Shown here in pieces: positions 1 through 64,000 of a DNA stretch of 64,000 nucleotides. The notes beneath the pieces were generated by a model, which worked only from the letters and a program-made list of their open reading frames with translations, searched no databases and was not told where the DNA came from. The position numbers were made by a program, and so were the translations under genes. Every line of letters starts with the position of its first letter. Within the stretch, counting starts at the first letter, position 1. This stretch comes from Lepidodermella squamata. Taxonomy: Eukaryota > Animalia > Gastrotricha. The stretch covers positions 1,364,001 through 1,428,000 of the forward strand of contig JBLDXI010000033.1 of NCBI GenBank assembly GCA_047495785.1, written 5' to 3'.

Positions 1-301
1 TTTGAAGGTCTTATGGAATAGTAAAAGAAATCCCATGCGCAGAGAGCACGGCATGCACCGCGACTGTGACCTACTTATATATCACCGCCATTTATTGATT
101 CATATTATAAATAAAAATGTCACGTGTGCGTGTCCGATCGCCTGACGCAAATTTTGTATTATCGATCCTTGTGAAGCCGTGTTTGCTCTAGTGCAGGTTT
201 TGCCCCATTTTTTGCCCAGGTGGTTTGACCACTCATTCATTATTTCTCGCGTGAGCCTGGAATGTAAAAAAGTAATATTTGACCGACTGCGTCGGACACT
301 G

Positions 302-310
302 CTATATAAA
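302..310 (+). promoter_or_regulatory. TATA box of MECR-like copy 1 (equivalents at ~4039, ~6799, ~11582)
   Basis: CTATATAAA/G at the homologous position upstream of all four paralogs. A ttcac(ag) acceptor-like sequence sits just before the ATG in copies 1, 3 and 4, suggesting a 5'-UTR intron. Confidence 0.55.
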
Positions 311-786
311 TCGCCATTCATGCGATGCAAAGCCAGAATCTCATTTTTCAGAGCAATCTTTATTGTTTCTAGTGCTTTTAACAATCTAAACCTTAAATAA
401 AATTAGATAGCGGTGCTGGTAATAGAGCATCGCGCCCTATAAATTCGGCCAGTTATTGGGTGTTTCCTACTTTGACGGCCAGGTGAATTTTTAGAAAATA
501 TTAAGCAAATACAGAATTATAGGGAATCTCTTGGACTATCGAATGCCGGTTTCCACAAGTCCGAACGATTTTAAGCTTAATAATAGCTAATTTTGTAGCC
601 ACCTGGGCAGCTGGCCAGAATTAGGGAACCTCATCCAATTAATACCTGAAGTTTGATACCGTTGATGCGTCGAATTTTTTCATTTTCTTTGAAATAGGCA
701 CGGTTGACGGTAAATTTGTTCATTTTAAATATTTAAATATTAGGATCCTATTGAAATTATCGAATAATATATACTTCACAGCGACC

Positions 787-1890
787 ATGCCAGCTATTAC
801 GAAGAAACTTGCCCTATCCAGTACGTCGAAAGATCTAACCGCTGGTCTGTCCCTGGAAGAGGAAACGCTGCCGGAACCGAAGGCTGGCGAGGCGCTAGTC
901 AAAGTTCTGTACGCTCCGATCAATCCGATCGATATCGGCCTCTTAAATGGAAGCTATACCTCTGGCGTCTCACTGCCAGCAACGCCCGGTTTCGAGGGTG
1001 TAGTCGAAGTGGTCAAGTCACCCAGCGGCGCCTTTCAACCAGGTGATCGGGCCATCGTTCAAACACCGGGGTGGGGCTACTGGCGCCAGGCTGGAATCGC
1101 GCTAGAAAAGGACCTCATGAAATTGCCGAAGGAACTGCCAGCCGAAGCTGCAGCCACTCTGATCATCAATCCATGCACTGCTTACATGTACGAAAAGCCT
1201 AATGGGATTTTCCGATATTATTTTGAAATTTTGTAGAATGGTTAAGCACAGTTTACCACTGAACGCCGGAGATGTCATTATTCAAAATGGCGCTAATTCG
1301 GCCCTTGGGAAAATCGTCATCCAATTAGCCAAAGCCCTTGGTTACAAAACCATCAACGTCGTTCGTGCTCGGCCGAATTTGCAAGAGCTGGTCGATGAGC
1401 TGAAGAAACTCGGCGCCGATACTGTCATCACTGACGAACAGTTGAAGAGTGGCATTTCAAAGCTGAATCTCGGCCTCCCAGCGCCTAAATTAGCTCTTGA
1501 ATGTGTTGGTGGGGAAGCTAGCCGGCACCTAGCTTCGGCTTTGGCAAACGGCGGAACTCTGGTCAACTACGGCAGCATGAGCGGCCAGCCTGCTAATCTG
1601 TCGCAGGGTGACCTAGTTTCCCGCGACATACGTGTAGTCGGCTTCAACCTTCATACGTAAGTTTGATTTTAATTTTTCTTGTTTTCTATCGCAACCAAAG
1701 AAAATTATTCAGGTGGTTCGCCAAGCCAAATGAGTTCTCTGAAGTTGTCAAAGATATTATTGGTCTTTACGTTAGCGGAAAATTGCAGCTGCCGAAATTT
1801 CGCAAATTTCCTGTTGCCGAATGGAAAGAAGCTATCAAGCACTCTGTTACTGGCTTTACAAACGACAAGGTTCTCATTCAGTTCAATTGA
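787..1890 (+). CDS. MECR-like: MDR-superfamily enoyl-thioester reductase (MECR/ETR-like), copy 1; 3 coding exons
   Basis: Motifs PINPID..G.Y, PATPGFEG, NPCTAY, IIQNGANSALG, INVVR, LVNYG. GT-AG introns 1188-1236 and 1657-1712 join the three ORF pieces in frame. Confidence 0.88.
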
Positions 1891-2090
1891 ATCTTAATGA
1901 CTGCAAGGAATGTGACAGTAATTGCGAATTCGTTTGAACATTATATGCTGTTTTTGAACCCTTCGACTTATCTCATGTGAAACATAATTTGAAAGAAATA
2001 AAATACACTATATTATAACCAGGACAGTTTTTTGTCATTTTTTGTTCTAGGAGTTCTTATGGCAACTTGTAGAAACTTTAATTTTGAGTA

Positions 2091-3704
2091 CCGTAATGGT
2101 GGTTATTTTGGACAAAAACATGGTTTTCAGCTCTAGAAAATCAGGAAAAAATTATACAACTGTGAAAATGTCAGGGCATGAGGGGGGGACCACTTCCGAT
2201 CTCTGGGCAAAATTTGGTAATTTTCTCATTTTACCTTGATTTTATAAAAATGGTGCGTGGTTAGGCTAAATTTGGACACTTCATTAGCATATTCATAATT
2301 GTCGGAATGCGTGCAGAACTTGAATTTTGATCATTTTCCGTAGCTGTTTGCCGAAAATAATTACTGACGAGTTCTTTCCGTCGATTTGTTTTCGACTAAT
2401 ATTGGTATTAACTCGTAAAAAATTATCTAGCATCAGGTGTTCGGTTTATCAAAATGATGCATTGCGTAATATTTGCCAAACCTGTCAAAAAATCTCTGTC
2501 CGTGACGTTTTCACCTGTTTTCAATTTTTTTGACAAGGATTAAGCGCTATATAATGAATTTTTCCTTAATTCTAGCCGCTATGACACTTCGAATGAGACC
2601 TTTTGAGCTCTACCACCCCTCGTAGTTAAGGCCCCACCTAACCGTCACGGACAGAGAATCGTGCCTTTTTCGAACAAAAGGGAAGAAAATTCAAATGGGA
2701 TGGGTTAAAGGCGATGACAGATAATCAAAATCTGATTGAAGAATCGAACTCAGCTGGGTCGATTTAGTCAAAATAGTTATTATTCAATGGGCTGGGGTAG
2801 ATTATCCAACGGTATTATGAAAATAATTAATTTATGTCCTGATTCATCGCTGTTTTCCAGGCAATTGAGTGCAAAACAGCTGTTTTCAGGTAGGTATGTT
2901 TGCACTTCACCCCTGAGTTCCTAATGAGACCGCAATAACGTTTATTGATCTTGTCTAGGGTATTAAGGCCCGTAAAATCCGAATCTTTAATCATTTTGGT
3001 CATCTGAAGAGGTTTTACCGACGATTTCGACGCTGTCAAATACCTCTGTCCGTGACGAAATAGAAATCTCTGTCCGTGACGGAGCATACGCCCAGCCCAT
3101 TGAAATGGGAGTTGGCCGCGACTCTTATGACATTATTTTTTGTTGGCTTTTGTTATTGGGCTTACATGGACATGATTTGTTTCTGACCCCTGCTCAATTT
3201 CGATTACAGAAATTGAATTTAGAAAGGGGTATATTTACAGTGTACAAACGACCTCCGTCCGTGACGAAGGCAGTCTTCCACTCACCCACCAATGGGTGTG
3301 GCTCGGACGAAGTCCTGATATGTTTCGAAATTGTTCAGTTGGTCGATACTAAGGTGCCCACAAAATATCTCGTCGTGAGGAGTGACTGTTAGGAAAATAA
3401 ATGGTTTTAAAGCTTCGAAATAAATGTGGAACCTCTGTCCGTTACGGTGGAATCACCCATATTCAGATTGACTGGGAATTAGGGGGGTCCCAAATCGACG
3501 TTTAGAGACATCCTACCTTTTCAATTTTTGTTGAAGACAGGTAACTTCCATTATACCTCGTATTTGGTACCGTTGGAAAGCCCAACTCTCAAGGAATCTG
3601 AGGATTTTTACCGATATTTTTATTCACCTTCCTGATCGAGCACAATTTAGCTGATAAGGTGTAGTGTCCAAATTTAGCCTGTCCAAAATTACCCAGCGTT
3701 ACGG
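2091..3704. mobile_element. Non-autonomous TIR DNA transposon (Tc1/mariner-pogo-like, TA target duplication)
   Basis: TA|CCGTAATGGTGGTTATTTTGGACA ... TGTCCAAAATTACCCAGCGTTACGG|TA imperfect TIRs. Inner exact 18-bp inverted repeat at 2263-2280/3663-3680, and a dispersed internal motif (CT)CTGTCCGTGACG. Confidence 0.72.
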
Positions 3705-4527
3705 TAAAGGAAATTCAATGAGCAGAGATCAGATAAAATAGATTCCGTTGATTCAACTTGCATGCACTGCGACTTTGACCTATAGGTATAGTATACTTAT
3801 ATATCACCGCCATTTATCGATTTATATTAATAGTAAAAATGTCTTGTGCTTGCGTATCCAACCGCTTGTAGTGAATTATTTGACCAAACTTTGTATTATC
3901 GATCCTTGCGAAGCCGCGTTTGCTCTAGTGCAGGTTTTGCCCCATTTTTTGCCCAGGTGGTTTGACCACTCATTCATTATTTCTCGCGTGAGCCTGGAAT
4001 GTAAAAAAGTAATATTTGACCGACTGCGTCGGACACTGCTATATAAATCGTCAGTCAGGCGATGCAAAGCCAACATCTTATATTTCAGAGCTATCTTTAT
4101 TGTTTCTAGTGCTTTTAACAATCTTTGACCTTAGATGAATAAACAGATAAATAAAATTAGCGTTGCTGGTAATAGGGCATCGCGCCCTAAATTCGGCCAC
4201 TTATTGGGTTTTTCCTACTTTGACGGTCAGGTGAATTTTTTGCAATTAATATTAAGCAAACACAGAATTATAGAGGAGTGCTTGGGCTATCGAATGCCGG
4301 TTTCCGCCCGGACAATTTTAAGTTTAATAATAGCTAATTTTGTAGTCACCTATACTCCTGGCCGGAATTACGGAACTTCATTACCTGAAGTTTGATACCG
4401 TTGATGTGTCGAATTTTTTCATTTTCTTTGAAAATAGGTACAGCTGATGGTAAAAGTTTTAATTTGAAATATTTCACATATTAGGATCCTATTGAAATTA
4501 TAAAATAATTTAAAATTCACATCTGTC

Positions 4528-5643
4528 ATGCCAACTGTTACGAAGAAACTCGTCCTATCCAGTACGTCGAAAGATCTAACCGCTGGTCTGTCCCTGGAAG
4601 AGGAAACGCTGCCGGAACCGAAGGCTGGCGAGGCGCTAGTCAAAGTCTTGTACTCCCCGATTAATCCAGCAGACACCATGGTGTTGTCGGGAGAATACCC
4701 GCGCAAGTTTCAACTGCCAGCAACGCCTGGTTTTGAGGGTGTAGTCGAAGTGGTCCAGTCACCCAGCGGCGCCTTTCAACCAGGTGATAGGGTCATCGTT
4801 CAAACACCGCTTTGGGGCAATTGGCGCCAGGCTGGAATCGCGCTAGAAAAAGACCTCCTAAGGTTGCCGAAGGAACTGCCGGCCGAAGCTGCTGCCACTC
4901 TTATCGCTAATCCATCTACTGCCTACGTGTAAGAAAAACTGAAACAATTTTTGGGAACAAAATTGAAATTTTTGAAATTTTCAGAATGCTCAAGTACAGT
5001 TTCCCGCTAAACGCCGGAGACGTGATCATTCAAAATGGCGCTAATTCGGCTCTTGGAAAAATCGTCATCCAATTAGCCAGGGTCTTCGGTTACAAAACCA
5101 TCAACGTCGTTCGTGCTCGGCCGAATTTGCAAGAGCTGGTCGATGAGCTGAAGAAACTCGGCGCTGATGCTGTCATCACCGACGAACAGCTGAAGGGCGG
5201 TATCGCCAAGCTGAATCTCGGCCTCCCAGCGCCCAAGGTAGCTTTTGAATGTGTTGGTGGGGAAGCTAGCCTGCACCTAGCTTCAGCTTTGGCTAATGGC
5301 GGAACTCTGGTCAATTATGGCTTCTTGAGCGGCCAGCCTGTTTATCTGTCGCAGGGTGACTTAATTTTTCGCGACATTCGCATGGTCGGCTTCAGCCTAC
5401 ATCCGTAAGTTTGGTTTTAATTTTTCAGACTTTCCGACACAATTAATGAACATTATTTTTAGGTTGATCGCCAACAAGCGCAATGAGTTCAATGAAGTTG
5501 TCAAGGTAATTATTGGTCTTTTCGTGAGCGGGAAATTGCAGGTTCCCAAATTTCGCAAATTTCCTGTCGCCGAATGGAAAGAAGCTATCAAGTATTCTGT
5601 TGCTGGATTCACGAACGAGAAGGTTCTCATTCAGTTCAATTGA
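4528..5643 (+). CDS. MECR-like: MECR/ETR-like enoyl reductase, copy 2
   Basis: Same motifs and same two intron positions as copy 1; ends KVLIQFN*. Confidence 0.88.
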
Positions 5644-5889
5644 ATCTTGACGAATGCAAGGAACGTGACAAATATCGCTTATTTTTGTGAACAGTAAATA
5701 ATGCTGTGAGTGATTTTTCGAACCCTTCAACTTGCTTTCAATTGCAACTGATTTGATTTTTCTGAATTTGTTGGGAAAGCTTCAAATAACGATCCAATTT
5801 GACTTGGAAGCCTTTGAGAACACGAGTAATTTTCTTGTACAGGATACACCAGGATAAAAAGAGTACAACACTAACGGCGGAACGTTTAC

Positions 5890-6278
5890 GTTCCCCAGTT
5901 CTAATAAGTATCACAGATCACAGCAGCTTACAACTATTGGTGAACCTTGAATTTTGTCTGAATAAAAGATTCATGAATTTTCCAGTATAGGGCCGTTTTT
6001 CGAATGATCGTGCTGTTTTATTTGACCTTCAAATCGGTGGTTCAAAGCCCAGAATAACTGACCGGCAGGAGCTAGAGATTTTCATAAAAAGAAAAGATCC
6101 ACTGCATCATTGCCTAGTTTTCCTAGTCCTACTTATCATCGTATTTTACGGCGGTGCCGGGCCTTATTTACTGACCAACAAATTTCACAAAGGTTCTGTG
6201 GCAGTTCTGATAGCGGAGACGGCACTCGGACCTGTAATACGGAGCGTCCGGCCTGGGTTCTTTGAAGATATACGAAAA
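5890..6278 (+). pseudogene. Truncated, degraded copy of the 3' part of the 7TM receptor gene at 13465-14708
   Basis: Colinear similarity to ~14230-14620 including the second intron (cagcttacaactattgg..., ccgtttttcgaatgatc, ggtggttc.aagcc.agaataactga, ccgggccttatttactgacca.caaatttcacaaaggttctgt). No 5' exon and contains indels. Confidence 0.8.
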
Positions 6279-7434
6279 GCCTATAGGTGTACATAATTAT
6301 GTGGTACTACTTGAATTTAAACTATTTGTACATAATTTTCAAAATTGAACTTTGTTTCTACACGAACTTTTGGGCTTTTCCTGGTTAGGGTTACGGTTAC
6401 GGTTACGGCAATATCCGCGGCTCTATTATCGCACTTGAAACATAATTTGAAAGAAATAAAATACACTATAAGTAACACTTCCATACGCTTGCGTGTCTCA
6501 ACAATCCGTCGCAAATTATTTGACCAACTTTTTCCCCATCAATCACTGTGAAGCCGTGTATGATCTAGCAGCAGTTTTTTGTCTCATTTTTTGCCATTTT
6601 TTCATGTGCTTTTGCGTGTCCAACAGTCCGTCGCAAATTATTTGACCAAAGTTTTCCCCAACAATCCATGCGTAGCCGTTTATGCCCTAGCAGCAGCTTT
6701 CTGTCACATTTTTTGCCCTAGGGGGCTACGACCACTTATTTCACCACGCGTGAGCCAGGAAAAATATAAAATGTAACCCACTTCTTGTCGGTCAACAGCT
6801 ATATAAGTCGCCGGCAATCCACTGTCAAGCCAGCATCCTATTTTTCAGATCAAGCTTTATCATTAGTTTACGTTAAATTTTGCAATAGTAGCCCGGTCTT
6901 ATATAATTTAAATTCTCCGAAAATGGGCTAGTATTAGTGGTAAATGGTGCTTCAATCGAGTAAACAGGTTTTTAATCAAGTTTTATTGCGAATAGGCCTC
7001 TGTACAAGATGGGTTTTTAAAAATTTAAAAATTTTACTTTAATCCAAATTTAAAATTATAATTTACCTATTCGCCCAAAACTGGGTTTTCCGAGTTTTCT
7101 GGAATTTTGCGATTAATTAAAAAAAATTACGCTTAAATTATTTCGTGATTTTATTTACAAGGCATGGTCCTCACTTTCAGAACGCGACGCAGTTATTTTC
7201 TAAGAAATTATTCGAAAATATAGCACCTCTCATAAGTTTGCGTTTGTTGCAAGGTTTTGATATTTGGTTCCGCTATGTAGTCAATTCTGGTTCCGTAGAA
7301 AATGATCTTTAAAAAACCCAGAATTTACAGGCCAATTCTCCTTGACTCGACTCTAGTTACGTGGCAATTTGAAATACTTCACTTAGAATCTGATTTAAAG
7401 TACCTAACGAATAAATTAAAATTTCACAGCCACC

Positions 7435-8544
7435 ATGCCAGCTGTTACGAAGAAACTCGTCCTATCTGCTCCGTCGAAAGATCTGACCGCTGGTCTAAAT
7501 CTCGAGGAGGAAACCATCCCCGAGCCTAAAACCGGCGAAGCTTTGGTCAAAGTTCTGTACTCTCCGATCAATCCGAGCGATATCGGCGTCCTAGATGGAA
7601 GATATAACGCTCTCGTTTCACTGCCAGCAACGCCCGGTTTCGAGGGTGTAGTCGAAGTGGTCAAGTCACCCAGCGGCGCCTTTCAACCAGGTGATCGGGC
7701 CATCGTTCAAACACCGGCGTGGGGCTACTGGCGCCAGGCTGGAATCGCGCTAGAAAAGGACCTCATGAAATTGCCGAAGGAACTGCCAGCCGAAGCTGCA
7801 GCCACTCTGATCATCAATCCATGCACTGCTTACATGTGAGAAAAGCCTAATGGGATTTTCCGATTGAAGTTAACATTTGAAATTTTTCAGAATGGTCAAG
7901 CACAGTATCCCACTGAATGCCGGAGATGTGATCATTCAAAATGGCGCGAATTCGGCTCTTGGAAAAATTGTTATCCAATTAGCTAAAGCCCTTGGTTACA
8001 AAACCATCAACGTCGTTCGTGCTCGGCCGAATTTGCAAGAGCTGGTCGATGAGCTGAAGAAACTCGGCGCCGATACTGTCATTACCGACGAGCAGTTGAA
8101 GGGAGGTCTTGCCCAGTTGGATCTCGGCCTGCCAGCTCCTAAATTGGCTCTCGAATGCGTTGGCGGGGAAGCTAGTCTCCACCTAGCTGCAGCTTTGGCA
8201 AACGCCGGAACTCTGGTCAACTACGGCGGCATTAGCGGCCAGCCTGTTTATCTGTCTCAAACTGACATAGTTCTCCGTGAGATACGCTTAGCCAGCTGCA
8301 ATATTTTTATGTTTGATTTTATTTTGTCTCGTTTTCTAACGCAATTATATTGAATTTTTTTAGGTGGATCGCCCACAAGCCTAATGAGTTCTCTGAAGTT
8401 CTCAAGGATGTTATTGGTCTTTTCGTGAGCGGAAAATGTCAGGTTCCAAAGTTTCGCAAATTTCCTCTCGCCGAATGGAAAGAAGCTGTCAAGCATTCTC
8501 TTACTGGCTTTACGAACGAGAAGGTTCTCATTCAGTTCAATTGA
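7435..8544 (+). CDS. MECR-like: MECR/ETR-like enoyl reductase, copy 3
   Basis: Same structure. Second intron begins GTTTGA (GTAA missing relative to copy 4) but the frame is preserved (NIFM/WIAHK). Confidence 0.85.
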
Positions 8545-9022
8545 ATCCTAATGACGGCAAGGATTGTGACAATAATTGCCATTTCGTTTGAACATTATAT
8601 CATGCTGTTTTTGAAACCTTCAACTTCATCTGATATTTCAAAAATAATTTAGAAAGCTGCAAATAAACTACTATATTATTCTGCTTGATAGTTGCTTGAT
8701 TGCTCGCCAAGATGAGTATGACGCGGAAAGTCTCACGAATGCTATATAACAAGTTTTCTAATTAAAAAATAGTTGCTAAACTTCTGGGACACGTTGTAAT
8801 AATAGTACTAAATTTTTTTACGGCAATTCACAGAAATATTTGACCTCTCGACATCAGCCAATCGGGTTGTAGCGCTAAGTAATAAGAGCCAGACTAAGAT
8901 CGACTAAAAATTTCATTAACAATAATTTCAGAATTTTTTATCAAGGAAACTCCGCTATGATTAATGAGGTTTTAGCAAGTGTTTTTTCTCTTTTCAGCCT
9001 GAGCTGCGGAAAATCATTCTAG

Positions 9023-9520
9023 ATGGGGAAACAAGAGTGTATTGACGATTTTATGCTCGTGTTCTATGAAATAATCGCGAGACAGCAGACCGACGGAATC
9101 CTGATTATTCAAATGCCAACAAGTATTGGCCATGCGACCGGCTTCGATCCTGAGCAAAATCGTCGTTCGTCATCTGCCTTCAGGAAAGAGCGGTCACTGG
9201 TGTGTTACCTCGACTCTCCGTTCAGGTGTTCTCGAAGAATTTGACAGCTTGCCGACCCCATCTAAGCTTCCCGCGGCGATGCAAAAGCAGATTTGTTGAT
9301 GCATATCGAGTGTTAGCTGATGGCGATTCGATCGAAATTCAGTTTCAGCCCTGTTTTCAACAAACACAACAAGGATAGCGGCTATTACGCTTTGGCAAAT
9401 GTCGCGGAACTGATTTGCAACGGTGATCCGACCGAAGTCGACTACGACAGCTCTAAGATCATGGAACACCTTCTTTCCTGCTTCGCGAAAAATCACTCGA
9501 TTTTCTACTTTACCTGCGTC
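9023..9520 (+). pseudogene. Degenerate Ulp1/C48-like cysteine protease fragment, probably transposon-borne
   Basis: Pieces across frames read V.YLDS ... QKQIC* ... IEIQFQPCFQQ ... DSGYYALANVAELICNGDPTEVDYDSSKIMEHLLSC. This resembles the invertebrate C48-like pattern QQ...DCG.FAIA....L..G.DP....YD...MR.HL..C, with stops and frameshifts. Confidence 0.45.
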
Positions 9521-11876
9521 GAAGTAATGAGGACCAGCTCCAAAACCGAAGCGCAGAAAGATTTTCGAGTCAAAAACCGAAAAATCCACTGCTTTTAACA
9601 AGATTGCGTTATATTTTACTTCCTTGATAATAACGTGACAGTAATTCCTCCACCTTAGTAAGGATATCTGGGTTATTTTACCGGCAGCAAAATTTTTCTG
9701 ACTAGTTCGAATTTTAGAATTTTACTCCAGAATTTGGACTAATTCGGAAAATCGTGAAAATTGACGATGAGGTGGCCATAGTTACCCAAAAAAACTGTTT
9801 ATGAACACTATTCAAATGAGTTAATTGCTTCCGCGATCAAGTTCTAAGTGCTAATGTCTTCCAATGTATGAAATCACCCTCGTTTGAATAACGTCCTGTT
9901 TTCGGTTAAAAAAATAAACAGTATTACCTGTGATAAAATACCTGTGACAATAAAAATTTTGTTTATTGAAATTATCGTCGTTTTACCGTTGAATTTCGTT
10001 GAAAAAACGGCCGAAATCAGCGGCGAAGAGCAGTAATGGGAGCATTTGATTTAATTTCGAAAAGCTGAAATAATGCGGATGAAATTGCGGCCACCAATTT
10101 CAAGTCAGTAATTCATAGGCTTGAAAACTTGGGCATGAACTTGACATTTCATGATCATGGAATAAGTTTCGTAACTTATTTTTAAAACAAGGGTATTTTC
10201 ACGTTACAACATAATTAATCCAAATCACTCGGGGTTTGTGATATTAGATTTTGAAATTGGGTTCAGTCATGATCGAATGCTTCAATGTTCTTAAATTTCC
10301 TTCAGCGCAACGAAATCACGGTGGCCAAAAAGATACGCTAGGGGCGAAATTCATTGACTGGAGTGCGCATCAATTTAATCAGGAACTTTAAGCAATGGAA
10401 AAGAATTTCAACCGTTTTGGTCAATCGTCATTCGTCGTCGAAATCTTCATGCTCTCCGGCTGGTCAAAGCATCAGTGGCCACGACTCATGGAACAGAGCG
10501 CCGATATCAAGCCCCAATATCATCAGTTGCCTCCATGAAGCCACTCAAATCGGTTCTAGCTGGGTTCGCGCAGAAATCAAGGCTTCTACATCCCGGCATT
10601 TGGAGGACTGGCAACAATAGAAGCCATCCGCTCGCTGCAAAATGGTATCCAGGTCGCTGCGGAAATTAATCATGGATTGTGGTCAATTTTGCCGGTCGAA
10701 GACTCGCCGAGAAACCAGTTATTGTCGCCTCTAACGTTGCTATGCCTATTCGCTGAATTTCGGTTGCTGTTCAAAACCGCGAATTCGGAGGGAAAACCGG
10801 ATCGGCACCTGCGCGCGCGTGTGAGCCAGAGCACGGCGGGACAATGCGCGCGTGTGTCCATTGTTGTCGATTAGGAACCCGCCGTACCTCGGTCGACACC
10901 TACGAGCCGAAGCCCGACAAATGTGTTTGATGAGAGAGATTGCAGGCCCGTCGCATCCCGGTCGCCCTGAGCCACGTGGAAATCGACTGTGGCCCCGTCG
11001 GGGTCTGGTCGACCAGACCGCGATGTGGTCGCTTTCGGGCTTGGGTCGTAACATAGCCAGAGATATTTACAAAGTACTTATAAATCATGCTTTCTACCAT
11101 TAATCGATATTAAGTAACACTTCCATACGCTTGTGTGTCTCAACAGTCCGTCGCAAATTATTTGACCAAATATTTCCCCATCAATCCATGTTCAATTAAA
11201 TTTCAACAGGCATGCTCTGCGATTATGACCTACTTATAAATCATGCACTCGCCCATTAATCGATAGTAAATTGGGAGTAACACTGCCAGATGCTAGCTTG
11301 TCCAACCGTCCGTCGCAACTTATTTGACCAAATTTTTCCCCACCAATCCATGTGTAGCCGTTTATGCTCTAGCAGCAGTTTTTTGTCTCATTTTTTGCCA
11401 TTTTTTCATGTACTTTTGCGTGTCCAACAGTCCGTCGCAGATTATTTGACCAAATTTTTCCCCACCAATCCATGCGTAGCCGGTTATGCTCTAGCAGCAG
11501 CTTTCTGTCAACGACCACTTATTTCACCACGCGTGAGCCAAGAAAAATATAAAATTTAACCCACTTCTTGTCGGTCAACAGCTATATAAGTCACCGGCAA
11601 TCCACTGTCTAAGCCAGCATCCTATTTTTCAGATCAAGCTTTATCATTAGTTTACGTTAAATTTTGAAATAGCAGCCCGGTCTTATATAATTTCAATTCT
11701 CCGAAAATGGGCTACTATTCAAAATAGGCCTCTGTACAAGATTGATTTATAAATGGCTCTTGCTTTAATCGAAATTTTAAATTAAAAAAAGTAAAATTTA
11801 ACCCGCCTAACCCACTATTTCACTTAGGATCCCATTGGTATTATCGATTATCGAATAATAAAACTTCACAGCCATC

Positions 11877-12995
11877 ATGCCAGCTGTTTCGAAGAAACTC
11901 GTCCTATCTGCTCAGTCGAAAGATCTGACCGCTGGTCTAAATCTCGAGGAGGAAACCATTCCAGAGCCTAAAACCGGCGAAGCTTTGGTCAAAGTTCTGT
12001 ACTCTCCGATCAATCCGAGCGATATCGGCGTCCTAAATGGAAGACTTGGAGATGGTGCTCTCTTCTCACTGCCAGCAACGCCCGGTTTAGAGGGAGTAGT
12101 CGAAGTGGTCAAGTCACCCAGCGGCGCCTTTCAACCAGGTGATCGGGCCATCATTCAAATATCCCCGGGATGGGGCTACTGGCGCGAGGCTGGCATCGCG
12201 CTGGAAAAAGACCTCATTAAAGTGCCGAAGGAACTGCCAGCCGAAGCTGCTGCTACTCTGATCGTCAATCCATGCACTGCTTACATGTGAGAAAAGCCTA
12301 TAGTGGTATTTTCCGATATAATTTTGAATTTTATAGCATGGTCAAGCACAGTGTCCCACTGAACGCCGGAGATGTGATTATTCAAAACGGCGCGAATTCG
12401 GCTCTTGGAAAAATCGTCATCCAATTAGCCAAAGCCTTTGGTTACAAAACCATCAACGTCGTCCGAGAACGGCCGAACTTGCAAGAGTTGGCCGATGAGC
12501 TGACGAAACTCGGCGCTGATGCTGTCATCACTGACGAGCAGTTGAAGGGCGGCATTTCAAAGCTGAATCTCGGCCTCCCAGCGCCTAAATTAGCTATCGA
12601 ATGTGTTGGTGGCGAAGCTAGCCTGCACCTAGTTGCAGCTTTGGCAGACGGCGGAACTGTGGCCATCTACGCCGCCATGGCCGGCCAGCCTCTTTCTCTG
12701 TCTCAAGCTGACATAGTTCTCCGTGAGATGCGCTTAGCCGGCCTCAACGTTTTCTCGTAAGTTTGGTTTTATTTTGTCTCGTTTTCTAACACAATTATAA
12801 TGAACTTTATTTAGGTGGATCGCCCGCAAGCCTAAGGAGTACCCTGAAGTTGTCAAGGATGTTATTGGTCTTTTCGTGAGCGGAAAATTACAGCTGCCGA
12901 AATTTCGCAAATTTCCTCTCGCCCAGTGGAAAGAAGCTGTCAAGCATGCTGTAACTGGCGTTGTGAACGAGAAGGTTCTCATTCAGTTCAATTGA
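11877..12995 (+). CDS. MECR-like: MECR/ETR-like enoyl reductase, copy 4 (lacks the conserved Tyr after INPSD...G)
   Basis: Same three-exon structure; last exon WIARKPKEYPEVV...KVLIQFN* ends at 12995. Confidence 0.85.
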
Positions 12996-13464
12996 ATCTT
13001 AATGATTTCAAGGACTGTGACAGAAGATGCCCGTTTGTGTGAACATTAAATGCTGTCAGTGATTAAGTTGATCCCTTTTCAATAGAGCTTGGAATTCAGC
13101 TGATTTTTCATAAAGAATTTAGGAAGCTCCAAATATATTACCATGATATTCATTGTGACTTGTGACGTTAATTAAAAGGACTTCGAGACTTGTTTGTGCT
13201 TGGGTTCAACTTGGGTTCAAGTCTTGACATTGGGTTCAACTATCAAATGTTTGCAACAAAGTACTAGTCAACGCGAGACATTTTTCGTCGAGAAATCGTC
13301 CTGTTCGATGATCCGCATATTATTAGCTCATTACGTCGAAGCTTTAGTTACTAATTTTTAGTGATCCCCATTGTTCGGCTAATTTGTCACGGCTCAATTG
13401 AAAATCGATTTCCATGCATGTTCATTTCAAGTTATATCGCCATTTCACCGCAAAATCGTCGGAT

Positions 13465-14708
13465 ATGACTTTGTCTGACATCAACTCCTCAAGTAATAAC
13501 GCTGGCGTTGTTATTGGAGACTCCTGGGTTGTAGCAACACTGCCAGAAAAAGGATTCAACAACTCTCGGCCCTACTTTGTAGGCTGGATACACGATTTCA
13601 CGGCTAAAACCCTATCAGAGCGGCTTGTATTTTTCATTATTTATCTGCTATTCACCTTGCTCATTATCGCAGCAAATACTGCGAATATCGTGGTCTATGT
13701 CAAACGGAGAGTTCGAAGAGATTTTCTTCTGCTTACAGCCCTTTTAGGACTGAGTTCAACTGCATTCGGCGTCGGGCATGTTGTCGTTATCGGGATAACG
13801 CTAACTACAGGATTTTGGGAAGCTGGAAGTGCTGTTTGCACCAGTCTCGTAATGCTCCTATTCACAACAGGATCGCAGGGCAGTTGGATTTTCATGTTGA
13901 TCAGCTACGAGCGAAGGCTATGCATCATGTCCAGGAGGTCATCCAATTCTAAAAAGGTAAACTTCTCGGTAATCAAAATTTTTGTGTATACATTTCAAAA
14001 TTTTAAGGTGGCTATTCTCGGCACTGTTTCATTCGCAATCGGAACTGCGTTTTTCTCATTAGTGACGATTTATCCTTTCAAGACTTTCAGCATGCAGTAT
14101 TTGAGTATCTCTGGCATCAATAATGGATCCGCGGTCCCAATATGTGGCAGCTTTGATCATCGTTTGATCGGAAGCTACGACACTTCACTCATGATTTCGC
14201 TTTATTACGTATTCGGGTCTCTGTTAATTCCAGCAAGTATTACAGCTTACAACTATTGGTAAACCTGGTATTTTAAATGCGAATGATAAATTAATGAATT
14301 TTTCTGTCTAATAGGACCGTTTTTCGAATGATCAGTGCCGTTTCGGTTTCCGTTCAAAGCGGTGGTTCGAAGCCTAGAATAACTGAATGGCAGGAGCGAG
14401 AGATTTTCTTTATGAAAAGATCCATTGCATCGCTGCTCGCTTTCGCCGTTTTTCATAGCCCGGTTTTCTTAGCCCTGCTTTTCATCGTATTTTACGACGG
14501 CGCCGGGCCTTATTTACTGACCAGCAAATTTCACAAAGGTTCTGTTGCAGTTTTGATGGCGGAGATGGCGCTTGGACCTGTAATACAGAGCGTTCGGCCG
14601 GGGTTCTTCAAAGATATAGGAAAAATTTTAGATCCTTTCCAAAAGTTCATCGTTTCCCGAAGTCAAGCAAGGTCATCTGGTATTCAGCAGGCCACGTTAA
14701 TTCAATAA
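13465..14708 (+). CDS. Class A (rhodopsin-like) 7TM receptor, divergent
   Basis: Seven hydrophobic segments, N-glycosylated N-terminus, TM1 AN..N, TM3 C...ISYERR (DRY equivalent), ECL2 Cys, TM5 LLIP..IT.YNY. Introns 13957-14007 and 14259-14314. Confidence 0.75.
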
Positions 14709-14724
14709 ATAATGGTATCAGACG

Positions 14725-14796
14725 AGCAGAGTGGCGCAGTGGAAGCGCGCTGGGCCCATAACCCAGAGGTCTGTAGATCGAAACTACGCTCTGCTA
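14725..14796 (+). tRNA. tRNA-iMet: Initiator tRNA-Met (CAT)
   Basis: AGCAGAGTGGCGCAGTGGAAGCGCGCTGGGCCCATAACCCAGAGGTC...GATCGAAAC...CTCTGCTA: A1-U72 pair, GGG/CCC anticodon stem, GATCG T-loop. Oligo-T terminator at ~14807-14815. Confidence 0.97.
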
Positions 14797-16136
14797 AATG
14801 TCATATATTTTTTTTAAACGCAAGAATAAAGTAAAAAATGTTTTTATATTGAATATAATTTTAAATAATTGAAATTAAATTTTTAACGGAATTTACCATC
14901 CATCCAAATTTTACCACTAAATTTCCTTCAAATATCCTTTCTCCAGCTAAAAATTCATAATATATCCTTTAATTCAATAAAATGGAAGGGAATTAAGTCG
15001 ATTCAAAGGAAAAAGAGGAATTGTTCAAGACTAGTGTTAAAATTGCGTTTAGGGTTGAACGCCAAGTTTCATTTTATTGGAATTTCTTAGTCCGATATGA
15101 CACCTGTCGAAAAAAAGCAATTTTTTCATTTTCAGCATTACCTAAGGTGAATCCTCTGTATATTTCTGTTTATTGTCACAGAAAAGAAACACGATCGACC
15201 ATCAAAAAATATTCTTCCAAGTTTGCGGCTAGAAAGCTAGAAAGCCGAAACGCACTCCATTTCACGGTAATGGATGGCGACATGTCTTTTGGCTGATGTT
15301 GGAGCCGCGAGATTGATAGCTCGGCAAACATGCACTGCAACGTTTATTTTCAGTCATCATCATTATTTAGCCTATTGCTAAGCTATTTGTCACAACACAG
15401 GTATAACCTGGTAATATAGAGTGATGTCAATGTTTTTTCTAGCAATAAGCTACACTGAAGCGCGCACAATGCTCATCATTGTATGGCACCACTCTGAAGA
15501 CACGCCTCGCTCAGAAGAGTAGGAAAAAACTCGCGCACAGCGAGCCACTTGCCGGCGTTTTATTAGCACTGATGATTGTTATTATTATTTGTTATAAGTA
15601 GGCGGTGGCTCGCAATAGCCGTGTGCGGTGCATATGCCGTTGTTTGCAGCCGCCGAGCGACGTGCGGCGTGTCACCCGCTATGCTTGATGCCGTTTCGCT
15701 CGCCTGTGACAGCCGCGCAACTACGCCTACGTGCGCGCAAAACGCGCGCGCGCGCTCGCATTTTTTCCAGCGCGGCGCCTGACTTATTTCTACCGTTCAT
15801 CGCAAACGCAACTGGTCAGTCGCAGGCTCAATTAATAATAATTAATCGTCATGATTCATCCAAGCAGTGACGAAATAGATTATCAGCTCTATCGCAGATA
15901 AACATCAGGCCAGAATTTTCTCGGTTCAGTCTGTTATATACCGGCCGTTTCTTGGCCATACTTTTATAAACGTTTTGATACATGGAAACAATAGAGGTTG
16001 GATTACTCCTCAAATATAGGTTTTAGGTACGATACATCTCTTTGATAAACTAAGAAAATTGAGAAAATCTTACTGCGGTACTAAATATTATTTAATTCAA
16101 TACCTAAACATTTTATTCGGTTATTCAACTTGTTAT

Positions 16137-16206
16137 GTTAGGTTTAGGTTTAAGGCTAGGGTTAGGGTTAGGGTTAGGGTTAGGGTTAGGGTTAGGGTTA
16201 GGGTTA
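16137..16206 (+). repeat. Interstitial telomeric-type (TTAGGG)n tract
   Basis: About 7 perfect TTAGGG units plus degenerate flanking units. Confidence 0.9.
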
Positions 16207-16300
16207 AAGGATGGGTCTTAATATTGGGGAGGAATAATTTGGCAATGAATTCACTATACCCGAAGAAAATTATCCTACAAAATACACATTTATATTTAGA

Positions 16301-18265
16301 ATGGGTCTCAATTTGTTACTAATATTTTTGGTACCGGCCTGTTTCGCCAACGAGGTAAGCAACCTTTACTCGAGGAAGTTTACCACTGGTTGCGATGCCA
16401 GCAATGAAGGGTGAGAATGGTTGCTGATTTTTTTTATTTTTTTTTAATTAATTTTTTTCAGCAATGTTTTCTATCTCACTTTTATGAGCAACATCCCGGA
16501 TCAGCCGAAGAATGTTCCCGTTGAAATTTTCGTGGCAACAGCCGCCGACAGCGCGTCCGTGACTCTTGAAACCGCAGCCGGCCGTGTCGATACGAAAACC
16601 GTTACCCGGGGCCAAATCGTCCGGTTCCAGGTCCCGCGTGAGGTTGCTGTTCTAACAGACACCGGCAAGTCGTCGCGAGCTCGCGTTGTCAAGGTCACCT
16701 CCGACCAAAAAATTGTAGTATACGGCGCCAATAAGGAGCACTACACCACCGATGCTTTCCTGGCCCTGCCTGAGACCGTCATTGGAACTCAGTACTACGC
16801 CGTCACGTGGTTCCCCCCGGTTAACTACGCCAAGCCCGATTACTGTGAAATCGCCATTGCCGCGGGCAAAGAGCAGGCTGTTGTTGAGATCACCCTGCCT
16901 CAAATCACCGGTGGCCAGTCAGGCGGTCGGGGATACCGCCCGGCTGATGCTGTCGCGACCTCGCCACTGCCCTTCATCCCACCAGAGCAGCCAGCTGTCC
17001 CGGCTCAGTTGCCGCCGCACGAACCCGAAACCCCGCTCGACTACCCACCACCTGGCGCGGATACCGTCCCATACCCGCACCGACCAGTTCCGGATAACGG
17101 CGGATATCCATTCAGCAACCAGCGCCTCGAGGATCCTCTGAACATCTACGCCGCTTATATGCCACCACCATACCCGGGCAATAACGAGGACACCGATGGC
17201 TACTACGTCCCAACGCCCATCCCTCACCCTGTTGATGCCGACCCTAGCGAAAGCATTGCTTGCAACGTCGAAATCGACGGCCGCGTGTACCGCAACGGCG
17301 ACACTATCACCGTGCAACTCCAGGCATTGGAAGCTCTTCAAATTCAGGCTAAATGCGATTTGACAGGTGCCTACATCAAGTCAACGCGTCCGATCGCCGT
17401 TTTCAGCGGAAACGCTCGTACCGCTATTGGCCCGGGCGCCATCACCCGTGATCATTTAGTCGAGCAGATCCCGCCAGTACCAACCTGGGGACGCACCTTC
17501 GTCACCCACCCAACCCCACGCCGCACTGTTGGTGATTACTTCAAGATCATCGCGGCTGAGGATGGTACTGAGATCACCGTCTCGCCGAGTGGTCGCCTCG
17601 TTAAGGCGGCTATCACCGACCGCCAGCAGCGCACGTTGAACGCTGGTCAACAATGGCAATTGGACGTTCCATCCCAGAGCTACCTCCACATTGTCGCGAC
17701 TAAGCCCATTTTGGTCGTGCAATTCGTGAAATCTCAGACAATTGGCACCGAACCAGCTGACCCGGCCATGAGCCTGGTTATGCCCATCGAGCAGTTCGGC
17801 CTCGGTTACACCTTCAACACCGTCGAGGGTGTCGCGACTACGTACCAAAATTTCATGACTGTTGCCGTTCATCGCGGTAAAGAGCACACCCTGGTGTTGG
17901 ACGGTGTCCCGGTTCAACCGGCTGAGGGTTGGTCCGAGGTGGCTGGTAGCAATGTGACGGTTGGCTACCTTAGCATCCACCCGGGTACGCACACCATTTC
18001 GAGCCAGAACGGTGACACCCGCTTTGCCACTTACATCTACGGTGCCGGCGATCGCGAGAGCTACGCATATCCTACCGGAATGTGCCTCAAGCTTTTGGTA
18101 AAATTTAATTTAATTTTTTAAAATTAAAAAAATTTTAAGGAGGGTTTTTTAGAATTTTCAAATTTTTCAATTAATTTTAATTAATTTAATTTTAATTTTT
18201 AGGAATGCCCGTCGACTCCTGGCTGCTGCTGCCAACGCTGCGAACGTGGCCTCGGTCTGTTCTGA
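16301..18265 (+). CDS. Secreted IgGFc-binding-protein N-terminal-domain protein, head 1 plus short Cys-rich tail
   Basis: Signal peptide MGLNLLLIFLVPACFA; exons 16301-16410, 16462-18097, 18203-18265. Motifs TDAFLALP, DLTGA.I.S..PIAVFSG, DHLVEQIPP..TWG, ADPAM, ESYAYP.G; Pro-rich insert; tail ECPSTPGCCCQRCERGLGLF*. Confidence 0.85.
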
Positions 18266-19126
18266 AAGCCTTATCGATACCTTTCGGCAATTCAGAGATG
18301 AGAAAAGAAAATGAAAAAAAAATCAGTGCTGTGAGATGATCAAAATCACCGTTTCGATCCTGTGCATTTCTTTATAATTTATTATTTTTCTAACCATAGC
18401 CTTGTATTTTTTGTCGAATATCGTGACCCTAGTTTTATTTACTATCGCGAATTTCTCACATTTTGCCGCAAAGTAAAAAAGGATGCTGCCACGTGATGGG
18501 TTCATTCTGATTCAACACTTAGCCATTTATTGTTATTTGCGGATATAAACCGCAGAATGTTTCAATCAGAGCATGACTGAGGCTTTGAGGCACGATTTTT
18601 CCCAGATGTGCACTCGTCTCCTGTTCCGGCTGGTTGATATAGCGTAAACACTGAGGCGTAGGCTTACCTAAATATTTTTCGTCATTCACGCCAAAAATTA
18701 TCATTTTTGCGCCACATACCTGCGATATATGAGGCCGGCTAATATATAATATGAAACACGGCCGCAGAATAAAAAAAAGTAAGCGTGGGAAAAACTACTC
18801 ATATCCTATATCTGGAGATGTCATGGCGGTAAATCGAGCAACCACCTTAATTTACAATTTCGGCTAATTTACCTGATGCTGATGGCAAAGTCCACCCGCG
18901 TCCGCTGTTGATTTTGTGCACACGCACTAATTTACATGTGTCAACACATCAACGACATCTTGTCACATCCGGTATATTGCACGTCAAATCTTAATGCAAC
19001 ACCGGAGACACATGAACTTCCTTAGCAACAGCTTGATTTGCGGTTCCGTTGCTAAGGACGCTAATTCTATTTTTTCAATTTTTTATTCCGAAATTCTCAA
19101 TTTTTCAGATTATTTTTGTATAATAA

Positions 19127-20634
19127 ATGTTGTTGGGCTTGTTAATCGCTTTTACCTGCTTTGGGAGGGCCGTTTTCAGCCAGCAAAGTCAGCCGAAAGC
19201 ACCCGAGCGTGACGATTGTAAGCAGTTGTCAAATTACGGCAATTCGTTTCATTTCACGGTTCTCGACACGGATGACGCTGTTAACCAGGCCATGGAACCG
19301 GCCCGACTCACCCTGGTACCAGCCCGGCAGACAGGTTCGACTCATCTGTCAATCAGAGCCGGGGCGTTTGCGCAAGATGGCGACTTTTCAAACTCGCCCG
19401 AACAGCAGGAAATACCGATGATGGCTCAAACCCGGCAACAGAGTGCAGTTGCGACCGGGCGATTCGAATTCGCAGTATGTAGCAAGTTCCAACAGGGTGC
19501 GACAGCCAATGCAACCGGAAAGGCTTGTATTGTCACGGAAAAGGCCGTCCGGGTCCAGACTAACCAGCCGGTAGCCGCTGCGGTGAGCCAGGGCGATGAG
19601 TCATACACTTTGATTCCTGATTCAGCGGCTGGGCAGGAATATATTGTGGCCGGTTGGTTCCCACCAACGAATCCATCGAATGCAATCAAGTCTGATTTTT
19701 TAATTTTCATTAATTTTTCAAAAATTTACTTATTTTCAGGCAAAATGTGTTGGCTATTGTGGCTATCATGGAAAATACAACAGTCACAATTTCTCTACCC
19801 TCCGACCCAACTTGGACGTGTCAAATCACATTCGGCACGGGTACTTATAGAGCCGGCGACAAATTTGACCTTGACCTAGAACGCGACAATAGCCTCATCG
19901 TGCAGGCTCAATGCGATTTGACCGGAGTTTTGGTCACCGCGACTCGGCCTTTCGCGGTTTTTTCGTCAATCAACCGCAACCAGGTTGGCTCGTCAACAGC
20001 CCGGTCTGTCATGCAGCTACCGCCTACGGCTGCCTGGGGCAAGCAACATGTAGCCTTCAAAACGCCTAGTTTGCCGAATTCGAACGAGCAGTTGGTTGAT
20101 ACTTGGAAAATTGTCGCTGGTTTAAACGATACTCAGGTCGTTCTATTTCATTCCGACACTCAGTCAAGCGAGACGCTGAACATAAAAGCGCGAAGTTGCT
20201 ACTCAATGTCGTTGAAAGAAGAAAAATGGGTTGAAATAACGTCCAATTACCCGGTTTTAGTTGTTCAAATCATCATGTCACGTGACGGAGCCACGCCGCA
20301 AGACGCCATTGTCCATACACCTGTCGAGCAATTTAAAACGCGAATGATGATGCCTCGTTATCTGTTATGGCCTCATAATTTGACGCTGGCAATCGTCCGG
20401 AAACAATCGCAAAGTTCGGCCCTGGCGATGAATGATGTCCCGTTAGCGATAGGCGAGTGGTCCCCTCAGCCTAATTTGGGCACCCAGGTGGCTGCTGTGC
20501 CCCTATCAACAGGGCTGGTATCGTCGTTTTTGAAGCTAAATTCACCGAGTGCCGCCTTTTCAGCCTACGTTGTAGAACGTTTCGATGGAAATAATGTTCG
20601 GATTTTTTCGGGCGGAACTTGCTACGACCAACTC
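19127..20634 (+). CDS. Divergent IgGFc-binding-domain head 2 (ends on a phase-0 donor; 3' partner exon not adjacent)
   Basis: Signal peptide MLLGLLIAFTCFGRAVFS; WFPP, QAQCDLTG.LV.ATRPFAVFS, QLPP..AWG, PVLVVQ. Intron at ~19690-19739; ends GTCYDQL|GTAAGT at 20635. Confidence 0.75.
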
Positions 20635-21420
20635 GTAAGTATTTATTAATAATTTATTTTCTAAATTTATCTGTTAATTTTGACTGGGTAACTTGTGCGC
20701 TCTATTTATTTTCTCGGCTTTTGAGACGTTTGAAGTTCCGACCGGAAACAGTCTCAAGAATGTGCGAGACATAGGGCTCGATGACCCAGTTTTTGTTATT
20801 GCGCGGGTCGATATTCGCCGAGTGGTATCTATAGATGAAAAGCGGTAAATAATGTGACTTGAGTCATCGGAACGATACAAAACCGATCGTTTTGTAGCGC
20901 GTGTTGGATGAGAAACCGAAACAAGAGGCGTGTTTGCTTAGCGCACTCGGCCGGCCACCTGCGCGCCTTGGCGCCGACGACGTCGTTCCAACGACGCGGC
21001 GAACATATTTACCCGGCATAGCTAGACGCTAATAACAACAATGACAATAAGACCAACGGCAAACACGGCGAAAATAGCGCGTTAAATTAATCAATGCTTT
21101 ATACTATACGACGACGGTGATGACTGTTATTTACTCGGTAATTAATAACCGCAACAGATAAGTGTAGTAGTACGACCACACCCTCTCGAGCCAACTACCT
21201 ACCTGGTTGGCGACAGCGCGCGGGAAACAACTTTCATTTCACCATTTCCCATATCGCAATAAAACTTGTTTATTAGCTTTTTGTTCCGCGCCGCAAAATC
21301 ATTGTTTTTTCTCCACAAAAATCAAGAGCCGTAAATAAACGTTGTTAGCAAACAACAACAACACCAAAACCCGGCCTCCAATCTGTTTCATCTCATTTAT
21401 TATCCATTAATGTAGCGAAA

Positions 21421-22986
21421 ATGAGACACCTATACGTATCCACCTTAATTATTTTAAAAATCGCGCTAATTAACCCAAGTCGCGCAACTACAACGGGTTG
21501 CGAAATCAGCAATGAGGGGTATGGTTATAATTATGATTTTTGATAACCGATAAATTAATCAAAAATTAGCAACGAGTACTACTTGACATTCATGACAAAT
21601 TTCGCGCAACAACCGCATAATGTCCCGATCGAAATTTTTGTCACCACCTTCGCTGATATGGCCACCGTTACGGTAGAATCGCTAGCTGGGATCGAACGAA
21701 AAACAGTCTCCCACAACGCAATCATAACGTTTCAGCTACCAAGGCAATACGTGGTGCTTCATAATACCGGGAAAACGTCTCGAGGCCGGGCGGTTCGCAT
21801 TACTTCTGACCAGAAAATCGTCGTTTATGGCGCGAATAAGGAGACATATACTACGGACGCGTTTCTCGCCTTACCTGGAAACGCGATTGGTCAGCAGTAT
21901 TACGCAATTTCTTGGTTCCCGCCGACCTATTTCTGCGAACTAGCCATCGCGGCGACGAGTAATAAAACTCAGGTCGAGATCACCCTGCCTAAAGAATCGC
22001 AACAAGCTGCTCCGAAATCGACTCTCGTCCCGAAACGAGCTGTGAACCAGAGGCAAATGCGTATTTTGAAAAATTTGACTGGCATCGATCCGGATCAACT
22101 AATCGATGACCCTGAGAGCCAGTTCTACGTACCACAGCCGGACAATATACCAGCTCCCTATATACCATGTGAGGTCGAGCATGACGGTCGGGTGTATCGC
22201 AGTGGAGACACCCTGTTGGTGACGATGAATGAAATGGACGCTTTGCAAGTTCAGGCGAAATGCGACCTGACCGGCACGTTGATTAAGGCGGATAAGCCGA
22301 TTTCAGTCTTCAGCGGTAACGACCGAACAGCGATTGGCCCGGGTGCAATCACGCGTGACCATCTAGTCGAGCAGCTGCCACCAATCAGCGCTTGGGGTCG
22401 TAATTTCGTAACAACGCCCATCCCACGTCGGACAATTGGCGACTATTGGAAATTGATTGCGGCTGAAAACGACACGACTGTCACGGTATCTGGGCTGAAT
22501 GTCGATGAGGATAGCCGTGTTTTGGCAGCTGGCCAAAATTGGCTACTCGATTTAGGATCCTCGTCCCACGCGTTCATCTCAGCCTCTAAGCCAATCATGG
22601 TCGCTCAATTCGTGAAGAGCCAACAGGAGGGCAGTGAAGACGCCGACCCAGCTATGTTGATCGCAAACCCCCTGGAACAGTTCGGTCTCGGCTACACGTT
22701 TTCGACTGTTGAAGGCGTTGCGAATCCTTACAAAATCAATTTCATGATGATTGCGGTGGAAAAGGGCAAGGAGTCTGATTTGCTGCTCGACGGCGCTAGG
22801 TTCGAGCCGGCCGAGTCGTGGACTGAAGTTCCATTGTCTAATGTAACGGCTGGTTACATCGTCCTGGAGCCGGGTACTCACACGATCGGGAGCCAAAATG
22901 GAAACGCGCATTTTGCGACCTACATTTACGGGGCGGGAGATCGCGAGAGCTATGCGTACCCTACAGGAACTTGCCAACATGTCCTC
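21421..22986 (+). CDS. IgGFc-binding-domain head 3
   Basis: Signal-peptide exon 21421-21518, intron to 21569, long exon ending ESYAYPTGTCQHVL|GTAAGT (donor 22987, phase 0). Clearly paralogous to head 1. Confidence 0.85.
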
Positions 22987-23264
22987 GTAAGTATTATTAA
23001 ACGCACAAGTTACCCAGTTGGTTATTTAATTACTTAATTAATTACACGTAAAAAGCGTTGGACGTCCTTTAAAATCGAAAGTTCTCGAGTTTTTTTTGCA
23101 CGATTTTTTTTCGAGTTGAGTTTTGTGCTACTCAAGTTGAGGCTGACGAAAGATCTTTCATTTTGGAGGGCGTCCTCGCTTGTAATGTGGAAATGCCCTC
23201 TAAAGTGCGGATTTTTCCGAAGCTAAAACTGTGCTTTTTTCATCAACCTCCTTAAAAATTGAAG

Positions 23265-25611
23265 AATTGCCTGCCGAGTTTTATGGAACCGCTCGACGGC
23301 AGAGACAACGACTGTGATGGCAGCATCGATGAGGAAATTTGCGATGATAAGGACGATGATGGCGATGGCCTGATCGATGAAGACTGCGGTGCTGCAACGC
23401 CTATCCAAGGGCCGTCAAAAATAGGTAAATGACAAAATTTCGAATTTTTTAATCTTAAATTCGAAATTTCAAGAAATGCGAAGAACTGTTGGCTGCTACA
23501 ACAAAAGAGCTGAGCTCTCCTGCCCAGCCGGGAAAACCATTAAGATAATTTCAGCCCATTATGGTCGGATAGGCTTTGTTGGCGATAATACTTGCCAAAT
23601 CGGTAACACATTCGATTTCAACGGCTTCGAGGTCGACTGCGGATTCAAAGACATTCACTCGAATGTCGCAAGCCAGTGTGACAAACAGCCCAATTGCGCC
23701 GTTACGGTCAACGAGCACGGCCTCGGAAGTGTTTGCAACTCTGGGCCATGCAAGCCATGCAGCCTTTACGCCGATATTCAATACACATGTCTTGGTATGA
23801 AATAATTCTTTATTATAGTCGAAATTATTTGAAATTTTCACGCTCAGATGAACCGCGTTGGAGCTGCTGGCACCCTACTAGTCGAATCTCCTCCACAACC
23901 CCCGAGCATTGGTCTGCGAGCTCAACTGAGAAGAGACCTAGGAGTGAGCAGGGCTGTCTCAGTGGTCGGAACAAGGCCTTCAATAACTCACCATTTGAGC
24001 CGAGAAAATCCGGATGCGAAACGTGTCTTCCTACAACAAATCGGTTATCGACAGCCGCACCATCAGAAGCTTTCTCAGGCCGGCTCGGCGCGTCGAATCT
24101 TGAGTCATGGTGCCCGGCGTTTTGCGACAAAACTCTCCCGTTCCTTCAGGTCGATCTCGGTGGTGATTTTCTCGTAGTCGGATTTTTGATCCAGGGCCAG
24201 CGTTATCTTGACAACTTCGCGACAAGTGTCGCAATTTCCTACAGCCACGACGGCCGTAGCTGGTACGAACTCCGCGAACCAGCCCAGGCGTTGGTCTTCA
24301 AATTCGACGCGAATAACGACCCTAGGACGATTACCGGCTTTCATTTGAATAGCTTGAGCTTCATTGCGAGATATGTCCGCTTTGTTGCGTTGGACAGCGT
24401 TGGGTCACCCTGCATGCACGTCGAGGTCATCCGGTGCAACGAGCGTGTCGAATGTGGGCCGTTGCAAATCGCCAATTCAGACGCGTTGAACAAAGCTGGG
24501 CAGATAGATCAAATCCTTCGCGTTAGCTGTTTGTCAAATTTCGAAACGCCCGATGGCTTGAAGGCGTTTGAGGTCATCTGCGAGCGGGCCGAGGGCGGCG
24601 CCGGGTTGCCGGTCTGGGGTGGTAAACGCGAGTGTTCGGTCGCTAAATCTTGCGCATTCATCCCGGCCGTTCAAGATGCGCTTCATGACGCGGTGAATGT
24701 CAAACTTGGAACGAAGGTCAATTACACGTGTAATCCTGGGTTCACCCGATTTGGGCCGGAAACTGTAACGTGTGGCCCGGATGGACATTGGTCTCAAATC
24801 CCGTTCTGTGAGTTACTAATTTAATTCAAAAACTTCTTGAAATTCAATTTTTTTTTTATATTTTTATTTTAAATTTAAATTTAAATTTAAAATGTTCAAG
24901 ATTTCAAAAAATGGTTCAATTCATTTGTTAAAATTCCAGGCTGTAATCAATCTGAGCAGATACAAGGCCGCTGTTATAAGCTGTCGAAGATTCAACTTCC
25001 TTACGATGAAGCCGTTATCGAGTGTAAAATGCGGGGTGGCCAACTTGCTGAACCCACCGACCCAGCCGCGCTTTCTCAACTAGCCTCGCTCATTCGCCCG
25101 AGACGCGATATTGGCAACCGGCCTGTTTGGCTCGGTTTCACCGATCGATTCAGCGAGGGCCGATTCGTTTTCGAATCTTCCCAAATGGAAGCCACTCTGC
25201 CTTTCGCTGGAGGGTTCGCTAAACTTGAAATATTTCAAATAGAAACACCACCTTAAATATTACTATTTTTGCGATTTTTTAAGGTCACCTTCAAGCTCGG
25301 GCTATGAAAATTGTCTCACTCTTGAGTCGCGATCAAGCTTCACTCTGGCTGATTCAAGTTGCTCGAATTCGCTCTATTTTTTCTGTAGCTACAGCACTGA
25401 ACCAGCTGAAGAATTCTCGAACTTTGGCCGAGTTCCCGATCGCGATCCAACTGAATCATCAGGCTCAGGAGCCGAACAGCCTCAATCTACCTCATCTACC
25501 TCAGAAACGACCCAACCGGCCGAAACGACAACCGAAATTCAGCCGCCGACTTCGCGTTCAATTGCTGAATTTCTCGCTGATTTCGCGACAGCGATGGCTC
25601 GACGTCATTGA
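23265..25611 (+). CDS. Tail module A: DGxDNDCDGxIDE repeats, SUEL/rhamnose-type lectin, F5/8 type C (discoidin), CCP/sushi, C-type lectin, Ser/Thr-rich end
   Basis: Exons 23265-23424, 23474-23794, 23848-24807, 24940-25213, 25284-25611 join in frame at GT-AG sites. Motifs LSCP...I.I.SAHYGR, SWCP...LQVDL, ARYVR, CNPGF..G...C...G.WS, CY...A...C..GGQLA...VWLG.TD...EG.F. Confidence 0.8.
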
Positions 25612-26041
25612 AAATTGCCAGAGAAATACGAAAAATAATTACCTTGAACTAGTTTGCTGTCTATGCTTCTTTTTATCCTAAAAATACGATCTTCCTATAT
25701 AGGTATACATAGAGTCGAATAATTCTTCCTCTATTTCGACATCTCAGCATTCTTCCTATAGTTGAATACAGCTTCCGCAAAATTCCACCCCCTAATTTTT
25801 GATGACAATCATTTTACTCGTGAGTATCGTGCATTTTTTGTTGGTTTTCTATTCAGTATTTGCAATGTCTTGAAATAAAAATTTGAAAATATCGCAGCAA
25901 TAAAACGCAGAAAAATTTAATAATAATACGCGTTGTAAAGGACGTCCAACATATACCTATATAAATATAATTAAATTAACCAAATGAGTACTTTGTGAGT
26001 AAAAATTGAAATAATTGCATATATATATATTTTTAATTTAG

Positions 26042-28456
26042 AATTGCCAACCGGGCTTCATGATTCCAAACGACGGCAAAGACAACGACTGTGACGGTCG
26101 AATCGACGAGGAAATCTGCGGCGATGGATTGGGTAAGGCTATAAAAATTCGATAAAACCATTTTTCAAAATTGCTAATCTTAGACAATGATGGCGATGGG
26201 AAAATTGACGAAGACTGTGGAAGCACCTTCCAACCATCGACCGAGAAAAGATATGTCCTGCCCCGAATTCAAATCTGCTTCGGCGACCGGGCTGTTCTCG
26301 CATGCAACGCCTCGGCTGGGCAACGAATCCGTATTGTCCAGGCTCATTTCGGCCGAGCCGGTTATCCAGGTGAAGACTCATGCCGATCCGCCAACCCGAT
26401 TTCATGCTCAGGCGAAGAAGCTGACTGCGGCTGGCGAACGGTTCGCGATCACATCGGAACGATTTGCAACACTCGGGAAAAGTGCGAGCTTAAAGTCGAC
26501 TCAGCTTTCGTCTCAGCCTGCCCCCTCGACGCGACGTGCCCGCTCTGCGCTCAATACCTCGAAGTCATCTACATGTGCTCTACCGAACCAGCCGATTGCC
26601 AATACCTGGCGACCGATGCTGAATTTTCGTTCTCAGACGGCTACTACGGCGTTGAGGGTGGTAACGCTGGGGAGCTTTCGAGCTGCGCCTCAGCTCGAGA
26701 GTTCGATCAACTTGACAGTAACGCTATTCAATATTCAATGCTGCGCCGCGAACAGCCGACATGTGATGGCGGGTGTATCCAGAAGCAAGTTGGCGCGTCT
26801 CAAAAATTGGGCGAGAAAGTTTGCGCGGCTTCTTCGGCTTGCATGGACATGGATGGGTTGCCGAGTTGGTGCCCGGAACGGTGCCAACTAGCCCGACCTT
26901 ACCTCCAAATTGACTTGAAAGGTAAAATGACCTAACGTCAATTGAAGCCTTGAGAATTTAATCTCAAATTTAAATTTATTTTCCTAATTTTAATTTTTAA
27001 TAATTTTTAATCAATTTTTCAATTTATAATTATTGATAATTAATTTTTTAAGCTTCGAGCTTAAAAATCGAGGCCAAGATGAAATGCCTGGACGGCGTGA
27101 TCGTTCCAACCGTGATGTTCGGGTCCGAAGGATGGGCGATGACTCGTGAAGAAGAAAGAAGGCTAGATGTCTGCCAGATGAAATGGCTCAGGAACATTAC
27201 CGGAATTAGGCTGGCTGATAGGGTCCGAAATGAAACAATTAGAAAAAAATGTAATACGCAAAAATTATCAACAAAGGTCGCTAGGAATCAATTAAGATGG
27301 TACGGACACGTAGAACGCAGAGACTCGGAATCGCTATTGAAGCAGGTTAGGTATTGGGACCCCCCGGACGATTCGTGGCAAAGACCCCAGGGCCGTCCCA
27401 AACTGCGCTACTCAGACTGCATGAGAAGGCAGTTGAAGAAAATTAATATTGAGAATTGGGAGGACGCCGCTGTATTAGCTCAGAATAGAATTGAGTGGCG
27501 TACGAAATTGAAAAATATCACAGATTGATTTTTGAATAATGAATTCATTTCGCTCATTTTTCAAACAAAAATATCGAATTTTTCATCATTTTCAATACAC
27601 TTTGATTTTGGCTTGACTTAGGATCGACTAACGTTGGTCCTCCTCCGACACTCGGTATGGTTGGAGGAACACCATCATCCTTCAGCCATACCGGGTACAC
27701 CGGAGTGAATTTTATTTCGTTATGTGTACAGGTTTCCTTTTTTGTCTTTTTGCTCTAAACGAAATAAAGAAGATGTAATGTAATGTAATTTTTTAATTAT
27801 TCAATTTTAATTTATTTTCAGGAAAGTTCCGGATTAAAGCCGTAATTATGCAAGGTCGCCGAAACTGGGACCACTGGGTGACCTCAGTGACCTTCGCCTA
27901 TAGCTCCGACGGGGTTCAATGGACGGATAAGCTTGACCCCTACGGCGTAATCCAGGAGTACAAGGCCAACGAAAACCCATTCGACGCTGTTGTGTGGGCT
28001 TTCAACAACGGCGAATTCGAAGCTCGGTACCTTCGAGTGAATGTTCGAGAATGGTACGGCTACCCTGCGTTGAACCTTGAGGTAGTTCGATGCGCGGCAG
28101 CGCTCAGCTGTCCCGCGATTTCGGTCATGAATTCGAACATCCAAAGCGAGCCGGCTCTTTTCGGCCAGCAATTGGAGGTTCAATGCAACCGGCTATGGAT
28201 GACACCTAGTGGCGAGATTTCCTACAAACTAACGTGCCGGACGGATGGGGCGTGGGACTGCGGGGCTAGGCCATGTTCGGAATTGCGAACTTGCGGCGAT
28301 ATTCCAGCTGTGACCGGGGCGTTGCATAATGCGAGAAATATGCTTGTCGGATCGCTGGTAAGCTACGTTTGCCAGGGTGGTCGCCAAATTCAGGGCAACG
28401 CTACCGTCATCTGTCAGCCGAGTCGCGAATGGTCAGCTCCACCTAAATGTGTCTAA
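26042..28456 (+). CDS. Tail module B: DGxDNDCDGxIDE repeats, SUEL lectin, F5/8 type C, CCP/sushi; no start or signal exon of its own
   Basis: Begins ttttag|AAT TGC (phase 0, like module A); exons 26042-26132, 26184-26921, 27822-28456. No upstream coding exon seen between 25611 and 26041. Confidence 0.8.
27052..27785 (+). mobile_element. 5'-truncated non-LTR retrotransposon (RTE-like) in an intron of module B
   Basis: ORF 27079-27528 matches the post-RT C-terminus of RTE-type LINEs (P..MFGSE.W, LR.I.G....D.V.NE.IR, LRWYGHVER, RP.GRP..R..D, A..R..WR). (TGTAA)n tail; 11-bp direct repeat TAATTTTTTAA at 27041-27051 and 27786-27796. Confidence 0.9.
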
Positions 28457-29095
28457 AAATCGAATCTCAAAAACAATTATTACTCCAAGCATGGATAAAT
28501 AGTAAATTAATTGAAATTTGGTGAATTAATAAACAAAATTGTAAAGGAACGAGGTGATGAAACTCGAAATCCATTTTATAAACTAATTATACATGTGCTT
28601 TTATGAAATTTATCATCATAAAAACCTATTATTTTTCTGCTCACTGTTGTTATGATGGAAAATCATTCCATTAATTATCGTGCCTCTAGCAATTCTGATT
28701 GTACATAGCAAAAATTTATTGCGGGTAATAAAAATCGAATCGAGTAATTAGCGTTAATATTCAAGACAATTTCGGTCAATAACAAGATAATAACATTGAT
28801 AGTTTTTTGATGAGGTCAAAAGCGCACTAGAAGATGCAAGTGCGCTTGTAAACAATGCGGCCTTAAATGCCCGATAATCCGCAGCCATTTCCTTCACTCA
28901 TCCCCTCGAGCTAGGTGCCTAAACGTTTGTTGATATTATTTATGACACTTGGTTTTGCGCTTTATACGTGTGCTTTATACGTCTAAATTATACAAATATT
29001 TGCGAAAATTAACAGATTTTTATATTAGAGCAATATACAATAGCTGTTGTTTTTTACAAGTGATTACCTCTTCACGGTGTTATAACACAAAGGAA

Positions 29096-30341
29096 ATGTT
29101 TAGAAAAATGATTATCTTTCAACATCTGTTGTTGATATACCAACTTATCGAGTTGGCATCCGGCCAAAAATCTGACGATTTCCCGCCGGATCCACGATCT
29201 ATCGGCAATAGGTGCGTAGCTGATGAGGATTGCCTACCTGATTCAGATTGTGTTCTGATATCAACTACTTGCGATTACAAGTCCTGCGTTTGTCGCAAAG
29301 GATTCCGAATAGACCCTACCGATGGGCTATGCAAGCAAGGTGTTACAAAAAAATCCGCCTTAAAATTTCAATTTTTCGCAAATTTTTCATTAATTTGTGT
29401 AGTTAGGAATATAGATCAGCGCTGCAATAACCAGACAGATATTTGCGGCCCGATATTTTCGAGCTGTCAAGCTGGATTTTGCAAATGTAACGACAATTAT
29501 AAAACCGGACCGTCGGGCAACGAATGCGTCCTGACGATGAAGCGATCTTTCGAAGGCGAGCGGTGCTTCGATTCTATGGAATGCTACAACAATTTTGTTT
29601 GCCTTAAAAATCGCTGCAACTGCTACGATGGATTTCGAAGTTCGATCGATGGTCGAAATTGCATTGCAAGTTTGTTGGCCAATAAACCCTCAATAAATAT
29701 CTTTAAAACTCCTATCTATAGGGGAGCTTGGTGATGCGTGCGAAAAAGACTTGGATTGCTCGAGAATTCCTAACGCTATGTGCGGTGATGTTACCATGCA
29801 ATGTCAATGCAAGAGGGGTTATCACAAAATTATTTACAACCACTCGTTGACTGAATCTCGAGCAGCCTGCACTCCGATAAGAGGTAGACCCGCATTTCCT
29901 AATTTTCAGCTTCCTATCGCATTTTTTCCTATCATAGAGCCGGTAATTATTGAGGGAGGCCGGTGCTCGATGTTTGATGCCGAGCCTGTAGCTGGAAGGT
30001 ACTGTCGCCTGGGATATATTTGCGGCGGGTGTGAGCGCAATTTACTGAAAGTTGACACCTATTGCCTAAGGCCTCCAAATGCGGTGACAGTGGCTCTTAA
30101 TTCTCGCGCTAGTGTGATGATGAACGAAGAGATGCCGTTTACAAACGACGATTACGACCTAGAAATCGGAGATGTGAAGCCTAGAAAAACTGGGGCTAAC
30201 AGTTCCACAACGTCTACGACATCAAAACCGGCTGGGGTAGCAAAATTACTCGCAGGATCATGCTCAAATTGGAATTTAAAATTTTATTTGATTACTCTAA
30301 TACTCAGTAATGCAGGAATTTTATTGATGAGAATGTTTTGA
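29096..30341 (+). CDS. Cys-rich EB-module/EGF-like surface protein with signal peptide and hydrophobic (GPI-like) C-terminus
   Basis: Repeated G..C..D.DC...S.C.....C.C..GF units. Introns 29340-29402, 29670-29721, 29884-29937. Ser/Thr stalk followed by a hydrophobic tail. Confidence 0.72.
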
Positions 30342-30416
30342 ACTCATAGTTGCGCCTCTCTTATTTTTTAAATAAAATAAAATCAAAATTCATAGCGAAG
30401 TGTCAAGTTAATGCTG

Positions 30417-32379
30417 CTACTTCGATTTGACGAGCATCGCGGCAGATTGGTACTGGAGTTTGAAACTGAAAAAAATTAAATAAATTTGTAATTAAAAAAG
30501 TATAATAGCTGTGGTCATAATTTACTCTGCTCCTTCGTTGCCAGTAGGATGTTCTTCGCTTTTCAAAATTTCACCGATTGCAGCGCGGCGCCAGTCGCTT
30601 ACGAACCGAACAGGGCCTTATCGCAAAACTTTGATTAAATTTCATGATTTTCGATTCAGGCAAAAATTTACCTTCGGCTCTGCCTCCTTCTCCATATCTG
30701 CTGTAGCTGTAAAGCGCCAAAGAGCAAAGCAGCTTGGTTCCTAATTCTTTTTTCAGCTGGGCCACAACAGGGTTGATTTCTGAAGCGCTGGCTGCTTGGT
30801 CACGTGCGACCTCATCACGGTCATCTTCATAATCTCGATCTTCGTCTTCGTCGTAATATTCATCATCCTCATCTTCTTCTTCGTAGTAGCGTTGCCGATA
30901 GAATCCTCCGCTGTAGAATCCTCTCTGCTTCTTTTTATTCTTCTTAGATGACCCTTCGAATAATGTGATCTGACGTGAAAATTGAGTTAAAAATAGACGA
31001 ATAGGATTTGAGAGCAATACCTTTAATTCTGTTTGATACTCCTGATCAAAACATTCGCGAAGGTAGACATCGGCAGATTCAGCAGCATCGTCATCTCCAG
31101 CTTTGCCTTCAGCTGCCACCTCAATCGGAACAAGCTCGATCTTGAATTTACCACTCGAGGCAAAAGCTTCATAGGCGATTCGATCGGCTCCTTTTAGAAG
31201 ATCGGGCTTTAGCGACAACGGAGCGTAAATGTGCTGTAAAATGAAGCCAACTCGCCTTTTTCGACTCTTCTTCCATTCTTCGAGATTGAATAGGTGATGC
31301 AGAAGATTTGTTAGTTTTTGGTGGGCAGGAGCAAGCGAAGCTGGAATGGTTGGTTTGCCCTCCTTGCCTTGGAAAATCAGATTGTAGGTCAACGCGACTC
31401 GATAGCCAGACTTCAATGGTTTGACCTCATGTTCGCAATCAGAGAAAAATGAGACAGCACGGCATCTACAAATTTCACGATTTTACTGAAATTTAGAAAA
31501 AATCGAATTGATTTACTTCAAAACGCTTTTCGCGAGATCTGGGTCAGAATAGGAAAAAGTGTAGTTCCTATCAGTTCCTTCGTGCCGAACGACCAATTCT
31601 CCGCCGGTGTAGATGCAAGGCAAAAATACGACAATTGAGCCGAAATGATTCGCCTCACGCTGGGTGTCTCGATGGGCCTTGAAAAACGAACCTTTTTGAT
31701 AAATCAGGAGTTTGTAAAATTTAGCCGAAATCGCCTTGCTTCGAGGCGCGAGTTGTTCTTGGATAGATTTCAGCAACGGGCTTTTTGTTGAATCGCTGAA
31801 TAGATCAAGCCACTCCTGGCTGTTGATCGCAACCTTCGAGGCTTCAATTTCCCAGCCATCTCGAACTGTTTTATCCACAACTGTCTTTGTCCCACGGCCG
31901 AAAGGTGCTTGTTTAGCTAGCTCGATCAATTGCTGGCAAGAGGCTTCGTCGCATGGGAATTGAATGTATGAACCGGCGACGGAAATCAAGGGTAACATGT
32001 CGATATCACTCGAGCATGACCACTCATTCTGAGGCAGATCGCCTTTGATGCTTTGCCGATATGAACTTTCGGTGAACTGCTCTTTAGACCCGAAAAATAC
32101 CTCTAAACTGTTAAGGATTTGCTTCTCTGTCATAGGAGGGAGTGGAGGCGCTTCCTATAATACATTTATTCGCAAATTAGTAGATTTATTAGCAAATATA
32201 ATAGTTACTTTTACGGCAGCAGTCGCGCCAGTTTGTTGAGCTTTCGCACTCTTCGCCGGAGCTTTCTTGGCAGCCGGTTTTTTCGCTGTTTTCTTGGCTG
32301 CTGTCGCCCCATTCTCGGCATCATCATCGTCGCCGTCGTCTGGAATAACGATTGCATTTTTCGGCGCGGCTCTCTTCAT
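30417..32379 (-). CDS. 2OG-Fe(II) oxygenase (prolyl-hydroxylase-like fold), copy 1
   Basis: APFG.G..TVVD..VR..WEI, YKLLIY..GSFFKAHRDT (HxD), FFSDCEHEVKP..SGYRVALTYNL (distal H, R), LQH.Y..LKGADR, PTGNEG. GT-AG introns. Confidence 0.85.
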
Positions 32380-32878
32380 TTATCTGCTAGTAAAAAATTG
32401 TATATTGCTAACACGTTATAATTGTTTTTAATTTTTGAAAAATAAAGTGGTTGTGGATGGACGAGAATTTTCGCGCGCGATCATTCTCCAACTCAACAAA
32501 TGACACAAACAGCAGCACGTGATCAAGTCTGCGTTGAAATTTTTTCGATGAGTTAGTCAAACCTTAATTTTTTAATTTTCAATGTTGTCCACGTCCAATG
32601 CCAAGTTCTAGGAATAAATTCTAAAAGATAGATTGCTTCAATTAATTAAAAAAAACCGAAAAGTAAAAAAAAGTAGATCAACAAGTGAAAAAGAAAGAAA
32701 TTTTGATGGATCGGATTTTTTGCGTGCAAATTTAACCATTTTTTAAATGTAATTATTTCTTTTTATTTTTATTAAATCATCTTCTTCATATTACACAACT
32801 TCATATTGATTCCGCAAAGAATCAAGGTAGAACGATCACAAATCTATGTTAGCATCTGAATGTTGCAATGCCAATTCT

Positions 32879-33283
32879 TCACTTTGGCCTGACAAGCATC
32901 GCCGCCGTTCGGTATTGAAGTTCAAATCTGAATTTGGGGGAAAATTATTTAAAAATGCCCATAAATTCTCAAATATTAGTCTTACTCGGCTCCTTCGTTG
33001 CCAGTAGGACTCTCTTCATGATCAGTAATTTCTCCGATCGCAGATCTACGCCAATCACTCACGAATCTAACAGGACCTTTTCAAAAATAATTAAAAAAAT
33101 TATATGTAATCAACGCTACTATAATCAATTGTTTCATTACCAGTCGGTAGCTCCTCCTCCATTCCTTTCATTCTAAAGGAATTAAGGCTGAAAGTACTCA
33201 GCAACCCATCGTCTAACTCCGATTTGAGTTGCAACGCGGTGAGGTTGACCTGCGATAAATCGGGACCATTGTAGACCCATTCG

Positions 33284-33330
<47 letters not shown>

Positions 33331-34821
33331 GTCGTCGTCGTCGTCTTCGTCTTCATCTTCATCCTCGTCGTATTCGTCGTAGAACGGCTTCTTCGCAGGT
33401 TTTTCTTCTAGCTTCAAGGGCGGCTGATACAGGTGAACCTGGAAAATAGGTATTTCTACAATTTGAACATTTTCCAGTACAAAAGAGTTATTACATCCAT
33501 TTGAGTCTCATATTCTTGTTCGAAGCACTCGCGAAGGTAAACGTCGGCAGTTTCCGATGCCTCGTCATCGCCAGCTTGTCCCGTCGCAGAAACTTCAATC
33601 GGAACTAGCTCGATTTTGTACTTCCCGCTCGAGGCAAACGCTTCATACGCAATCCGATCCGCCCCTTTCAAAAGATCCGACTTCAGCGACAGCGGAGCGT
33701 AAATGTGCTGTAAAACAAGCCCGATTCGCTTTTTACGATCATTTTTCCATTCGTCGAGGCTGAACAGCTGCCCGAGGAGGTTATTCAGATGTTCGTGGGC
33801 GGTGGTGATTGATGGTGGCGGCGTCGGTTTCTTGCCCCTGTCAGAAAAGAACAGGTTGTAGGTCAACGCGACTCGATAACCAGACTCCAGTGGTTTGACC
33901 TCGTGCTCGCAATCAGAAAAAAACGCGACAGAGTGGCATCTATAATAATTGAATAATGATAAACTGCGAAATTCATAGCCGAAAATGGCTTACTTCAGGA
34001 CACCCTCGGCAAGTTCTGAGCTCGAGTAAGAAAACGAGTAGCTTCTTTCGACCCCCTCATGTCGGACAAGTAATTCACCACCCGAGTAAAAACTAGGCAA
34101 AAACACGACAATCGACCCGAAATGGTTCGCCTGGCGTTGGGTATCACGATGAGCCTTGAAGAACGATCCCTTTTCATAGATCAGCAGCTTGTAGAGCTTT
34201 GCCGAAATCGTCTTCGAACGGGGCGCGAGTTGCTCTTGAATCGATTGTAGAAGACTGCTAGTCGCAGAGTTGTCGAAAAGCTCGCGCCAGGCTTTGCTTT
34301 TGATCGAAATTTTCGAGGCTTCAATTTCCCAGCCGTCACGAACTGCCTTGTCCAGGACTGTCTGAGTGCCGAGGCCGAAGGGCGCTTGCTTCGCGTGTTC
34401 TATCAGCTGTCGGCACGTGTGTTCATCACATGGAAATTGAATGGTTGACCCGCCGACGGAGATAAGTGGCAAAATGTCGATGTCACTCGAAAATGACCAC
34501 TCGTTCTGCGGCAGAACTGCTTTGATGCTTTTCCGGTAGGACGATTCGTAATCGTATTCTTTAACACCGAGGGCAGCTTGTAAATTCTTGATAATCTCAC
34601 TCTCGGTCAAAACAACAGGAGGCTGGTTCTTTTAAAGAAGGAAATTAAATGAAATTAAATGTCAAAAATTGAAGCAAACAAACCGTTGGAGTTTCGTTGG
34701 CTTCGATCATTTTCTTTGATTTAGCGGCGGTTGAATCTTTCGCGTTCTCGTCGTGCTTATTTTCGCGACTATCGTCGTCTGGGATGACGATTGGCTCATT
34801 ATTAGGCGCGCCTCTTTTCAT
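32879..34821 (-). CDS. 2OG-Fe(II) oxygenase, copy 2, with poly-Asp tract
   Basis: Paralog of copy 1 with the same motifs and intron positions; start MKRGAPNNEPIVIPDD. Confidence 0.85.
33281..33345 (-). repeat. Coding trinucleotide repeat (GAC/GAT)n encoding about 21 Asp
   Basis: (TCA)n/(TCG)n run on the + strand, in frame in ORF 33100-33417. Confidence 0.9.
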
Positions 34822-35462
34822 TTTCGTCGCTGAAAATCAATTGCAATGAGTAGCAAAAACTGGCTTTTTGTGCGAATGTGTTGAGCAATAAACAGCAACT
34901 TTAACGCAGACCTCGCCATGTTGTGCTGTTTGCTTGCTGTTTGCTGTTCGCATTTCACAAAATGACACACAAACGCACGCCGTAGCAAGCTTTCCCTGAT
35001 TTACCTCAAGAAAAGGGTCTCAATCTTCAAAATTAAAATTGGTTCTCTTCAACATTTTTTCTTCTATTTTCAAGGCAAATTTCGGTTCTACCGATGGTTG
35101 ACTGAATTTCCTTGACAACGGGACATGCGAGCTTCCATCGACTTGACCTTGCCGTTGTTTTTAATCGCCTCCTGGCGCCTTGAAATGGCGCGAAAAACCA
35201 TTACTCTTTATTTCATTGAACGTGAAAACTCACTAAAAAGCGCAGTATTTTTTTAATGAGCGGCTTCATTCATAAAATCCCTTTATCACACGTAGTAAAT
35301 ATAAATAGTAGTGGCCGCTGGTAGAGCTCATTCGTGGCAGTTTTTTCTTATCAACGCGTTTTATATGCTATGAAACCACATGAAATCATTTACGACGAGT
35401 TTTCAAGCATGTCTGTATGAATGAATTAGGGGTTTTTAAATTATAAAAATCAGCGATTGACG

Positions 35463-37795
35463 ATGGAAACGAGAACTCGATCTGCAGCCAGAAAAGCTGC
35501 AGCTTCTGATGCTCCGAAACCAGCCGAAGATCAAACTCCAGTTTCGAAGCGGCGAAATCAGCCGAAAAATGACACCGAAAAAACTGCGGAAAATGCTGGA
35601 TTTTTCTTCCGATTGTACAAATACCTGCTCGAGCCGATTTTAACGATGACTGTCATGCCGATTATTTTACTTTTCATCGTCTATTACAATCTCCACACGC
35701 CGATTGAAGAAGGCCGCGGCGAAGCTGCCCTAGAAAATTTGCCGCAATTTTTCAGAATTAAATTTCGCGGCAAATGGCAGCTGCTAGCTGCTGAATTGGC
35801 CTGGAAATTTGTCCCGACTTTGTTTGGCTTATTGACGGTTACAGGATTCATCTTATTCGAGGTAATTTCTATAAAAATTCAAGATAAAATCTAAAGCTGA
35901 TTTATTCAGGTAATTTTATCCAGATTTTTACCTGGTCGATCTGTGCCTGGCACCCCTTCACCAAAAGGCTATGTTCCTACCTACAAGATTAATGGATTTT
36001 TAACCTTCCTGGTTACCATGTCAACCATAGCCGGGATAGCCTACTACGCCAAACAAAAATACAACTCATTCATGATTCTAACTGTCGTCATCCACCGATA
36101 TGACGAGGTCATCGGCTCTGCTAATGCCGTCGCCATAGTTTGGTGCATTTATTTGTACCTGAAAGCTAAATTCGCCCCAAATAGCGACTGCTACGACACT
36201 GGCCGGCCGCTTTTCGACTTCATCTGGGGCGTCGAGTTGTTCCCGACATTTCTCGGCGTAGATCTGAAGTGGCTGTTGAACGGCAGAATTGGCATGATGT
36301 GCTGGCCTGTTGTCGTCTCGCTGTGCTGGCTGGCGAATTTTGAATTCTACGGATTTCAACCAGCGATTTTCATCGCTAGTGTTCTTCAAATCGCCTATGC
36401 AGCCAAGTTTTTCATCTGGGAGGAGAATTTCATCCACGGCGTTGATAATGTGTACGATCGAGGCGGTTATTACATTACGTGGGGTTGCACCTTCTTCATG
36501 CCCGCCATGCACACCCTACCCAGCCAGTACCTCGCTTTCCGCATCGGCCCGCAATGGAGCGTGACTGAAACTGCGATGTTGACCCTGATCGGGATGTTTT
36601 TCATCGTCACGCAACGGCTGGCCGAGGCTGATAAAGTCCTGGCTCGTAAAACGAAGGGCGAGAAGTCGGTTTTGGGCTTCAAGCCAACGGTTATCAGGGC
36701 GAAATACCAGCGCGATCATGATGGCGAAATGGTCGAAAGTATTCTGCTGGTGAGTGGATTTTGGCGGATCTGCCGGCACTACGGATACCTGGCTGAGTTG
36801 GTCATGGCTTCTTGCTGGTGTTTGGCGTGCGGTTTCGGCTCAGCTTTGCCCTATTTCTACATGATTTTCTTGATTCTTCTATTCGTTTTCAGTAAGTTGA
36901 ACCTTTTGAAATTGTGAAAATTGAGGTTCATATTGACAGTACGCGGGGTACTCGTGGACAGGTTGAAGTTTGACACGGGCATTCCTTTTTGCAACGGAAG
37001 CAAAAGCGAAAATCGGAGGGGCCATACACCAAATTTCAGGGGCGAAATCGGGAATTTGCGACCTTAATAAATAGTTGCATTTTTAGTGATTTTTTGCATT
37101 TTTATTGCATCTTTTGAAAAATTACAGGTCTTAATTTTGTTATGAATAGGGTCAATAGCAAATCTGAAAGCTGACAAGGCAATTTTATTTGCTAATGAGC
37201 GTTCAAAAGTACCTGCTCAAAACTGTAAAACTGCGTTTTCAAACAATTTTTAAATAGCAAAAAATCAGGTAAACTGTGTCGACAAAATTTGATCAATCAG
37301 AAATCATTTTCCCCGCCTTGACGAAAATCATCTGAATAAATGCTGATTTTTATTCCTTGAGAAAATAAAATGTGTTCAAATTTACCTTATTTTGGACAAA
37401 ACCATGTTTTTCGGGTCTAGAAAATCTGGAAAAAATTATTAAAATTAGCCGAAATTTTCGGAGCATGATGGAGTGCCGACTTCCTATTGCTGTGAAAATT
37501 TCTAGAATTTTACCATTTTTCTTTGATTTTATAAAAATATTTGAAAGTAATCGGGTTGACATGGGGGTCCTAAAATGACACTTCGAGGGCAACTACTTGA
37601 CCAGCATTACTGTATTATACATGTGTGACTTTCACGAAAAAGTGAATCGTAGGTACCTATGATGAAATTGTAATTTTCCGTTTGCTTTTTTCAGGAGCTA
37701 TCAAGGACGATGTCCGATGTGCGAAAAAGTACGGAGATAGTTGGCAAGAATACGTTCAACAAGTTCCCTACCGCATTATACCATTTGTGTTCTGA
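35463..37795 (+). CDS. DHCR7-like: ERG4/ERG24-family sterol reductase, divergent DHCR7/DWF5-like paralog
   Basis: LPG...P...GY.P.YK.NG, DF.WGVELFP, NGRIGMM.W, DRGGYYITWG, LLVSGFW..CRH..YL.E, PYFY, R...DD.RC..KYG..W..Y...VPYRIIP. Introns 35862-35909 and 36892-37694. Confidence 0.85.
36937..37612. mobile_element. Degraded TIR element in sterol reductase intron, related to the 2091-3704 element
   Basis: 37387-37540 is similar to 2103-2251; ends CAGTAC...TGGACA and ...CAGCATTACTG|TA resemble degenerate TIRs. Confidence 0.5.
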
Positions 37796-40320
37796 AGTTT
37801 TTGTTACTGAATAAAATCATGACTTTTTCCGTCATAAATTAATCATGACGTTGTGAATTTACAACCGGCGTCATGCAACAGCAGGTTACCTCACGTGGTT
37901 AAATGAACTGAACCGATAAAAAACTTGTTGTTTGCTGGGACCAGGCCACCGCGCAGCTGGTAAAAACATCAATTTCACCGGTATTTCCTGATTATATTAT
38001 AAGGTCGAATACAGCGTTTCATGTCGGGTTATTTCTTGGGCGTGACAGTCTGAGGTCGGTTTGTTTCTTCTTCGCCGCCATGGTTATCTCACGCCATTAA
38101 TCCCGGATAAACCTGGTGTTATGCGGCCGGTGTGGTGCATAAATCATCGCAAAAAAACACCGCAAAACGTGTGCAATATTGTCTCAGGCACACGATTTAA
38201 TTTGGGTTAGGAAAGCAGAGGCATAATTTACATACAAAAGCTATTGTAATGACTTCAGCGCTTAGTATACCATACATTCCGCGCTCATCATCGCTCATCG
38301 CTGCGAAGTGGGGATTTATACGATTTTCAATAATATTGGTGATGAACGCTGCGCTGTTCGATTGCGAATATTGGCCCGCGTGCTATTTTTGCGGATGTGG
38401 CGTGATCTCATGCATATTAAATCAAGAAATTACATACATATTGCGTGCTAAAACGTAGTTTTTTCCGCACTATTATAAATATTGCAGAAAAATTGCGTGC
38501 GTTTTTTTCCGGCTCGCTTTTTTTCTTACATTATATTCATTCCTAAACATTTTTTTATTGCGTTAACAGCCGGCGTCTAGGGACAAATTATTGGCTAGGG
38601 CCGGCTCATCATATGCAAGTCTTGTTCTTGTACCATTAATTCACACTGGCCTCGAGCGACAATATTCAGCTTCCCAATATTTTCTCCAGGATAGCAGATG
38701 CTGAAAATTAGAACAGCCCGCGGCTGTATATGCTATAGTAGCAATAATGTTATTGTTTAGTGACGTTTTCCCGCGTAAATCGAGAAAAATATTGCGAAAT
38801 TATCCTGCAGTTGCCTTATAGCTAATTTACCTGTTAAATCTGGTATCGGCCGTGAGGTAATTTTAATCAATTTCACGGCGAGTTAAGCTTTTCACAAACC
38901 ATTAAGTCATCCGAAAAATTTGCGATTAAAAAATTGATTATTTTCTGTAATCAACGCCTCTTTCTGTAATCTTTCAGTTCAAAACACTTATTTATTTGTA
39001 ATGACGTAACAAAGGAAATTTAATAAATTCATTATGGTTACGCCTCAATGAGGCCATATTTCGCTTCTCTGATTTTCGATATGATGTTGATTTTCGAGTG
39101 TATTATTTCCTGGCTCTCCTGGGCTAATTTTAGAGCGGCTGCGACTAGGCCAAACCACTCGTAACTGTTTTTGCTATTTAGATGTGCCGCCATAAGGCGT
39201 CAATGTACTGATCATGGCCAGATCCACGCGTCCGTCTTTTGAAATGATGGCGTAGCAAGGTCGCGTGCGATGTTTCAGGGGCTCATTATATATCTGCGCG
39301 CCATAATATCCGCGGCGTTTTATTACTCTCAAAATTTTGAGCAGTCAAAATCGGACTTTTTAACTTTTTGGTTACTTTTTTTAAAATTATTTTCCCACCT
39401 GCAAAAACTACTTCTTGTTTCCTTGCTAGTCGATTGTCCTGCACCGCAAACATTTTCCAGCGCAAAATTTAGCGTGACGTATGTTTTGTGTTCAAATGAA
39501 GCTCGTCAGTCGTTCCAGGCCGCATGCCTCTCTTAGACACCCTGGCGCCTTAGATTTCTTAGAATTGCGCTCTGTGTAGCCTGTCTAGCATAGAAAACGG
39601 CTCACATTTCAGTTCATTAGCTCAAATGAGCTAGGCACCTGCTTGATCACGCCATTTTATTGCTCCATCTGCCGGATTAGCTGCTTAGTAATATTATGTA
39701 TTACTCAAATTTTTGCTATGCAAACAAGCAGTATGCATGATCATATATGGTCTGCAAAATTTGTTTGCTTTTTTGCCATGGCTCTACGCCATTTTTTTCG
39801 TTATATATCATATATTTTTCATATTTCTGGATCAACTCGAGTAATTTTACCGATACAGGCACATCGCGGTCGATAGGGTGGGCCCATCTATAAATGCGGC
39901 GTAACTTCTTCCCATTGACGATGTCAGGCATGATGTAAAATTAGTCACTAATAAATTATTGAAAAAAACCTGGGCGCGATGAGCTTTCGCTATAGTTTTT
40001 TCCATTATATATTTTGTACACACCATACTATATAGGAGGAAAAAAAACGGCGCCGGCATCGAGCAGTACTAAAATCGATTTATTGTACGGTTTATTCGTA
40101 TTTTTATTACTACATATATGGCTAGGATATCACGCATTTTTCCAGTGGCGTGATATAAGCCATTAATTCTATAATTTCCTTCCCGTAATACAAAAAATAA
40201 AATTCGCTTTGCGATAAAATAAGTTTGTATTAAAAAATCCCCCTTAATTCCGTTTCTATTCACTCTTGATTGCATTTCTTTGCCAATTAGTTTCGATATT
40301 TTTTGACTTGCTGAAATCGA

Positions 40321-42035
40321 ATGGCTACTCGGCGAGCCAATAAATCTGAGAGTGAAACGATGACCACCGAACATCGCAATGGAAATGGGGACGTTTCTAA
40401 GCATAATGGCAGTAACGGCAGCTTACCAAAGAAGTCTCACTACAACCTTTACTACTCGAATTTCGGCCCGCTCTACTCGTTTTTCCACTTCACCGTCGCG
40501 CCCCTGGCTCTCATGGCCCTGATGCCGTTTGTCATCATGTTCCTAGCCCTGATTAATCTGCACCAAGAAGACGCGAGTTTGATGGCGATTCCGAATTTTA
40601 TCGAAAAATGCGGCGGTTTCCCTGGCGTTATGAGCCTATTGTGGTCGAAAATGATGCCGACCCCCTTCGCACTCGCTGTCGTCCTCGGATTTCTGGCTTT
40701 CGAAATCGTGCTTATGAAGGTCGTACCTGGCAAACCAACCTTTGGCTTACCTACAGCAACTGGCCATATTCCGGAGTATAAAGATAACGGAATGGCGTGC
40801 TACTTGATTTCAATGGCTGCAACTGGCGCGATTACCTACTACCTGAAAGCCTATACAAACATGACACCGACTGTCGTTATCGATCGATACGACGAAATTT
40901 TAGCAGCTTGCAATGTTGTCGCACTGCTTTTGTGCGCCTTCCTTCACTTCAAGGGCCGCCACTTCCCGTCGACTAAGGACAACGAGTTGTCTGGCCACCC
41001 TGTCTTCGACTACTACTGGGGCTCTGAACTATTCCCCCGCGTGTTTGGTATTGATATCAAAGTTTTGACTAACTGCCGATTTGGTATGACAATGTGGCCG
41101 ATCATCGTCATGCTGTGTTGGTTGAAGAACTACGAGCTGTACGGCTTCCGAGCTGGCATTGCTGTTTCTTCCGTTTCTCAAATGCTGTACTTGACCAAGT
41201 TTTTCACATGGGAAGCCGGCTACATGAAGACGATGGATATTATGGTCGACCGCGCGGGTTACTACATTTGCTGGGGCTGTCTGTGCTATTTGCCTGGCCT
41301 GTACACCTTCCCGAGCCGGTTTTTCGCCTCGCGTCACGGTGTTGATTTGCCTAATTGGGCGGCGATCTGCCTCGTTCTGCTCGCTGTTATTTGCATTGTG
41401 CTACAACAGCTCGCCGAGCATGAAAAGTCGGTCGTTCGTGCGACGAATGGCGAAAAGGGCCTGTTTGGCGGCAAGCCACGAATTATCCGCGCCAAATATC
41501 ACTTGACTGACGGCCGAGAGGTATATGTTTACCCATTTATTTTTCCTTCTTTTTGAAAAAAATAAGAATAATTTTGAATTTTGAAATGAACTTAAAATCC
41601 AAATTTTAATTTTAATTTTTCAATTTTTTAATAAATTTTTTAATAAATTGAAAAAATAGTAAATAATTCTTTTATTCAATTTTAATTCAATTTTTAATAT
41701 TTTCTGATTGATTTCAGATGGAGAGCATTCTCCTCACATCTGGATTCTGGGGCATCAGTCGCCACTTTTGCTACCTTCCTGAGCTTCTCATGACCTTCAC
41801 CTGGAGCACAGCCGAAGGATTCCGGTCTGCCTTGCCATACTTCTACTTCTACTTCTTGGTTATTTTGTTGGCCAATCGTACCTACCGCGACGACAGGAAA
41901 TGCGCTCATAAGTAAATCGATTGTAATTTTATTAAAATTTTGATTATATCGAAATCATTTTTGTTCAGATACGGTGAGTATTGGACGAAATATATGCAAA
42001 TGGTCCCGTACCGCGTTTGTCCCTTTGTTTGGTAA
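40321..42035 (+). CDS. DHCR7: 7-dehydrocholesterol (sterol delta-7) reductase, DWF5-type
   Basis: YYWGSELFPR, DIKVLTNCRFGM, TKFF.WEAGY..TMDI..DRAGYYICWGCL, LLTSGFWG.SRHF.Y.PE, RDDRKC..KYG.YW..Y...VPYR. Introns 41521-41717 and ~41912-41968. Confidence 0.9.
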
Positions 42036-43013
42036 CGCTTCAATGCTGATGAGAGAATAACTGGTCGAAGTTTCGAAACAAGTCATTATAACCTTAGCGT
42101 TTCTCGGCCTGCTTATATGAAACAGTAGAAGATCGACTGATCTGCGAGACGTTCTTATTATTTCAAACTTCGTTGTAATATGATATTTATGTATATCGCA
42201 TTTTTATGACATATGATATGATGATTGAGAATTGAATGAAAACTGTTCATTGCTCTTTCAAAGCAGCAATGGTCACCCTGCACTGAATTTTATTCTTATG
42301 TATCACCCTGTATCATCCCGGTCGACTCTGCTCTGCCCAAAAATTCATTGACGCATTTCTACGTGTTGAATATAATTGATAGCGAAAAATCGCCCGATGT
42401 TATTTATGTGTCACCAGTGAGACTCGATGATGATGACCAGTGCAAGTTTTCCATTATTTACCTTTTAGAAATGATAAATACTTTTTATGTACGAACGCGC
42501 TTTTTGGAGAAATAGGCTGAAGATGATTGCTTCTAAGTCTTCTTTATGATGTAGCAGAGTACAGCGATTAAAAGCTTTCCCTTCTTCTTCTTTTCTTCAT
42601 CAATTCTTCATTGCGTGTAAAAAAAGTTATCGGCTTAGTTGCTACCAGGTGGACAGGTTTCGGCGTGTATTAATTTATATCTCTTTTGTCTGATGATCGA
42701 TTGTGGCTACTTCAAATAGTCCCAAGTTATGCGTATACGTACACGGCGATAGCGTTTGTGGCGTGGCGTGTAATTTGTGTCGAAGAAACAATAAAACTTG
42801 TGATATGTAACAAAATTTCCCTTTTTTCAATCTTTTAATTGATGAACAGTATTCATAGCCACGGTATGCGAAAAAGCACACCTCAGTTTTTTTGGTTCGT
42901 ATCAAGGAGCCATACATTCGTCGATGCCTTTGTGCCGGAAAAATAGAGTAGAGCCATAATATTATACAATTTTGCACATTGGAGTCTTATAAAGCACAAT
43001 AATTAACAATTTA

Positions 43014-46000
43014 TCAACTAAAATTAACAGGTCGATTCGGCGCGACAGGTGTTAAATCGATAAAGGTGATGCGTTCGCTTGAGGTAGTTGAGGCCTGTTG
43101 TTGTTGCTGTTGTAGGTGATTGATTTGCGAATTCGGAAGCTGTGCGTTAGAACTGCTAGGCGACATTGCTGCGTTTTGCGCTGAAACCGGCGAGACACTC
43201 GCTGTTATGCTGCCGTTGCTGGGTGTTGTTGCGGCAAGTGGCGCCAGGCAGGGTGACCGGTCGGTGCTGGGATGAAGCGTCGTTTGAGAATTTTGACCTC
43301 TAACCTGAGCACCGCCGTTTCCATTCATTTTTTCGTCACATATTGCTGTTCGGGGGAAAAAACAGGAAACTGGTTAATAAATTTCTGGCAGGTGTAAAAA
43401 AAATGTGTCACATTAGGTTTGTTAACAGCGGAACCTATTTCGGATGTTCTTATAATGAGCGAGAGAAAGAAGTTTAAAATCGGACTTTAATTAGCTTTGC
43501 GCTTACACGATTTTTCCCGAATAATCCAGAATTTCAGGATTGCACAGAAAAAATACGGAAATTATTAATGCATGCAATTTTCATAATTTTTGAACATTGT
43601 TAATATTTTTCAAGCTGAATTCAGGTCTAGGGCCAAGAGGAACAGGATATAAATTACTTTCCGTAATAAAAAATGACGATGTCATATTATTTTTCGTCAT
43701 CAATGCCTTGTGGACTTATGGGAGGATCAAGATGAGACTGGCAGCTAGGTCGCAGATAGTCGAAGTTACAAAAAATTCAGCCATATTTTTCTTTTTCAAT
43801 TTCCCAAGTGGATCAATAAAATATCGAAAAAAATTGGTAATTTTATCCAATTAAATTCGGGTAATATTTGAAAGTCTAGCAGTGGTTGCGTAACGAGATT
43901 CTGAAAATATGATTCACGGCTAAACAAAATTGAAAAAAATAACTGAATTTGAACCTTCAAGAGGGAAATGAGAGAATTTGTTGTAATTTTCTTGAAATTT
44001 CTAGCGATTGAACTAAAATGAAATTTCAAACTCATTAACGGCTTCAATAGAATGGTTCTATGTCAATTGAGCAAACGAAATTAGAGCAAAACGACTTTTG
44101 AGCAAAACGAGATTAGAGCAAAACGACACGAGAGCAAATTTAATAATTAATTGCAGCTGTTGTTTATTTTAAATAAAATTTGCTCTCGTGTCGTTTTGCT
44201 CTAATCTCGTTTTGCTCAAAAGTCGTTTTGCTCTAATTTCGTTTGCTCAGAAGTCGTTTTGCTCTAATTTCGTTTGCTCTAATATCGTTGCTCAAAAGCC
44301 CTTGCTCTATTTTCGTTGCTCAATTTTCGTTTGCTCAATTGACATAGAACCAATAGAATTTAGCCTCTTGACAATTTTTTTTAATATAAATTCACCTTTA
44401 TTACTATCCCTCATGCTGTTGATGGAAGCCTCGCTTTGATGACCCGAATTAACGGCAATATTTAGAGATTTTCGCAAGACTGAAGGCGAATTAGCACTGC
44501 TAATGAAAGACGATTTACGAGCCGGGTCCTTGCCCCCACTATTTAACCCGCTACTCAGAGAGCCAGCCGCATTCTGAGTGCCAAGATCCGACGACTTCGA
44601 AAACGATCGATTCGCCACAACTGCCGAGGGCGGTGAACTTGACCGTTCTTTACACGAGAAATTTTTCGGCCGAACCGGCGTCGACTGGCCTGTTTTATTG
44701 CCAGGCGAGCTAGCACCTGCGATTGACTTGGAATAATTCCCGTTAAGCAGATTCGCCGCGCTACCGTTATAATTAGCGTTGTAATTCTGCTTTGTTTCAA
44801 AAATTCGTTTCGCCATAGTTTCCTTCATCGCCAACTGCTCTTTAATCGTCGCCTGCTGGATCCGATGATGCTGTTGAAGAATGGCCTGCTGCTGCTGTTC
44901 CTCTCGCGTTTTCAACCCGTAGGTTGTGATGAGGCCTTTAGGAATGTTGACATCGCCAAGTAAAAGAGCCCGTTGTAGCGCTTCTTTGCGCTTGATGGCT
45001 TTTTCTCGGCGCATTTGGTCCTTGTAGTACTCGGCGAAATTGTTAACGATGATAGGAATGGGAAGAGCTATCACAAGCACACCGCAGACGCAGCACGCCG
45101 CTCCAACCACTTTGCCAACAGCCGTATGTGGGTACTATAAAAAAGAGGAAATTTTCAAGGATTTTTAGCATGAATTTCGAAAAATCAACCTTAATTGAAA
45201 AAATATTATTATACAAAAAATTTAAAAAAATTTAAAAAAATTATTAAAATTTTTTAAAATATCCATCTTACCATATCGCCATATCCTACTGTAGTCATTG
45301 TAATGGCAGCCCACCAGAAGGCAGCAGGAATGCTGGTGAATTTTGTGCCTTCCATGTCCTTCTCGACGAAATAGCACAAACCGGAGAAAATTAGAATGCC
45401 GATGAAGAGGAACATGATGAGAAGGCCCAGCTCTTTGTAAGACCGCTGTAGGGTGTAGCCTAGTGATTGAAGGCCCGTCGAGTGGCGGGCTAATTTCAGG
45501 ATTCGAAGTATTCGCAAAACTCGCATGATTTGCACGATTCGCCGCACGTCTTCGAATGTCGCCGTTCCGGTTGACCCGGCAGCCGTTTCAACCACGATCA
45601 GAGAGACGTAGTAGGGCAAGACTGAAACAATGAATACACTTGTTACTCTTTTTAATTCTGATATTAATGATAAGCAATACACTGATGATATAATTCCAAA
45701 AATTTACAACAATTATTGAAATAAATCCTATATCGGAAAAATCGCTGATTCGGAAAATCGATGTTTGAAATCGATATCGGTTTTCGAACCCTAAATTTGA
45801 CTAAGCATCAACTCCTAAATTGTATTATTATCAAAAAATGAATTTTCAAATCCTTACTTGCTAACAAATCGATGATGTTGAGAGCGCCTCTCAAAAATTT
45901 GAGCTTGCTCGGCGAGGCCCATAGCCGGCCAATATATTCGAACGTGAACCAGCCAATGCAAACAGCTTCAATGAGCGCGATAACAGGATTATCGTGATCA

Positions 46001-47086
46001 CCCTTCGGCTCATCGTGGGAACCCATAGGCGTCGCTGGGGTAGACCCATTCACGGAAGCCGTCGATGCTGTAGGGGCGCTCTTCTGCTGTAGTTCGGGTA
46101 TAGTATTCAGGATGAGGGCGATTGTTGATGTGACGATGAATAAAATTGAAATAATTGCGACTATACGAGCTGCTTTCGAAGATTGAGGCTTTTCCAACAA
46201 GTCCCAGACTTTTTGACGCCATCTCAAACAGCGCCCTAAACATTAATTAATACATTTAAAAAATTAAAATGATATTTGAAATAATTAAAATATTGAAATT
46301 TTTCGAAATTTTTTTTTTTAATTTTTTGAAAAATTGTTTGAATGAAAAAATCTATTTTATTTTAGAAAAATTAAAATTTTCTTGAATTTAACCTGTGAAA
46401 CGTTCCACATCTCTTGCCCGGAGTGATTCAGACTCTTTTCGAATTTCCTCGAAAACGGCTTCTTTCATCTGCTGATATCGATGTTGGCAGCAAGATTCGA
46501 CGTAGATTTCATCGACACCCCAATACTCGAGGTCCTCGCAGAACGAAATCACACAGCCGCCATCAAGCACGTGAAGCCGTCCAGTTCGGTAAAAATTGAT
46601 GACGCACGAAAAGGCCTTACGGTTTCGATCGAAATAAAATTCGTTCGCATCAAGGTCGTAATCATCGCACACCGCCATCAGCTCTTCATGCGTGTGACAG
46701 TTGTGCAGCTTACCGAGCCGAGTTCCAGGGAATGCGTCGAGGTATTTCCATAGAATCTCATGCCTCGACCCGCCTACGTTGATAACAACCCGCCGGTTAT
46801 GCGCAAAGGCCTTGGCGATGTCGTCATCGCTTGGCACCGGTTTGCCGTAGAACTCGGGCTCGTTTGAAACGGCCATGTAAGAGAAATCGCCGGCTAAATC
46901 GCCGACATCGCTGTTCAGCGGGACCTGGCGTAGCAGCATGTGCGGATGGATCAACTGCTGCCCATCGCCGACAGCAGTTATCAGCGAACTTAAACCATGG
47001 GGCGGTGTAGGGCGTTGTTGCTGCGCTTGAGCTTGGGATTGTTTCTGCTCGAATAGGGTTGTATAGGTTGAACCGTTATCTGCCAT
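43014..47086 (-). CDS. Shab (KCNB): Voltage-gated K+ channel Shab/Kv2
   Basis: T1 domain ([31 protein letters not shown]), S4 [22 protein letters not shown], pore [10 protein letters not shown]6 [10 protein letters not shown]. Last intron inferred as 43346-44395; C-terminal exon less certain. Confidence 0.93.
44054..44351. mobile_element. Foldback-type MITE with 8-bp target-site duplication in Kv2 intron
   Basis: GGTTCTATGTCAATTGAGCAAACGAAA ... TTTCGTTTGCTCAATTGACATAGAACC, flanked by AATAGAAT on both sides. Arms are built of ~15-17-bp GAGCAAAACGA tandem subrepeats. Confidence 0.88.
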
Positions 47087-50000
47087 AAAAGCTAACTAAT
47101 CATCTCATAACAATCGCCCTATTAAAATATAATAAATTCCTCCTTAATAAATTTCTGAACCACAGCAAAAATGAAGCGCTTCGTACCCAAGCAGCGGGCA
47201 AAAGTGTTAAGCCTGCGGTCACTTTCATCCGAGATGAGTAATTTGGTGTGAAAAACTCTAAAAATCTAGAATCAGAAAATAATTTATGCGATCTTCAACA
47301 CTGCGTGCGCGTTATCAGCCAAAAAATTCGCCGGCACTTAAAGCAGCGGCGACCGCGATAACGCGACACAGGGGGTAATTCGAAAGCGCCTTGAGAGCGA
47401 GGGGGAGCGCGGCTTGAGAGGCGCACAAGTTTATGATATATTGGAAAGAGAAACAAAGCTCGAACATGAAAGATTTATATCATCGCGCTATTATCAATTT
47501 TTTTCCCTGTATAAAGCCGAGACGGCGATTGTTTGTGTTTGTAAGGAAACATTTCATACGAGTATAATAAGATAGCATACACTATGTGCGACTTGAAATC
47601 GTGAAATATGTATGCACGAGTTATAAGTCTAAAAATTCAACGCCTATAAATATGCCGGTTAAATATTCCTAGAGAACGCCTTTTACTCATTACCGGAGCA
47701 CATGGGGAGAAATCATAAAAACGCCATTTTAAATCGAGGAGTTAGACCAGTACAGCTCATTTTTTCAGCCCCACACGTCAGCGATTTATAAAAAAACTGC
47801 GCGCTACCAGAAAAAACGCTTGTAATTTAATTTACGAAGAACTTGCGCAATGTGTAATATTTTGGAATTAGGTCAGGGTGTATATATATATATAGAAACG
47901 GCTGCAATCAAAATAACTTTTCGATGATGATGATGATAATGCAATATATAGAGAAGGCATATACTTAGAACTACTCACTTAAAAGGTGGAAAATACACCT
48001 ATCCGATGTTTGCCGAACCTGAGCGCCGATCTGCCTGTATGTAATAACATAATTTTTGGCGGCTCTGCAACGTTTGTTCATCCGCCGGTAGTGCCGCGTG
48101 CGAAAAAATCGCATTACTCAAACATTCATCGCTTGAAATGATAGGTACAGGCGAGAATATAATAAGGTGCGCGCAGTGGGAGTGAACAGACAGCCGGAAT
48201 TGCGCTATTTTTTCAACCCGATAATAGTAAGAGAAAATCAAAATATCGCTGTTGATGATAAGCCCCTATAGGTAAGATTGATAAAAGGTTAACGTTATCG
48301 ATGGGATCATTTACATGGTAACTCGAGCGAAACGTAAACAAAACCGCGATTTTAACCCCGCAAAAATTGGGGCGGGGAAAATTGCTCAGAAAATGCACTG
48401 AATCGCGGCAGACGAAATTTTTTTCAATGAGAGTAAAACTGCGGTAATGAGCTATCAAATTAAATAATCTAGGATCCAGGGGAATAGTGTTGGCTTCTAA
48501 CTACAGAATTTTTAACGCGTTGATTATATAGTATTAGGGGCCTGACGATTGATTGACCAGCCTGCAAACTTAATTAAAATGTGCGCACCAGATTTTTTCG
48601 ACCGCAAAAAAATTCATAATGAATTTCACTTTGCAAAATAATATACGCCGGTAAGTGTCAGAAGTGGAATAATAATGACGGGGGGCATATATCTGAATCG
48701 GAGTAATGAGAAGTGCGCGCCAAAGCAAATATCGTTATTTTTCATGCATTTTGATTTCGGCAAATAAATTTGCGCTCTTAGGTATAATAAAAAAAGCGCA
48801 GTTATAATACTGAAAGTGAGAAGCGGAAGCATTTTTTCCTCCTCGGAATGGCTAATAATGATCTCAAAGAGCTCCTGTCACGCTCCGCCTCCCTCTTATA
48901 GGTATAAATTTTCTATAATCAGGCTTTCAACCATGAATCGACTTGGCGCATATTTATTATTGGAAATAATGGGAAAATGACCCGGCTTATATGCTAAATA
49001 TTTTTTTTCTATACCGCAAGGCAAACAAAAGGAACTTCACAGATTTTTCAAGAAGATAAGAACGAAAAGCCGTATTTTGCTAAATATGAAAATTAGAACA
49101 ATAAAATTGATTGAATGGTTTATTTACTTATTTTTGACAAAAGCCATTATTATTTGTGCGCGTATTTCATATTTCGTAAGTCCGTTTGTTGACGCGCGTT
49201 TCGGATGGCGAGCATTTAATATTATCATGAATAAATCTCAACTATATACGCCCACACAATAACGTTATCATCATTAGTCGATAGGAAATCGGCGGAAGTG
49301 CGCAGGTCCCTCCCTCAATACTACAACCCGGAAAGTTCTGAAATTTCCATAGCTAAGATGTTGTTTTTTAACCGAAGTTTCACCGTAAGGCAAAACCCTA
49401 CAGGTAGGGATTAGCATCAAGGAGAAAATCTTTGCTAACGATTGCCGGCAGGTATAAAGCTATCGATCTTTGTAATGTTTAATGAGAATAAAGAGTTCAT
49501 GCTGACATTTGATGTTGACTCGCAAATTGAACAAGGAAATGGATCTCCGAGTCGTATATTTAGGATTATACACTGCCATTTTATAATAATGCATGAGACA
49601 CTAATCAATATGACAACAGTAAACATGATAGTAATAGGGTTGACTTATCGTCTGTAGTTTGGTAAATACGTAGGGAATAAATCTATGAATTAAACAAGAA
49701 AATATTGGCGACATATCAGTTTTATGTAAAAAGTGACAAGTTGACGCCGACGATGCTTCACACCCTCGCGATTTGGGATTGATTCATTGAAATGCAACCC
49801 AGACGCTACAGCTATATGATAGTGGCCAACTTTTTTTCAAAATTCTAGACCAAAGAATCTCTCATATGGCTGTTATCTTCAATCTACGTTTGCAGGTATA
49901 TAGGAAGCGATTTGTATTATTTACGGCTCAATCCGGGTAACAAAAATAACCTTGCGATAGTGGATGATATAGGATATTATTTGCCATGCAATTTACAGCT

Positions 50001-51228
50001 CAGTCGTTTGTAACACATCAAACGAAAACAACGAATAAAATGGGAGCCGCTACTATGGTGGTGAGTATGCGGATTGCGATGCGGAGCTGAAAAATCATTG
50101 TTCGCCGTAAAATAGCGCCGTAAGACGGCACTTACATACCAGCTATTGAGCTATTGAAAGGCGAGTGGGATGGTGCGGTGTAATGTATAGCGGGTAAACA
50201 ATTCGCAACATTACCTTACGCCTTACTCATGGCGTTATATATTATTATTTTCCGCCTTAAAGGGTTCTGCCTCACTTACAATATTAAGGAAAAATATAAT
50301 CGGAGGTATCAGCCACGCGTAAAGTGTTCGATCATTTATAATCTCTCGGCCATGTTTTCTCCACCACCGCCGATATGGGTGAAAGACATTGGGATGTCCA
50401 AATTCTGATTCAAAATCTTGATTCATTCCTTTTACGAGCAATTATAATTTCATTAAAAGAGGATTTTATTATTGTTCCATGCGGCTAATACATTTTACAT
50501 TTTCAAGTGATAAAAAAAGCAGGGTCCAAAATTCAAACCAAAAGCGAAAACTAGGCTGCCAATTCATTTGCCGCTACTGCTCGTAGCCAAGTCTTTATTC
50601 CTTAATTTTATCAGTTTTCATCATTCAGAGATTTTTTAGAGGAAAATGTCATCCCAGCAATGACATCTGAGATAATCGATGGGCTAATGAGACGAAATCT
50701 TCAGAAAAATTGTCAACACCATGATAAATAAATACCATAGATCTGACGCTCTACAACATTTTATTAGTGTGCCGAGATGACTCATCACGATTTTTTGCTT
50801 TTCGGGTCGCGTGCTGGAAGAAATCACTTGATGAGCGTAATAATATGTGTACTGCAAAAAGTGCGCATTAATCAATCTAAAATGGCGGAGCATTATCTTT
50901 AATTAATGAAAGCGAAGTTTGATTTGCTTCGATAATTTGATTTCGGATGATTAACTTATACAAAAACGTGTCTGAATTTTCGTATATTTTTTGTTGAGTT
51001 GGTTGTGGTAATAAATCGTGAAAAAAACAGCATATGACCCTGATATTAATGTTCGTTATCAATTAAATGCACCTGAATTACTCAGAAGCCAGAGCCATAT
51101 GTCAACGCATTTTCGATAAAGATTTTTCAAATTTCGCACGGCTCGCGTTATAACTCTCAATCCATTCCCAAGAGGCACAATAAAGCGGAATTTTCCCGAT
51201 TTAAGTATGGTGCCAGTTTAGTGGGAAA

Positions 51229-54200
51229 ATGCCACCGCCACCACCTCCGACAAATGATGCCAGCGAAGACAATATTTCAGCTCTATTCGACTTTTCCGAG
51301 GAACCTTCAAGCTCCTCAGTATCACCCCGCTCGACTGAAAGCACGAATTCGCAGCCGAATGATGCAGTTATAACCATGACGCCGCTCAGTGGCTTCAAAA
51401 AGCTGCCACGATTGAATGGATACGTCAAAAGCAGCGATAAAGGCAGCATCGAGAATGTTCTAGAGGCACCGCGCGATCTCAGCAAACGCCGCGCGACTGG
51501 ACCGGGTTGGACCCTGGGCGCTAGCGAAAGTGGGGATGCGATGCTAGACAACCCACTTTACCAGACCCAGCAGGGGCGCCGGTCGACAACAGTCGGCGAG
51601 TTGAGAAGTCGTCGTACGTCTTCGGTCCGTCTAGACCCGGCTGCTACGGCTGAACCTGTTTCTAAAAAGCGATCAAGCACGAGTAGTGGGGGCCAGCGAA
51701 GTTCGAAGGGCAACAACCGCCAAGATCAGTTTATTTCGAGGCTGTTCTATGAAGAAGAAGCTAGCGACTCGAAACCGGCTAACCATGTTGACATGTTCTC
51801 TCTTGCTATTCTCAAGGTAAAATAAAACCCCATTATCCCCGGAATCTATTCGTAAATTTACGAATTCCCAATTCAAATCGTTTTTGAATTCAGCACGAAA
51901 CACCATTCAATTCTGTACCAAATTATTCCAATCAGTTCCATATCCCCAATTTTAAGATCCAGCATCTAATCCTATCCTAACCCTACCCACTTAATTAAGC
52001 GAATAAAATGGTTAGGTATTAATTAAATGAAATTTGGTACTGCACTAAGATTTCCCCCATGGGGTTCCAGGTTCCAGCACTGAAAGGCAATCTAGCCCAA
52101 AATTTCCGATTTTTTTATTTCGCCTTGGTTTTTTTCGGGTGGGCCCAATACTAAACTGAGGTTTGAATGAGAGTCAGAAACTCGAGAAACCATATTTTGG
52201 GGAAATTCAGGACTGAAGCCTCAAATTTTAGCAATGAAGCTCTAAATTTAGGCTACGCATTGGTTTGGCTATAAAATTTGGTTAAGGAGGATTTTTTATT
52301 TTCATAACAAAATTTTTTTTGGCAATTTTTACTATTCTCTATTATTTCCAAGAGATACTGAGATGCTAAAAATTATTTAAAATTATTCAACAATTTTACA
52401 AATAATTTTATTCCTACAGAAACTTTTCAAGAAGCTGGCTATTGAGGAGATGTACCAGGTCTATTCGAAGCGCCAGTTTCGATCGCACATGTCATCAATG
52501 TTGGCCATTTTGGCCGTTTACAAAATAATCGGCCTTGCCCTCGCTATTTTTTACTATTCCTTTGACGACAAAAATCCAGGGCTACCAGACACGGAGGAGT
52601 TCAACTACTTCATCGCAAAAGCCCTATCATCGGGCACCATCCTAGCCACAGCGGTTGTCTTCTTATGCGGGGCTAGGATTGAAGACATTTACACGAAATG
52701 GTCGGGATTGATGTCGATCACCTTTCTATTAATCTACGGGCTCCACATTCTGGCCGAACCTTGGATTGAAGCCGGTTTCTCCAAGTCGATGTTCGACCCT
52801 GCACCCTTGGTTTTGCACTACATTTTCACGGCTTATGCGATGCTCCCCGTCGGGACTCTTACCAGCTTAGTCGCCGCGATTTCCCTATCGATTTTAAGCA
52901 TTGGTAACCAAATTGGTGTTTTTGTCTACGCTTATGAGGTCATTGAAGCCGAAGCTGTCGCGAACTTTCCCGGTCAAAGAGAAGAGGCCCGTGAGCCCGA
53001 GGAAGGTGTCGTAAATCAGGTCATTTCAATTTGCCTCCTGTTCATGGCTGCCAATGTTATCGGCGTGTATCTCAAGGTATTTTGCACCGAATTGACCTAC
53101 CGCCAGACGTGCTACAACACGCGTCAATACATCGAAACCGAACTGCTAACCAACATAAAAAATCAGATAACCCTCCGCATGAAAGAGTCGCTGATTTTCA
53201 AAATTATCCCTGCCTATCTCGTGCCGGATATTCTTGGCCAGATCGAAAAGCTGAGACATTTTCAAATTTCGAGACGGGAAAGCAAGAGGCGGCGTCAGTC
53301 GACTGACCCTAATTACCAAAGGCCAACAGTTGCTATGCTTGGCATGGCAGATGACGGGGCGCCGTCATGCACTGACTTCTCCCGGCGAATTTTGAAGTTG
53401 AACATCCAAAAACACGACGACGTTACGATTTTATTCGCAGATATCGTCGAATTTGTCAACCTCACCGGAACGCTAACTCCGTCACAGCTTGTGGAAACCC
53501 GATCTGTACTCCCAGTTTGACCACCTTGCCGAGCGGTTTCATTGCCAGAGGACTAAACTGATAGGCGATTGTTACAAATGCGTGTCTGGCCTGAATCAAA
53601 ATGACCGGCAAAGCGCGGTTGATGCCGTGTGGATGGGGTTGAATCTGGCGAAGGAAATTCGCCACATCGCCGTGCAGAGGAATGTTCCGCAGTTGAACAT
53701 GCGAATCGGTATTCATTCCGGCTTCGTCTTCGCCGGCATTCTCGGCCTAAGGAAGTGGCAATTCGACGTTTGGTCCGAAGATGTTGAAATAGCTAACGCT
53801 CTCGAGACGCAGGGTGTCCCAGGGTGCGTACACGCTAGCAAGGCGACGGTTCAGAAGTTGCCGCAGGAGTCCTTCGTAGTCGAACCAGTCATGCGATTCT
53901 TCAATATGCAGGAAAAAGGTCGAGAGGCTAGGGAACTGCTGACTCGAAAATCTATTACTTCGTTCATAGTTAAATGCCGTATGGCTGAGGAAATGAGAAA
54001 TCCCCCGATCGATATTCCACCCAGGTCACCCAATAACTTGACATTGAATGGGCCCACCTCGCCGCCCCCAAGCCGTAATTCGTCCAACGTAGGGTCTACG
54101 AATCATGAGTCAGGGACGCTAACTCGTGCTATGAAGAAGTTGGGCAACGTGTTTGTGACTCATGCGAGTGCCAGCCAAATCGAGGCCCCAACTAACTCAG

Positions 54201-56634
54201 GACCGTGTGAACTCATCCGTGACCAGGTTACCTCGACCCCTTCAAGCGACAACCCGATCGGAAATTTCATCGATGACACACGCAAATTCTGCCAACAGTT
54301 GCAGATTTCGGTGAGCATTTTCGCGAGAACCTTTCAATCCTATAACTCATTTTTCATCTTTCAGCCTCAAGATAAGGAAAAAGAGACCAATGCGCGGCTG
54401 AAAGAGGTTTTCATGGACGAGAGCCGCCTCAAAGAAATCCAGGCTGAAATGAATCCTATTTCGATGACGTTCAAGGTTCGGGAATCTTTCCTGGTGTAGC
54501 AATAGCTGTTTAAAATTGATTTTTTCAGAATTTGAGGTTGGAAAGAATTTACAAGCAACACCGTGACGATCCCTTCCAGCTGGCCATAGTCGTGTCCTAC
54601 CTGACCTTCCTGATAATAACGGCCATAATCCGTTTGAATGGTCTTCAGGGTCAAAATCAGGCTGTTACTACGGCGATTTCAAGCGTCACTACACTCGTCC
54701 TCGGCCTCGCCGTGTTTTTCTTCACAATCTGCGGCTTTTCGAATAAGCTAATGGCTAAACTTCGAGTTTTCTTGCGGTCAAATTTTGCTAGAAGCGTCGC
54801 TTATGTTTCAGCCATGGCAATACTGTACTGCAACGCGTTCATGCCGTTCTATCTGTGTAAACCACTGAACGAGTCTGAACTTCGAAAAATTTTCAACGAC
54901 AGCGTCTGCGAAATTTGCTACATCGACGACGAAAAATTGTGCAATAAATGTGAGTAAAAATCTTATTTACAGCGTGTCCCATAAGTAACGCAAACAATAA
55001 GAGAATATACAGAAAAAGGTTCAGTAACTCGAAAATGAGCCATATCTCAAGGCCAGAAAAATCTTAGAAATGCCACAGGAATGGTAATCAAGCATGTTTC
55101 TTGTGAATAATATTAAAAAATCCGAAGAAATTTCATCCAACCAGGTAAAAACCGAAAATACCGAAACAGTTACCATCGGGGTTTTCTGGGTTTTTTCCAG
55201 TACATTTTTCATTTCCTCGGTAATATCCTGGTTAGAGGATGGAAGATTCCCCCAGTGGGCTTAATTTTAAAAAATTAGTTTAATTTTCTTGAAAAAATTT
55301 TAAATTACAAAATGGTTGCGAAACTTATTATGGGACACGCTGTACTATTTTTCTCTAATTTTTGCCAATTTTTCAGCCCAATTGCCTGCTCGTCAATCAA
55401 TGCGCCACATGTATAGCCCCATCGTGAATTTCGAAGATTCGATGAGCCAGCCTCGAAGCTATAATTCGACCCCAGGTGGCGAGCCTGATGGCTACTGTGC
55501 CGATGCTTACCTTTTCGGCGACATGACTGTCCTGCTGATTTTTGTCACGTCAATTTTCTCTCGCATTCCTTTCCTTATCCGCTACCTTGTTATAATAATC
55601 GGAAATTTAGTGTTCATCTTCTTCGCTTTCCTGCTAAAACCCGATGCTTTTGCTGCTTATGACATGTGTGCTGTTCAGCATAAATTCAGCCATACCAACT
55701 TTGAATCTAAAACCTATTACGCTTTATTCATATCGTTTTTCTTCGCCAATTTGTTTGTCATGTGCTATCAACAGGAGAAAAATAACCGACTTGATTTCTT
55801 GCTGCGAGACGGGGCGAAAAAGAAGGAGATGGAACTGAACAAAAAGCTGGCGCAAAATAGCGCTTTATTGGAGAATATCCTGCCATCTCATGTCATTGAA
55901 TGGTACCTGGCTTCGGAAACTGTTACAACGGTAATAAATTTGTAATAAATTTAAAATTTTCATCAATTTTGACAGGCCTTGTACGTCCGATCCCACGAAC
56001 AAGTTTGCATTTTATTCGCGAAAATCACGAACTACACTTTCGAAGGCGATTCAGCCGAGGTGATGCGAGCCCTCAACGAAATAACAGCCGCTTTCGACAA
56101 CCTGATGGACCAGCACGAGTACTCCAAGTACATTGAAAAAATCAAAATCAACCAGACAATGTTCATGTACGCCGCTGGCCTCGGATCAGGGGTCGATTTC
56201 GACGCAGCCGCTTTGATTCTTCTGGAATTTGCTGCTAACATGTTCGATGTCCTTCGAAAATTGAACTCTCAAATCAGCTATGATTATCAGTTACGCGTCG
56301 GGCTTCATTGCGGACCTGTTGTCGCAGGAGTAATTGGGTCATCAATGTAATAAATTTTTAATTTTTTTTAATTTTTTTTTAATTTTCTATAATTTTAAGG
56401 CCTTTGTATGACATTCTCGGTGATACGGTGAATTTTGCCTCACGTTTGGAAAGTTGCGGCCAGGATGGGTTTATTTTGGTGTCAAAAGAAGTTAATCAGC
56501 ACTACCTGGATTGCGGGTTGACCTTTCATCGCGAGATCAAGCCGTACATCAAAGGTGTTGGTTACCGCCGAGTTTACATCTACACGCCGGTACAAGTTAT
56601 CGATTTCATGAAAGAACTTCGCGAAATGGCTTGA
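51229..56634 (+). CDS. ADCY-like: Transmembrane adenylyl cyclase (two TM clusters, C1 and C2), with an apparent frameshift at 53500/53501
   Basis: C1: VTILFADIV.F, KLIGDCY.CVSG, MRIGIHSG, KWQFDVWS.DV..AN.LE..G.PG.VH. C2: IEKIK, LRVGLH.GPVVAGVIG, YDI.GDTVN.ASR.ES. First intron 51817-52419. Confidence 0.85.
54970..55342. mobile_element. Tc1/mariner-type MITE in adenylyl cyclase intron
   Basis: TA|CAGCGTGTCCCATAA ... TTATGGGACACGCTG|TA; the internal sequence recurs at ~63558-63735. Confidence 0.85.
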
Positions 56635-56732
56635 ATTATTTTATTTCGCCTCGTGAAAATGTTATAATGATGCTTGCATATTATTGAATAATGGTCTCGT
56701 GCATTTTCGGTGATATGATTTTCAAACGACAT

Positions 56733-57279
56733 TTATGGGTCAGTTTTCCGATTTTTCATTCCTGGAACGCCGCGCTCGTCTATTTCGTTGTATAGCCTGC
56801 AGGTAAAACAGGGCCAACAACAAGCAGCTTCAACGCCTTCGCTCCACATATTTTGCTAAGAGAATTAAATTAACAAAAATTATTCAAATCTAAATTAAAT
56901 TTTACCTCGATTCCAGTGAGAGTTCGATAACGAACATTAAGGGGCAATACCCCGCAACATGGCCCGTAACAAAAATTTTCCTTCAATTTTTGAGCTATTA
57001 AGGCGGCTGCAATAGCTGGACAAAATGCTGTCAGAAAACCTGTCAAAAAAAAAACAAATCAATTTAGACTACCTATTTTAAATGAATAAAAATTAATTTA
57101 CAAAATTGGACGTGTTTCGTGCATCCGAATAATTTGTTCGAATACTGATGACCCGGGTCTGCTTCAGAAACTAAAGCCTCAGCGTCATGTCGCTGCTCTT
57201 CTTCAGCCTGAGTTTGGTGTTCCGGCTGTGATGAGATAATTGTCACTTTGATCTCCTCGACGCCGTCCGCTTGCGACAT
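56733..57279 (-). CDS. PLAC8/cornifelin-family Cys-rich protein, copy 1
   Basis: Y...LFGC....FC.LTAFCP.I...IA.KL.ENFC...CC....VRYR..TGIE...ACCWPCFTCRL.NE; two GT-AG introns. Confidence 0.8.
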
Positions 57280-57865
57280 GATGTTTCAAACGAATTATGA
57301 AAAATTAAAAAGTAAATTTGTCAATTTCGCGGTTTACAAAACTGGTGGCGTGGCGCGCCTCACAGCCACCAGCACTCGGCGTTTGTTGAAAAGACGGTCA
57401 CGTTCGAGATGCCTGTGAATGTCGCGCAACTTGAGGAGGTCAACAACTTGCGAGGCGCAAAACGTGACGTCAATATTGCCGCGCCACGTGCGTCCATTTT
57501 TACAACGCTATGAGGCCAAATTCACATAGCCTAAATCCTTAATTTATACCCAAATAATGAAATATATCAAACAAATAGTCGAGACAAATAGAAAAAATAG
57601 TTTACTTTTTTTTAATAAATTATAAAAATAAAGCTGAACAGCAGAGAAAATTTGCCAGCATATTGAAAATAATTCAGTATAATTATGGATGAAATAAGAA
57701 TATCAAGCATGATTTTCAGAACAAGGAAATAATCATCAATTTTATGTACATCATAATATCTCGGAGTTGCTTGTCCATCATTCTCACAGGTGTTGTAACA
57801 GAGCTGCCGGTGACCGGAATTTATCACTCATCAGTAAAAATAGTCTTATAATAAAAATTTGAAAA

Positions 57866-58658
57866 TTAATTATGGCCGCGGACTCGCATCTCGTTCAACA
57901 ATCTAGCGCAAAGAAATATGGGTCAACAATTTGTGAAATGCTAAAAATCGCTAAATTTACCTGCACATCATGCACTGAGGGCACCAACACCATAAGCAAG
58001 CTGAGAAATAATTAATTTTTAGAATATAAAAACAGGAACCGCCTTAAAAAAAATTTACCTTCCCCACACATGCCCATCTCAATTCTGTGTAGAGTTCGGA
58101 AGCGAACCGAAACAGAAACGATGCCTGAAATTGAGATAAATTGGGTAAATTTCGTAGAATTTCCTTATATTTTACCATTTGGAAAGAAGGCTGGGTAACA
58201 GCAATTTTCGTTAAGCTTATTAGCAGCAATGCACTGAGCGACTGGAAAGCAGAAGAACACCAGGGCGCCTTAAAAAAATGATGTGCGTATAAGATGAATG
58301 ATGATTTTAAGCGGAATTTTTTCTCACATGTTCCACAGCTGTTCATGCAATCGCAAAGGCTTATTTGCCAATTGGGGTTCTCAGGCTTTTTATCCAATGC
58401 ACCGCCGCCCGTATTCACGTTGATCTGCATGGTAGGCATCGGCTGGTGGGTGACTGGGTACCCACCCATAGGTTGCTGCTGGCCATAACCAGGTCCGCCG
58501 TACTGCTGGTGACCGCCGTAACCCTGCTGCCCGCCGTACTGCTGTTGCCCGCCGTAGGGCTGTTGTCCGTAAGGTCCTACTTGCGCCATAGAGCTTCTGT
58601 TAGGGCTTCCGTATTGACTTTTGCCGTAATAGCCGCCTTGTTGTTGGCTGTTGCTCAT
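57866..58658 (-). CDS. PLAC8/cornifelin-family protein, copy 2, with Gly/Gln/Tyr/Pro-rich N-terminus
   Basis: PVTHQP, W..SLCDC...CGTC.LVFFCFP..QC..A.KL.ENCC, R.R..H.IE, WCWCPQC.MCR..NE.R; four GT-AG introns. Confidence 0.82.
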
Positions 58659-59334
58659 GCAATGACAAGTACTTTATATGTGCGCCTGAGAGATGAGAAG
58701 CGAGTGGCTTTTTAAAAAAAATCGAAAAAACGCGTGGGTAAATACACAGCACAGCAGCTATTGGTTGCTAGTTAACTTCGGTTTAACACAACACAAGGAA
58801 AACAGCGTGTTTTTAAATGACTAAACATACTAATAGCTCGACGAGGACGGCTAGGGGGAGACTCCGCCTGCTGGTAGCTATAGGCAGGGTGAGAATGGGT
58901 AGATCAAGCGTGACGAAGCGAAAACGCCGCCGCTGTTTTCTATCGATTCACCGAGGTGCAGTTGATGCGCGCAAGAAAAAAATACATCTGCTGGCGTCCT
59001 TAGCAACACATCGCGCCATAAATATTCATACGATTATCGGTTTGCAATTGTATTTTTTATGTTTAAAAATGAGTTCGAACAGACGAAACAAAGCGAGATG
59101 ATTCGTATGTCGCCTCGTGGGCGGTTCAACCCTTCTCCCTTCGAAATATTTCGTCTAGTTTTGCGGGAAAACCGGAGGCCCGCAGCAATTAAGCGATTTT
59201 AATTATTCATCTCCTTTGGCTCTTCTTGATCCAGAACAATAAAAACAAAGTTTTGATAAGCAATATTTGACTTTGACATCTGAATTAATCCTTTCTGGTT
59301 TAAGAAGCAATAAATTGAAGAATACTTTAACCCT

Positions 59335-60240
59335 CAGAAAATTTATTCTTTTCGTCAGAATCTATTTTATTTCTTCAGCAAAGCTATTTTTCTCCTCAGC
59401 AAGTGTTAATCAACTAATGAGTAATAATTTATACTATTAGTTGCAAAGAGTTAGAGCCATTACAACGCGCTTAGCAAGTTTATTAGCAAGTTATTAGCAG
59501 CAATTTTATCGCAAATTTTTCGCCTAATCAGATCCACATGACAGAGTGAAGTGAAATACTTAAATTTGCGCAACGCTTTGCGTTTTTGCGCCTCAGAGAA
59601 CTGGTGCAAGCGAGTGTGTCCTGGTTGAGGACTCGGGGCGAACTTTGATCGGGGCGGCTTGACATGAAGTGCCAGTTTTCGGCCCGCAAAGTTCGACCAC
59701 GATGTGACACGCGTCAGCCTTCTCGATTTCGGAGCACGAATTTAAACTGTTCTGATTCCCTTCAGGCATCTGTAATATCACACTTGGCGTTTCATTTTTG
59801 GTTTCACACCACTGCTAACCCGAAAAGGCTATTTCTGCCCAGTGGCGTAACCAGCTGTTTGTTTTGGTTGTTCCAACAACTACCAAAATGAAAACTCAAA
59901 AACCCTCTTCGGCCTGTTTTCTCTAGAAAAGGGCTCAAATTGGAGGGAATTTTTTCATATTTTCGATAATTTTGGAAAATCGGCACTCTTCGACCTTGGA
60001 AAAATGAAAAGTTCACTCTCAGATCCACAACAACTAGTCGTCTGTTATCTGGGCGCAGTAGCCTTAGCCGCTCACAAACGAGCACACGCGTGACAAAAAT
60101 TCGAAAAAATAATAAATTAAAATTATTAACACTTGCTGAGGAGGAAAATACCTTTGCTGAAGAAATAAAATAGGTTCTGACGAAAAAAAACTTTGCTGAG
60201 CAAAAACACAATTTTCTGACGAAAAGAATAAATTTGCTGA
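59335..60240. repeat. Long inverted repeat (probable non-autonomous TIR element)
   Basis: ~59352-59410 (TTCGTCAGAA...CTCAGCAAGTGTTAAT) is reverse-complementary to ~60124-60185, with a duplicated sub-block to ~60240. Ends and TSD not resolved. Confidence 0.65.
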
Positions 60241-62209
60241 TGGAAAAAGGTAGGTCCAATAAATTATTCAGAAATCGCCTCAAAAATCGATTTAGTTTTT
60301 TTCTCATTATTCGATTCCTGGAATTTGTCGAAAATTGTTTAAAAATTCATTTCATTCAAATCCTCAGTGCAAATTTAATAATTATCAGGAGTTGGGACTG
60401 TATTTTACCGCTCGGCTGATGAACTTTTCAACACTTTCGCGAAACGGAACTTGCAGCTTATATAATAGCAAAAAATCCGGACAATACGAGCAGCGGCTCA
60501 GGCTGCACAATGTTGATTTACAGCGGCGGAAACATCGGCTCCTTGTTTTGCGAGAAGTTGAGAAATTGAAAAGAAATAAAGAGCCTCGATTGAAAACACA
60601 CAGCAGCCGAGAACAGTATAGCCGAAAGCCTTTTATGCCAGGCCTGTCATCCTTGTAATTCGATTTCCTGCTCAAACAACGTATTAGTTACATTGTTTGA
60701 GATCACTTACACGTTAAACGCGTCCTTGCCTACCACGTTGTTAAGTGCGCGCTTTGCTTCTACCTATGCCTAATATTGATGTTGCGTTATTTAAGGTGGC
60801 GGCATTGTGCGCGTTTTTATTCGAAGGCGCGGCTGCGGAACAAAGACGCGCCGCTCTTGAAGGCGCGGCTAAACATGTGTCCACCTTCCGCCGCTGCTGC
60901 GCTTGTACTTTGAACCATGCATCAGGTAAACAAACGAGCCGTATCATCTTCGCGCGTAATTACATAATAATAGGCTCGTCAGCTTAAAACTCATCGGCGT
61001 TTTTTTTCCAGTGTGTCGTGCGTGTCATCGTCGTATTTTTGCGGCCTCGCTTCGTTGATATAATAGCGCGCGGCGAGAAACTCACAATACGCGCGCCTCT
61101 CGAGTTGGAGACCAGCCTTTATCGCGAGCCGGCTATTTTTTTTTATTATAGCCTCAATCGAGCAGATTAATGTCACGCGTTCATATCGTACGCCTTAATA
61201 ACGAGCACTGCAATAATAAAATAGTGATAATATGCGACAAGGCGCGGTCGGTTCATGTTGATTCAGTTGCTGCTGCTGCTGCTGAGATGGCATTGCAAAA
61301 AACTGCGAAAAATAACTGACTGGTGATGAATCGCGCGAAAAACCGCGTTTTTTTGCCCCTTATTACTGTGAATAGGGTGCGTATATTAAGCTGGGTAATA
61401 TGCTACAGCGCCGGTTTTTTCCACTCACGTTATATTCAAATACCCTGGGGTTAGCTCATCATAACTAATCATCGCAGTTTGGTTTGAAATACCAACTACC
61501 TGTTCGCTCGCATGAATTCAGCTCCGTCAACAGGCCGAGCTTAACCCACATGAATGTGTGGAGCAGTTTTGCCATAAAACCTATATTAATAACTGAAAAC
61601 AGCGTTTCTCAGGAATTTTTCATCACTGTCTTGGATTTATTGATTTCATGGAATGGCTCCCTGGCGGGCTTTTACTCATCTACATAATTCAATTTATTGT
61701 AGTAGATCCCAGCTGAAAATTGTAGTTTTTTTCGGAATGAGAGAGCGATTGGGATTTTGGGAAAATCAGCGAAGATTTCGCCTTGAGGCTGAAGAAAAAT
61801 TAGTTCATGAGAATTAATTTCCTTTAATTATTATAAATTCCTCCTTAAAAATAGTCTTTTGCTTCATTTTTCGCGAGACAGCCATGGCCACTTGACTATA
61901 TCATCTCCACCCGGCATCTTTGTTTACCCATCATTTTTTGCTGCTAGTATAGGCTAGGCAAATGTTTGAGCTCATCTCGTAAAATAATCTACGGCGACAG
62001 GGGAAAAAAACATCGTCGAGCTATTTTCTTCGATTTTCCAATAAATAAACATAGCTATATGACTATGTATTATTAGGATTTTCATCTGGCTTGAATTCGG
62101 ATCTCGCGTTCTGATGGGCATTAGATGGTCAAATTGCTCGATTGGCTAGGAACTGGCGCCACAAAACACGGTTGTAACTGCGGTGCGGAGCCCGGCTTCG
62201 CAGCGCAGG

Positions 62210-64000
62210 ATGCCTAACCTAAACCGCTTCATTCTATACATTTTCCTGGCCATCGGTTACATTCTATCTGCGATAGTCCTGACTCTTTTCATCTATCAGC
62301 AAATCACATTTGATCAACAGCAACAAGTCTTAGTGAAGGATATCGAACGGTATCGAAAAGCTCTTCAGGAAGAACGCCTAGCCGCCAGTTTGACAACTAA
62401 TCCGCCGAAAATTACTGATGAACCTGGTCGAGTTGTGATAGGAAGTCGCTATGGCTTCGAAAATACGGCAACTAATGGTATCTTCATTAGCAATAGCGAT
62501 GACTGGCTGAGTAAGCTTCATCACGATCAAAACGAGATGACAAGAAGGTCCGGGGTCGAAGTTTCCCCGACCCGAGCTTCGTTCATAAAACCTGACGAGC
62601 TAATACGAACTTCTTCCCACGAAAAAACTCTGGATTTTCCTGTCGAAAAGCTGGAACTAGAACTGCCAGTATCGTCGTATTCAGGGGAGAGCATCGACTT
62701 AACAACTCCAATGGACAAGGTAAAACGTCCGTCGGGCGGGTTTTCGTCGGAAAAATTTGACGAAGAAGTTGCTACGACAGAGCATTTGCCGCAGACCACT
62801 GCTTCTCCAATGATCGTGATATCTGACCTATTCGAAGAGGCTGTTGTTCAAACAAAGCCGGTCGATCTTTCAACACTCCCTCAGTTGATTATAAATCGAG
62901 TTACTGAAGAACAAACTAGTCCGAAGACAACAACTAAGGAGGAATTTACAATAACTACAACTCAATCGACAGTCGAATTTTCTGGGATGTCGGTAACGCC
63001 TGAGTTGGCATTGAGCTCTCAAGGTTCTGGCAGTAGTCAAGAATCACTACGACCTAGTCGGTTATGTGAAAGTGAAGAGTGCGTCCTAGCTGCGTCGAAT
63101 ATTCTGAGGTTGATGAATCGAAAAGCTGATCCGTGTCAAGATTTTTACGAGTTCACGTGCGGCCGATATGGCGAGACTGCCCAGGATCAGCACATTAGCC
63201 CTCAGGCGGCTATGCATAGGTTCCCATCTCAAATTGAACAAACATGTGATTTTTGCTGAAAAAGGAGATGAATATGTTAATGATTTTTTGAAATTTTAGA
63301 TAAATTTCTCATCGAAAAAACTCTGGAACGTCAAACGTCCGCGAATCACATTCTGAACCCGCATGGCGGGTCGGATGCGACCGTTAAACTTCAAGACGAA
63401 TTTTTAGCTAAGCTGCGCGGCTTCTACGCTTCGTGCATGCATCAAACTTCTTTCAATAAGTACCTGACTGAACTTAAAAAGTTCCTATTCGGCGTTGGCA
63501 GTTATGCTGCAAGGTAACAACTTATATGACTGCAGACAAATCTTTAGACAAAATTTAAAAAAATCCGGAGAAATTTGGTTCAACCGGGTAAAAACCGAAA
63601 ATTACCGAACCAGTTACCATCGGGGGTTTCCGGATTTTCCCAGATAAATCTTCAGATAAATTTATTTGGTAAAATCGTAGATAAGGCATGGAAAATTCCC
63701 AAGTGGGCTTGATTTAAAAAAAATTATTTCAATTTCCAGAATATTTTTTGGCGGAACCAAATTTGGCTATTGCGGAACCTTATTCTAAATAAGCAAAAGG
63801 CCGCTTTTCGAATATTTCTACGAAATTAAGGAAATCTATGAATTCTTTAGTGAAGAATGCGTGTTTTACAGAATTTTTCGCCGAATTTAAAGATATTTTA
63901 TTTTACAATTTTCTGGTCAATCATATCCCTTGAAAATTTCAAAAAGTGGCTTCGAAAATTCGAATTTTTTTTTGGCTTCGAAAACAATGAAAATTCCAAA
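62210..64000 (+). CDS. M13 family (neprilysin/ECE-like) type II membrane peptidase, 5' part
   Basis: N-terminal TM, Ser/Thr-rich stalk, LCESEECV.AAS.IL..MN..ADPCQDFYEFTCG.Y; after intron 63246-63299, K...FYASCM. Runs off the window. Confidence 0.82.
63558..63735 (+). repeat. Diverged copy of the interior of the 54970-55342 MITE, in the peptidase intron
   Basis: Shared GGTAAAAACCGAAAAT.ACCGAA.CAGTTACCATCGGGG and ATTCCC..AGTGGGCTT blocks. Confidence 0.75.

What the first reader, a model, noticed from the sequence alone, without database searches (positions are those of the whole stretch)
16301..28456. Combinatorial head x tail locus: three IgGFc-binding heads and three interchangeable phase-0 tails
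Seen: heads 1, 2 and 3 each have their own ATG and signal peptide and end at the homologous position (G.C..L/V-L) on a phase-0 GTAA donor (18098, 20635, 22987). Three downstream exons start in phase 0 with x-Cys: EC at 18203 (20-aa tail), NC at 23265 (module A, ending in a C-type lectin) and NC at 26042 (module B, no C-type lectin). I found no terminal exon for head 2 before head 3 begins, and no 5' exon for module B. Inference: the units cannot be plain tandem genes. Either head 2 splices across head 3 plus A to B (nested), or 2->A and 3->B (interleaved), or heads and tails combine freely. This is like clustered protocadherin/UGT1A variable first exons, but with variable ends as well. The products would be a diversified set of secreted multi-lectin proteins (recognition, mucus or adhesive roles are guesses).
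Basis: partly seen in the sequence, partly recalled or inferred. Interest (0 to 1): 0.9.

Follow-up and report, generated by a model that had tools for sequence, protein, structure and literature searches.

The report
Two-head, two-tail mix-and-match lectin gene
A small invertebrate (probably the gastrotrich Lepidodermella squamata) lines up two protein front ends and then two back ends in one locus, and long-range base pairing between the introns appears to let either front be spliced to either back, a design so far described for a mite neuronal receptor gene.

Summary
The exons are real, but the system is 2x2, not 3x3. Heads 2 and 3 and modules A and B form one locus (H2-H3-A-B). Its order, phase-0 junctions and open frames are kept in a distant relative with saturated silent sites. 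One RNA contig joins head 2 to A across head 3 (9 letters beyond the donor). B is expressed while head 3 is almost uncovered, so B probably takes head 2 too. In both species the three non-coding intervals carry strong, competing duplexes of unrelated sequence. They loop out head 3, module A, or both; the relative has a direct 24-bp helix from the head-2 intron to the B acceptor. H2-B, H3-A and H3-B are inferred, not seen. Head 1 with its 20-aa tail is a separate gene: its intron shows no pairing, and its counterpart in the relative has no donor. Closest known: mite sDscam-beta1 (5' cassettes, headless extra 3' exon, docking/selector pairing). This is a convergent variant in secreted IgGFc-binding/lectin proteins, with no constant exon. 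Two first-reader notes on this same DNA flagged two of the duplexes; I found no note of this locus on other DNA. Protein function is untested.

The parts
19127..20634 (+). Head 2: signal peptide + fast-evolving IgGFc-binding domain; intron 19690-19739; phase-0 donor at 20635
   Evidence: RNA contigs over 20331-20634; orthologue 60-63% aa identical
20680..20699 (+). Selector S1, about 48 nt after the head-2 donor; 20-bp helix (17 Watson-Crick) with 23002-23021, looping out head 3
   Evidence: -32.3 kcal/mol, 0 of 400 shuffles
21421..22986 (+). Head 3: own ATG and signal peptide + IgGFc-binding domain; intron 21519-21569; phase-0 donor at 22987
   Evidence: orthologue 64-66%; almost no RNA contigs in X1
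23001..23032 (+). Docking site D1, 15 nt after the head-3 donor; pairs with S1 or, in competition, with 25968-26000
   Evidence: the second pairing is -23.5 kcal/mol and falls to -12.7 with the X2 allele
23057..23075 (+). Docking site D2; pairs with 25936-25950 (15 bp, loops out A) or locally with 23160-23175 (shortens the path to the A acceptor)
   Evidence: 0 of 400; 0 of 500 in two nulls
23159..23207 (+). Switch arm: 23159-23175 pairs with D2, or with 23193-23207 once D2 is taken by the B selector
   Evidence: prediction only
23265..25611 (+). Module A (5 exons): DNDCDG repeats, SUEL lectin, F5/8C, Sushi, C-type lectin-like, Ser/Thr tail; AAG acceptor; AATAAA at 25874 and 25899
   Evidence: joined to head 2 in one RNA contig
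25936..26000 (+). Selector S2, just after A's poly(A) signals, 41-106 nt before the B acceptor
26042..28456 (+). Module B (3 exons): DNDCDG repeats, SUEL lectin, F5/8C, Sushi; no head or signal peptide of its own
   Evidence: intron 26133-26183 spliced out in RNA contig; orthologue 55-61%
16301..18265 (+). Head 1 with 20-aa Cys-rich tail: a neighbouring head-only paralogue, probably outside the combinatorial unit

Best explanation
H2-H3-A-B is one gene with two alternative promoter-plus-head cassettes and two alternative terminal modules, with no constant exon between them. Steps: (1) transcription starts before head 2 or before head 3 (inferred from two ATG/signal-peptide starts). (2) In head-2 transcripts S1 pairs with D1, loops out head 3 and sits 15 nt from its donor, so the head-2 donor reaches the A acceptor (junction shown once; helix predicted). 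(3) If polymerase passes A's poly(A) signals before the A junction is made, S2 captures D2, loops out A and brings either donor to the B acceptor (inferred). The looped-out distances are about 175 nt for both H2-A and H2-B, and about 60 nt for H3-B. (4) The products are up to four secreted proteins of about 970-1185 aa that pair one of two IgGFc-binding heads with one of two glycan-binding tails (with or without a C-type lectin-like end). I take them most likely for cross-linking parts of mucus, cuticle coat or adhesive secretion; that role is inference from domain content only. Head 1 is a separate head-only gene.
For: H2-A junction: loose end of 9 letters behind 20634 equals the start of A, not of B, and occurs nowhere else in the locus. 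B exons covered and spliced while head 3 has no contig over 21421-22930. Same order, junction phase and open frames in a relative with 65-74% of four-fold sites changed; 1:1 orthology of H2, H3, A, B at 100/99 support. Window helices beat 400 shuffles each. In the relative all three interval pairs form duplexes of -44, -43 and -38 kcal/mol (0 of 60, 80, 100 shuffles), including a direct 24-bp helix from +54 after the head-2 donor to -85 before the B acceptor, the same places as S1 (+48) and S2 (-92) in the window, with no alignable intron sequence between species. Joined-interval folding gives the same four states in both species. Ordinary paralogues are single head+module frames, so head+module is the normal product.
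Against: Only one of four junctions is seen, in one contig, by 9 letters; the loose end nearest the B acceptor was dropped by the tool as lying at a repeat. Contig depth is a poor measure and A coverage is patchy. No compensatory base changes could be shown, because the two species' introns do not align and the relative's strains are invariant in the arms. With a gapped-alignment score the S1:D1 pairing is not significant (31 of 500) and several pairs in the relative are marginal. The X2 allele removes 9 nt of the proximal S2 arm. Promoters were not mapped. Cis- and trans-splicing cannot be told apart here.
Confidence: 0.66

Rival explanations
1. Two fixed, interleaved genes: head 2 always joins A and head 3 always joins B; the competing duplexes enforce this crossing and prevent other joins.
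For: The only junction seen is H2-A. In the window S1:D1 and D1/D2:S2 compete for D1, which maps neatly on these two products.
Against: B is covered from its first exons while head 3 is nearly blank in the same run. S1:D1 and D2:S2 can coexist. The strongest helix of the relative links the head-2 intron straight to the B acceptor.
Confidence: 0.12
2. Three of four products: head 2 is the main head and picks A or B like a 3'-variable gene (PGRP-LC type); head 3 is a minor, stage-restricted start that uses only one tail.
For: Head 3 is almost absent from the one RNA run; the H3-B-specific arm is weakened in X2.
Against: Head 3 is the best conserved unit (66% aa); both species have duplexes that would serve H3-B, and H3-A needs none.
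Confidence: 0.12
3. Full 3x3 system: head 1 also joins A and B, in cis or in trans.
For: Head 1 ends on the same phase-0 donor position, 2.5 kb upstream on the same strand; its junction was not covered by reads.
Against: No pairing of its intron above chance; a T-rich acceptor lies 105 nt away; the relative's counterpart has no donor and its own stop. Heads 2 and 3 cannot reach the upstream 20-aa tail in cis.
Confidence: 0.05
4. B is a downstream operon-like cistron: it receives a spliced leader at 26042 after 3'-end formation of A and makes a headless protein from the Met at codon 7.
For: B's acceptor lies about 140 nt after AATAAA; a scan note reports spliced-leader RNA genes in this genome (s1-421969, not tested); B's upstream partner was not seen.
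Against: The product would have 30+ cysteines and no signal peptide; that Met is also present in A and so is a family residue; it does not explain the helices aimed at the B acceptor in both species.
Confidence: 0.04
5. Artefact: mis-assembly or a template-switch chimera in the RNA library.
For: Run X1 holds many fold-back chimeras.
Against: The join falls exactly on a GT donor and an AG acceptor; independent DNA contigs and a second species give the same order.
Confidence: 0.01

Closest known systems
Tetranychus urticae sDscam-beta1 (Hou et al. 2022, PMC9258826)
   Same: Tandem 5' cassettes with their own promoters, then two alternative 3' regions, the second with no 5' variable region of its own; selectors 43 +/- 10 nt after each donor pair with a docking site and cut the effective intron to about 120 nt. 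Here: +48/+54 nt and about 125-175 nt.
   Different: Membrane Ig receptor with many cassettes and extensive trans-splicing; one docking site before each constant region. Here 2x2, secreted lectin-type proteins, multi-exon tails with their own poly(A) signals, and in the window a relay through the central intron rather than a direct donor-acceptor helix.
[quoted passage not shown] 2018, PMC6191721)
   Same: Competing docking/selector pairing chooses among duplicated terminal cassettes, coupled to 3'-end formation; pairing also masks a nearby 5' splice site.
   Different: Those have a common 5' region; here the 5' coding region is itself variable.
Clustered protocadherins and UGT1A (own knowledge)
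   Same: Alternative promoters, each with a large first coding cassette.
   Different: They splice to constant exons; this locus has none.
Plain IgGFc-binding + SUEL + F5/8C + Sushi genes of the related species (L011, L012; P0021)
   Same: Same domain order as a joined head + module.
   Different: Tandem stand-alone genes; in L011 genes 1, 2 and 4 and L012 head and module run on with no intron at the junction.
FCGBP N-terminal domain proteins, e.g. frog glue protein PRIT-Dg (PMC11237159)
   Same: Secreted IgGFc-binding-domain protein that works with a lectin in a sticky secretion.
   Different: There the lectin is a separate galectin; here lectin domains are fused. Only a functional lead.

Membership tests
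Docking/selector-controlled variable-cassette genes (sDscam-beta1 / PGRP-LC type) | Duplicated cassettes with splice-compatible (same phase) junctions | tested here: met
Docking/selector-controlled variable-cassette genes (sDscam-beta1 / PGRP-LC type) | A distal junction that skips an intervening cassette is made in RNA | tested here: met
   one contig, 20634 to 23265, 9 letters
Docking/selector-controlled variable-cassette genes (sDscam-beta1 / PGRP-LC type) | One intronic site complementary to two or more competing partners near splice sites | tested here: met
   weaker by the gapped score
Docking/selector-controlled variable-cassette genes (sDscam-beta1 / PGRP-LC type) | Pairing conserved with compensatory changes in alignable elements | tested here: inconclusive
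   position and logic conserved, sequence not alignable; strains invariant
Docking/selector-controlled variable-cassette genes (sDscam-beta1 / PGRP-LC type) | Disruptive and compensatory mutations change and restore cassette choice | not testable with these tools
   needs minigenes
Fully combinatorial 5' x 3' locus | Each head is found with each tail | tested here: inconclusive
   one of four junctions seen
Fully combinatorial 5' x 3' locus | Each head has its own promoter | not testable with these tools
   contigs cannot show starts; each head has an ATG and a hydrophobic N-terminus
Clustered protocadherin / UGT1A type | Variable first exons splice to a shared constant region | tested here: not met
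   no exon lies between the head donors and the two alternative modules
Dscam / sDscam protein family | Ig and FNIII domains with a membrane helix | tested here: not met
   Pfam shows IgGFc_binding, SUEL, F5/8C, Sushi only
IgGFc-binding-domain proteins (PF17517) | Match above the Pfam cut-off | tested here: met
   205, 112 and 211 bits against 25.6

The most novel reading that the evidence does not exclude
A gene with no constant exon, in which a three-node RNA pairing network (a riboswitch-like relay in the central 278-nt intron) couples promoter choice to tail choice and yields all four head-tail proteins; the network has been rebuilt from unrelated sequence in two long-separated species while keeping its logic and the positions of its outer elements.
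Probability: 0.45. Interest if true: 0.8.

Novelty: new variant of a known kind. Interest (0 to 1): 0.66.

Why it matters
Docking/selector control of cassette choice is documented mainly in arthropods and chordates (list in PMC9258826). A case in a probable gastrotrich, in a secreted lectin family, would show the design arose again independently. The unit is compact (about 9 kb, three control intervals of 278-786 nt), so it is an easy model to test how RNA pairing links promoter choice, splicing and poly(A) choice, and how such a network can turn over completely in sequence while keeping its wiring. It also shows a layout (head, head, tail, tail) that gene predictors will split into a headless gene and a tailless one.

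Tried and rejected
Local terminal exon for head 2 and own start exon for B: candidates listed in both species, none conserved or with a usable frame. Pairing of the head-1 intron with the other intervals: at chance level. Direct S1-S2 helix in the window: not significant by the helix test (40 of 400). Covariation: strains of the relative too close, species too far. More species: three word-index searches and one full search found only one related species; the JGI scan gave only distant hits. Rfam: nothing. Head fold: confident all-beta model (pLDDT 92) without a clear solved relative; best Z 10 for residues 1-105 to 1nc7, weak carbohydrate-binding-module-like hits below that, so no function follows. 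'Weak A acceptor' is only a soft point: AAG also ends two internal A introns. Following the operators' notes, I searched exon by exon and left out any search with joined head+tail proteins; reads were laid on 6,000 letters (20331-26330), so the head-1 donor was not covered.
Full report
Observation. Corrected exon models translate cleanly; all three heads end in phase 0 at the same protein position, and the three downstream exons begin in phase 0. Pfam confirms IgGFc_binding in each head and DNDCDG repeat, SUEL lectin, F5/8C and Sushi in both modules, with a weak C-type lectin match at the end of A only. Heads 1 and 3 are 52% identical, head 2 is about 29% identical to either, and A and B are 29-33% identical outside their first exon.

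Organism. Not identified by sequence. The scan lists 1993 windows on 147 pieces for this genome and the window is about 43% G+C; the published Lepidodermella squamata assembly has 122 Mb, 157 contigs and 43% G+C (PMC11660948). Other scan notes reach the same guess. I treat it as probable only.

RNA evidence. One read-laying run covered 20331-26330. Run X1 is labelled RNA by guess, but it shows intron 26133-26183 removed at GT..AG, so it holds spliced RNA. One X1 contig leaves the genome exactly at the head-2 donor and continues with nine letters, AATTGCCTG. These are the first nine of module A; B begins AATTGCCAA, and the only other plus-strand copy in the window is 32 kb away inside another gene and does not follow an AG. 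So head 2 is spliced to A across the whole of head 3. In the same run the end of head 2, most of A and the first exons of B are covered, whereas head 3 has no contig over 21421-22930 and one shallow contig near its end. If B came only with head 3, the end of head 3 should be covered like the start of B. This points to head 2 as B's main partner, but depth of contigs is a poor measure and the tool dropped one loose end at a repeat, one of the two repeats being 26015-26045. H2-B, H3-A and H3-B were therefore not seen. Run X2 is DNA of a slightly different individual and confirms the genomic order.

Comparative evidence. A full search with head 3 found one close relative, on metagenome contigs. 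Three contigs carry H2-H3-A-B and a fourth H2-H3-A, in the same order, with the same donors and the same NC acceptors. Trees pair H2, H3, A and B one to one at 100/99 and suggest A and B are sisters (92/91). Proteins are 54-66% identical while 65-74% of four-fold sites differ, so all four units have been kept intact over a long time. The same samples hold ordinary paralogues in which head and module are one frame, in tandem; head plus module is thus the normal product, and a head alone or a module alone is not. The counterpart of head 1 lies on other contigs, has a much longer Pro-rich insert, and runs through the junction position into a 14-aa end with no donor. Ion-channel paralogues flank both contigs (80-85% identical, no overlap), so it may be nearby, but it cannot splice to A or B from that position.

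RNA pairing. Two scan notes on this DNA (s1-411483, s1-411488) named two complementarities; I tested them. Apart from A+T runs, the two longest exact inverted matches in 14 kb are 20683-20699 with 23002-23018 (17 nt) and 23057-23071 with 25936-25950 (15 nt). Both use the 278-nt interval after head 3, and each beats 400 dinucleotide shuffles. D1 can also pair with 25968-26000, in competition with S1; D2 can pair locally with 23160-23175, whose other partner is 23193-23207. In the relative the intervals share no alignable sequence with the window, yet all three interval pairs form strong duplexes: head-2 intron with pre-B spacer (24 unbroken pairs, -44), head-2 intron with head-3 intron (-43), head-3 intron with pre-B spacer (-38), none reached by 60-100 shuffles. 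The head-3-intron site and the pre-B site each have two competing partners. The outer elements sit at +48/+54 from the head-2 donor and -92/-85 from the B acceptor in the two species. Folding the joined intervals gives four states in both: head 3 looped out, A looped out, both, or neither. Cautions: a gapped-alignment score leaves S1:D1 and some pairs of the relative marginal; folding of joined intervals ignores the exons; the X2 allele deletes 9 nt of the proximal S2 arm and halves that duplex, while S1:D1 barely changes. The head-1 intron shows nothing above chance with any interval.

Mechanism. Shown: H2-A splicing across head 3; B transcribed and spliced; conserved layout. Predicted: the helices. 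Inferred: two promoters; S1:D1 hides head 3 (its internal acceptor is in another phase, so a join to it would shift the frame); A is used if its junction and poly(A) site (AATAAA at 25874, 25899) act before S2, just downstream, is made and captures D2; otherwise A is looped out and B is used. The effective introns for H2-A and H2-B come out equal at about 175 nt. Origin, by inference: one head-intron-module gene whose head and module were duplicated separately, with head 1 a copy that kept only a stub of module. The head folds as a confident all-beta model with no clear solved relative. A role in mucus, coat or glue follows only from domain content and from the frog glue protein PRIT-Dg (PMC11237159).

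Comparison with known systems. Hou et al. 2022 describe for mite sDscam-beta1 an extra 3' exon homologue with no variable region of its own, spliced to the 5' cassettes, with selectors 43 +/- 10 nt after each donor and an effective intron near 120 nt, proven by compensatory mutation (PMC9258826). Pan et al. 2018 show competing pairing in 3' variable regions (PMC6191721). The locus works like these but is not a Dscam, and it fails the protocadherin/UGT1A test because it has no constant exon. My paper searches found no description of this locus or of this layout in an IgGFc-binding family; the library is incomplete.

Verdict. Real, conserved, and partly shown in RNA; a 2x2 system rather than 3x3; a new variant of a known kind. 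Interest 0.66. Searches with joined proteins were left out.

Noticed in passing
window 16158-16206: About eight telomere-type TTAGGG repeats lie 100 nt upstream of the head-1 ATG, far from the window ends.
   Followed up: no
window 26922-27821: The 900-nt second intron of B holds a 157-codon stretch (27052-27525) that looks like the 3' end of an RTE-type LINE (from memory; no Pfam hit) and a 19-bp hairpin at 27650-27696. The relative has no intron here.
   Followed up: partly
window 643-12982: Four or more tandem copies of a gene resembling trans-2-enoyl-CoA reductase (MECR-like, by eye), with other repeated blocks between them.
   Followed up: no
L011:1-12772: Tandem array of at least four plain IgGFc-binding + SUEL + F5/8C (+ Sushi) genes in the related species; the scan's notes list no such array for this genome.
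   Followed up: partly
L017:4217-11136: A gene with three IgGFc-binding heads in chain, then a phase-0 intron at about the same junction position and a SUEL + F5/8C module.
   Followed up: partly
L003:2248-5406: The head-1 counterpart carries about 550 residues of Pro/Gln/Cys repeats (PCDHPSDPCG-like) inside the head, where head 1 has a shorter Pro-rich insert; cuticle- or glue-like.
   Followed up: no
window 20641 and 25981-25992: Run X2 differs by a 26-nt insertion between the head-2 donor and S1 and a 9-nt deletion in the proximal S2 arm: natural variants that could shift isoform ratios.
   Followed up: partly
window 29090-30400: A secreted Cys-rich gene with EB modules follows module B.
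   Followed up: no

What the first reader, a model, noticed from the sequence alone, without database searches (positions are those of the whole stretch)
20683..23018. Exact 17-nt long-range complementarity between the introns after head 2 and head 3 (selector 1 / docking site)
Seen: ACTGGGTAACTTGTGCG (20683-20699, 48 nt after donor 2) is the exact reverse complement of CGCACAAGTTACCCAGT (23002-23018, 15 nt after donor 3), extendable by about three G-U pairs. Both are mixed-composition islands in AT-rich intron sequence. Inference: in a head-2 pre-mRNA this duplex would loop out all of head 3 (~2.3 kb) and bring donor 2 to the position of donor 3. Established analogy: docking-site/selector pairing in Drosophila Dscam1.
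Basis: partly seen in the sequence, partly recalled or inferred. Interest (0 to 1): 0.88.

Follow-up and report, generated by a model that had tools for sequence, protein, structure and literature searches.

The report
Intron RNA bridge skipping a nested gene
Two short stretches in neighbouring introns of a secreted-lectin gene cluster pair perfectly and probably fold the RNA so that one gene "head" is spliced across a whole inner gene; a related animal has an equivalent pairing made of quite different letters, but no RNA reads could be checked.

Summary
ACTGGGTAACTTGTGCG (20683-20699, 48 nt into the intron after head 2) is the exact reverse complement of 23002-23018 (15 nt into the intron after head 3). 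Three G-U pairs extend it. No other copy with 3 or fewer mismatches lies in the 64 kb, and no shuffle reached its score.

It is one of a set of pairings. The segment after donor 3 (D, 23001-23077) also pairs with S2 (25929-26000). S2 lies just after tail A's poly(A) signals and 41 nt before the acceptor of a second tail, B. S1 and S2 compete for the same 17 nt.

The only sampled relative (metagenome contigs, about 60-64% protein identity, same head2-head3-tailA-tailB order) has unalignable introns. Yet its longest exact inverted repeat is a 20-mer. One arm lies 54 nt after donor 2 and the other 78 nt before acceptor B. A second, weaker partner of that site lies about 50 nt after donor 3.

I read this as docking/selector-type competing RNA pairing, as in mite sDscam and fly PGRP-LC. 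It loops out head 3, or the whole nested head3-tailA gene.

Genome-wide copy number is also untested. This is a new member of a known kind, in a new phylum. The scan had noted the D:S2 duplex and the head x tail layout on this same window.

The parts
19127..20634 (+). Head 2: start codon with signal peptide, exon 19127-19689, 50-nt intron, exon 19740-20634 (IgGFc_binding domain). It ends in a phase-0 donor.
   Evidence: Pfam PF17517 E=5.7e-32. An AG lies 18 nt before the ATG.
20635..20640 (+). Donor 2 (GTAAGT), phase 0.
   Evidence: The same GTAAGT follows the same codons in the relative.
20680..20699 (+). S1: the 17-mer arm (20683-20699) plus three G-U-pairing bases. It is the 5' arm of the bridge, 48 nt into the intron.
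21421..22986 (+). Head 3: exon 1 21421-21518 (start codon, signal peptide), 51-nt intron, exon 2 21570-22986 (IgGFc_binding). The S1:Da duplex loops it out.
   Evidence: The exon 2 acceptor is phase 2, so donor 2 joined to it runs into a stop.
22987..22992 (+). Donor 3 (GTAAGT), phase 0.
23002..23021 (+). Da: the 3' arm of the 17-mer duplex (23002-23018) plus three G-U bases, 15 nt into the intron. Also part of the imperfect helix with S2a.
23057..23077 (+). Db: second sub-site of the hub segment. It is an exact 15-mer (23057-23071) complementary to 25936-25950, and extends to about 20 bp.
   Evidence: (-27.7 kcal/mol).
23265..23424 (+). First exon of tail A (starts AATTGCC; DNDCDG metal-binding-like motif). 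Acceptor A is phase 0.
   Evidence: Orthologous exon in L001 at 6154.
25609..25904 (+). End of tail A: stop codon at 25609-25611 and AATAAA at 25874 and 25899.
25929..26000 (+). S2: partner of D just after tail A's poly(A) signals and 41 nt before acceptor B. S2b 25936-25950 is exact. S2a 25968-26000 is imperfect and holds a 12/17 same-sense copy of the S1 17-mer.
   Evidence: (whole D:S2 -46.1 kcal/mol; 0 of 200 shuffles).
26042..26132 (+). First exon of tail B (paralog of the tail A first exon). Acceptor B is phase 0.
   Evidence: Orthologous exon in L001 at 8589.

Best explanation
The 17-nt complementarity is one helix of a set of long-range intronic RNA pairings. These decide which head donor meets which tail acceptor. 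The locus holds a complete inner gene (head 3 + tail A) between head 2 and tail B.

In a pre-mRNA that contains head 2, S1 (48 nt after donor 2) pairs with Da (15 nt after donor 3). This closes a 2.3-kb loop around head 3 and hides head 3's acceptors, which would give out-of-frame or truncated products. It puts donor 2 about 290 nt, by effective distance, from acceptor A.

S1 displaces only the 17-20 nt part of the D:S2 duplex. The rest of D:S2 can still form, giving a three-way junction that also loops out tail A. Donor 2 then lies roughly 110 nt from acceptor B.

In a pre-mRNA that starts at head 3 there is no S1. The full D:S2 duplex forms and leaves about 56 nt between donor 3 and acceptor B, the normal intron size here.

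Shown: the helices, their significance, their positions, their competition for the same bases, and an equivalent arrangement in a relative. Inferred: that head 2 is spliced to tail A or B, and that the pairings affect splicing.
For: (1) Non-random: (0 of 200 shuffles; analytic expectation for an exact 17-mer between the two introns is about 1e-5).

(2) Anatomy: heads 2 and 3 each have their own start codon and signal peptide and a phase-0 GTAAGT donor. Tails A and B each start with a phase-0 AATTGCC exon. Tail A has its own stop and AATAAA. Head 2 has no tail of its own and tail B no head.

(3) Both arms lie next to splice sites, and Da has a second partner S2 that ends 41 nt before acceptor B. 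The residual 15+41 = 56 nt matches the 48-51-nt introns of this locus.

(4) Folding three 136-161-nt segments joined by A12 linkers gives S1:Da together with the rest of D:S2 (pair probabilities 0.999 and 1.0). Without S1 the full D:S2 forms.

(5) The relative L001-L003 has the same gene order and clear A-A and B-B orthology, with introns that do not align. Its longest exact inverted repeat in 13.6 kb is a 20-mer, 54 nt after donor 2 and 78 nt before acceptor B (-44 kcal/mol). Only two places in that locus pair with the pre-B segment at score 32 or more: that site, and one 51 nt after donor 3 (2 of 200 shuffles).

(6) About 17-19 polymorphic events among the relative's contigs fall in these introns, and none in the arms (p about 0.08, weak).

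(7) Run X1, guessed to be RNA, holds 54% of head 2's words but 18% of the 5.6-kb stretch. This hints that head 2 is expressed.

(8) The layout matches the tested mite sDscam system, where selectors lie 43 +/- 10 nt after each variable 5' splice site and the docking site lies before the constant exon (PMC9258826). It also matches fly PGRP-LC 3' cassettes (PMC6191721).
Against: Only one relative could be found, so base-by-base covariation cannot be counted.

The wiring differs between the species. In the relative, head 2's intron pairs directly with the pre-B site. In the window it pairs with head 3's selector.

In the relative, the pairing of the site after donor 3 with head 2's intron (score 37) is within the noise of GC-rich sequence.

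Other 15-18-nt inverted repeats in the window are transposon ends, so a mutational source of such repeats exists in this genome.

Head-only IgGFc_binding proteins of about 450 aa are common elsewhere, so head 2 could be a stand-alone gene.
Confidence: 0.6

Rival explanations
1. A neutral relic. A small local inverted duplication or template switch copied about 17-70 nt between neighbouring introns, and the pairing has no role in splicing. This includes the case that head 2 is a stand-alone gene and no RNA spans both arms.
For: D and S2 align over about 70-85 nt with gaps, as diverged inverted copies would. S1 is a 12/17 same-sense match of S2a. Short-range inverted repeats are over-represented in this window. 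There is no transcript evidence. Head-only proteins exist in other animals.
Against: Neutral intron sequence has turned over completely between the two species. Even so, each has an exact 17-20-nt pairing whose 5' arm is about 50 nt after donor 2, and a competing partner next to donor 3 or acceptor B. The arms sit at splice-site-proximal positions and leave normal effective intron lengths. The donor after head 2 is conserved while the read-through stop is not.
Confidence: 0.25
2. The arms are terminal inverted repeats of a DNA transposon that spans 20683-23018.
For: Transposon-like elements with 15-18-bp terminal repeats occur in the same window. Examples are a 377-bp element with TA duplication at 54968-55344 and an element at 2263-3680.
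Against: There is no target-site duplication beyond a 2-nt TG. No other copy lies in the window. The interior is head 3, a host gene found at the same place in the relative, where the 17-mer is absent. There is no transposase.
Confidence: 0.04
3. The two arms are sites for a sequence-specific DNA-binding protein in convergent orientation around head 3, such as an insulator or loop anchor, and not an RNA helix.
For: Inverted orientation flanking a gene unit. Db/S2b has a palindromic GGACGTCC core.
Against: 17 of 17 identity is far more than a binding motif needs. The relative keeps complementarity but not sequence, the opposite of what a protein site predicts.
Confidence: 0.04
4. Chance, or an assembly artefact of amplified DNA.
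For: The probable source genome was built from multiple-displacement-amplified DNA, which makes inverted chimeras (PMC11660948).
Against: The expectation is about 1e-5 for the two introns and 0.08 for the whole window at 3 or fewer mismatches. Amplification chimeras are kilobase-scale inversions, not 17-nt islands. The analogous 20-mer pair is present in three independent metagenome assemblies, and the left arm in a fourth.
Confidence: 0.02

Closest known systems
Docking-site/selector pairing at the 5' variable cassettes of mite (Tetranychus) sDscam-beta (Hou et al. 2022, PMC9258826)
   Same: Alternative 5' cassettes each have their own start and donor. A selector lies a few tens of nt after each donor: 43 +/- 10 nt in the mite, against 48 nt here and 54 and 51 nt in the relative. 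A docking site before the shared acceptor shortens a multi-kb intron to about 120 nt (132 nt in the relative). Selectors compete for one site.
   Different: The gene family (IgGFc-binding/lectin) and the phylum differ. There are only two or three heads. In the window, head 2's element pairs with head 3's selector and not with the docking site. The tails are also alternative, and one head-tail pair forms a complete nested gene. Nothing has been tested by mutation.
Competing RNA pairings at 3' variable regions: Drosophila PGRP-LC, CG42235, Pip (Pan et al. 2018, PMC6191721)
   Same: An element just after a donor pairs with elements before alternative 3' cassettes that carry their own 3' ends. The pairing brings a distal acceptor close and can mask a nearby 5' splice site.
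   Different: Here the distal cassette's partner lies directly after the proximal cassette's poly(A) signals, and the same hub is also bound from the 5' side by another head's intron.
Dscam1 exon 6 docking site/selectors and 14-3-3xi (Graveley 2005; Yang et al. 2011, as cited)
   Same: Mutually exclusive helices on one shared site choose among duplicated alternatives.
   Different: Those are internal cassette exons with a repressor-release model and a sequence-conserved docking site. Here there are terminal heads and tails, and the sequence has turned over completely between the two species.
Stems that bring the 5' splice site and branch point together in long yeast introns (from my own knowledge: Goguel and Rosbash 1993; Libri et al. 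1995)
   Same: A stem shortens the effective intron to the length the splicing machinery handles well. Here that is 56 nt, against local introns of 48-51 nt.
   Different: Those act within one constitutive intron and do not choose between alternatives.

Membership tests
Docking/selector competing RNA pairing in alternative splicing | Two or more alternative exons or cassettes share a common partner splice site | tested here: inconclusive
   The anatomy fits: phase-0 donors on heads 2 and 3, phase-0 acceptors on tails A and B, head 2 without a tail and tail B without a head, in two species. No spliced transcript was seen.
Docking/selector competing RNA pairing in alternative splicing | Intronic complementary elements close to the splice sites they bring together | tested here: met
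   Window: arms 48 nt after donor 2, 15 nt after donor 3 and 41 nt before acceptor B. Relative: 54 nt, 51 nt and 78 nt.
Docking/selector competing RNA pairing in alternative splicing | One site with two or more mutually exclusive partners | tested here: met
   Window: 23002-23018 pairs with S1 (-34.4) or S2a (-23.5). Relative: 8480-8513 pairs with 3857-3890 (-44) or 5973-5999 (-38.5).
Docking/selector competing RNA pairing in alternative splicing | Pairing conserved in evolution, with compensatory change | tested here: inconclusive
   The topology recurs in the one relative with wholly different sequence. The arms are invariant among that species' contigs. Pair-by-pair covariation cannot be counted without closer relatives.
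Docking/selector competing RNA pairing in alternative splicing | Disruptive mutations change isoform choice and compensatory ones restore it | not testable with these tools
   Needs minigenes or genome editing.
DNA transposon with terminal inverted repeats | Target-site duplication flanking the repeats | tested here: not met
   The flanks share only TG.
DNA transposon with terminal inverted repeats | Multiple copies, or transposon-derived interior | tested here: not met
   No other copy in the window. The interior is a conserved host gene. Genome-wide copy number was not testable.

The most novel reading that the evidence does not exclude
An outer gene (head 2 + tail B) is spliced across a complete, separately expressed paralogous gene (head 3 + tail A) nested in its intron. 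It does so through a relay three-way RNA junction in which the inner gene's own selector serves as the hub. The same elements also let the inner head reach the outer tail, giving a 2 x 2 set of secreted lectins. The topology has been kept in two gastrotrich lineages while every paired base has been replaced.
Probability: 0.3. Interest if true: 0.75.

Novelty: new member of a known kind. Interest (0 to 1): 0.62.

Why it matters
Splice-site choice through competing long-range RNA pairing is well proven mainly in arthropod genes (Dscam1, sDscam, PGRP-LC, 14-3-3xi) and a few vertebrate genes. If confirmed here, the mechanism would extend to a spiralian phylum with about 50-nt introns and, by an earlier agent's untested note, spliced-leader trans-splicing. 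It would also show the mechanism solving a different problem: splicing across a nested gene and combining alternative heads with alternative tails of secreted lectin-like proteins. The two species offer a natural experiment in which pairing is kept while sequence is not. The elements are short and few, so the system would suit minigene tests.

Tried and rejected

(2) RNAduplex on whole introns gave meaningless giant structures, and a first permissive alignment score drifted. Both were replaced by a stricter G-U-aware local alignment with shuffles.

(3) The search for closer relatives found little. Head 2 and head 3 protein searches, the exhaustive representative search and a metagenome scan found only one related species, plus distant IgGFc_binding proteins at 46% identity or less.

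(4) Plain BLAST for Watson-Crick matches in the relative missed the picture, because I queried only the intron after donor 3.

(5) A predicted helix between donor 2 itself and S2 is no better than shuffles (-16.4 against -14.4 +/- 3.3) and was dropped.

(6) In the relative, the pairing of the site after donor 3 with the GC-rich part of head 2's intron (score 37; 6 of 200 shuffles) is matched by exonic noise. I do not rely on it.

(7) Rfam found nothing in 18200-29000.

(8) Searches of earlier findings by sequence and by words were blank, which means nothing.

(9) A mini first exon for tail B at the ATG at 25985 was rejected: both possible donors give frameshifts, and there is no signal peptide (read by eye).

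Full report
**Observation**

The 17-mer ACTGGGTAACTTGTGCG is at 20683-20699 and its exact reverse complement at 23002-23018.
- With up to three mismatches these are the only matches in the 64-kb window. The expectation is 0.08, and no shuffle gave two.
- The intron after head 2 starts at 20635 and the one after head 3 at 22987.
- Three G-U pairs extend the helix. The duplex energy is -34.4 kcal/mol.
- A G-U-aware local alignment of the two introns scores 43. Shuffles gave 27 +/- 3, with a maximum of 41 in 200.

**Anatomy of the locus**

There are three IgGFc_binding "heads". Each has its own start codon and signal peptide, and an AG 1-18 nt upstream of the ATG.
- Head 1 (about 16302-18096) is followed by a short private exon with a stop (18207-18272), so it is probably a separate gene.
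- Head 2 is 19127-19689 plus 19740-20634.
- Head 3 is 21421-21518 plus 21570-22986.
- Each of the three heads ends in a phase-0 donor; in heads 2 and 3 it reads GTAAGT.

Tail A starts at 23265 with a phase-0 exon (AATTGCC..., DNDCDG motif). It runs through SUEL lectin, F5/8 type C and sushi domains (Pfam), then a domain I read by eye as a C-type lectin. It has its own stop (25609-25611) and AATAAA signals (25874, 25899). Tail B starts at 26042 with a paralogous phase-0 exon and ends at 28456.

So head 2 has no tail of its own and tail B has no head. Head 3 plus tail A form a complete unit lying between them. Joining donor 2 to either acceptor of head 3 gives a stop within a few codons (read by eye). 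Head 3 must therefore be skipped for a productive head 2 product. Ordinary introns in this locus are 48-51 nt long.

**The 17-mer is part of a set of pairings**

The segment after donor 3 (D, 23001-23077) is also complementary to S2 (25929-26000).
- Db/S2b is an exact 15-mer (23057-23071 with 25936-25950; -27.7 kcal/mol).
- Da/S2a is an imperfect 33-nt helix (23001-23032 with 25968-26000; -23.5 kcal/mol).
- Together they give -46.1 kcal/mol, and 0 of 200 shuffles reach the score.
- S2 ends 41 nt before acceptor B. D:S2 would therefore loop out all of tail A and leave 15+41 = 56 nt between donor 3 and acceptor B, the normal intron length.

S1 and S2a compete for the same 17 nt, and S1 is the perfect match. 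I folded three 136-161-nt segments joined by A12 linkers. With S1 present, the minimum-energy structure holds S1:Da (18 bp) together with the rest of D:S2 (13 + 20 bp), with pair probabilities 0.999 and 1.0. This is a three-way junction that would loop out head 3 and tail A at once. Without S1 the full D:S2 forms.

**The relative**

Protein searches found one related species only, in ENA metagenome assemblies. Head 2 is 60% and head 3 is 64% identical.
- Locus L001 has the same order: head 2, head 3, tail A, tail B. The same phase-0 GTAAGT donors and AATTGC acceptors are present. The extra intron in tail B's first exon shows A-A and B-B orthology.
- Its introns do not align with the window's, and the 17-mer is absent.
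- Its longest exact inverted repeat in 13.6 kb is a 20-mer. The left arm (3858-3877) is 54 nt after donor 2. The right arm (8491-8510) is 78 nt before acceptor B and about 50 nt after tail A's AATAAA. Energy is -44 kcal/mol, and the next-longest exact repeat is 15 nt.
- Both arms are present in three independent assemblies, and the left arm in a fourth, whose contig ends before the right arm.
- Only two places in the whole locus pair with the pre-B segment at score 32 or more: that site, and 5973-5999, which is 51 nt after donor 3 (-38.5 kcal/mol; 2 of 200 shuffles).
- Both use the same bases (8480-8513). This is the plain docking/selector layout: one docking site before the shared acceptor and a selector about 50 nt after each alternative donor.
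- About 17-19 polymorphic events fall in these introns among the contigs, and none in the arms. This is weak evidence (p about 0.08).

**Interpretation**

The sequence has turned over completely between the two species. Yet each keeps an exact 17-20-nt pairing whose 5' arm is about 50 nt after donor 2, plus a competing partner next to donor 3 or acceptor B.
- A protein-binding DNA motif would keep its sequence.
- A neutral relic or old transposon ends would have decayed.
- Chance is excluded.

Selection on RNA pairing is the most economical reading.

The wiring differs between the species. The relative bridges donor 2 directly to the pre-B docking site, with 132 nt of effective intron. The window bridges donor 2 to head 3's selector, and through the remaining D:S2 helices to acceptor B (about 110 nt) or to acceptor A (about 290 nt). 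The S1:Da helix starts 15 nt from donor 3, so it could also mask that donor, as described for PGRP-LC.

**What is not shown**

- No transcript was examined. I worked beside those places afterwards.
- The only hint of expression comes from run X1, guessed to be RNA. It holds 54% of head 2's words but 18% of the 5.6-kb stretch.
- Genome-wide copy number of the 17-mer is untested.
- Earlier agents' notes give the organism as probably the gastrotrich Lepidodermella squamata, with spliced-leader trans-splicing. I did not test either point.
- That genome was built from amplified DNA (PMC11660948). A 17-nt island is not the kind of artefact such amplification makes, and the relative's pairing is seen in independent assemblies.

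**Rivals**

- A transposon reading fails. There is no target-site duplication, no second copy, and the interior is a conserved host gene.
- Real transposon-like inverted repeats do occur in the window. One is a 377-bp element with TA duplication inside what would otherwise be a 49-nt intron at 54968-55344. Another lies at 2263-3680. A mutational source of short inverted repeats therefore exists.
- A neutral local inverted duplication remains the main rival (0.25).

**Comparison with known systems**

The closest is the mite sDscam-beta 5' cassette system: selectors 43 +/- 10 nt after each 5' splice site, a docking site before the constant exon, and an effective distance of about 120 nt, tested by compensatory mutations (PMC9258826). 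Next is the PGRP-LC 3' variable region (PMC6191721).

This locus combines both ideas in a new gene family and phylum. In the window it adds a relay through another head's selector. I file it as a probable new member of a known kind. The defining functional tests (isoform evidence, mutations) have not been done.

Noticed in passing
window 54968-55344: An exact 17-nt inverted repeat, flanked by TA on both sides, bounds a 377-bp insert. The surrounding intron has 16 + 33 = 49 nt outside the repeat, the normal intron size. It looks like a Tc1/mariner-type MITE in a short intron. Its ends would also loop the insert out of the RNA.
   Followed up: partly
window 2263-3680: An 18-nt exact inverted repeat bounds about 1.4 kb between copies of a tandem receptor-like gene array (four copies, 766-13051). 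Inside it a 15-16-nt motif (TCTCTGTCCGTGACG) occurs three times in both orientations. Probably a transposon.
   Followed up: no
window 16137-16206: An interstitial run of TTAGGG telomere-type repeats lies about 100 nt upstream of head 1's start codon.
   Followed up: no
window 19101-19108, 21410-21415, about 16295-16300: Each head has a pyrimidine-rich AG acceptor 1-18 nt before its ATG. This would fit spliced-leader trans-splicing, which earlier agents reported for this genome. Not tested here.
   Followed up: no
window 20685-20693, 25996-26003, 23006-23016: S1 contains a 5'-splice-site-like GG|GTAACT. S2 contains GTGAGTAA 46 nt before acceptor B. The Da arm (AGTTACCCAG) resembles the 5' end of U1 snRNA (from my own knowledge). 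The relative's arms do not share this, so it may be coincidence.
   Followed up: partly
window 23060-23067 and 25940-25947: The exact 15-mer Db/S2b has a palindromic GGACGTCC core, which could also self-pair or be a protein-binding site.
   Followed up: no
window 27079-27528: A fragment of a LINE-type reverse transcriptase C-terminal region lies inside a roughly 900-nt intron of tail B.
   Followed up: no
L005 5447-8152 and L001 204-1346: In the relative, a Cys-loop receptor gene (Neur_chan_LBD, minus strand) lies between the head 1 ortholog and head 2. Head 1 is therefore probably a separate gene there.
   Followed up: partly
window 30571-34610 (minus strand): A tandem pair of paralogous two-exon genes, one with a long acidic D/E run (33276-33372). 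Function not examined.
   Followed up: no

What the first reader, a model, noticed from the sequence alone, without database searches (positions are those of the whole stretch)
23001..26000. ~70-nt duplex brackets tail module A, competes for the same docking site and leaves a ~55-nt effective intron
Seen: 23057-23071 (GTTGGACGTCCTTTA) is the exact reverse complement of 25936-25950. 23001-23032 pairs with 25968-26000 (about 27 of 32 identities to the reverse complement, one gap), in colinear antiparallel order. The duplex starts 14 nt after donor 3 and ends 41 nt before acceptor B, so about 55 unpaired nt remain, which is the typical intron size in this window. Its outer part overlaps the site used by selector 1. 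Inference: competing pairings decide 3->A, 3->B, 2->A or 2->B. Selector 1 and the 23057/25936 helix could also coexist and bring donor 2 near acceptor B. Alternative reading: decayed TIRs of a transposon that captured module A; I saw no TSD.
Basis: partly seen in the sequence, partly recalled or inferred. Interest (0 to 1): 0.87.

Follow-up and report, generated by a model that had tools for sequence, protein, structure and literature searches.

The report
Intron pairing hub linking alternative gene modules
Short complementary stretches in three introns of a modular secreted-lectin gene could fold the pre-mRNA so that a "head" with no tail of its own reaches a distant "tail"; a related species has an equivalent link built from unrelated sequence, so the pairing is probably functional, but no splice junction has been seen.

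Summary
23057-23071 is the exact reverse complement of 25936-25950. 23001-32 pairs with 25968-26000 at 27 of 32 identities. 14 + 41 nt stay unpaired. With local folding allowed, the intron after head 3 ("d3") and the stretch before tail B ("preB") gain -28.5 kcal/mol, against -6.4±2.3 for shuffles (0/50).

The arms are unique in the window and match no Rfam family, and I saw no target-site duplication. The locus is three IgGFc-binding heads (H1-H3) and two paralogous lectin/discoidin/sushi tails (A, B), all phase 0. H2 has no tail of its own and B has no head.

A relative (56-70% aa identity, L001) has the same H2-H3-A-B order. It carries an unrelated perfect 20-nt complementarity, 54 nt after donor 2 and 84 nt before acceptor B.

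In the window, the element after donor 2 (20680-99) and preB share the docking site. Folded together, the 17-mer and the inner helix coexist (P=0.96 each) and join donor 2 to acceptor B. The intron's own hairpin also competes for the inner arm.

RNA-like contigs cover H2, A and B but hardly H3. No junction contig was found.

Verdict: probably a docking/selector splice-steering system, a new member of a known kind.

The parts
20635..20640 (+). Donor 2: GTAAGT right after the last codon of head 2 (phase 0). Head 2 has no tail exon of its own.
   Evidence: Sequence. The ORF frame ends at 20634. The donor is conserved in L001 at 1586. RNA-like contigs cover 20400-20634.
20680..20699 (+). Selector 1: a 17/17 Watson-Crick complement of 23002-23018, or 20 bp with three G-U pairs. 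It lies 48 nt after donor 2 (45 nt counting the G-U pairs).
   Evidence: Cofold gain is -24.0 kcal/mol against -7.8 +/- 3.4 for shuffles (0/50). No dinucleotide shuffle of the locus reached 17 nt (0/200). Relative strain X2 has G>A at 20699 with no compensating change.
22987..22992 (+). Donor 3: GTAAGT after head 3 (phase 0). It starts the 278-nt intron 22987-23264.
23001..23032 (+). Docking site (hub). Its proximal half pairs with selector 1. The whole of it pairs with 25968-26000.
   Evidence: X2 shows no listed differences at 23001-23074.
23057..23077 (+). Inner arm. It holds the palindromic core GGACGTCC. It pairs with 25929-25950 (15 exact, 20 pairs in the cofold) or with the local partner 23145-23182.
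23145..23182 (+). Partner of the inner arm inside the same intron. Together they form a hairpin (-39.9 kcal/mol as a duplex) that compacts the head 3 to tail A intron.
   Evidence: The intron's fold has z = -3.66, and 1 of 200 shuffles folds as well. Helix map. All four X2 substitutions in this intron fall on unpaired positions.
23263..23264 (+). Acceptor A (AG). The tail A exon starts at 23265 in phase 0 (MopE-like Cys motif, SUEL lectin, discoidin, sushi).
   Evidence: Direct repeat D3 with the start of tail B. Orthologous to L001 3937.
25608..25610 (+). Stop codon of tail A. AATAAA signals follow at 25874 and 25899, so the pre-B arms lie just past the likely cleavage site.
   Evidence: The C-terminus and an AATAAA 35-45 nt before the pairing site are likewise present in L001.
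25929..25950 (+). Pre-B inner arm, complement of 23057-23077.
25968..26000 (+). Pre-B outer arm, complement of 23001-23032 (27/32, one gap). It has the same sense as selector 1 and is partly similar to it.
   Evidence: In X2, 9 nt within 25981-25993 are missing.
26040..26041 (+). Acceptor B (AG). The tail B exon starts at 26042 in phase 0. Tail B has no head or start exon of its own.
   Evidence: RNA-like contigs cover 26042-26390 and show the GT..AG joint 26131->26183. Orthologous to L001 6373.

Best explanation
The arms are cis-acting RNA elements of the docking-site/selector kind. They steer long-range splicing in a two-sided modular locus.

Layout. Heads H2 and H3 each have their own start codon, and H2's opens a signal peptide. 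Each ends in a phase-0 donor. Tails A and B each begin with a phase-0 acceptor, and A has its own stop and poly(A) signals. H3-A is a compact unit nested between the orphan head H2 and the orphan tail B. B can therefore be used only if a donor reaches across tail A, and H2 only if its donor reaches across H3.

The hub. The element right behind donor 3 (23001-23077) acts as a hub.
1. In transcripts started at H2, selector 1 (20680-20699) pairs with 23002-23021 as soon as that site is made. This loops out H3 and puts donor 2 about 250 nt from acceptor A.
2. Once the pre-B stretch is made, the inner helix (23057-23077 with 25929-25950) and the distal outer helix also loop out tail A. This three-way junction brings donor 2 to acceptor B.
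3. In transcripts started at H3, selector 1 is probably absent. The full two-helix duplex then leaves 14 + 41 nt between donor 3 and acceptor B.
4. A hairpin inside the H3-A intron (23052-23092 with 23145-23182) competes for the inner arm and favours the default H3->A or H2->A splice.

What is shown: the sequences, their positions, their predicted energies against shuffles, and an analogous link in a relative. What is inferred: that the helices form in vivo and change splice choice.
For: - Exact complementarities of 17 and 15 nt, both unique in the window.
- Energy gains with local structure allowed are far beyond shuffles: -28.5 against -6.4 +/- 2.3, and -24.0 against -7.8 +/- 3.4, each 0/50.
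- In a three-segment fold the 17-mer and the inner 15-mer coexist, each at mean pair probability 0.96.
- The two longest exact inverted matches in the 10.4-kb locus both join splice-adjacent intron stretches.
- The orthologous locus L001 (collinear H2-H3-A-B) has as its single longest inverted match a perfect 20-mer. It lies 54 nt after donor 2 and 84 nt before acceptor B. No shuffle reached 20 nt (0/200), and the cofold gain is -26.5 (0/50).
- The introns of the two species share no detectable sequence, so the link was kept or re-made rather than inherited as sequence.
- In three assemblies of that relative, 11 variants lie in the 261-nt pre-B stretch and none within 6249-6293, which holds the site.
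- RNA-like contigs cover the end of H2, tail A and tail B, but H3 almost not at all. The tails in that sample therefore need a distant head.
- The geometry matches proven systems. sDscam selectors lie 43 +/- 10 nt after the donor (PMC9258826). In PGRP-LC, pairing within an intron competes with pairing between introns at tandem 3' cassettes (PMC6191721).
Against: - No splice junction joining any head to any tail was recovered.
- Only one related species is available, so there is no base-by-base covariation.
- The helix wiring differs between the two species, and the relative's pairing between its head-3 intron and pre-B stretch is not significant (10/50).
- The outer pre-B arm has lost 9 nt, and selector 1 has a terminal G>A, in a strain about 2-3% diverged.
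- Inverted matches of 15 nt or more are not rare in this window.
- The energy models ignore kilobase loops, proteins and co-transcriptional order.
- The local hairpin (-39.9 kcal/mol) forms first and may hold the inner arm.
Confidence: 0.55

Rival explanations
1. Neutral by-product. Small inverted duplications or template-switch events in AT-rich introns left complementary patches. These have no effect on splicing and are decaying.
For: Several other inverted pairs of 15-74 nt occur elsewhere in the window. 8% of locus shuffles reach 15 nt. The outer arm is only 27/32 and has a 9-nt deletion in a near relative. No junction reads were found.
Against: All three top-ranked pairs in the two species join stretches within about 15-90 nt of exactly the donors and acceptors that must find each other. 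My rough arithmetic: such zones make up about 5% of the locus, or about 13% of its non-coding part. The cores are perfect while the flanks share nothing. The relative's site is an invariant island in a polymorphic intron.
Confidence: 0.25
2. The arms are decayed terminal inverted repeats of a transposon, or two opposite copies of a miniature element, flanking tail A.
For: An inverted pair about 75-87 nt long brackets a 2.9-kb segment. A retroelement-like ORF lies in a nearby tail B intron (27079-27528).
Against: The arms are unique in the 64-kb window. X2's contigs (records 11 and 16) pass through both arms unbroken at ordinary depth, so a high-copy repeat is unlikely. No direct repeat flanks 23001 and 26000. 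Tail A sits at the same place in a species with unrelated introns, so it was not carried in by an element. There was no Rfam or tRNA-like hit.
Confidence: 0.05
3. The pairing is functional but acts mainly on 3'-end formation. By sequestering the region just downstream of tail A's AATAAA, it would suppress cleavage there and allow read-through to tail B, rather than bringing splice sites together.
For: In both species the pre-B site starts about 30-45 nt after an AATAAA that follows tail A's stop.
Against: The space between the poly(A) signal and acceptor B is only about 140 nt in both species, so this position is nearly forced. The real cleavage site is unknown, and RNA-like contigs give no cover at 25600-25999. 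This reading does not explain the 17-mer between the introns after donor 2 and donor 3.
Confidence: 0.1

Closest known systems
Competing RNA pairings at tandem multi-exon 3' cassettes: Drosophila PGRP-LC, CG42235, Pip (Pan et al. 2018, PMC6191721)
   Same: Tandemly duplicated multi-exon 3' cassettes, each with its own end. An intronic docking site is complementary to similar selector sequences. Pairing inside an intron competes with pairing between introns. Pairing brings a distal acceptor close to the donor.
   Different: Here the 5' side is also modular, with heads that have their own start codons. The docking site sits 14 nt behind a donor rather than at an intron-exon boundary. One element serves both an upstream and a downstream partner. 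The gene family and the animal lineage differ. Nothing here has been tested by mutation.
sDscam-beta 5' variable cassettes of the mite Tetranychus urticae (Hou et al. 2022, PMC9258826)
   Same: Alternative 5' cassettes driven by their own promoters. Selectors lie 43 +/- 10 nt after each cassette's donor and pair with a docking site upstream of the shared acceptor, shortening the effective intron to about 120 nt. The relative L001 matches this layout: 54 nt after donor 2 and 84 nt before acceptor B, so 138 nt in effect.
   Different: There is one constant region there, and two alternative tails here. In the window species the link runs through a relay site in a third intron. Trans-splicing was not examined here.
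Dscam1 exon 6 and 14-3-3xi docking site/selector mutually exclusive splicing (Graveley 2005 and Yang et al. 2011, as cited in PMC6191721)
   Same: One docking site, several mutually exclusive complementary selectors, and choice by competition.
   Different: Those choose single internal exons within one transcript. Here whole multi-exon modules and a nested gene unit are looped out.
Origin model for competing structures by tandem duplication of one stem arm (Ivanov and Pervouchine 2018, PMC6071210)
   Same: In L001 the sites after donor 2 and donor 3 have the same sense and resemble each other, as expected if a selector was copied together with the head.
   Different: In the window the two sites after the donors are complementary to each other, which that model does not produce directly.

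Membership tests
Docking-site/selector competing RNA pairing system | Tandemly duplicated, interchangeable cassettes with compatible reading phase | tested here: met
   Heads H1-H3 all carry PF17517. Tails A and B share the same domain order. All head donors and tail acceptors are phase 0.
Docking-site/selector competing RNA pairing system | One intronic docking site complementary to two or more selectors, with footprints that overlap so that the pairings exclude each other | tested here: met
   23001-23032 pairs with 20680-20699 and with 25968-26000. The footprints overlap at 23001-23021. In the three-segment fold the upstream selector displaces the proximal half of the outer helix. All of this is in silico.
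Docking-site/selector competing RNA pairing system | Elements lie in introns within tens of nucleotides of the splice sites to be joined | tested here: met
   In the window: 48 nt after donor 2, 14 nt after donor 3 and 41 nt before acceptor B. In L001: 54 nt after donor 2 and 84 nt before acceptor B.
Docking-site/selector competing RNA pairing system | Pairing conserved or covarying across species | tested here: inconclusive
   One related species has a strong but non-homologous link between the donor 2 intron and the pre-B stretch. Its own head-3 intron to pre-B pairing is not significant. A near strain lacks 9 nt of the outer arm. There are too few species for covariation.
Docking-site/selector competing RNA pairing system | The alternative junctions exist in RNA | tested here: inconclusive
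   RNA-like contigs show H2, A and B expressed and H3 nearly silent, but no contig crosses a head-tail junction.
Docking-site/selector competing RNA pairing system | Disruptive and compensatory mutations shift splice choice | not testable with these tools
   Needs minigenes or genome editing.
Transposon with terminal inverted repeats (MITE or foldback type) | Many copies in the genome | tested here: not met
   The arms are unique in the 64-kb window. The relative strain's DNA contigs (X2) run through the arms at ordinary depth. The rest of the genome could not be searched.
Transposon with terminal inverted repeats (MITE or foldback type) | Target-site duplication flanking the arms | tested here: not met
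   The flanks end in ...ATTATTAA on the left of 23001 and begin AAAAATTG... on the right of 26000. They form no direct repeat.

The most novel reading that the evidence does not exclude
A two-sided combinatorial locus (heads with their own promoters, tails with their own ends) uses a single relay element in a third intron. This element assembles a three-way RNA junction that splices an orphan head to an orphan tail across a complete nested gene unit. Between species the wiring was rebuilt from unrelated sequence: a direct link in the relative and a relay in this species. This would be docking/selector control outside arthropods and vertebrates, caught in evolutionary turnover.
Probability: 0.3. 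Interest if true: 0.75.

Novelty: new member of a known kind. Interest (0 to 1): 0.6.

Why it matters
Proven cases of long-range RNA pairing that choose among duplicated gene modules come mostly from arthropods, such as Dscam1, PGRP-LC and sDscam. This locus would add three things. It is a case in an unsampled small invertebrate whose best named matches are spiralians. It lies in a secreted lectin-like, possibly recognition-type, gene family. Its geometry is unusual, with a complete head-tail unit nested between an orphan head and an orphan tail.

The two species solve the same topological problem with unrelated helices. That makes the locus a natural test of how such RNA "wiring" arises and is replaced. 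The test is direct: junction counts, then compensatory mutations.

Tried and rejected
- RNAduplex on whole introns forces a global duplex and was uninformative for selector 1. I replaced it with cofolding that allows local structure.
- Two scripts timed out and gave nothing.
- Reverse-complement similarity beyond the core, over about 230 nt, looked possible but is not significant (61/500). A long ancient inverted duplication is therefore not supported.
- The relative's pairing between its head-3 intron and pre-B stretch looked promising in the alignment (z = 3.3) but failed the cofold control (10/50).
- Search for more orthologous loci. The word-index search with H3 found only one related species. 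The exhaustive HMMER search with H2 found no annotated or transcript-derived full-length kin. The JGI metagenome scan gave only distant heads at 27-46% identity. L008 and L009 are the same species as L001, about 99% identical.
- Rfam and tRNA scans of 18000-29000 were empty.
- A paper search for the metagenome sample codes found nothing relevant.
- Pfam did not confirm my impression of a C-type lectin module at the end of tail A.
- Taxon. A DHCR7-like ORF matches named spiralians at only 40-45% identity. Other agents' 'rotifer' guess was not tested.
Full report
**1. The locus**

The window is eukaryotic, with short introns. One 51-nt GT..AG intron (26132-26182) is confirmed by an RNA-like contig.

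Three paralogous "heads" lie on the + strand, each with an IgGFc-binding domain (PF17517):
- H1 is 16484-18097.
- H2 starts at the ATG at 19127, which opens a signal peptide, and ends at 20634.
- H3 starts at the ATG at 21423, has a short intron, and ends at 22986.

Each head ends in phase 0 at a GTAAGT or GTAAAA donor.

Two paralogous "tails" follow, A from 23265 and B from 26042. Both start in phase 0 with the same Cys-rich DNDCDG motif, followed by a SUEL lectin, a discoidin and sushi domains. Tail A ends with a stop at 25608-25610, followed by AATAAA at 25874 and 25899.

H1 has its own short terminal exon after a 106-nt intron. H2 has no tail next to it, and B has no head or start exon. 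Some long-range splicing is therefore required by the anatomy itself.

**2. The observation**

- 23057-23071 and 25936-25950 are exact reverse complements, and the match extends to 17/18.
- 23001-23032 and 25968-26000 match at 27/32 with one gap, collinear and antiparallel with the inner helix.
- The intron starts at 22987 and exon B at 26042, so 14 + 41 nt are left unpaired.
- The upstream "selector 1" (20683-20699) is a perfect 17-mer complement of 23002-23018. Three G-U pairs make it 20 bp. It therefore overlaps the outer helix's footprint.

Statistics:
- The core alignment scores 73, against 26.9 +/- 4.7 for shuffles (0/500). The outer part alone gives 0/500. Beyond 22993-23079 and 25930-26007 nothing is significant.
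Shuffled partners gain -6.4 +/- 2.3 (0/50).
- The dimer with the intron after donor 2 gains -24.0, against -7.8 +/- 3.4 (0/50).

Caveats:
- An isolated 15-mer occurs in 8% of locus shuffles, although a 17-mer occurs in none of 200.
- The real window has other inverted pairs of 15 nt or more.

**3.

The H3-A intron is 278 nt, about five times the usual size, and folds on itself more strongly than chance (z = -3.66; 1 of 200 shuffles folds as well). Its main hairpin pairs the inner arm region 23052-23092 with 23145-23182 (-39.9 kcal/mol as a duplex).

The core GGACGTCC is a palindrome, so several partners are possible. This is a competitor inside the intron, of the kind described for PGRP-LC. 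It would compact the intron for the default splice to A.

The four substitutions that a strain about 2-3% diverged (run X2) shows in this intron all fall on unpaired positions of this fold.

**4. Comparative evidence**

Protein searches found a single related species in ENA metagenome assemblies. It appears as three contigs, L001, L008 and L009, which are about 99% identical to each other.

L001 is collinear with window 19325-28486, exon by exon: H2, H3, A, B at 56-70% amino-acid identity. In that species H1 is a separate gene that simply ends in a stop (L002). On L008 a neurotransmitter-gated channel (Neur_chan_LBD) gene lies directly upstream of H2, and on L002 such a gene follows H1.

The introns of the two species share no detectable sequence. 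Even so, the longest exact inverted match in the whole L001 contig is a perfect 20-mer. One arm is at 1640-1659, 54 nt after donor 2. The other is at 6269-6288, 84 nt before acceptor B and 35-45 nt after tail A's AATAAA. With extensions it makes 30 pairs (-44 kcal/mol). Its cofold gain is -26.5, against -6.6 +/- 3.6 for shuffles (0/50).

Among the three assemblies, the 261-nt pre-B stretch carries 11 variants, and none lies within 6249-6293, which holds the site. That is suggestive only; I estimate a chance of about 0.15.

The same pre-B site also partly matches a stretch about 50 nt after donor 3, but this fails the cofold control (10/50).

The robust feature shared by the two species is therefore a strong link that connects the orphan head H2 to the orphan tail B across the nested H3-A unit.

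**5. How the window's three sites work together**

I folded the three intron segments as one chain, joined by neutral linkers.
- The 17-mer between the donor 2 intron and the docking site has mean pair probability 0.96.
- The inner 15-mer between the H3 intron and pre-B also has 0.96, so the two coexist.
- Selector 1 displaces only the proximal half of the outer helix.
- The distal AU-rich half (23020-23032 with 25968-25981) stays paired.

Without selector 1, as expected for transcripts that start at the H3 promoter, the full two-helix duplex forms and leaves the 55-nt "effective intron" between donor 3 and acceptor B.

Order of synthesis matters. Selector 1 and the docking site exist about 2.9 kb before pre-B is made, so H2->A can win kinetically and B needs the later helices. 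All of this is inference from thermodynamic models that ignore kilobase loops and proteins.

**6. RNA data**

One run (X1) behaves like RNA of the same species. It covers exons only, and 48 of its 61 contigs are at least 99% identical to the window. It has a GT..AG joint at 26131->26183. It covers the end of H2, tail A and the start of tail B, and shows almost nothing on H3.

This implies that the tails in that sample are joined to a head other than H3, which fits long-range splicing from H2. The contigs are only 65-150 nt long, and none crosses a head-tail junction. The key prediction therefore remains untested.

Run X2 is DNA of a near relative.
- It shows no listed change at 23001-23074.
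- It has a terminal G>A in selector 1 (20699).
- It has lost 9 nt inside the outer pre-B arm (25981-25993).
- The state of 25933-25950 was not listed.

The outer helix is thus the least constrained part.

**7. Alternatives**

*Transposon repeats.* This is unlikely, for five reasons:
- The arms are unique in the window.
- X2's contigs run through both arms at ordinary depth.
- No target-site duplication is visible.
- No Rfam or tRNA-like hit was found.
- Tail A sits at the same place in a species with unrelated introns.

*Neutral inverted micro-duplications.* This remains the main rival, because inverted pairs are not rare here. It does not explain why the top pairs in both species join exactly the splice-adjacent stretches that have to meet.

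*Masking of tail A's poly(A) region.* This is possible as an added effect, but the position is nearly forced by the roughly 140-nt spacing.

**8. Comparison with known systems**

The layout matches docking-site/selector systems.
- PGRP-LC, CG42235 and Pip have tandem 3' cassettes with competing pairings (PMC6191721).
- Mite sDscam-beta has promoter-driven 5' cassettes, selectors 43 +/- 10 nt after the donor, and an effective intron of about 120 nt (PMC9258826).
- An origin of selectors by duplication has been proposed (PMC6071210).

The membership features that can be tested in silico are met. Conservation and RNA junctions are inconclusive, and mutational proof is out of reach here.

I class this as a new member of a known kind. 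Its distinctive points are that it is two-sided, that it uses a relay hub, and that the wiring has turned over between species.

**9. Taxon**

A DHCR7-like ORF in the window matches named nemertean, mollusc, flatworm, brachiopod and annelid proteins at 40-45% identity. No close annotated kin exist. Other agents of this scan guess a rotifer, which I did not test.

One overlapping follow-up report exists and was withheld.

Noticed in passing
window 18098-18266; L002 6330-6400: H1 has its own 106-nt intron and a short Cys-rich terminal exon (18204-18266). In the related species, H1 has no donor at that point and simply runs into a stop. There it is a separate gene from H2, with a Neur_chan_LBD gene between them. 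H1 is therefore probably not part of the head-by-tail system.
   Followed up: partly
window 26930-27820 (ORF 27079-27528): A tail B intron of about 890 nt holds a 149-aa ORF. From memory it looks like the C-terminal part of a non-LTR retrotransposon protein, but Pfam gave no hit. The orthologous place in L001 has no such insertion.
   Followed up: partly
window 18154-18167 and 25877-25890: A 14-nt exact inverted match joins H1's short intron and the pre-B stretch. It is almost pure A/T (GC 0.07) and within what shuffles give, so it is probably chance.
   Followed up: no
window 44053-44352: A hairpin-like repeat with perfect 74-nt arms (44068-44141 and 44176-44249) plus nested shorter copies.
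   Followed up: no
window 59339-59410 and 60125-60235: Three inverted matches of 19-22 nt about 0.8 kb apart. They could be terminal repeats of a small element or another long-range RNA duplex.
   Followed up: no
window 2263-2280/3663-3680 and 54968-54984/55328-55344: Two further exact inverted matches of 18 and 17 nt with ordinary base composition. The second lies near the guanylate-cyclase-domain ORF 53489-54499.
   Followed up: no
window 35943-36917 and 40321-41556: Two tandem ORFs of the ERG4/ERG24 family. The second, which I searched, finds 7-dehydrocholesterol-reductase-like proteins, with best named matches in spiralian animals at 40-45% identity.
   Followed up: partly
L001 3738-3761: A (GT)n microsatellite in the relative's H3-A intron supplies part of its weak match to the pre-B docking site.
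   Followed up: partly
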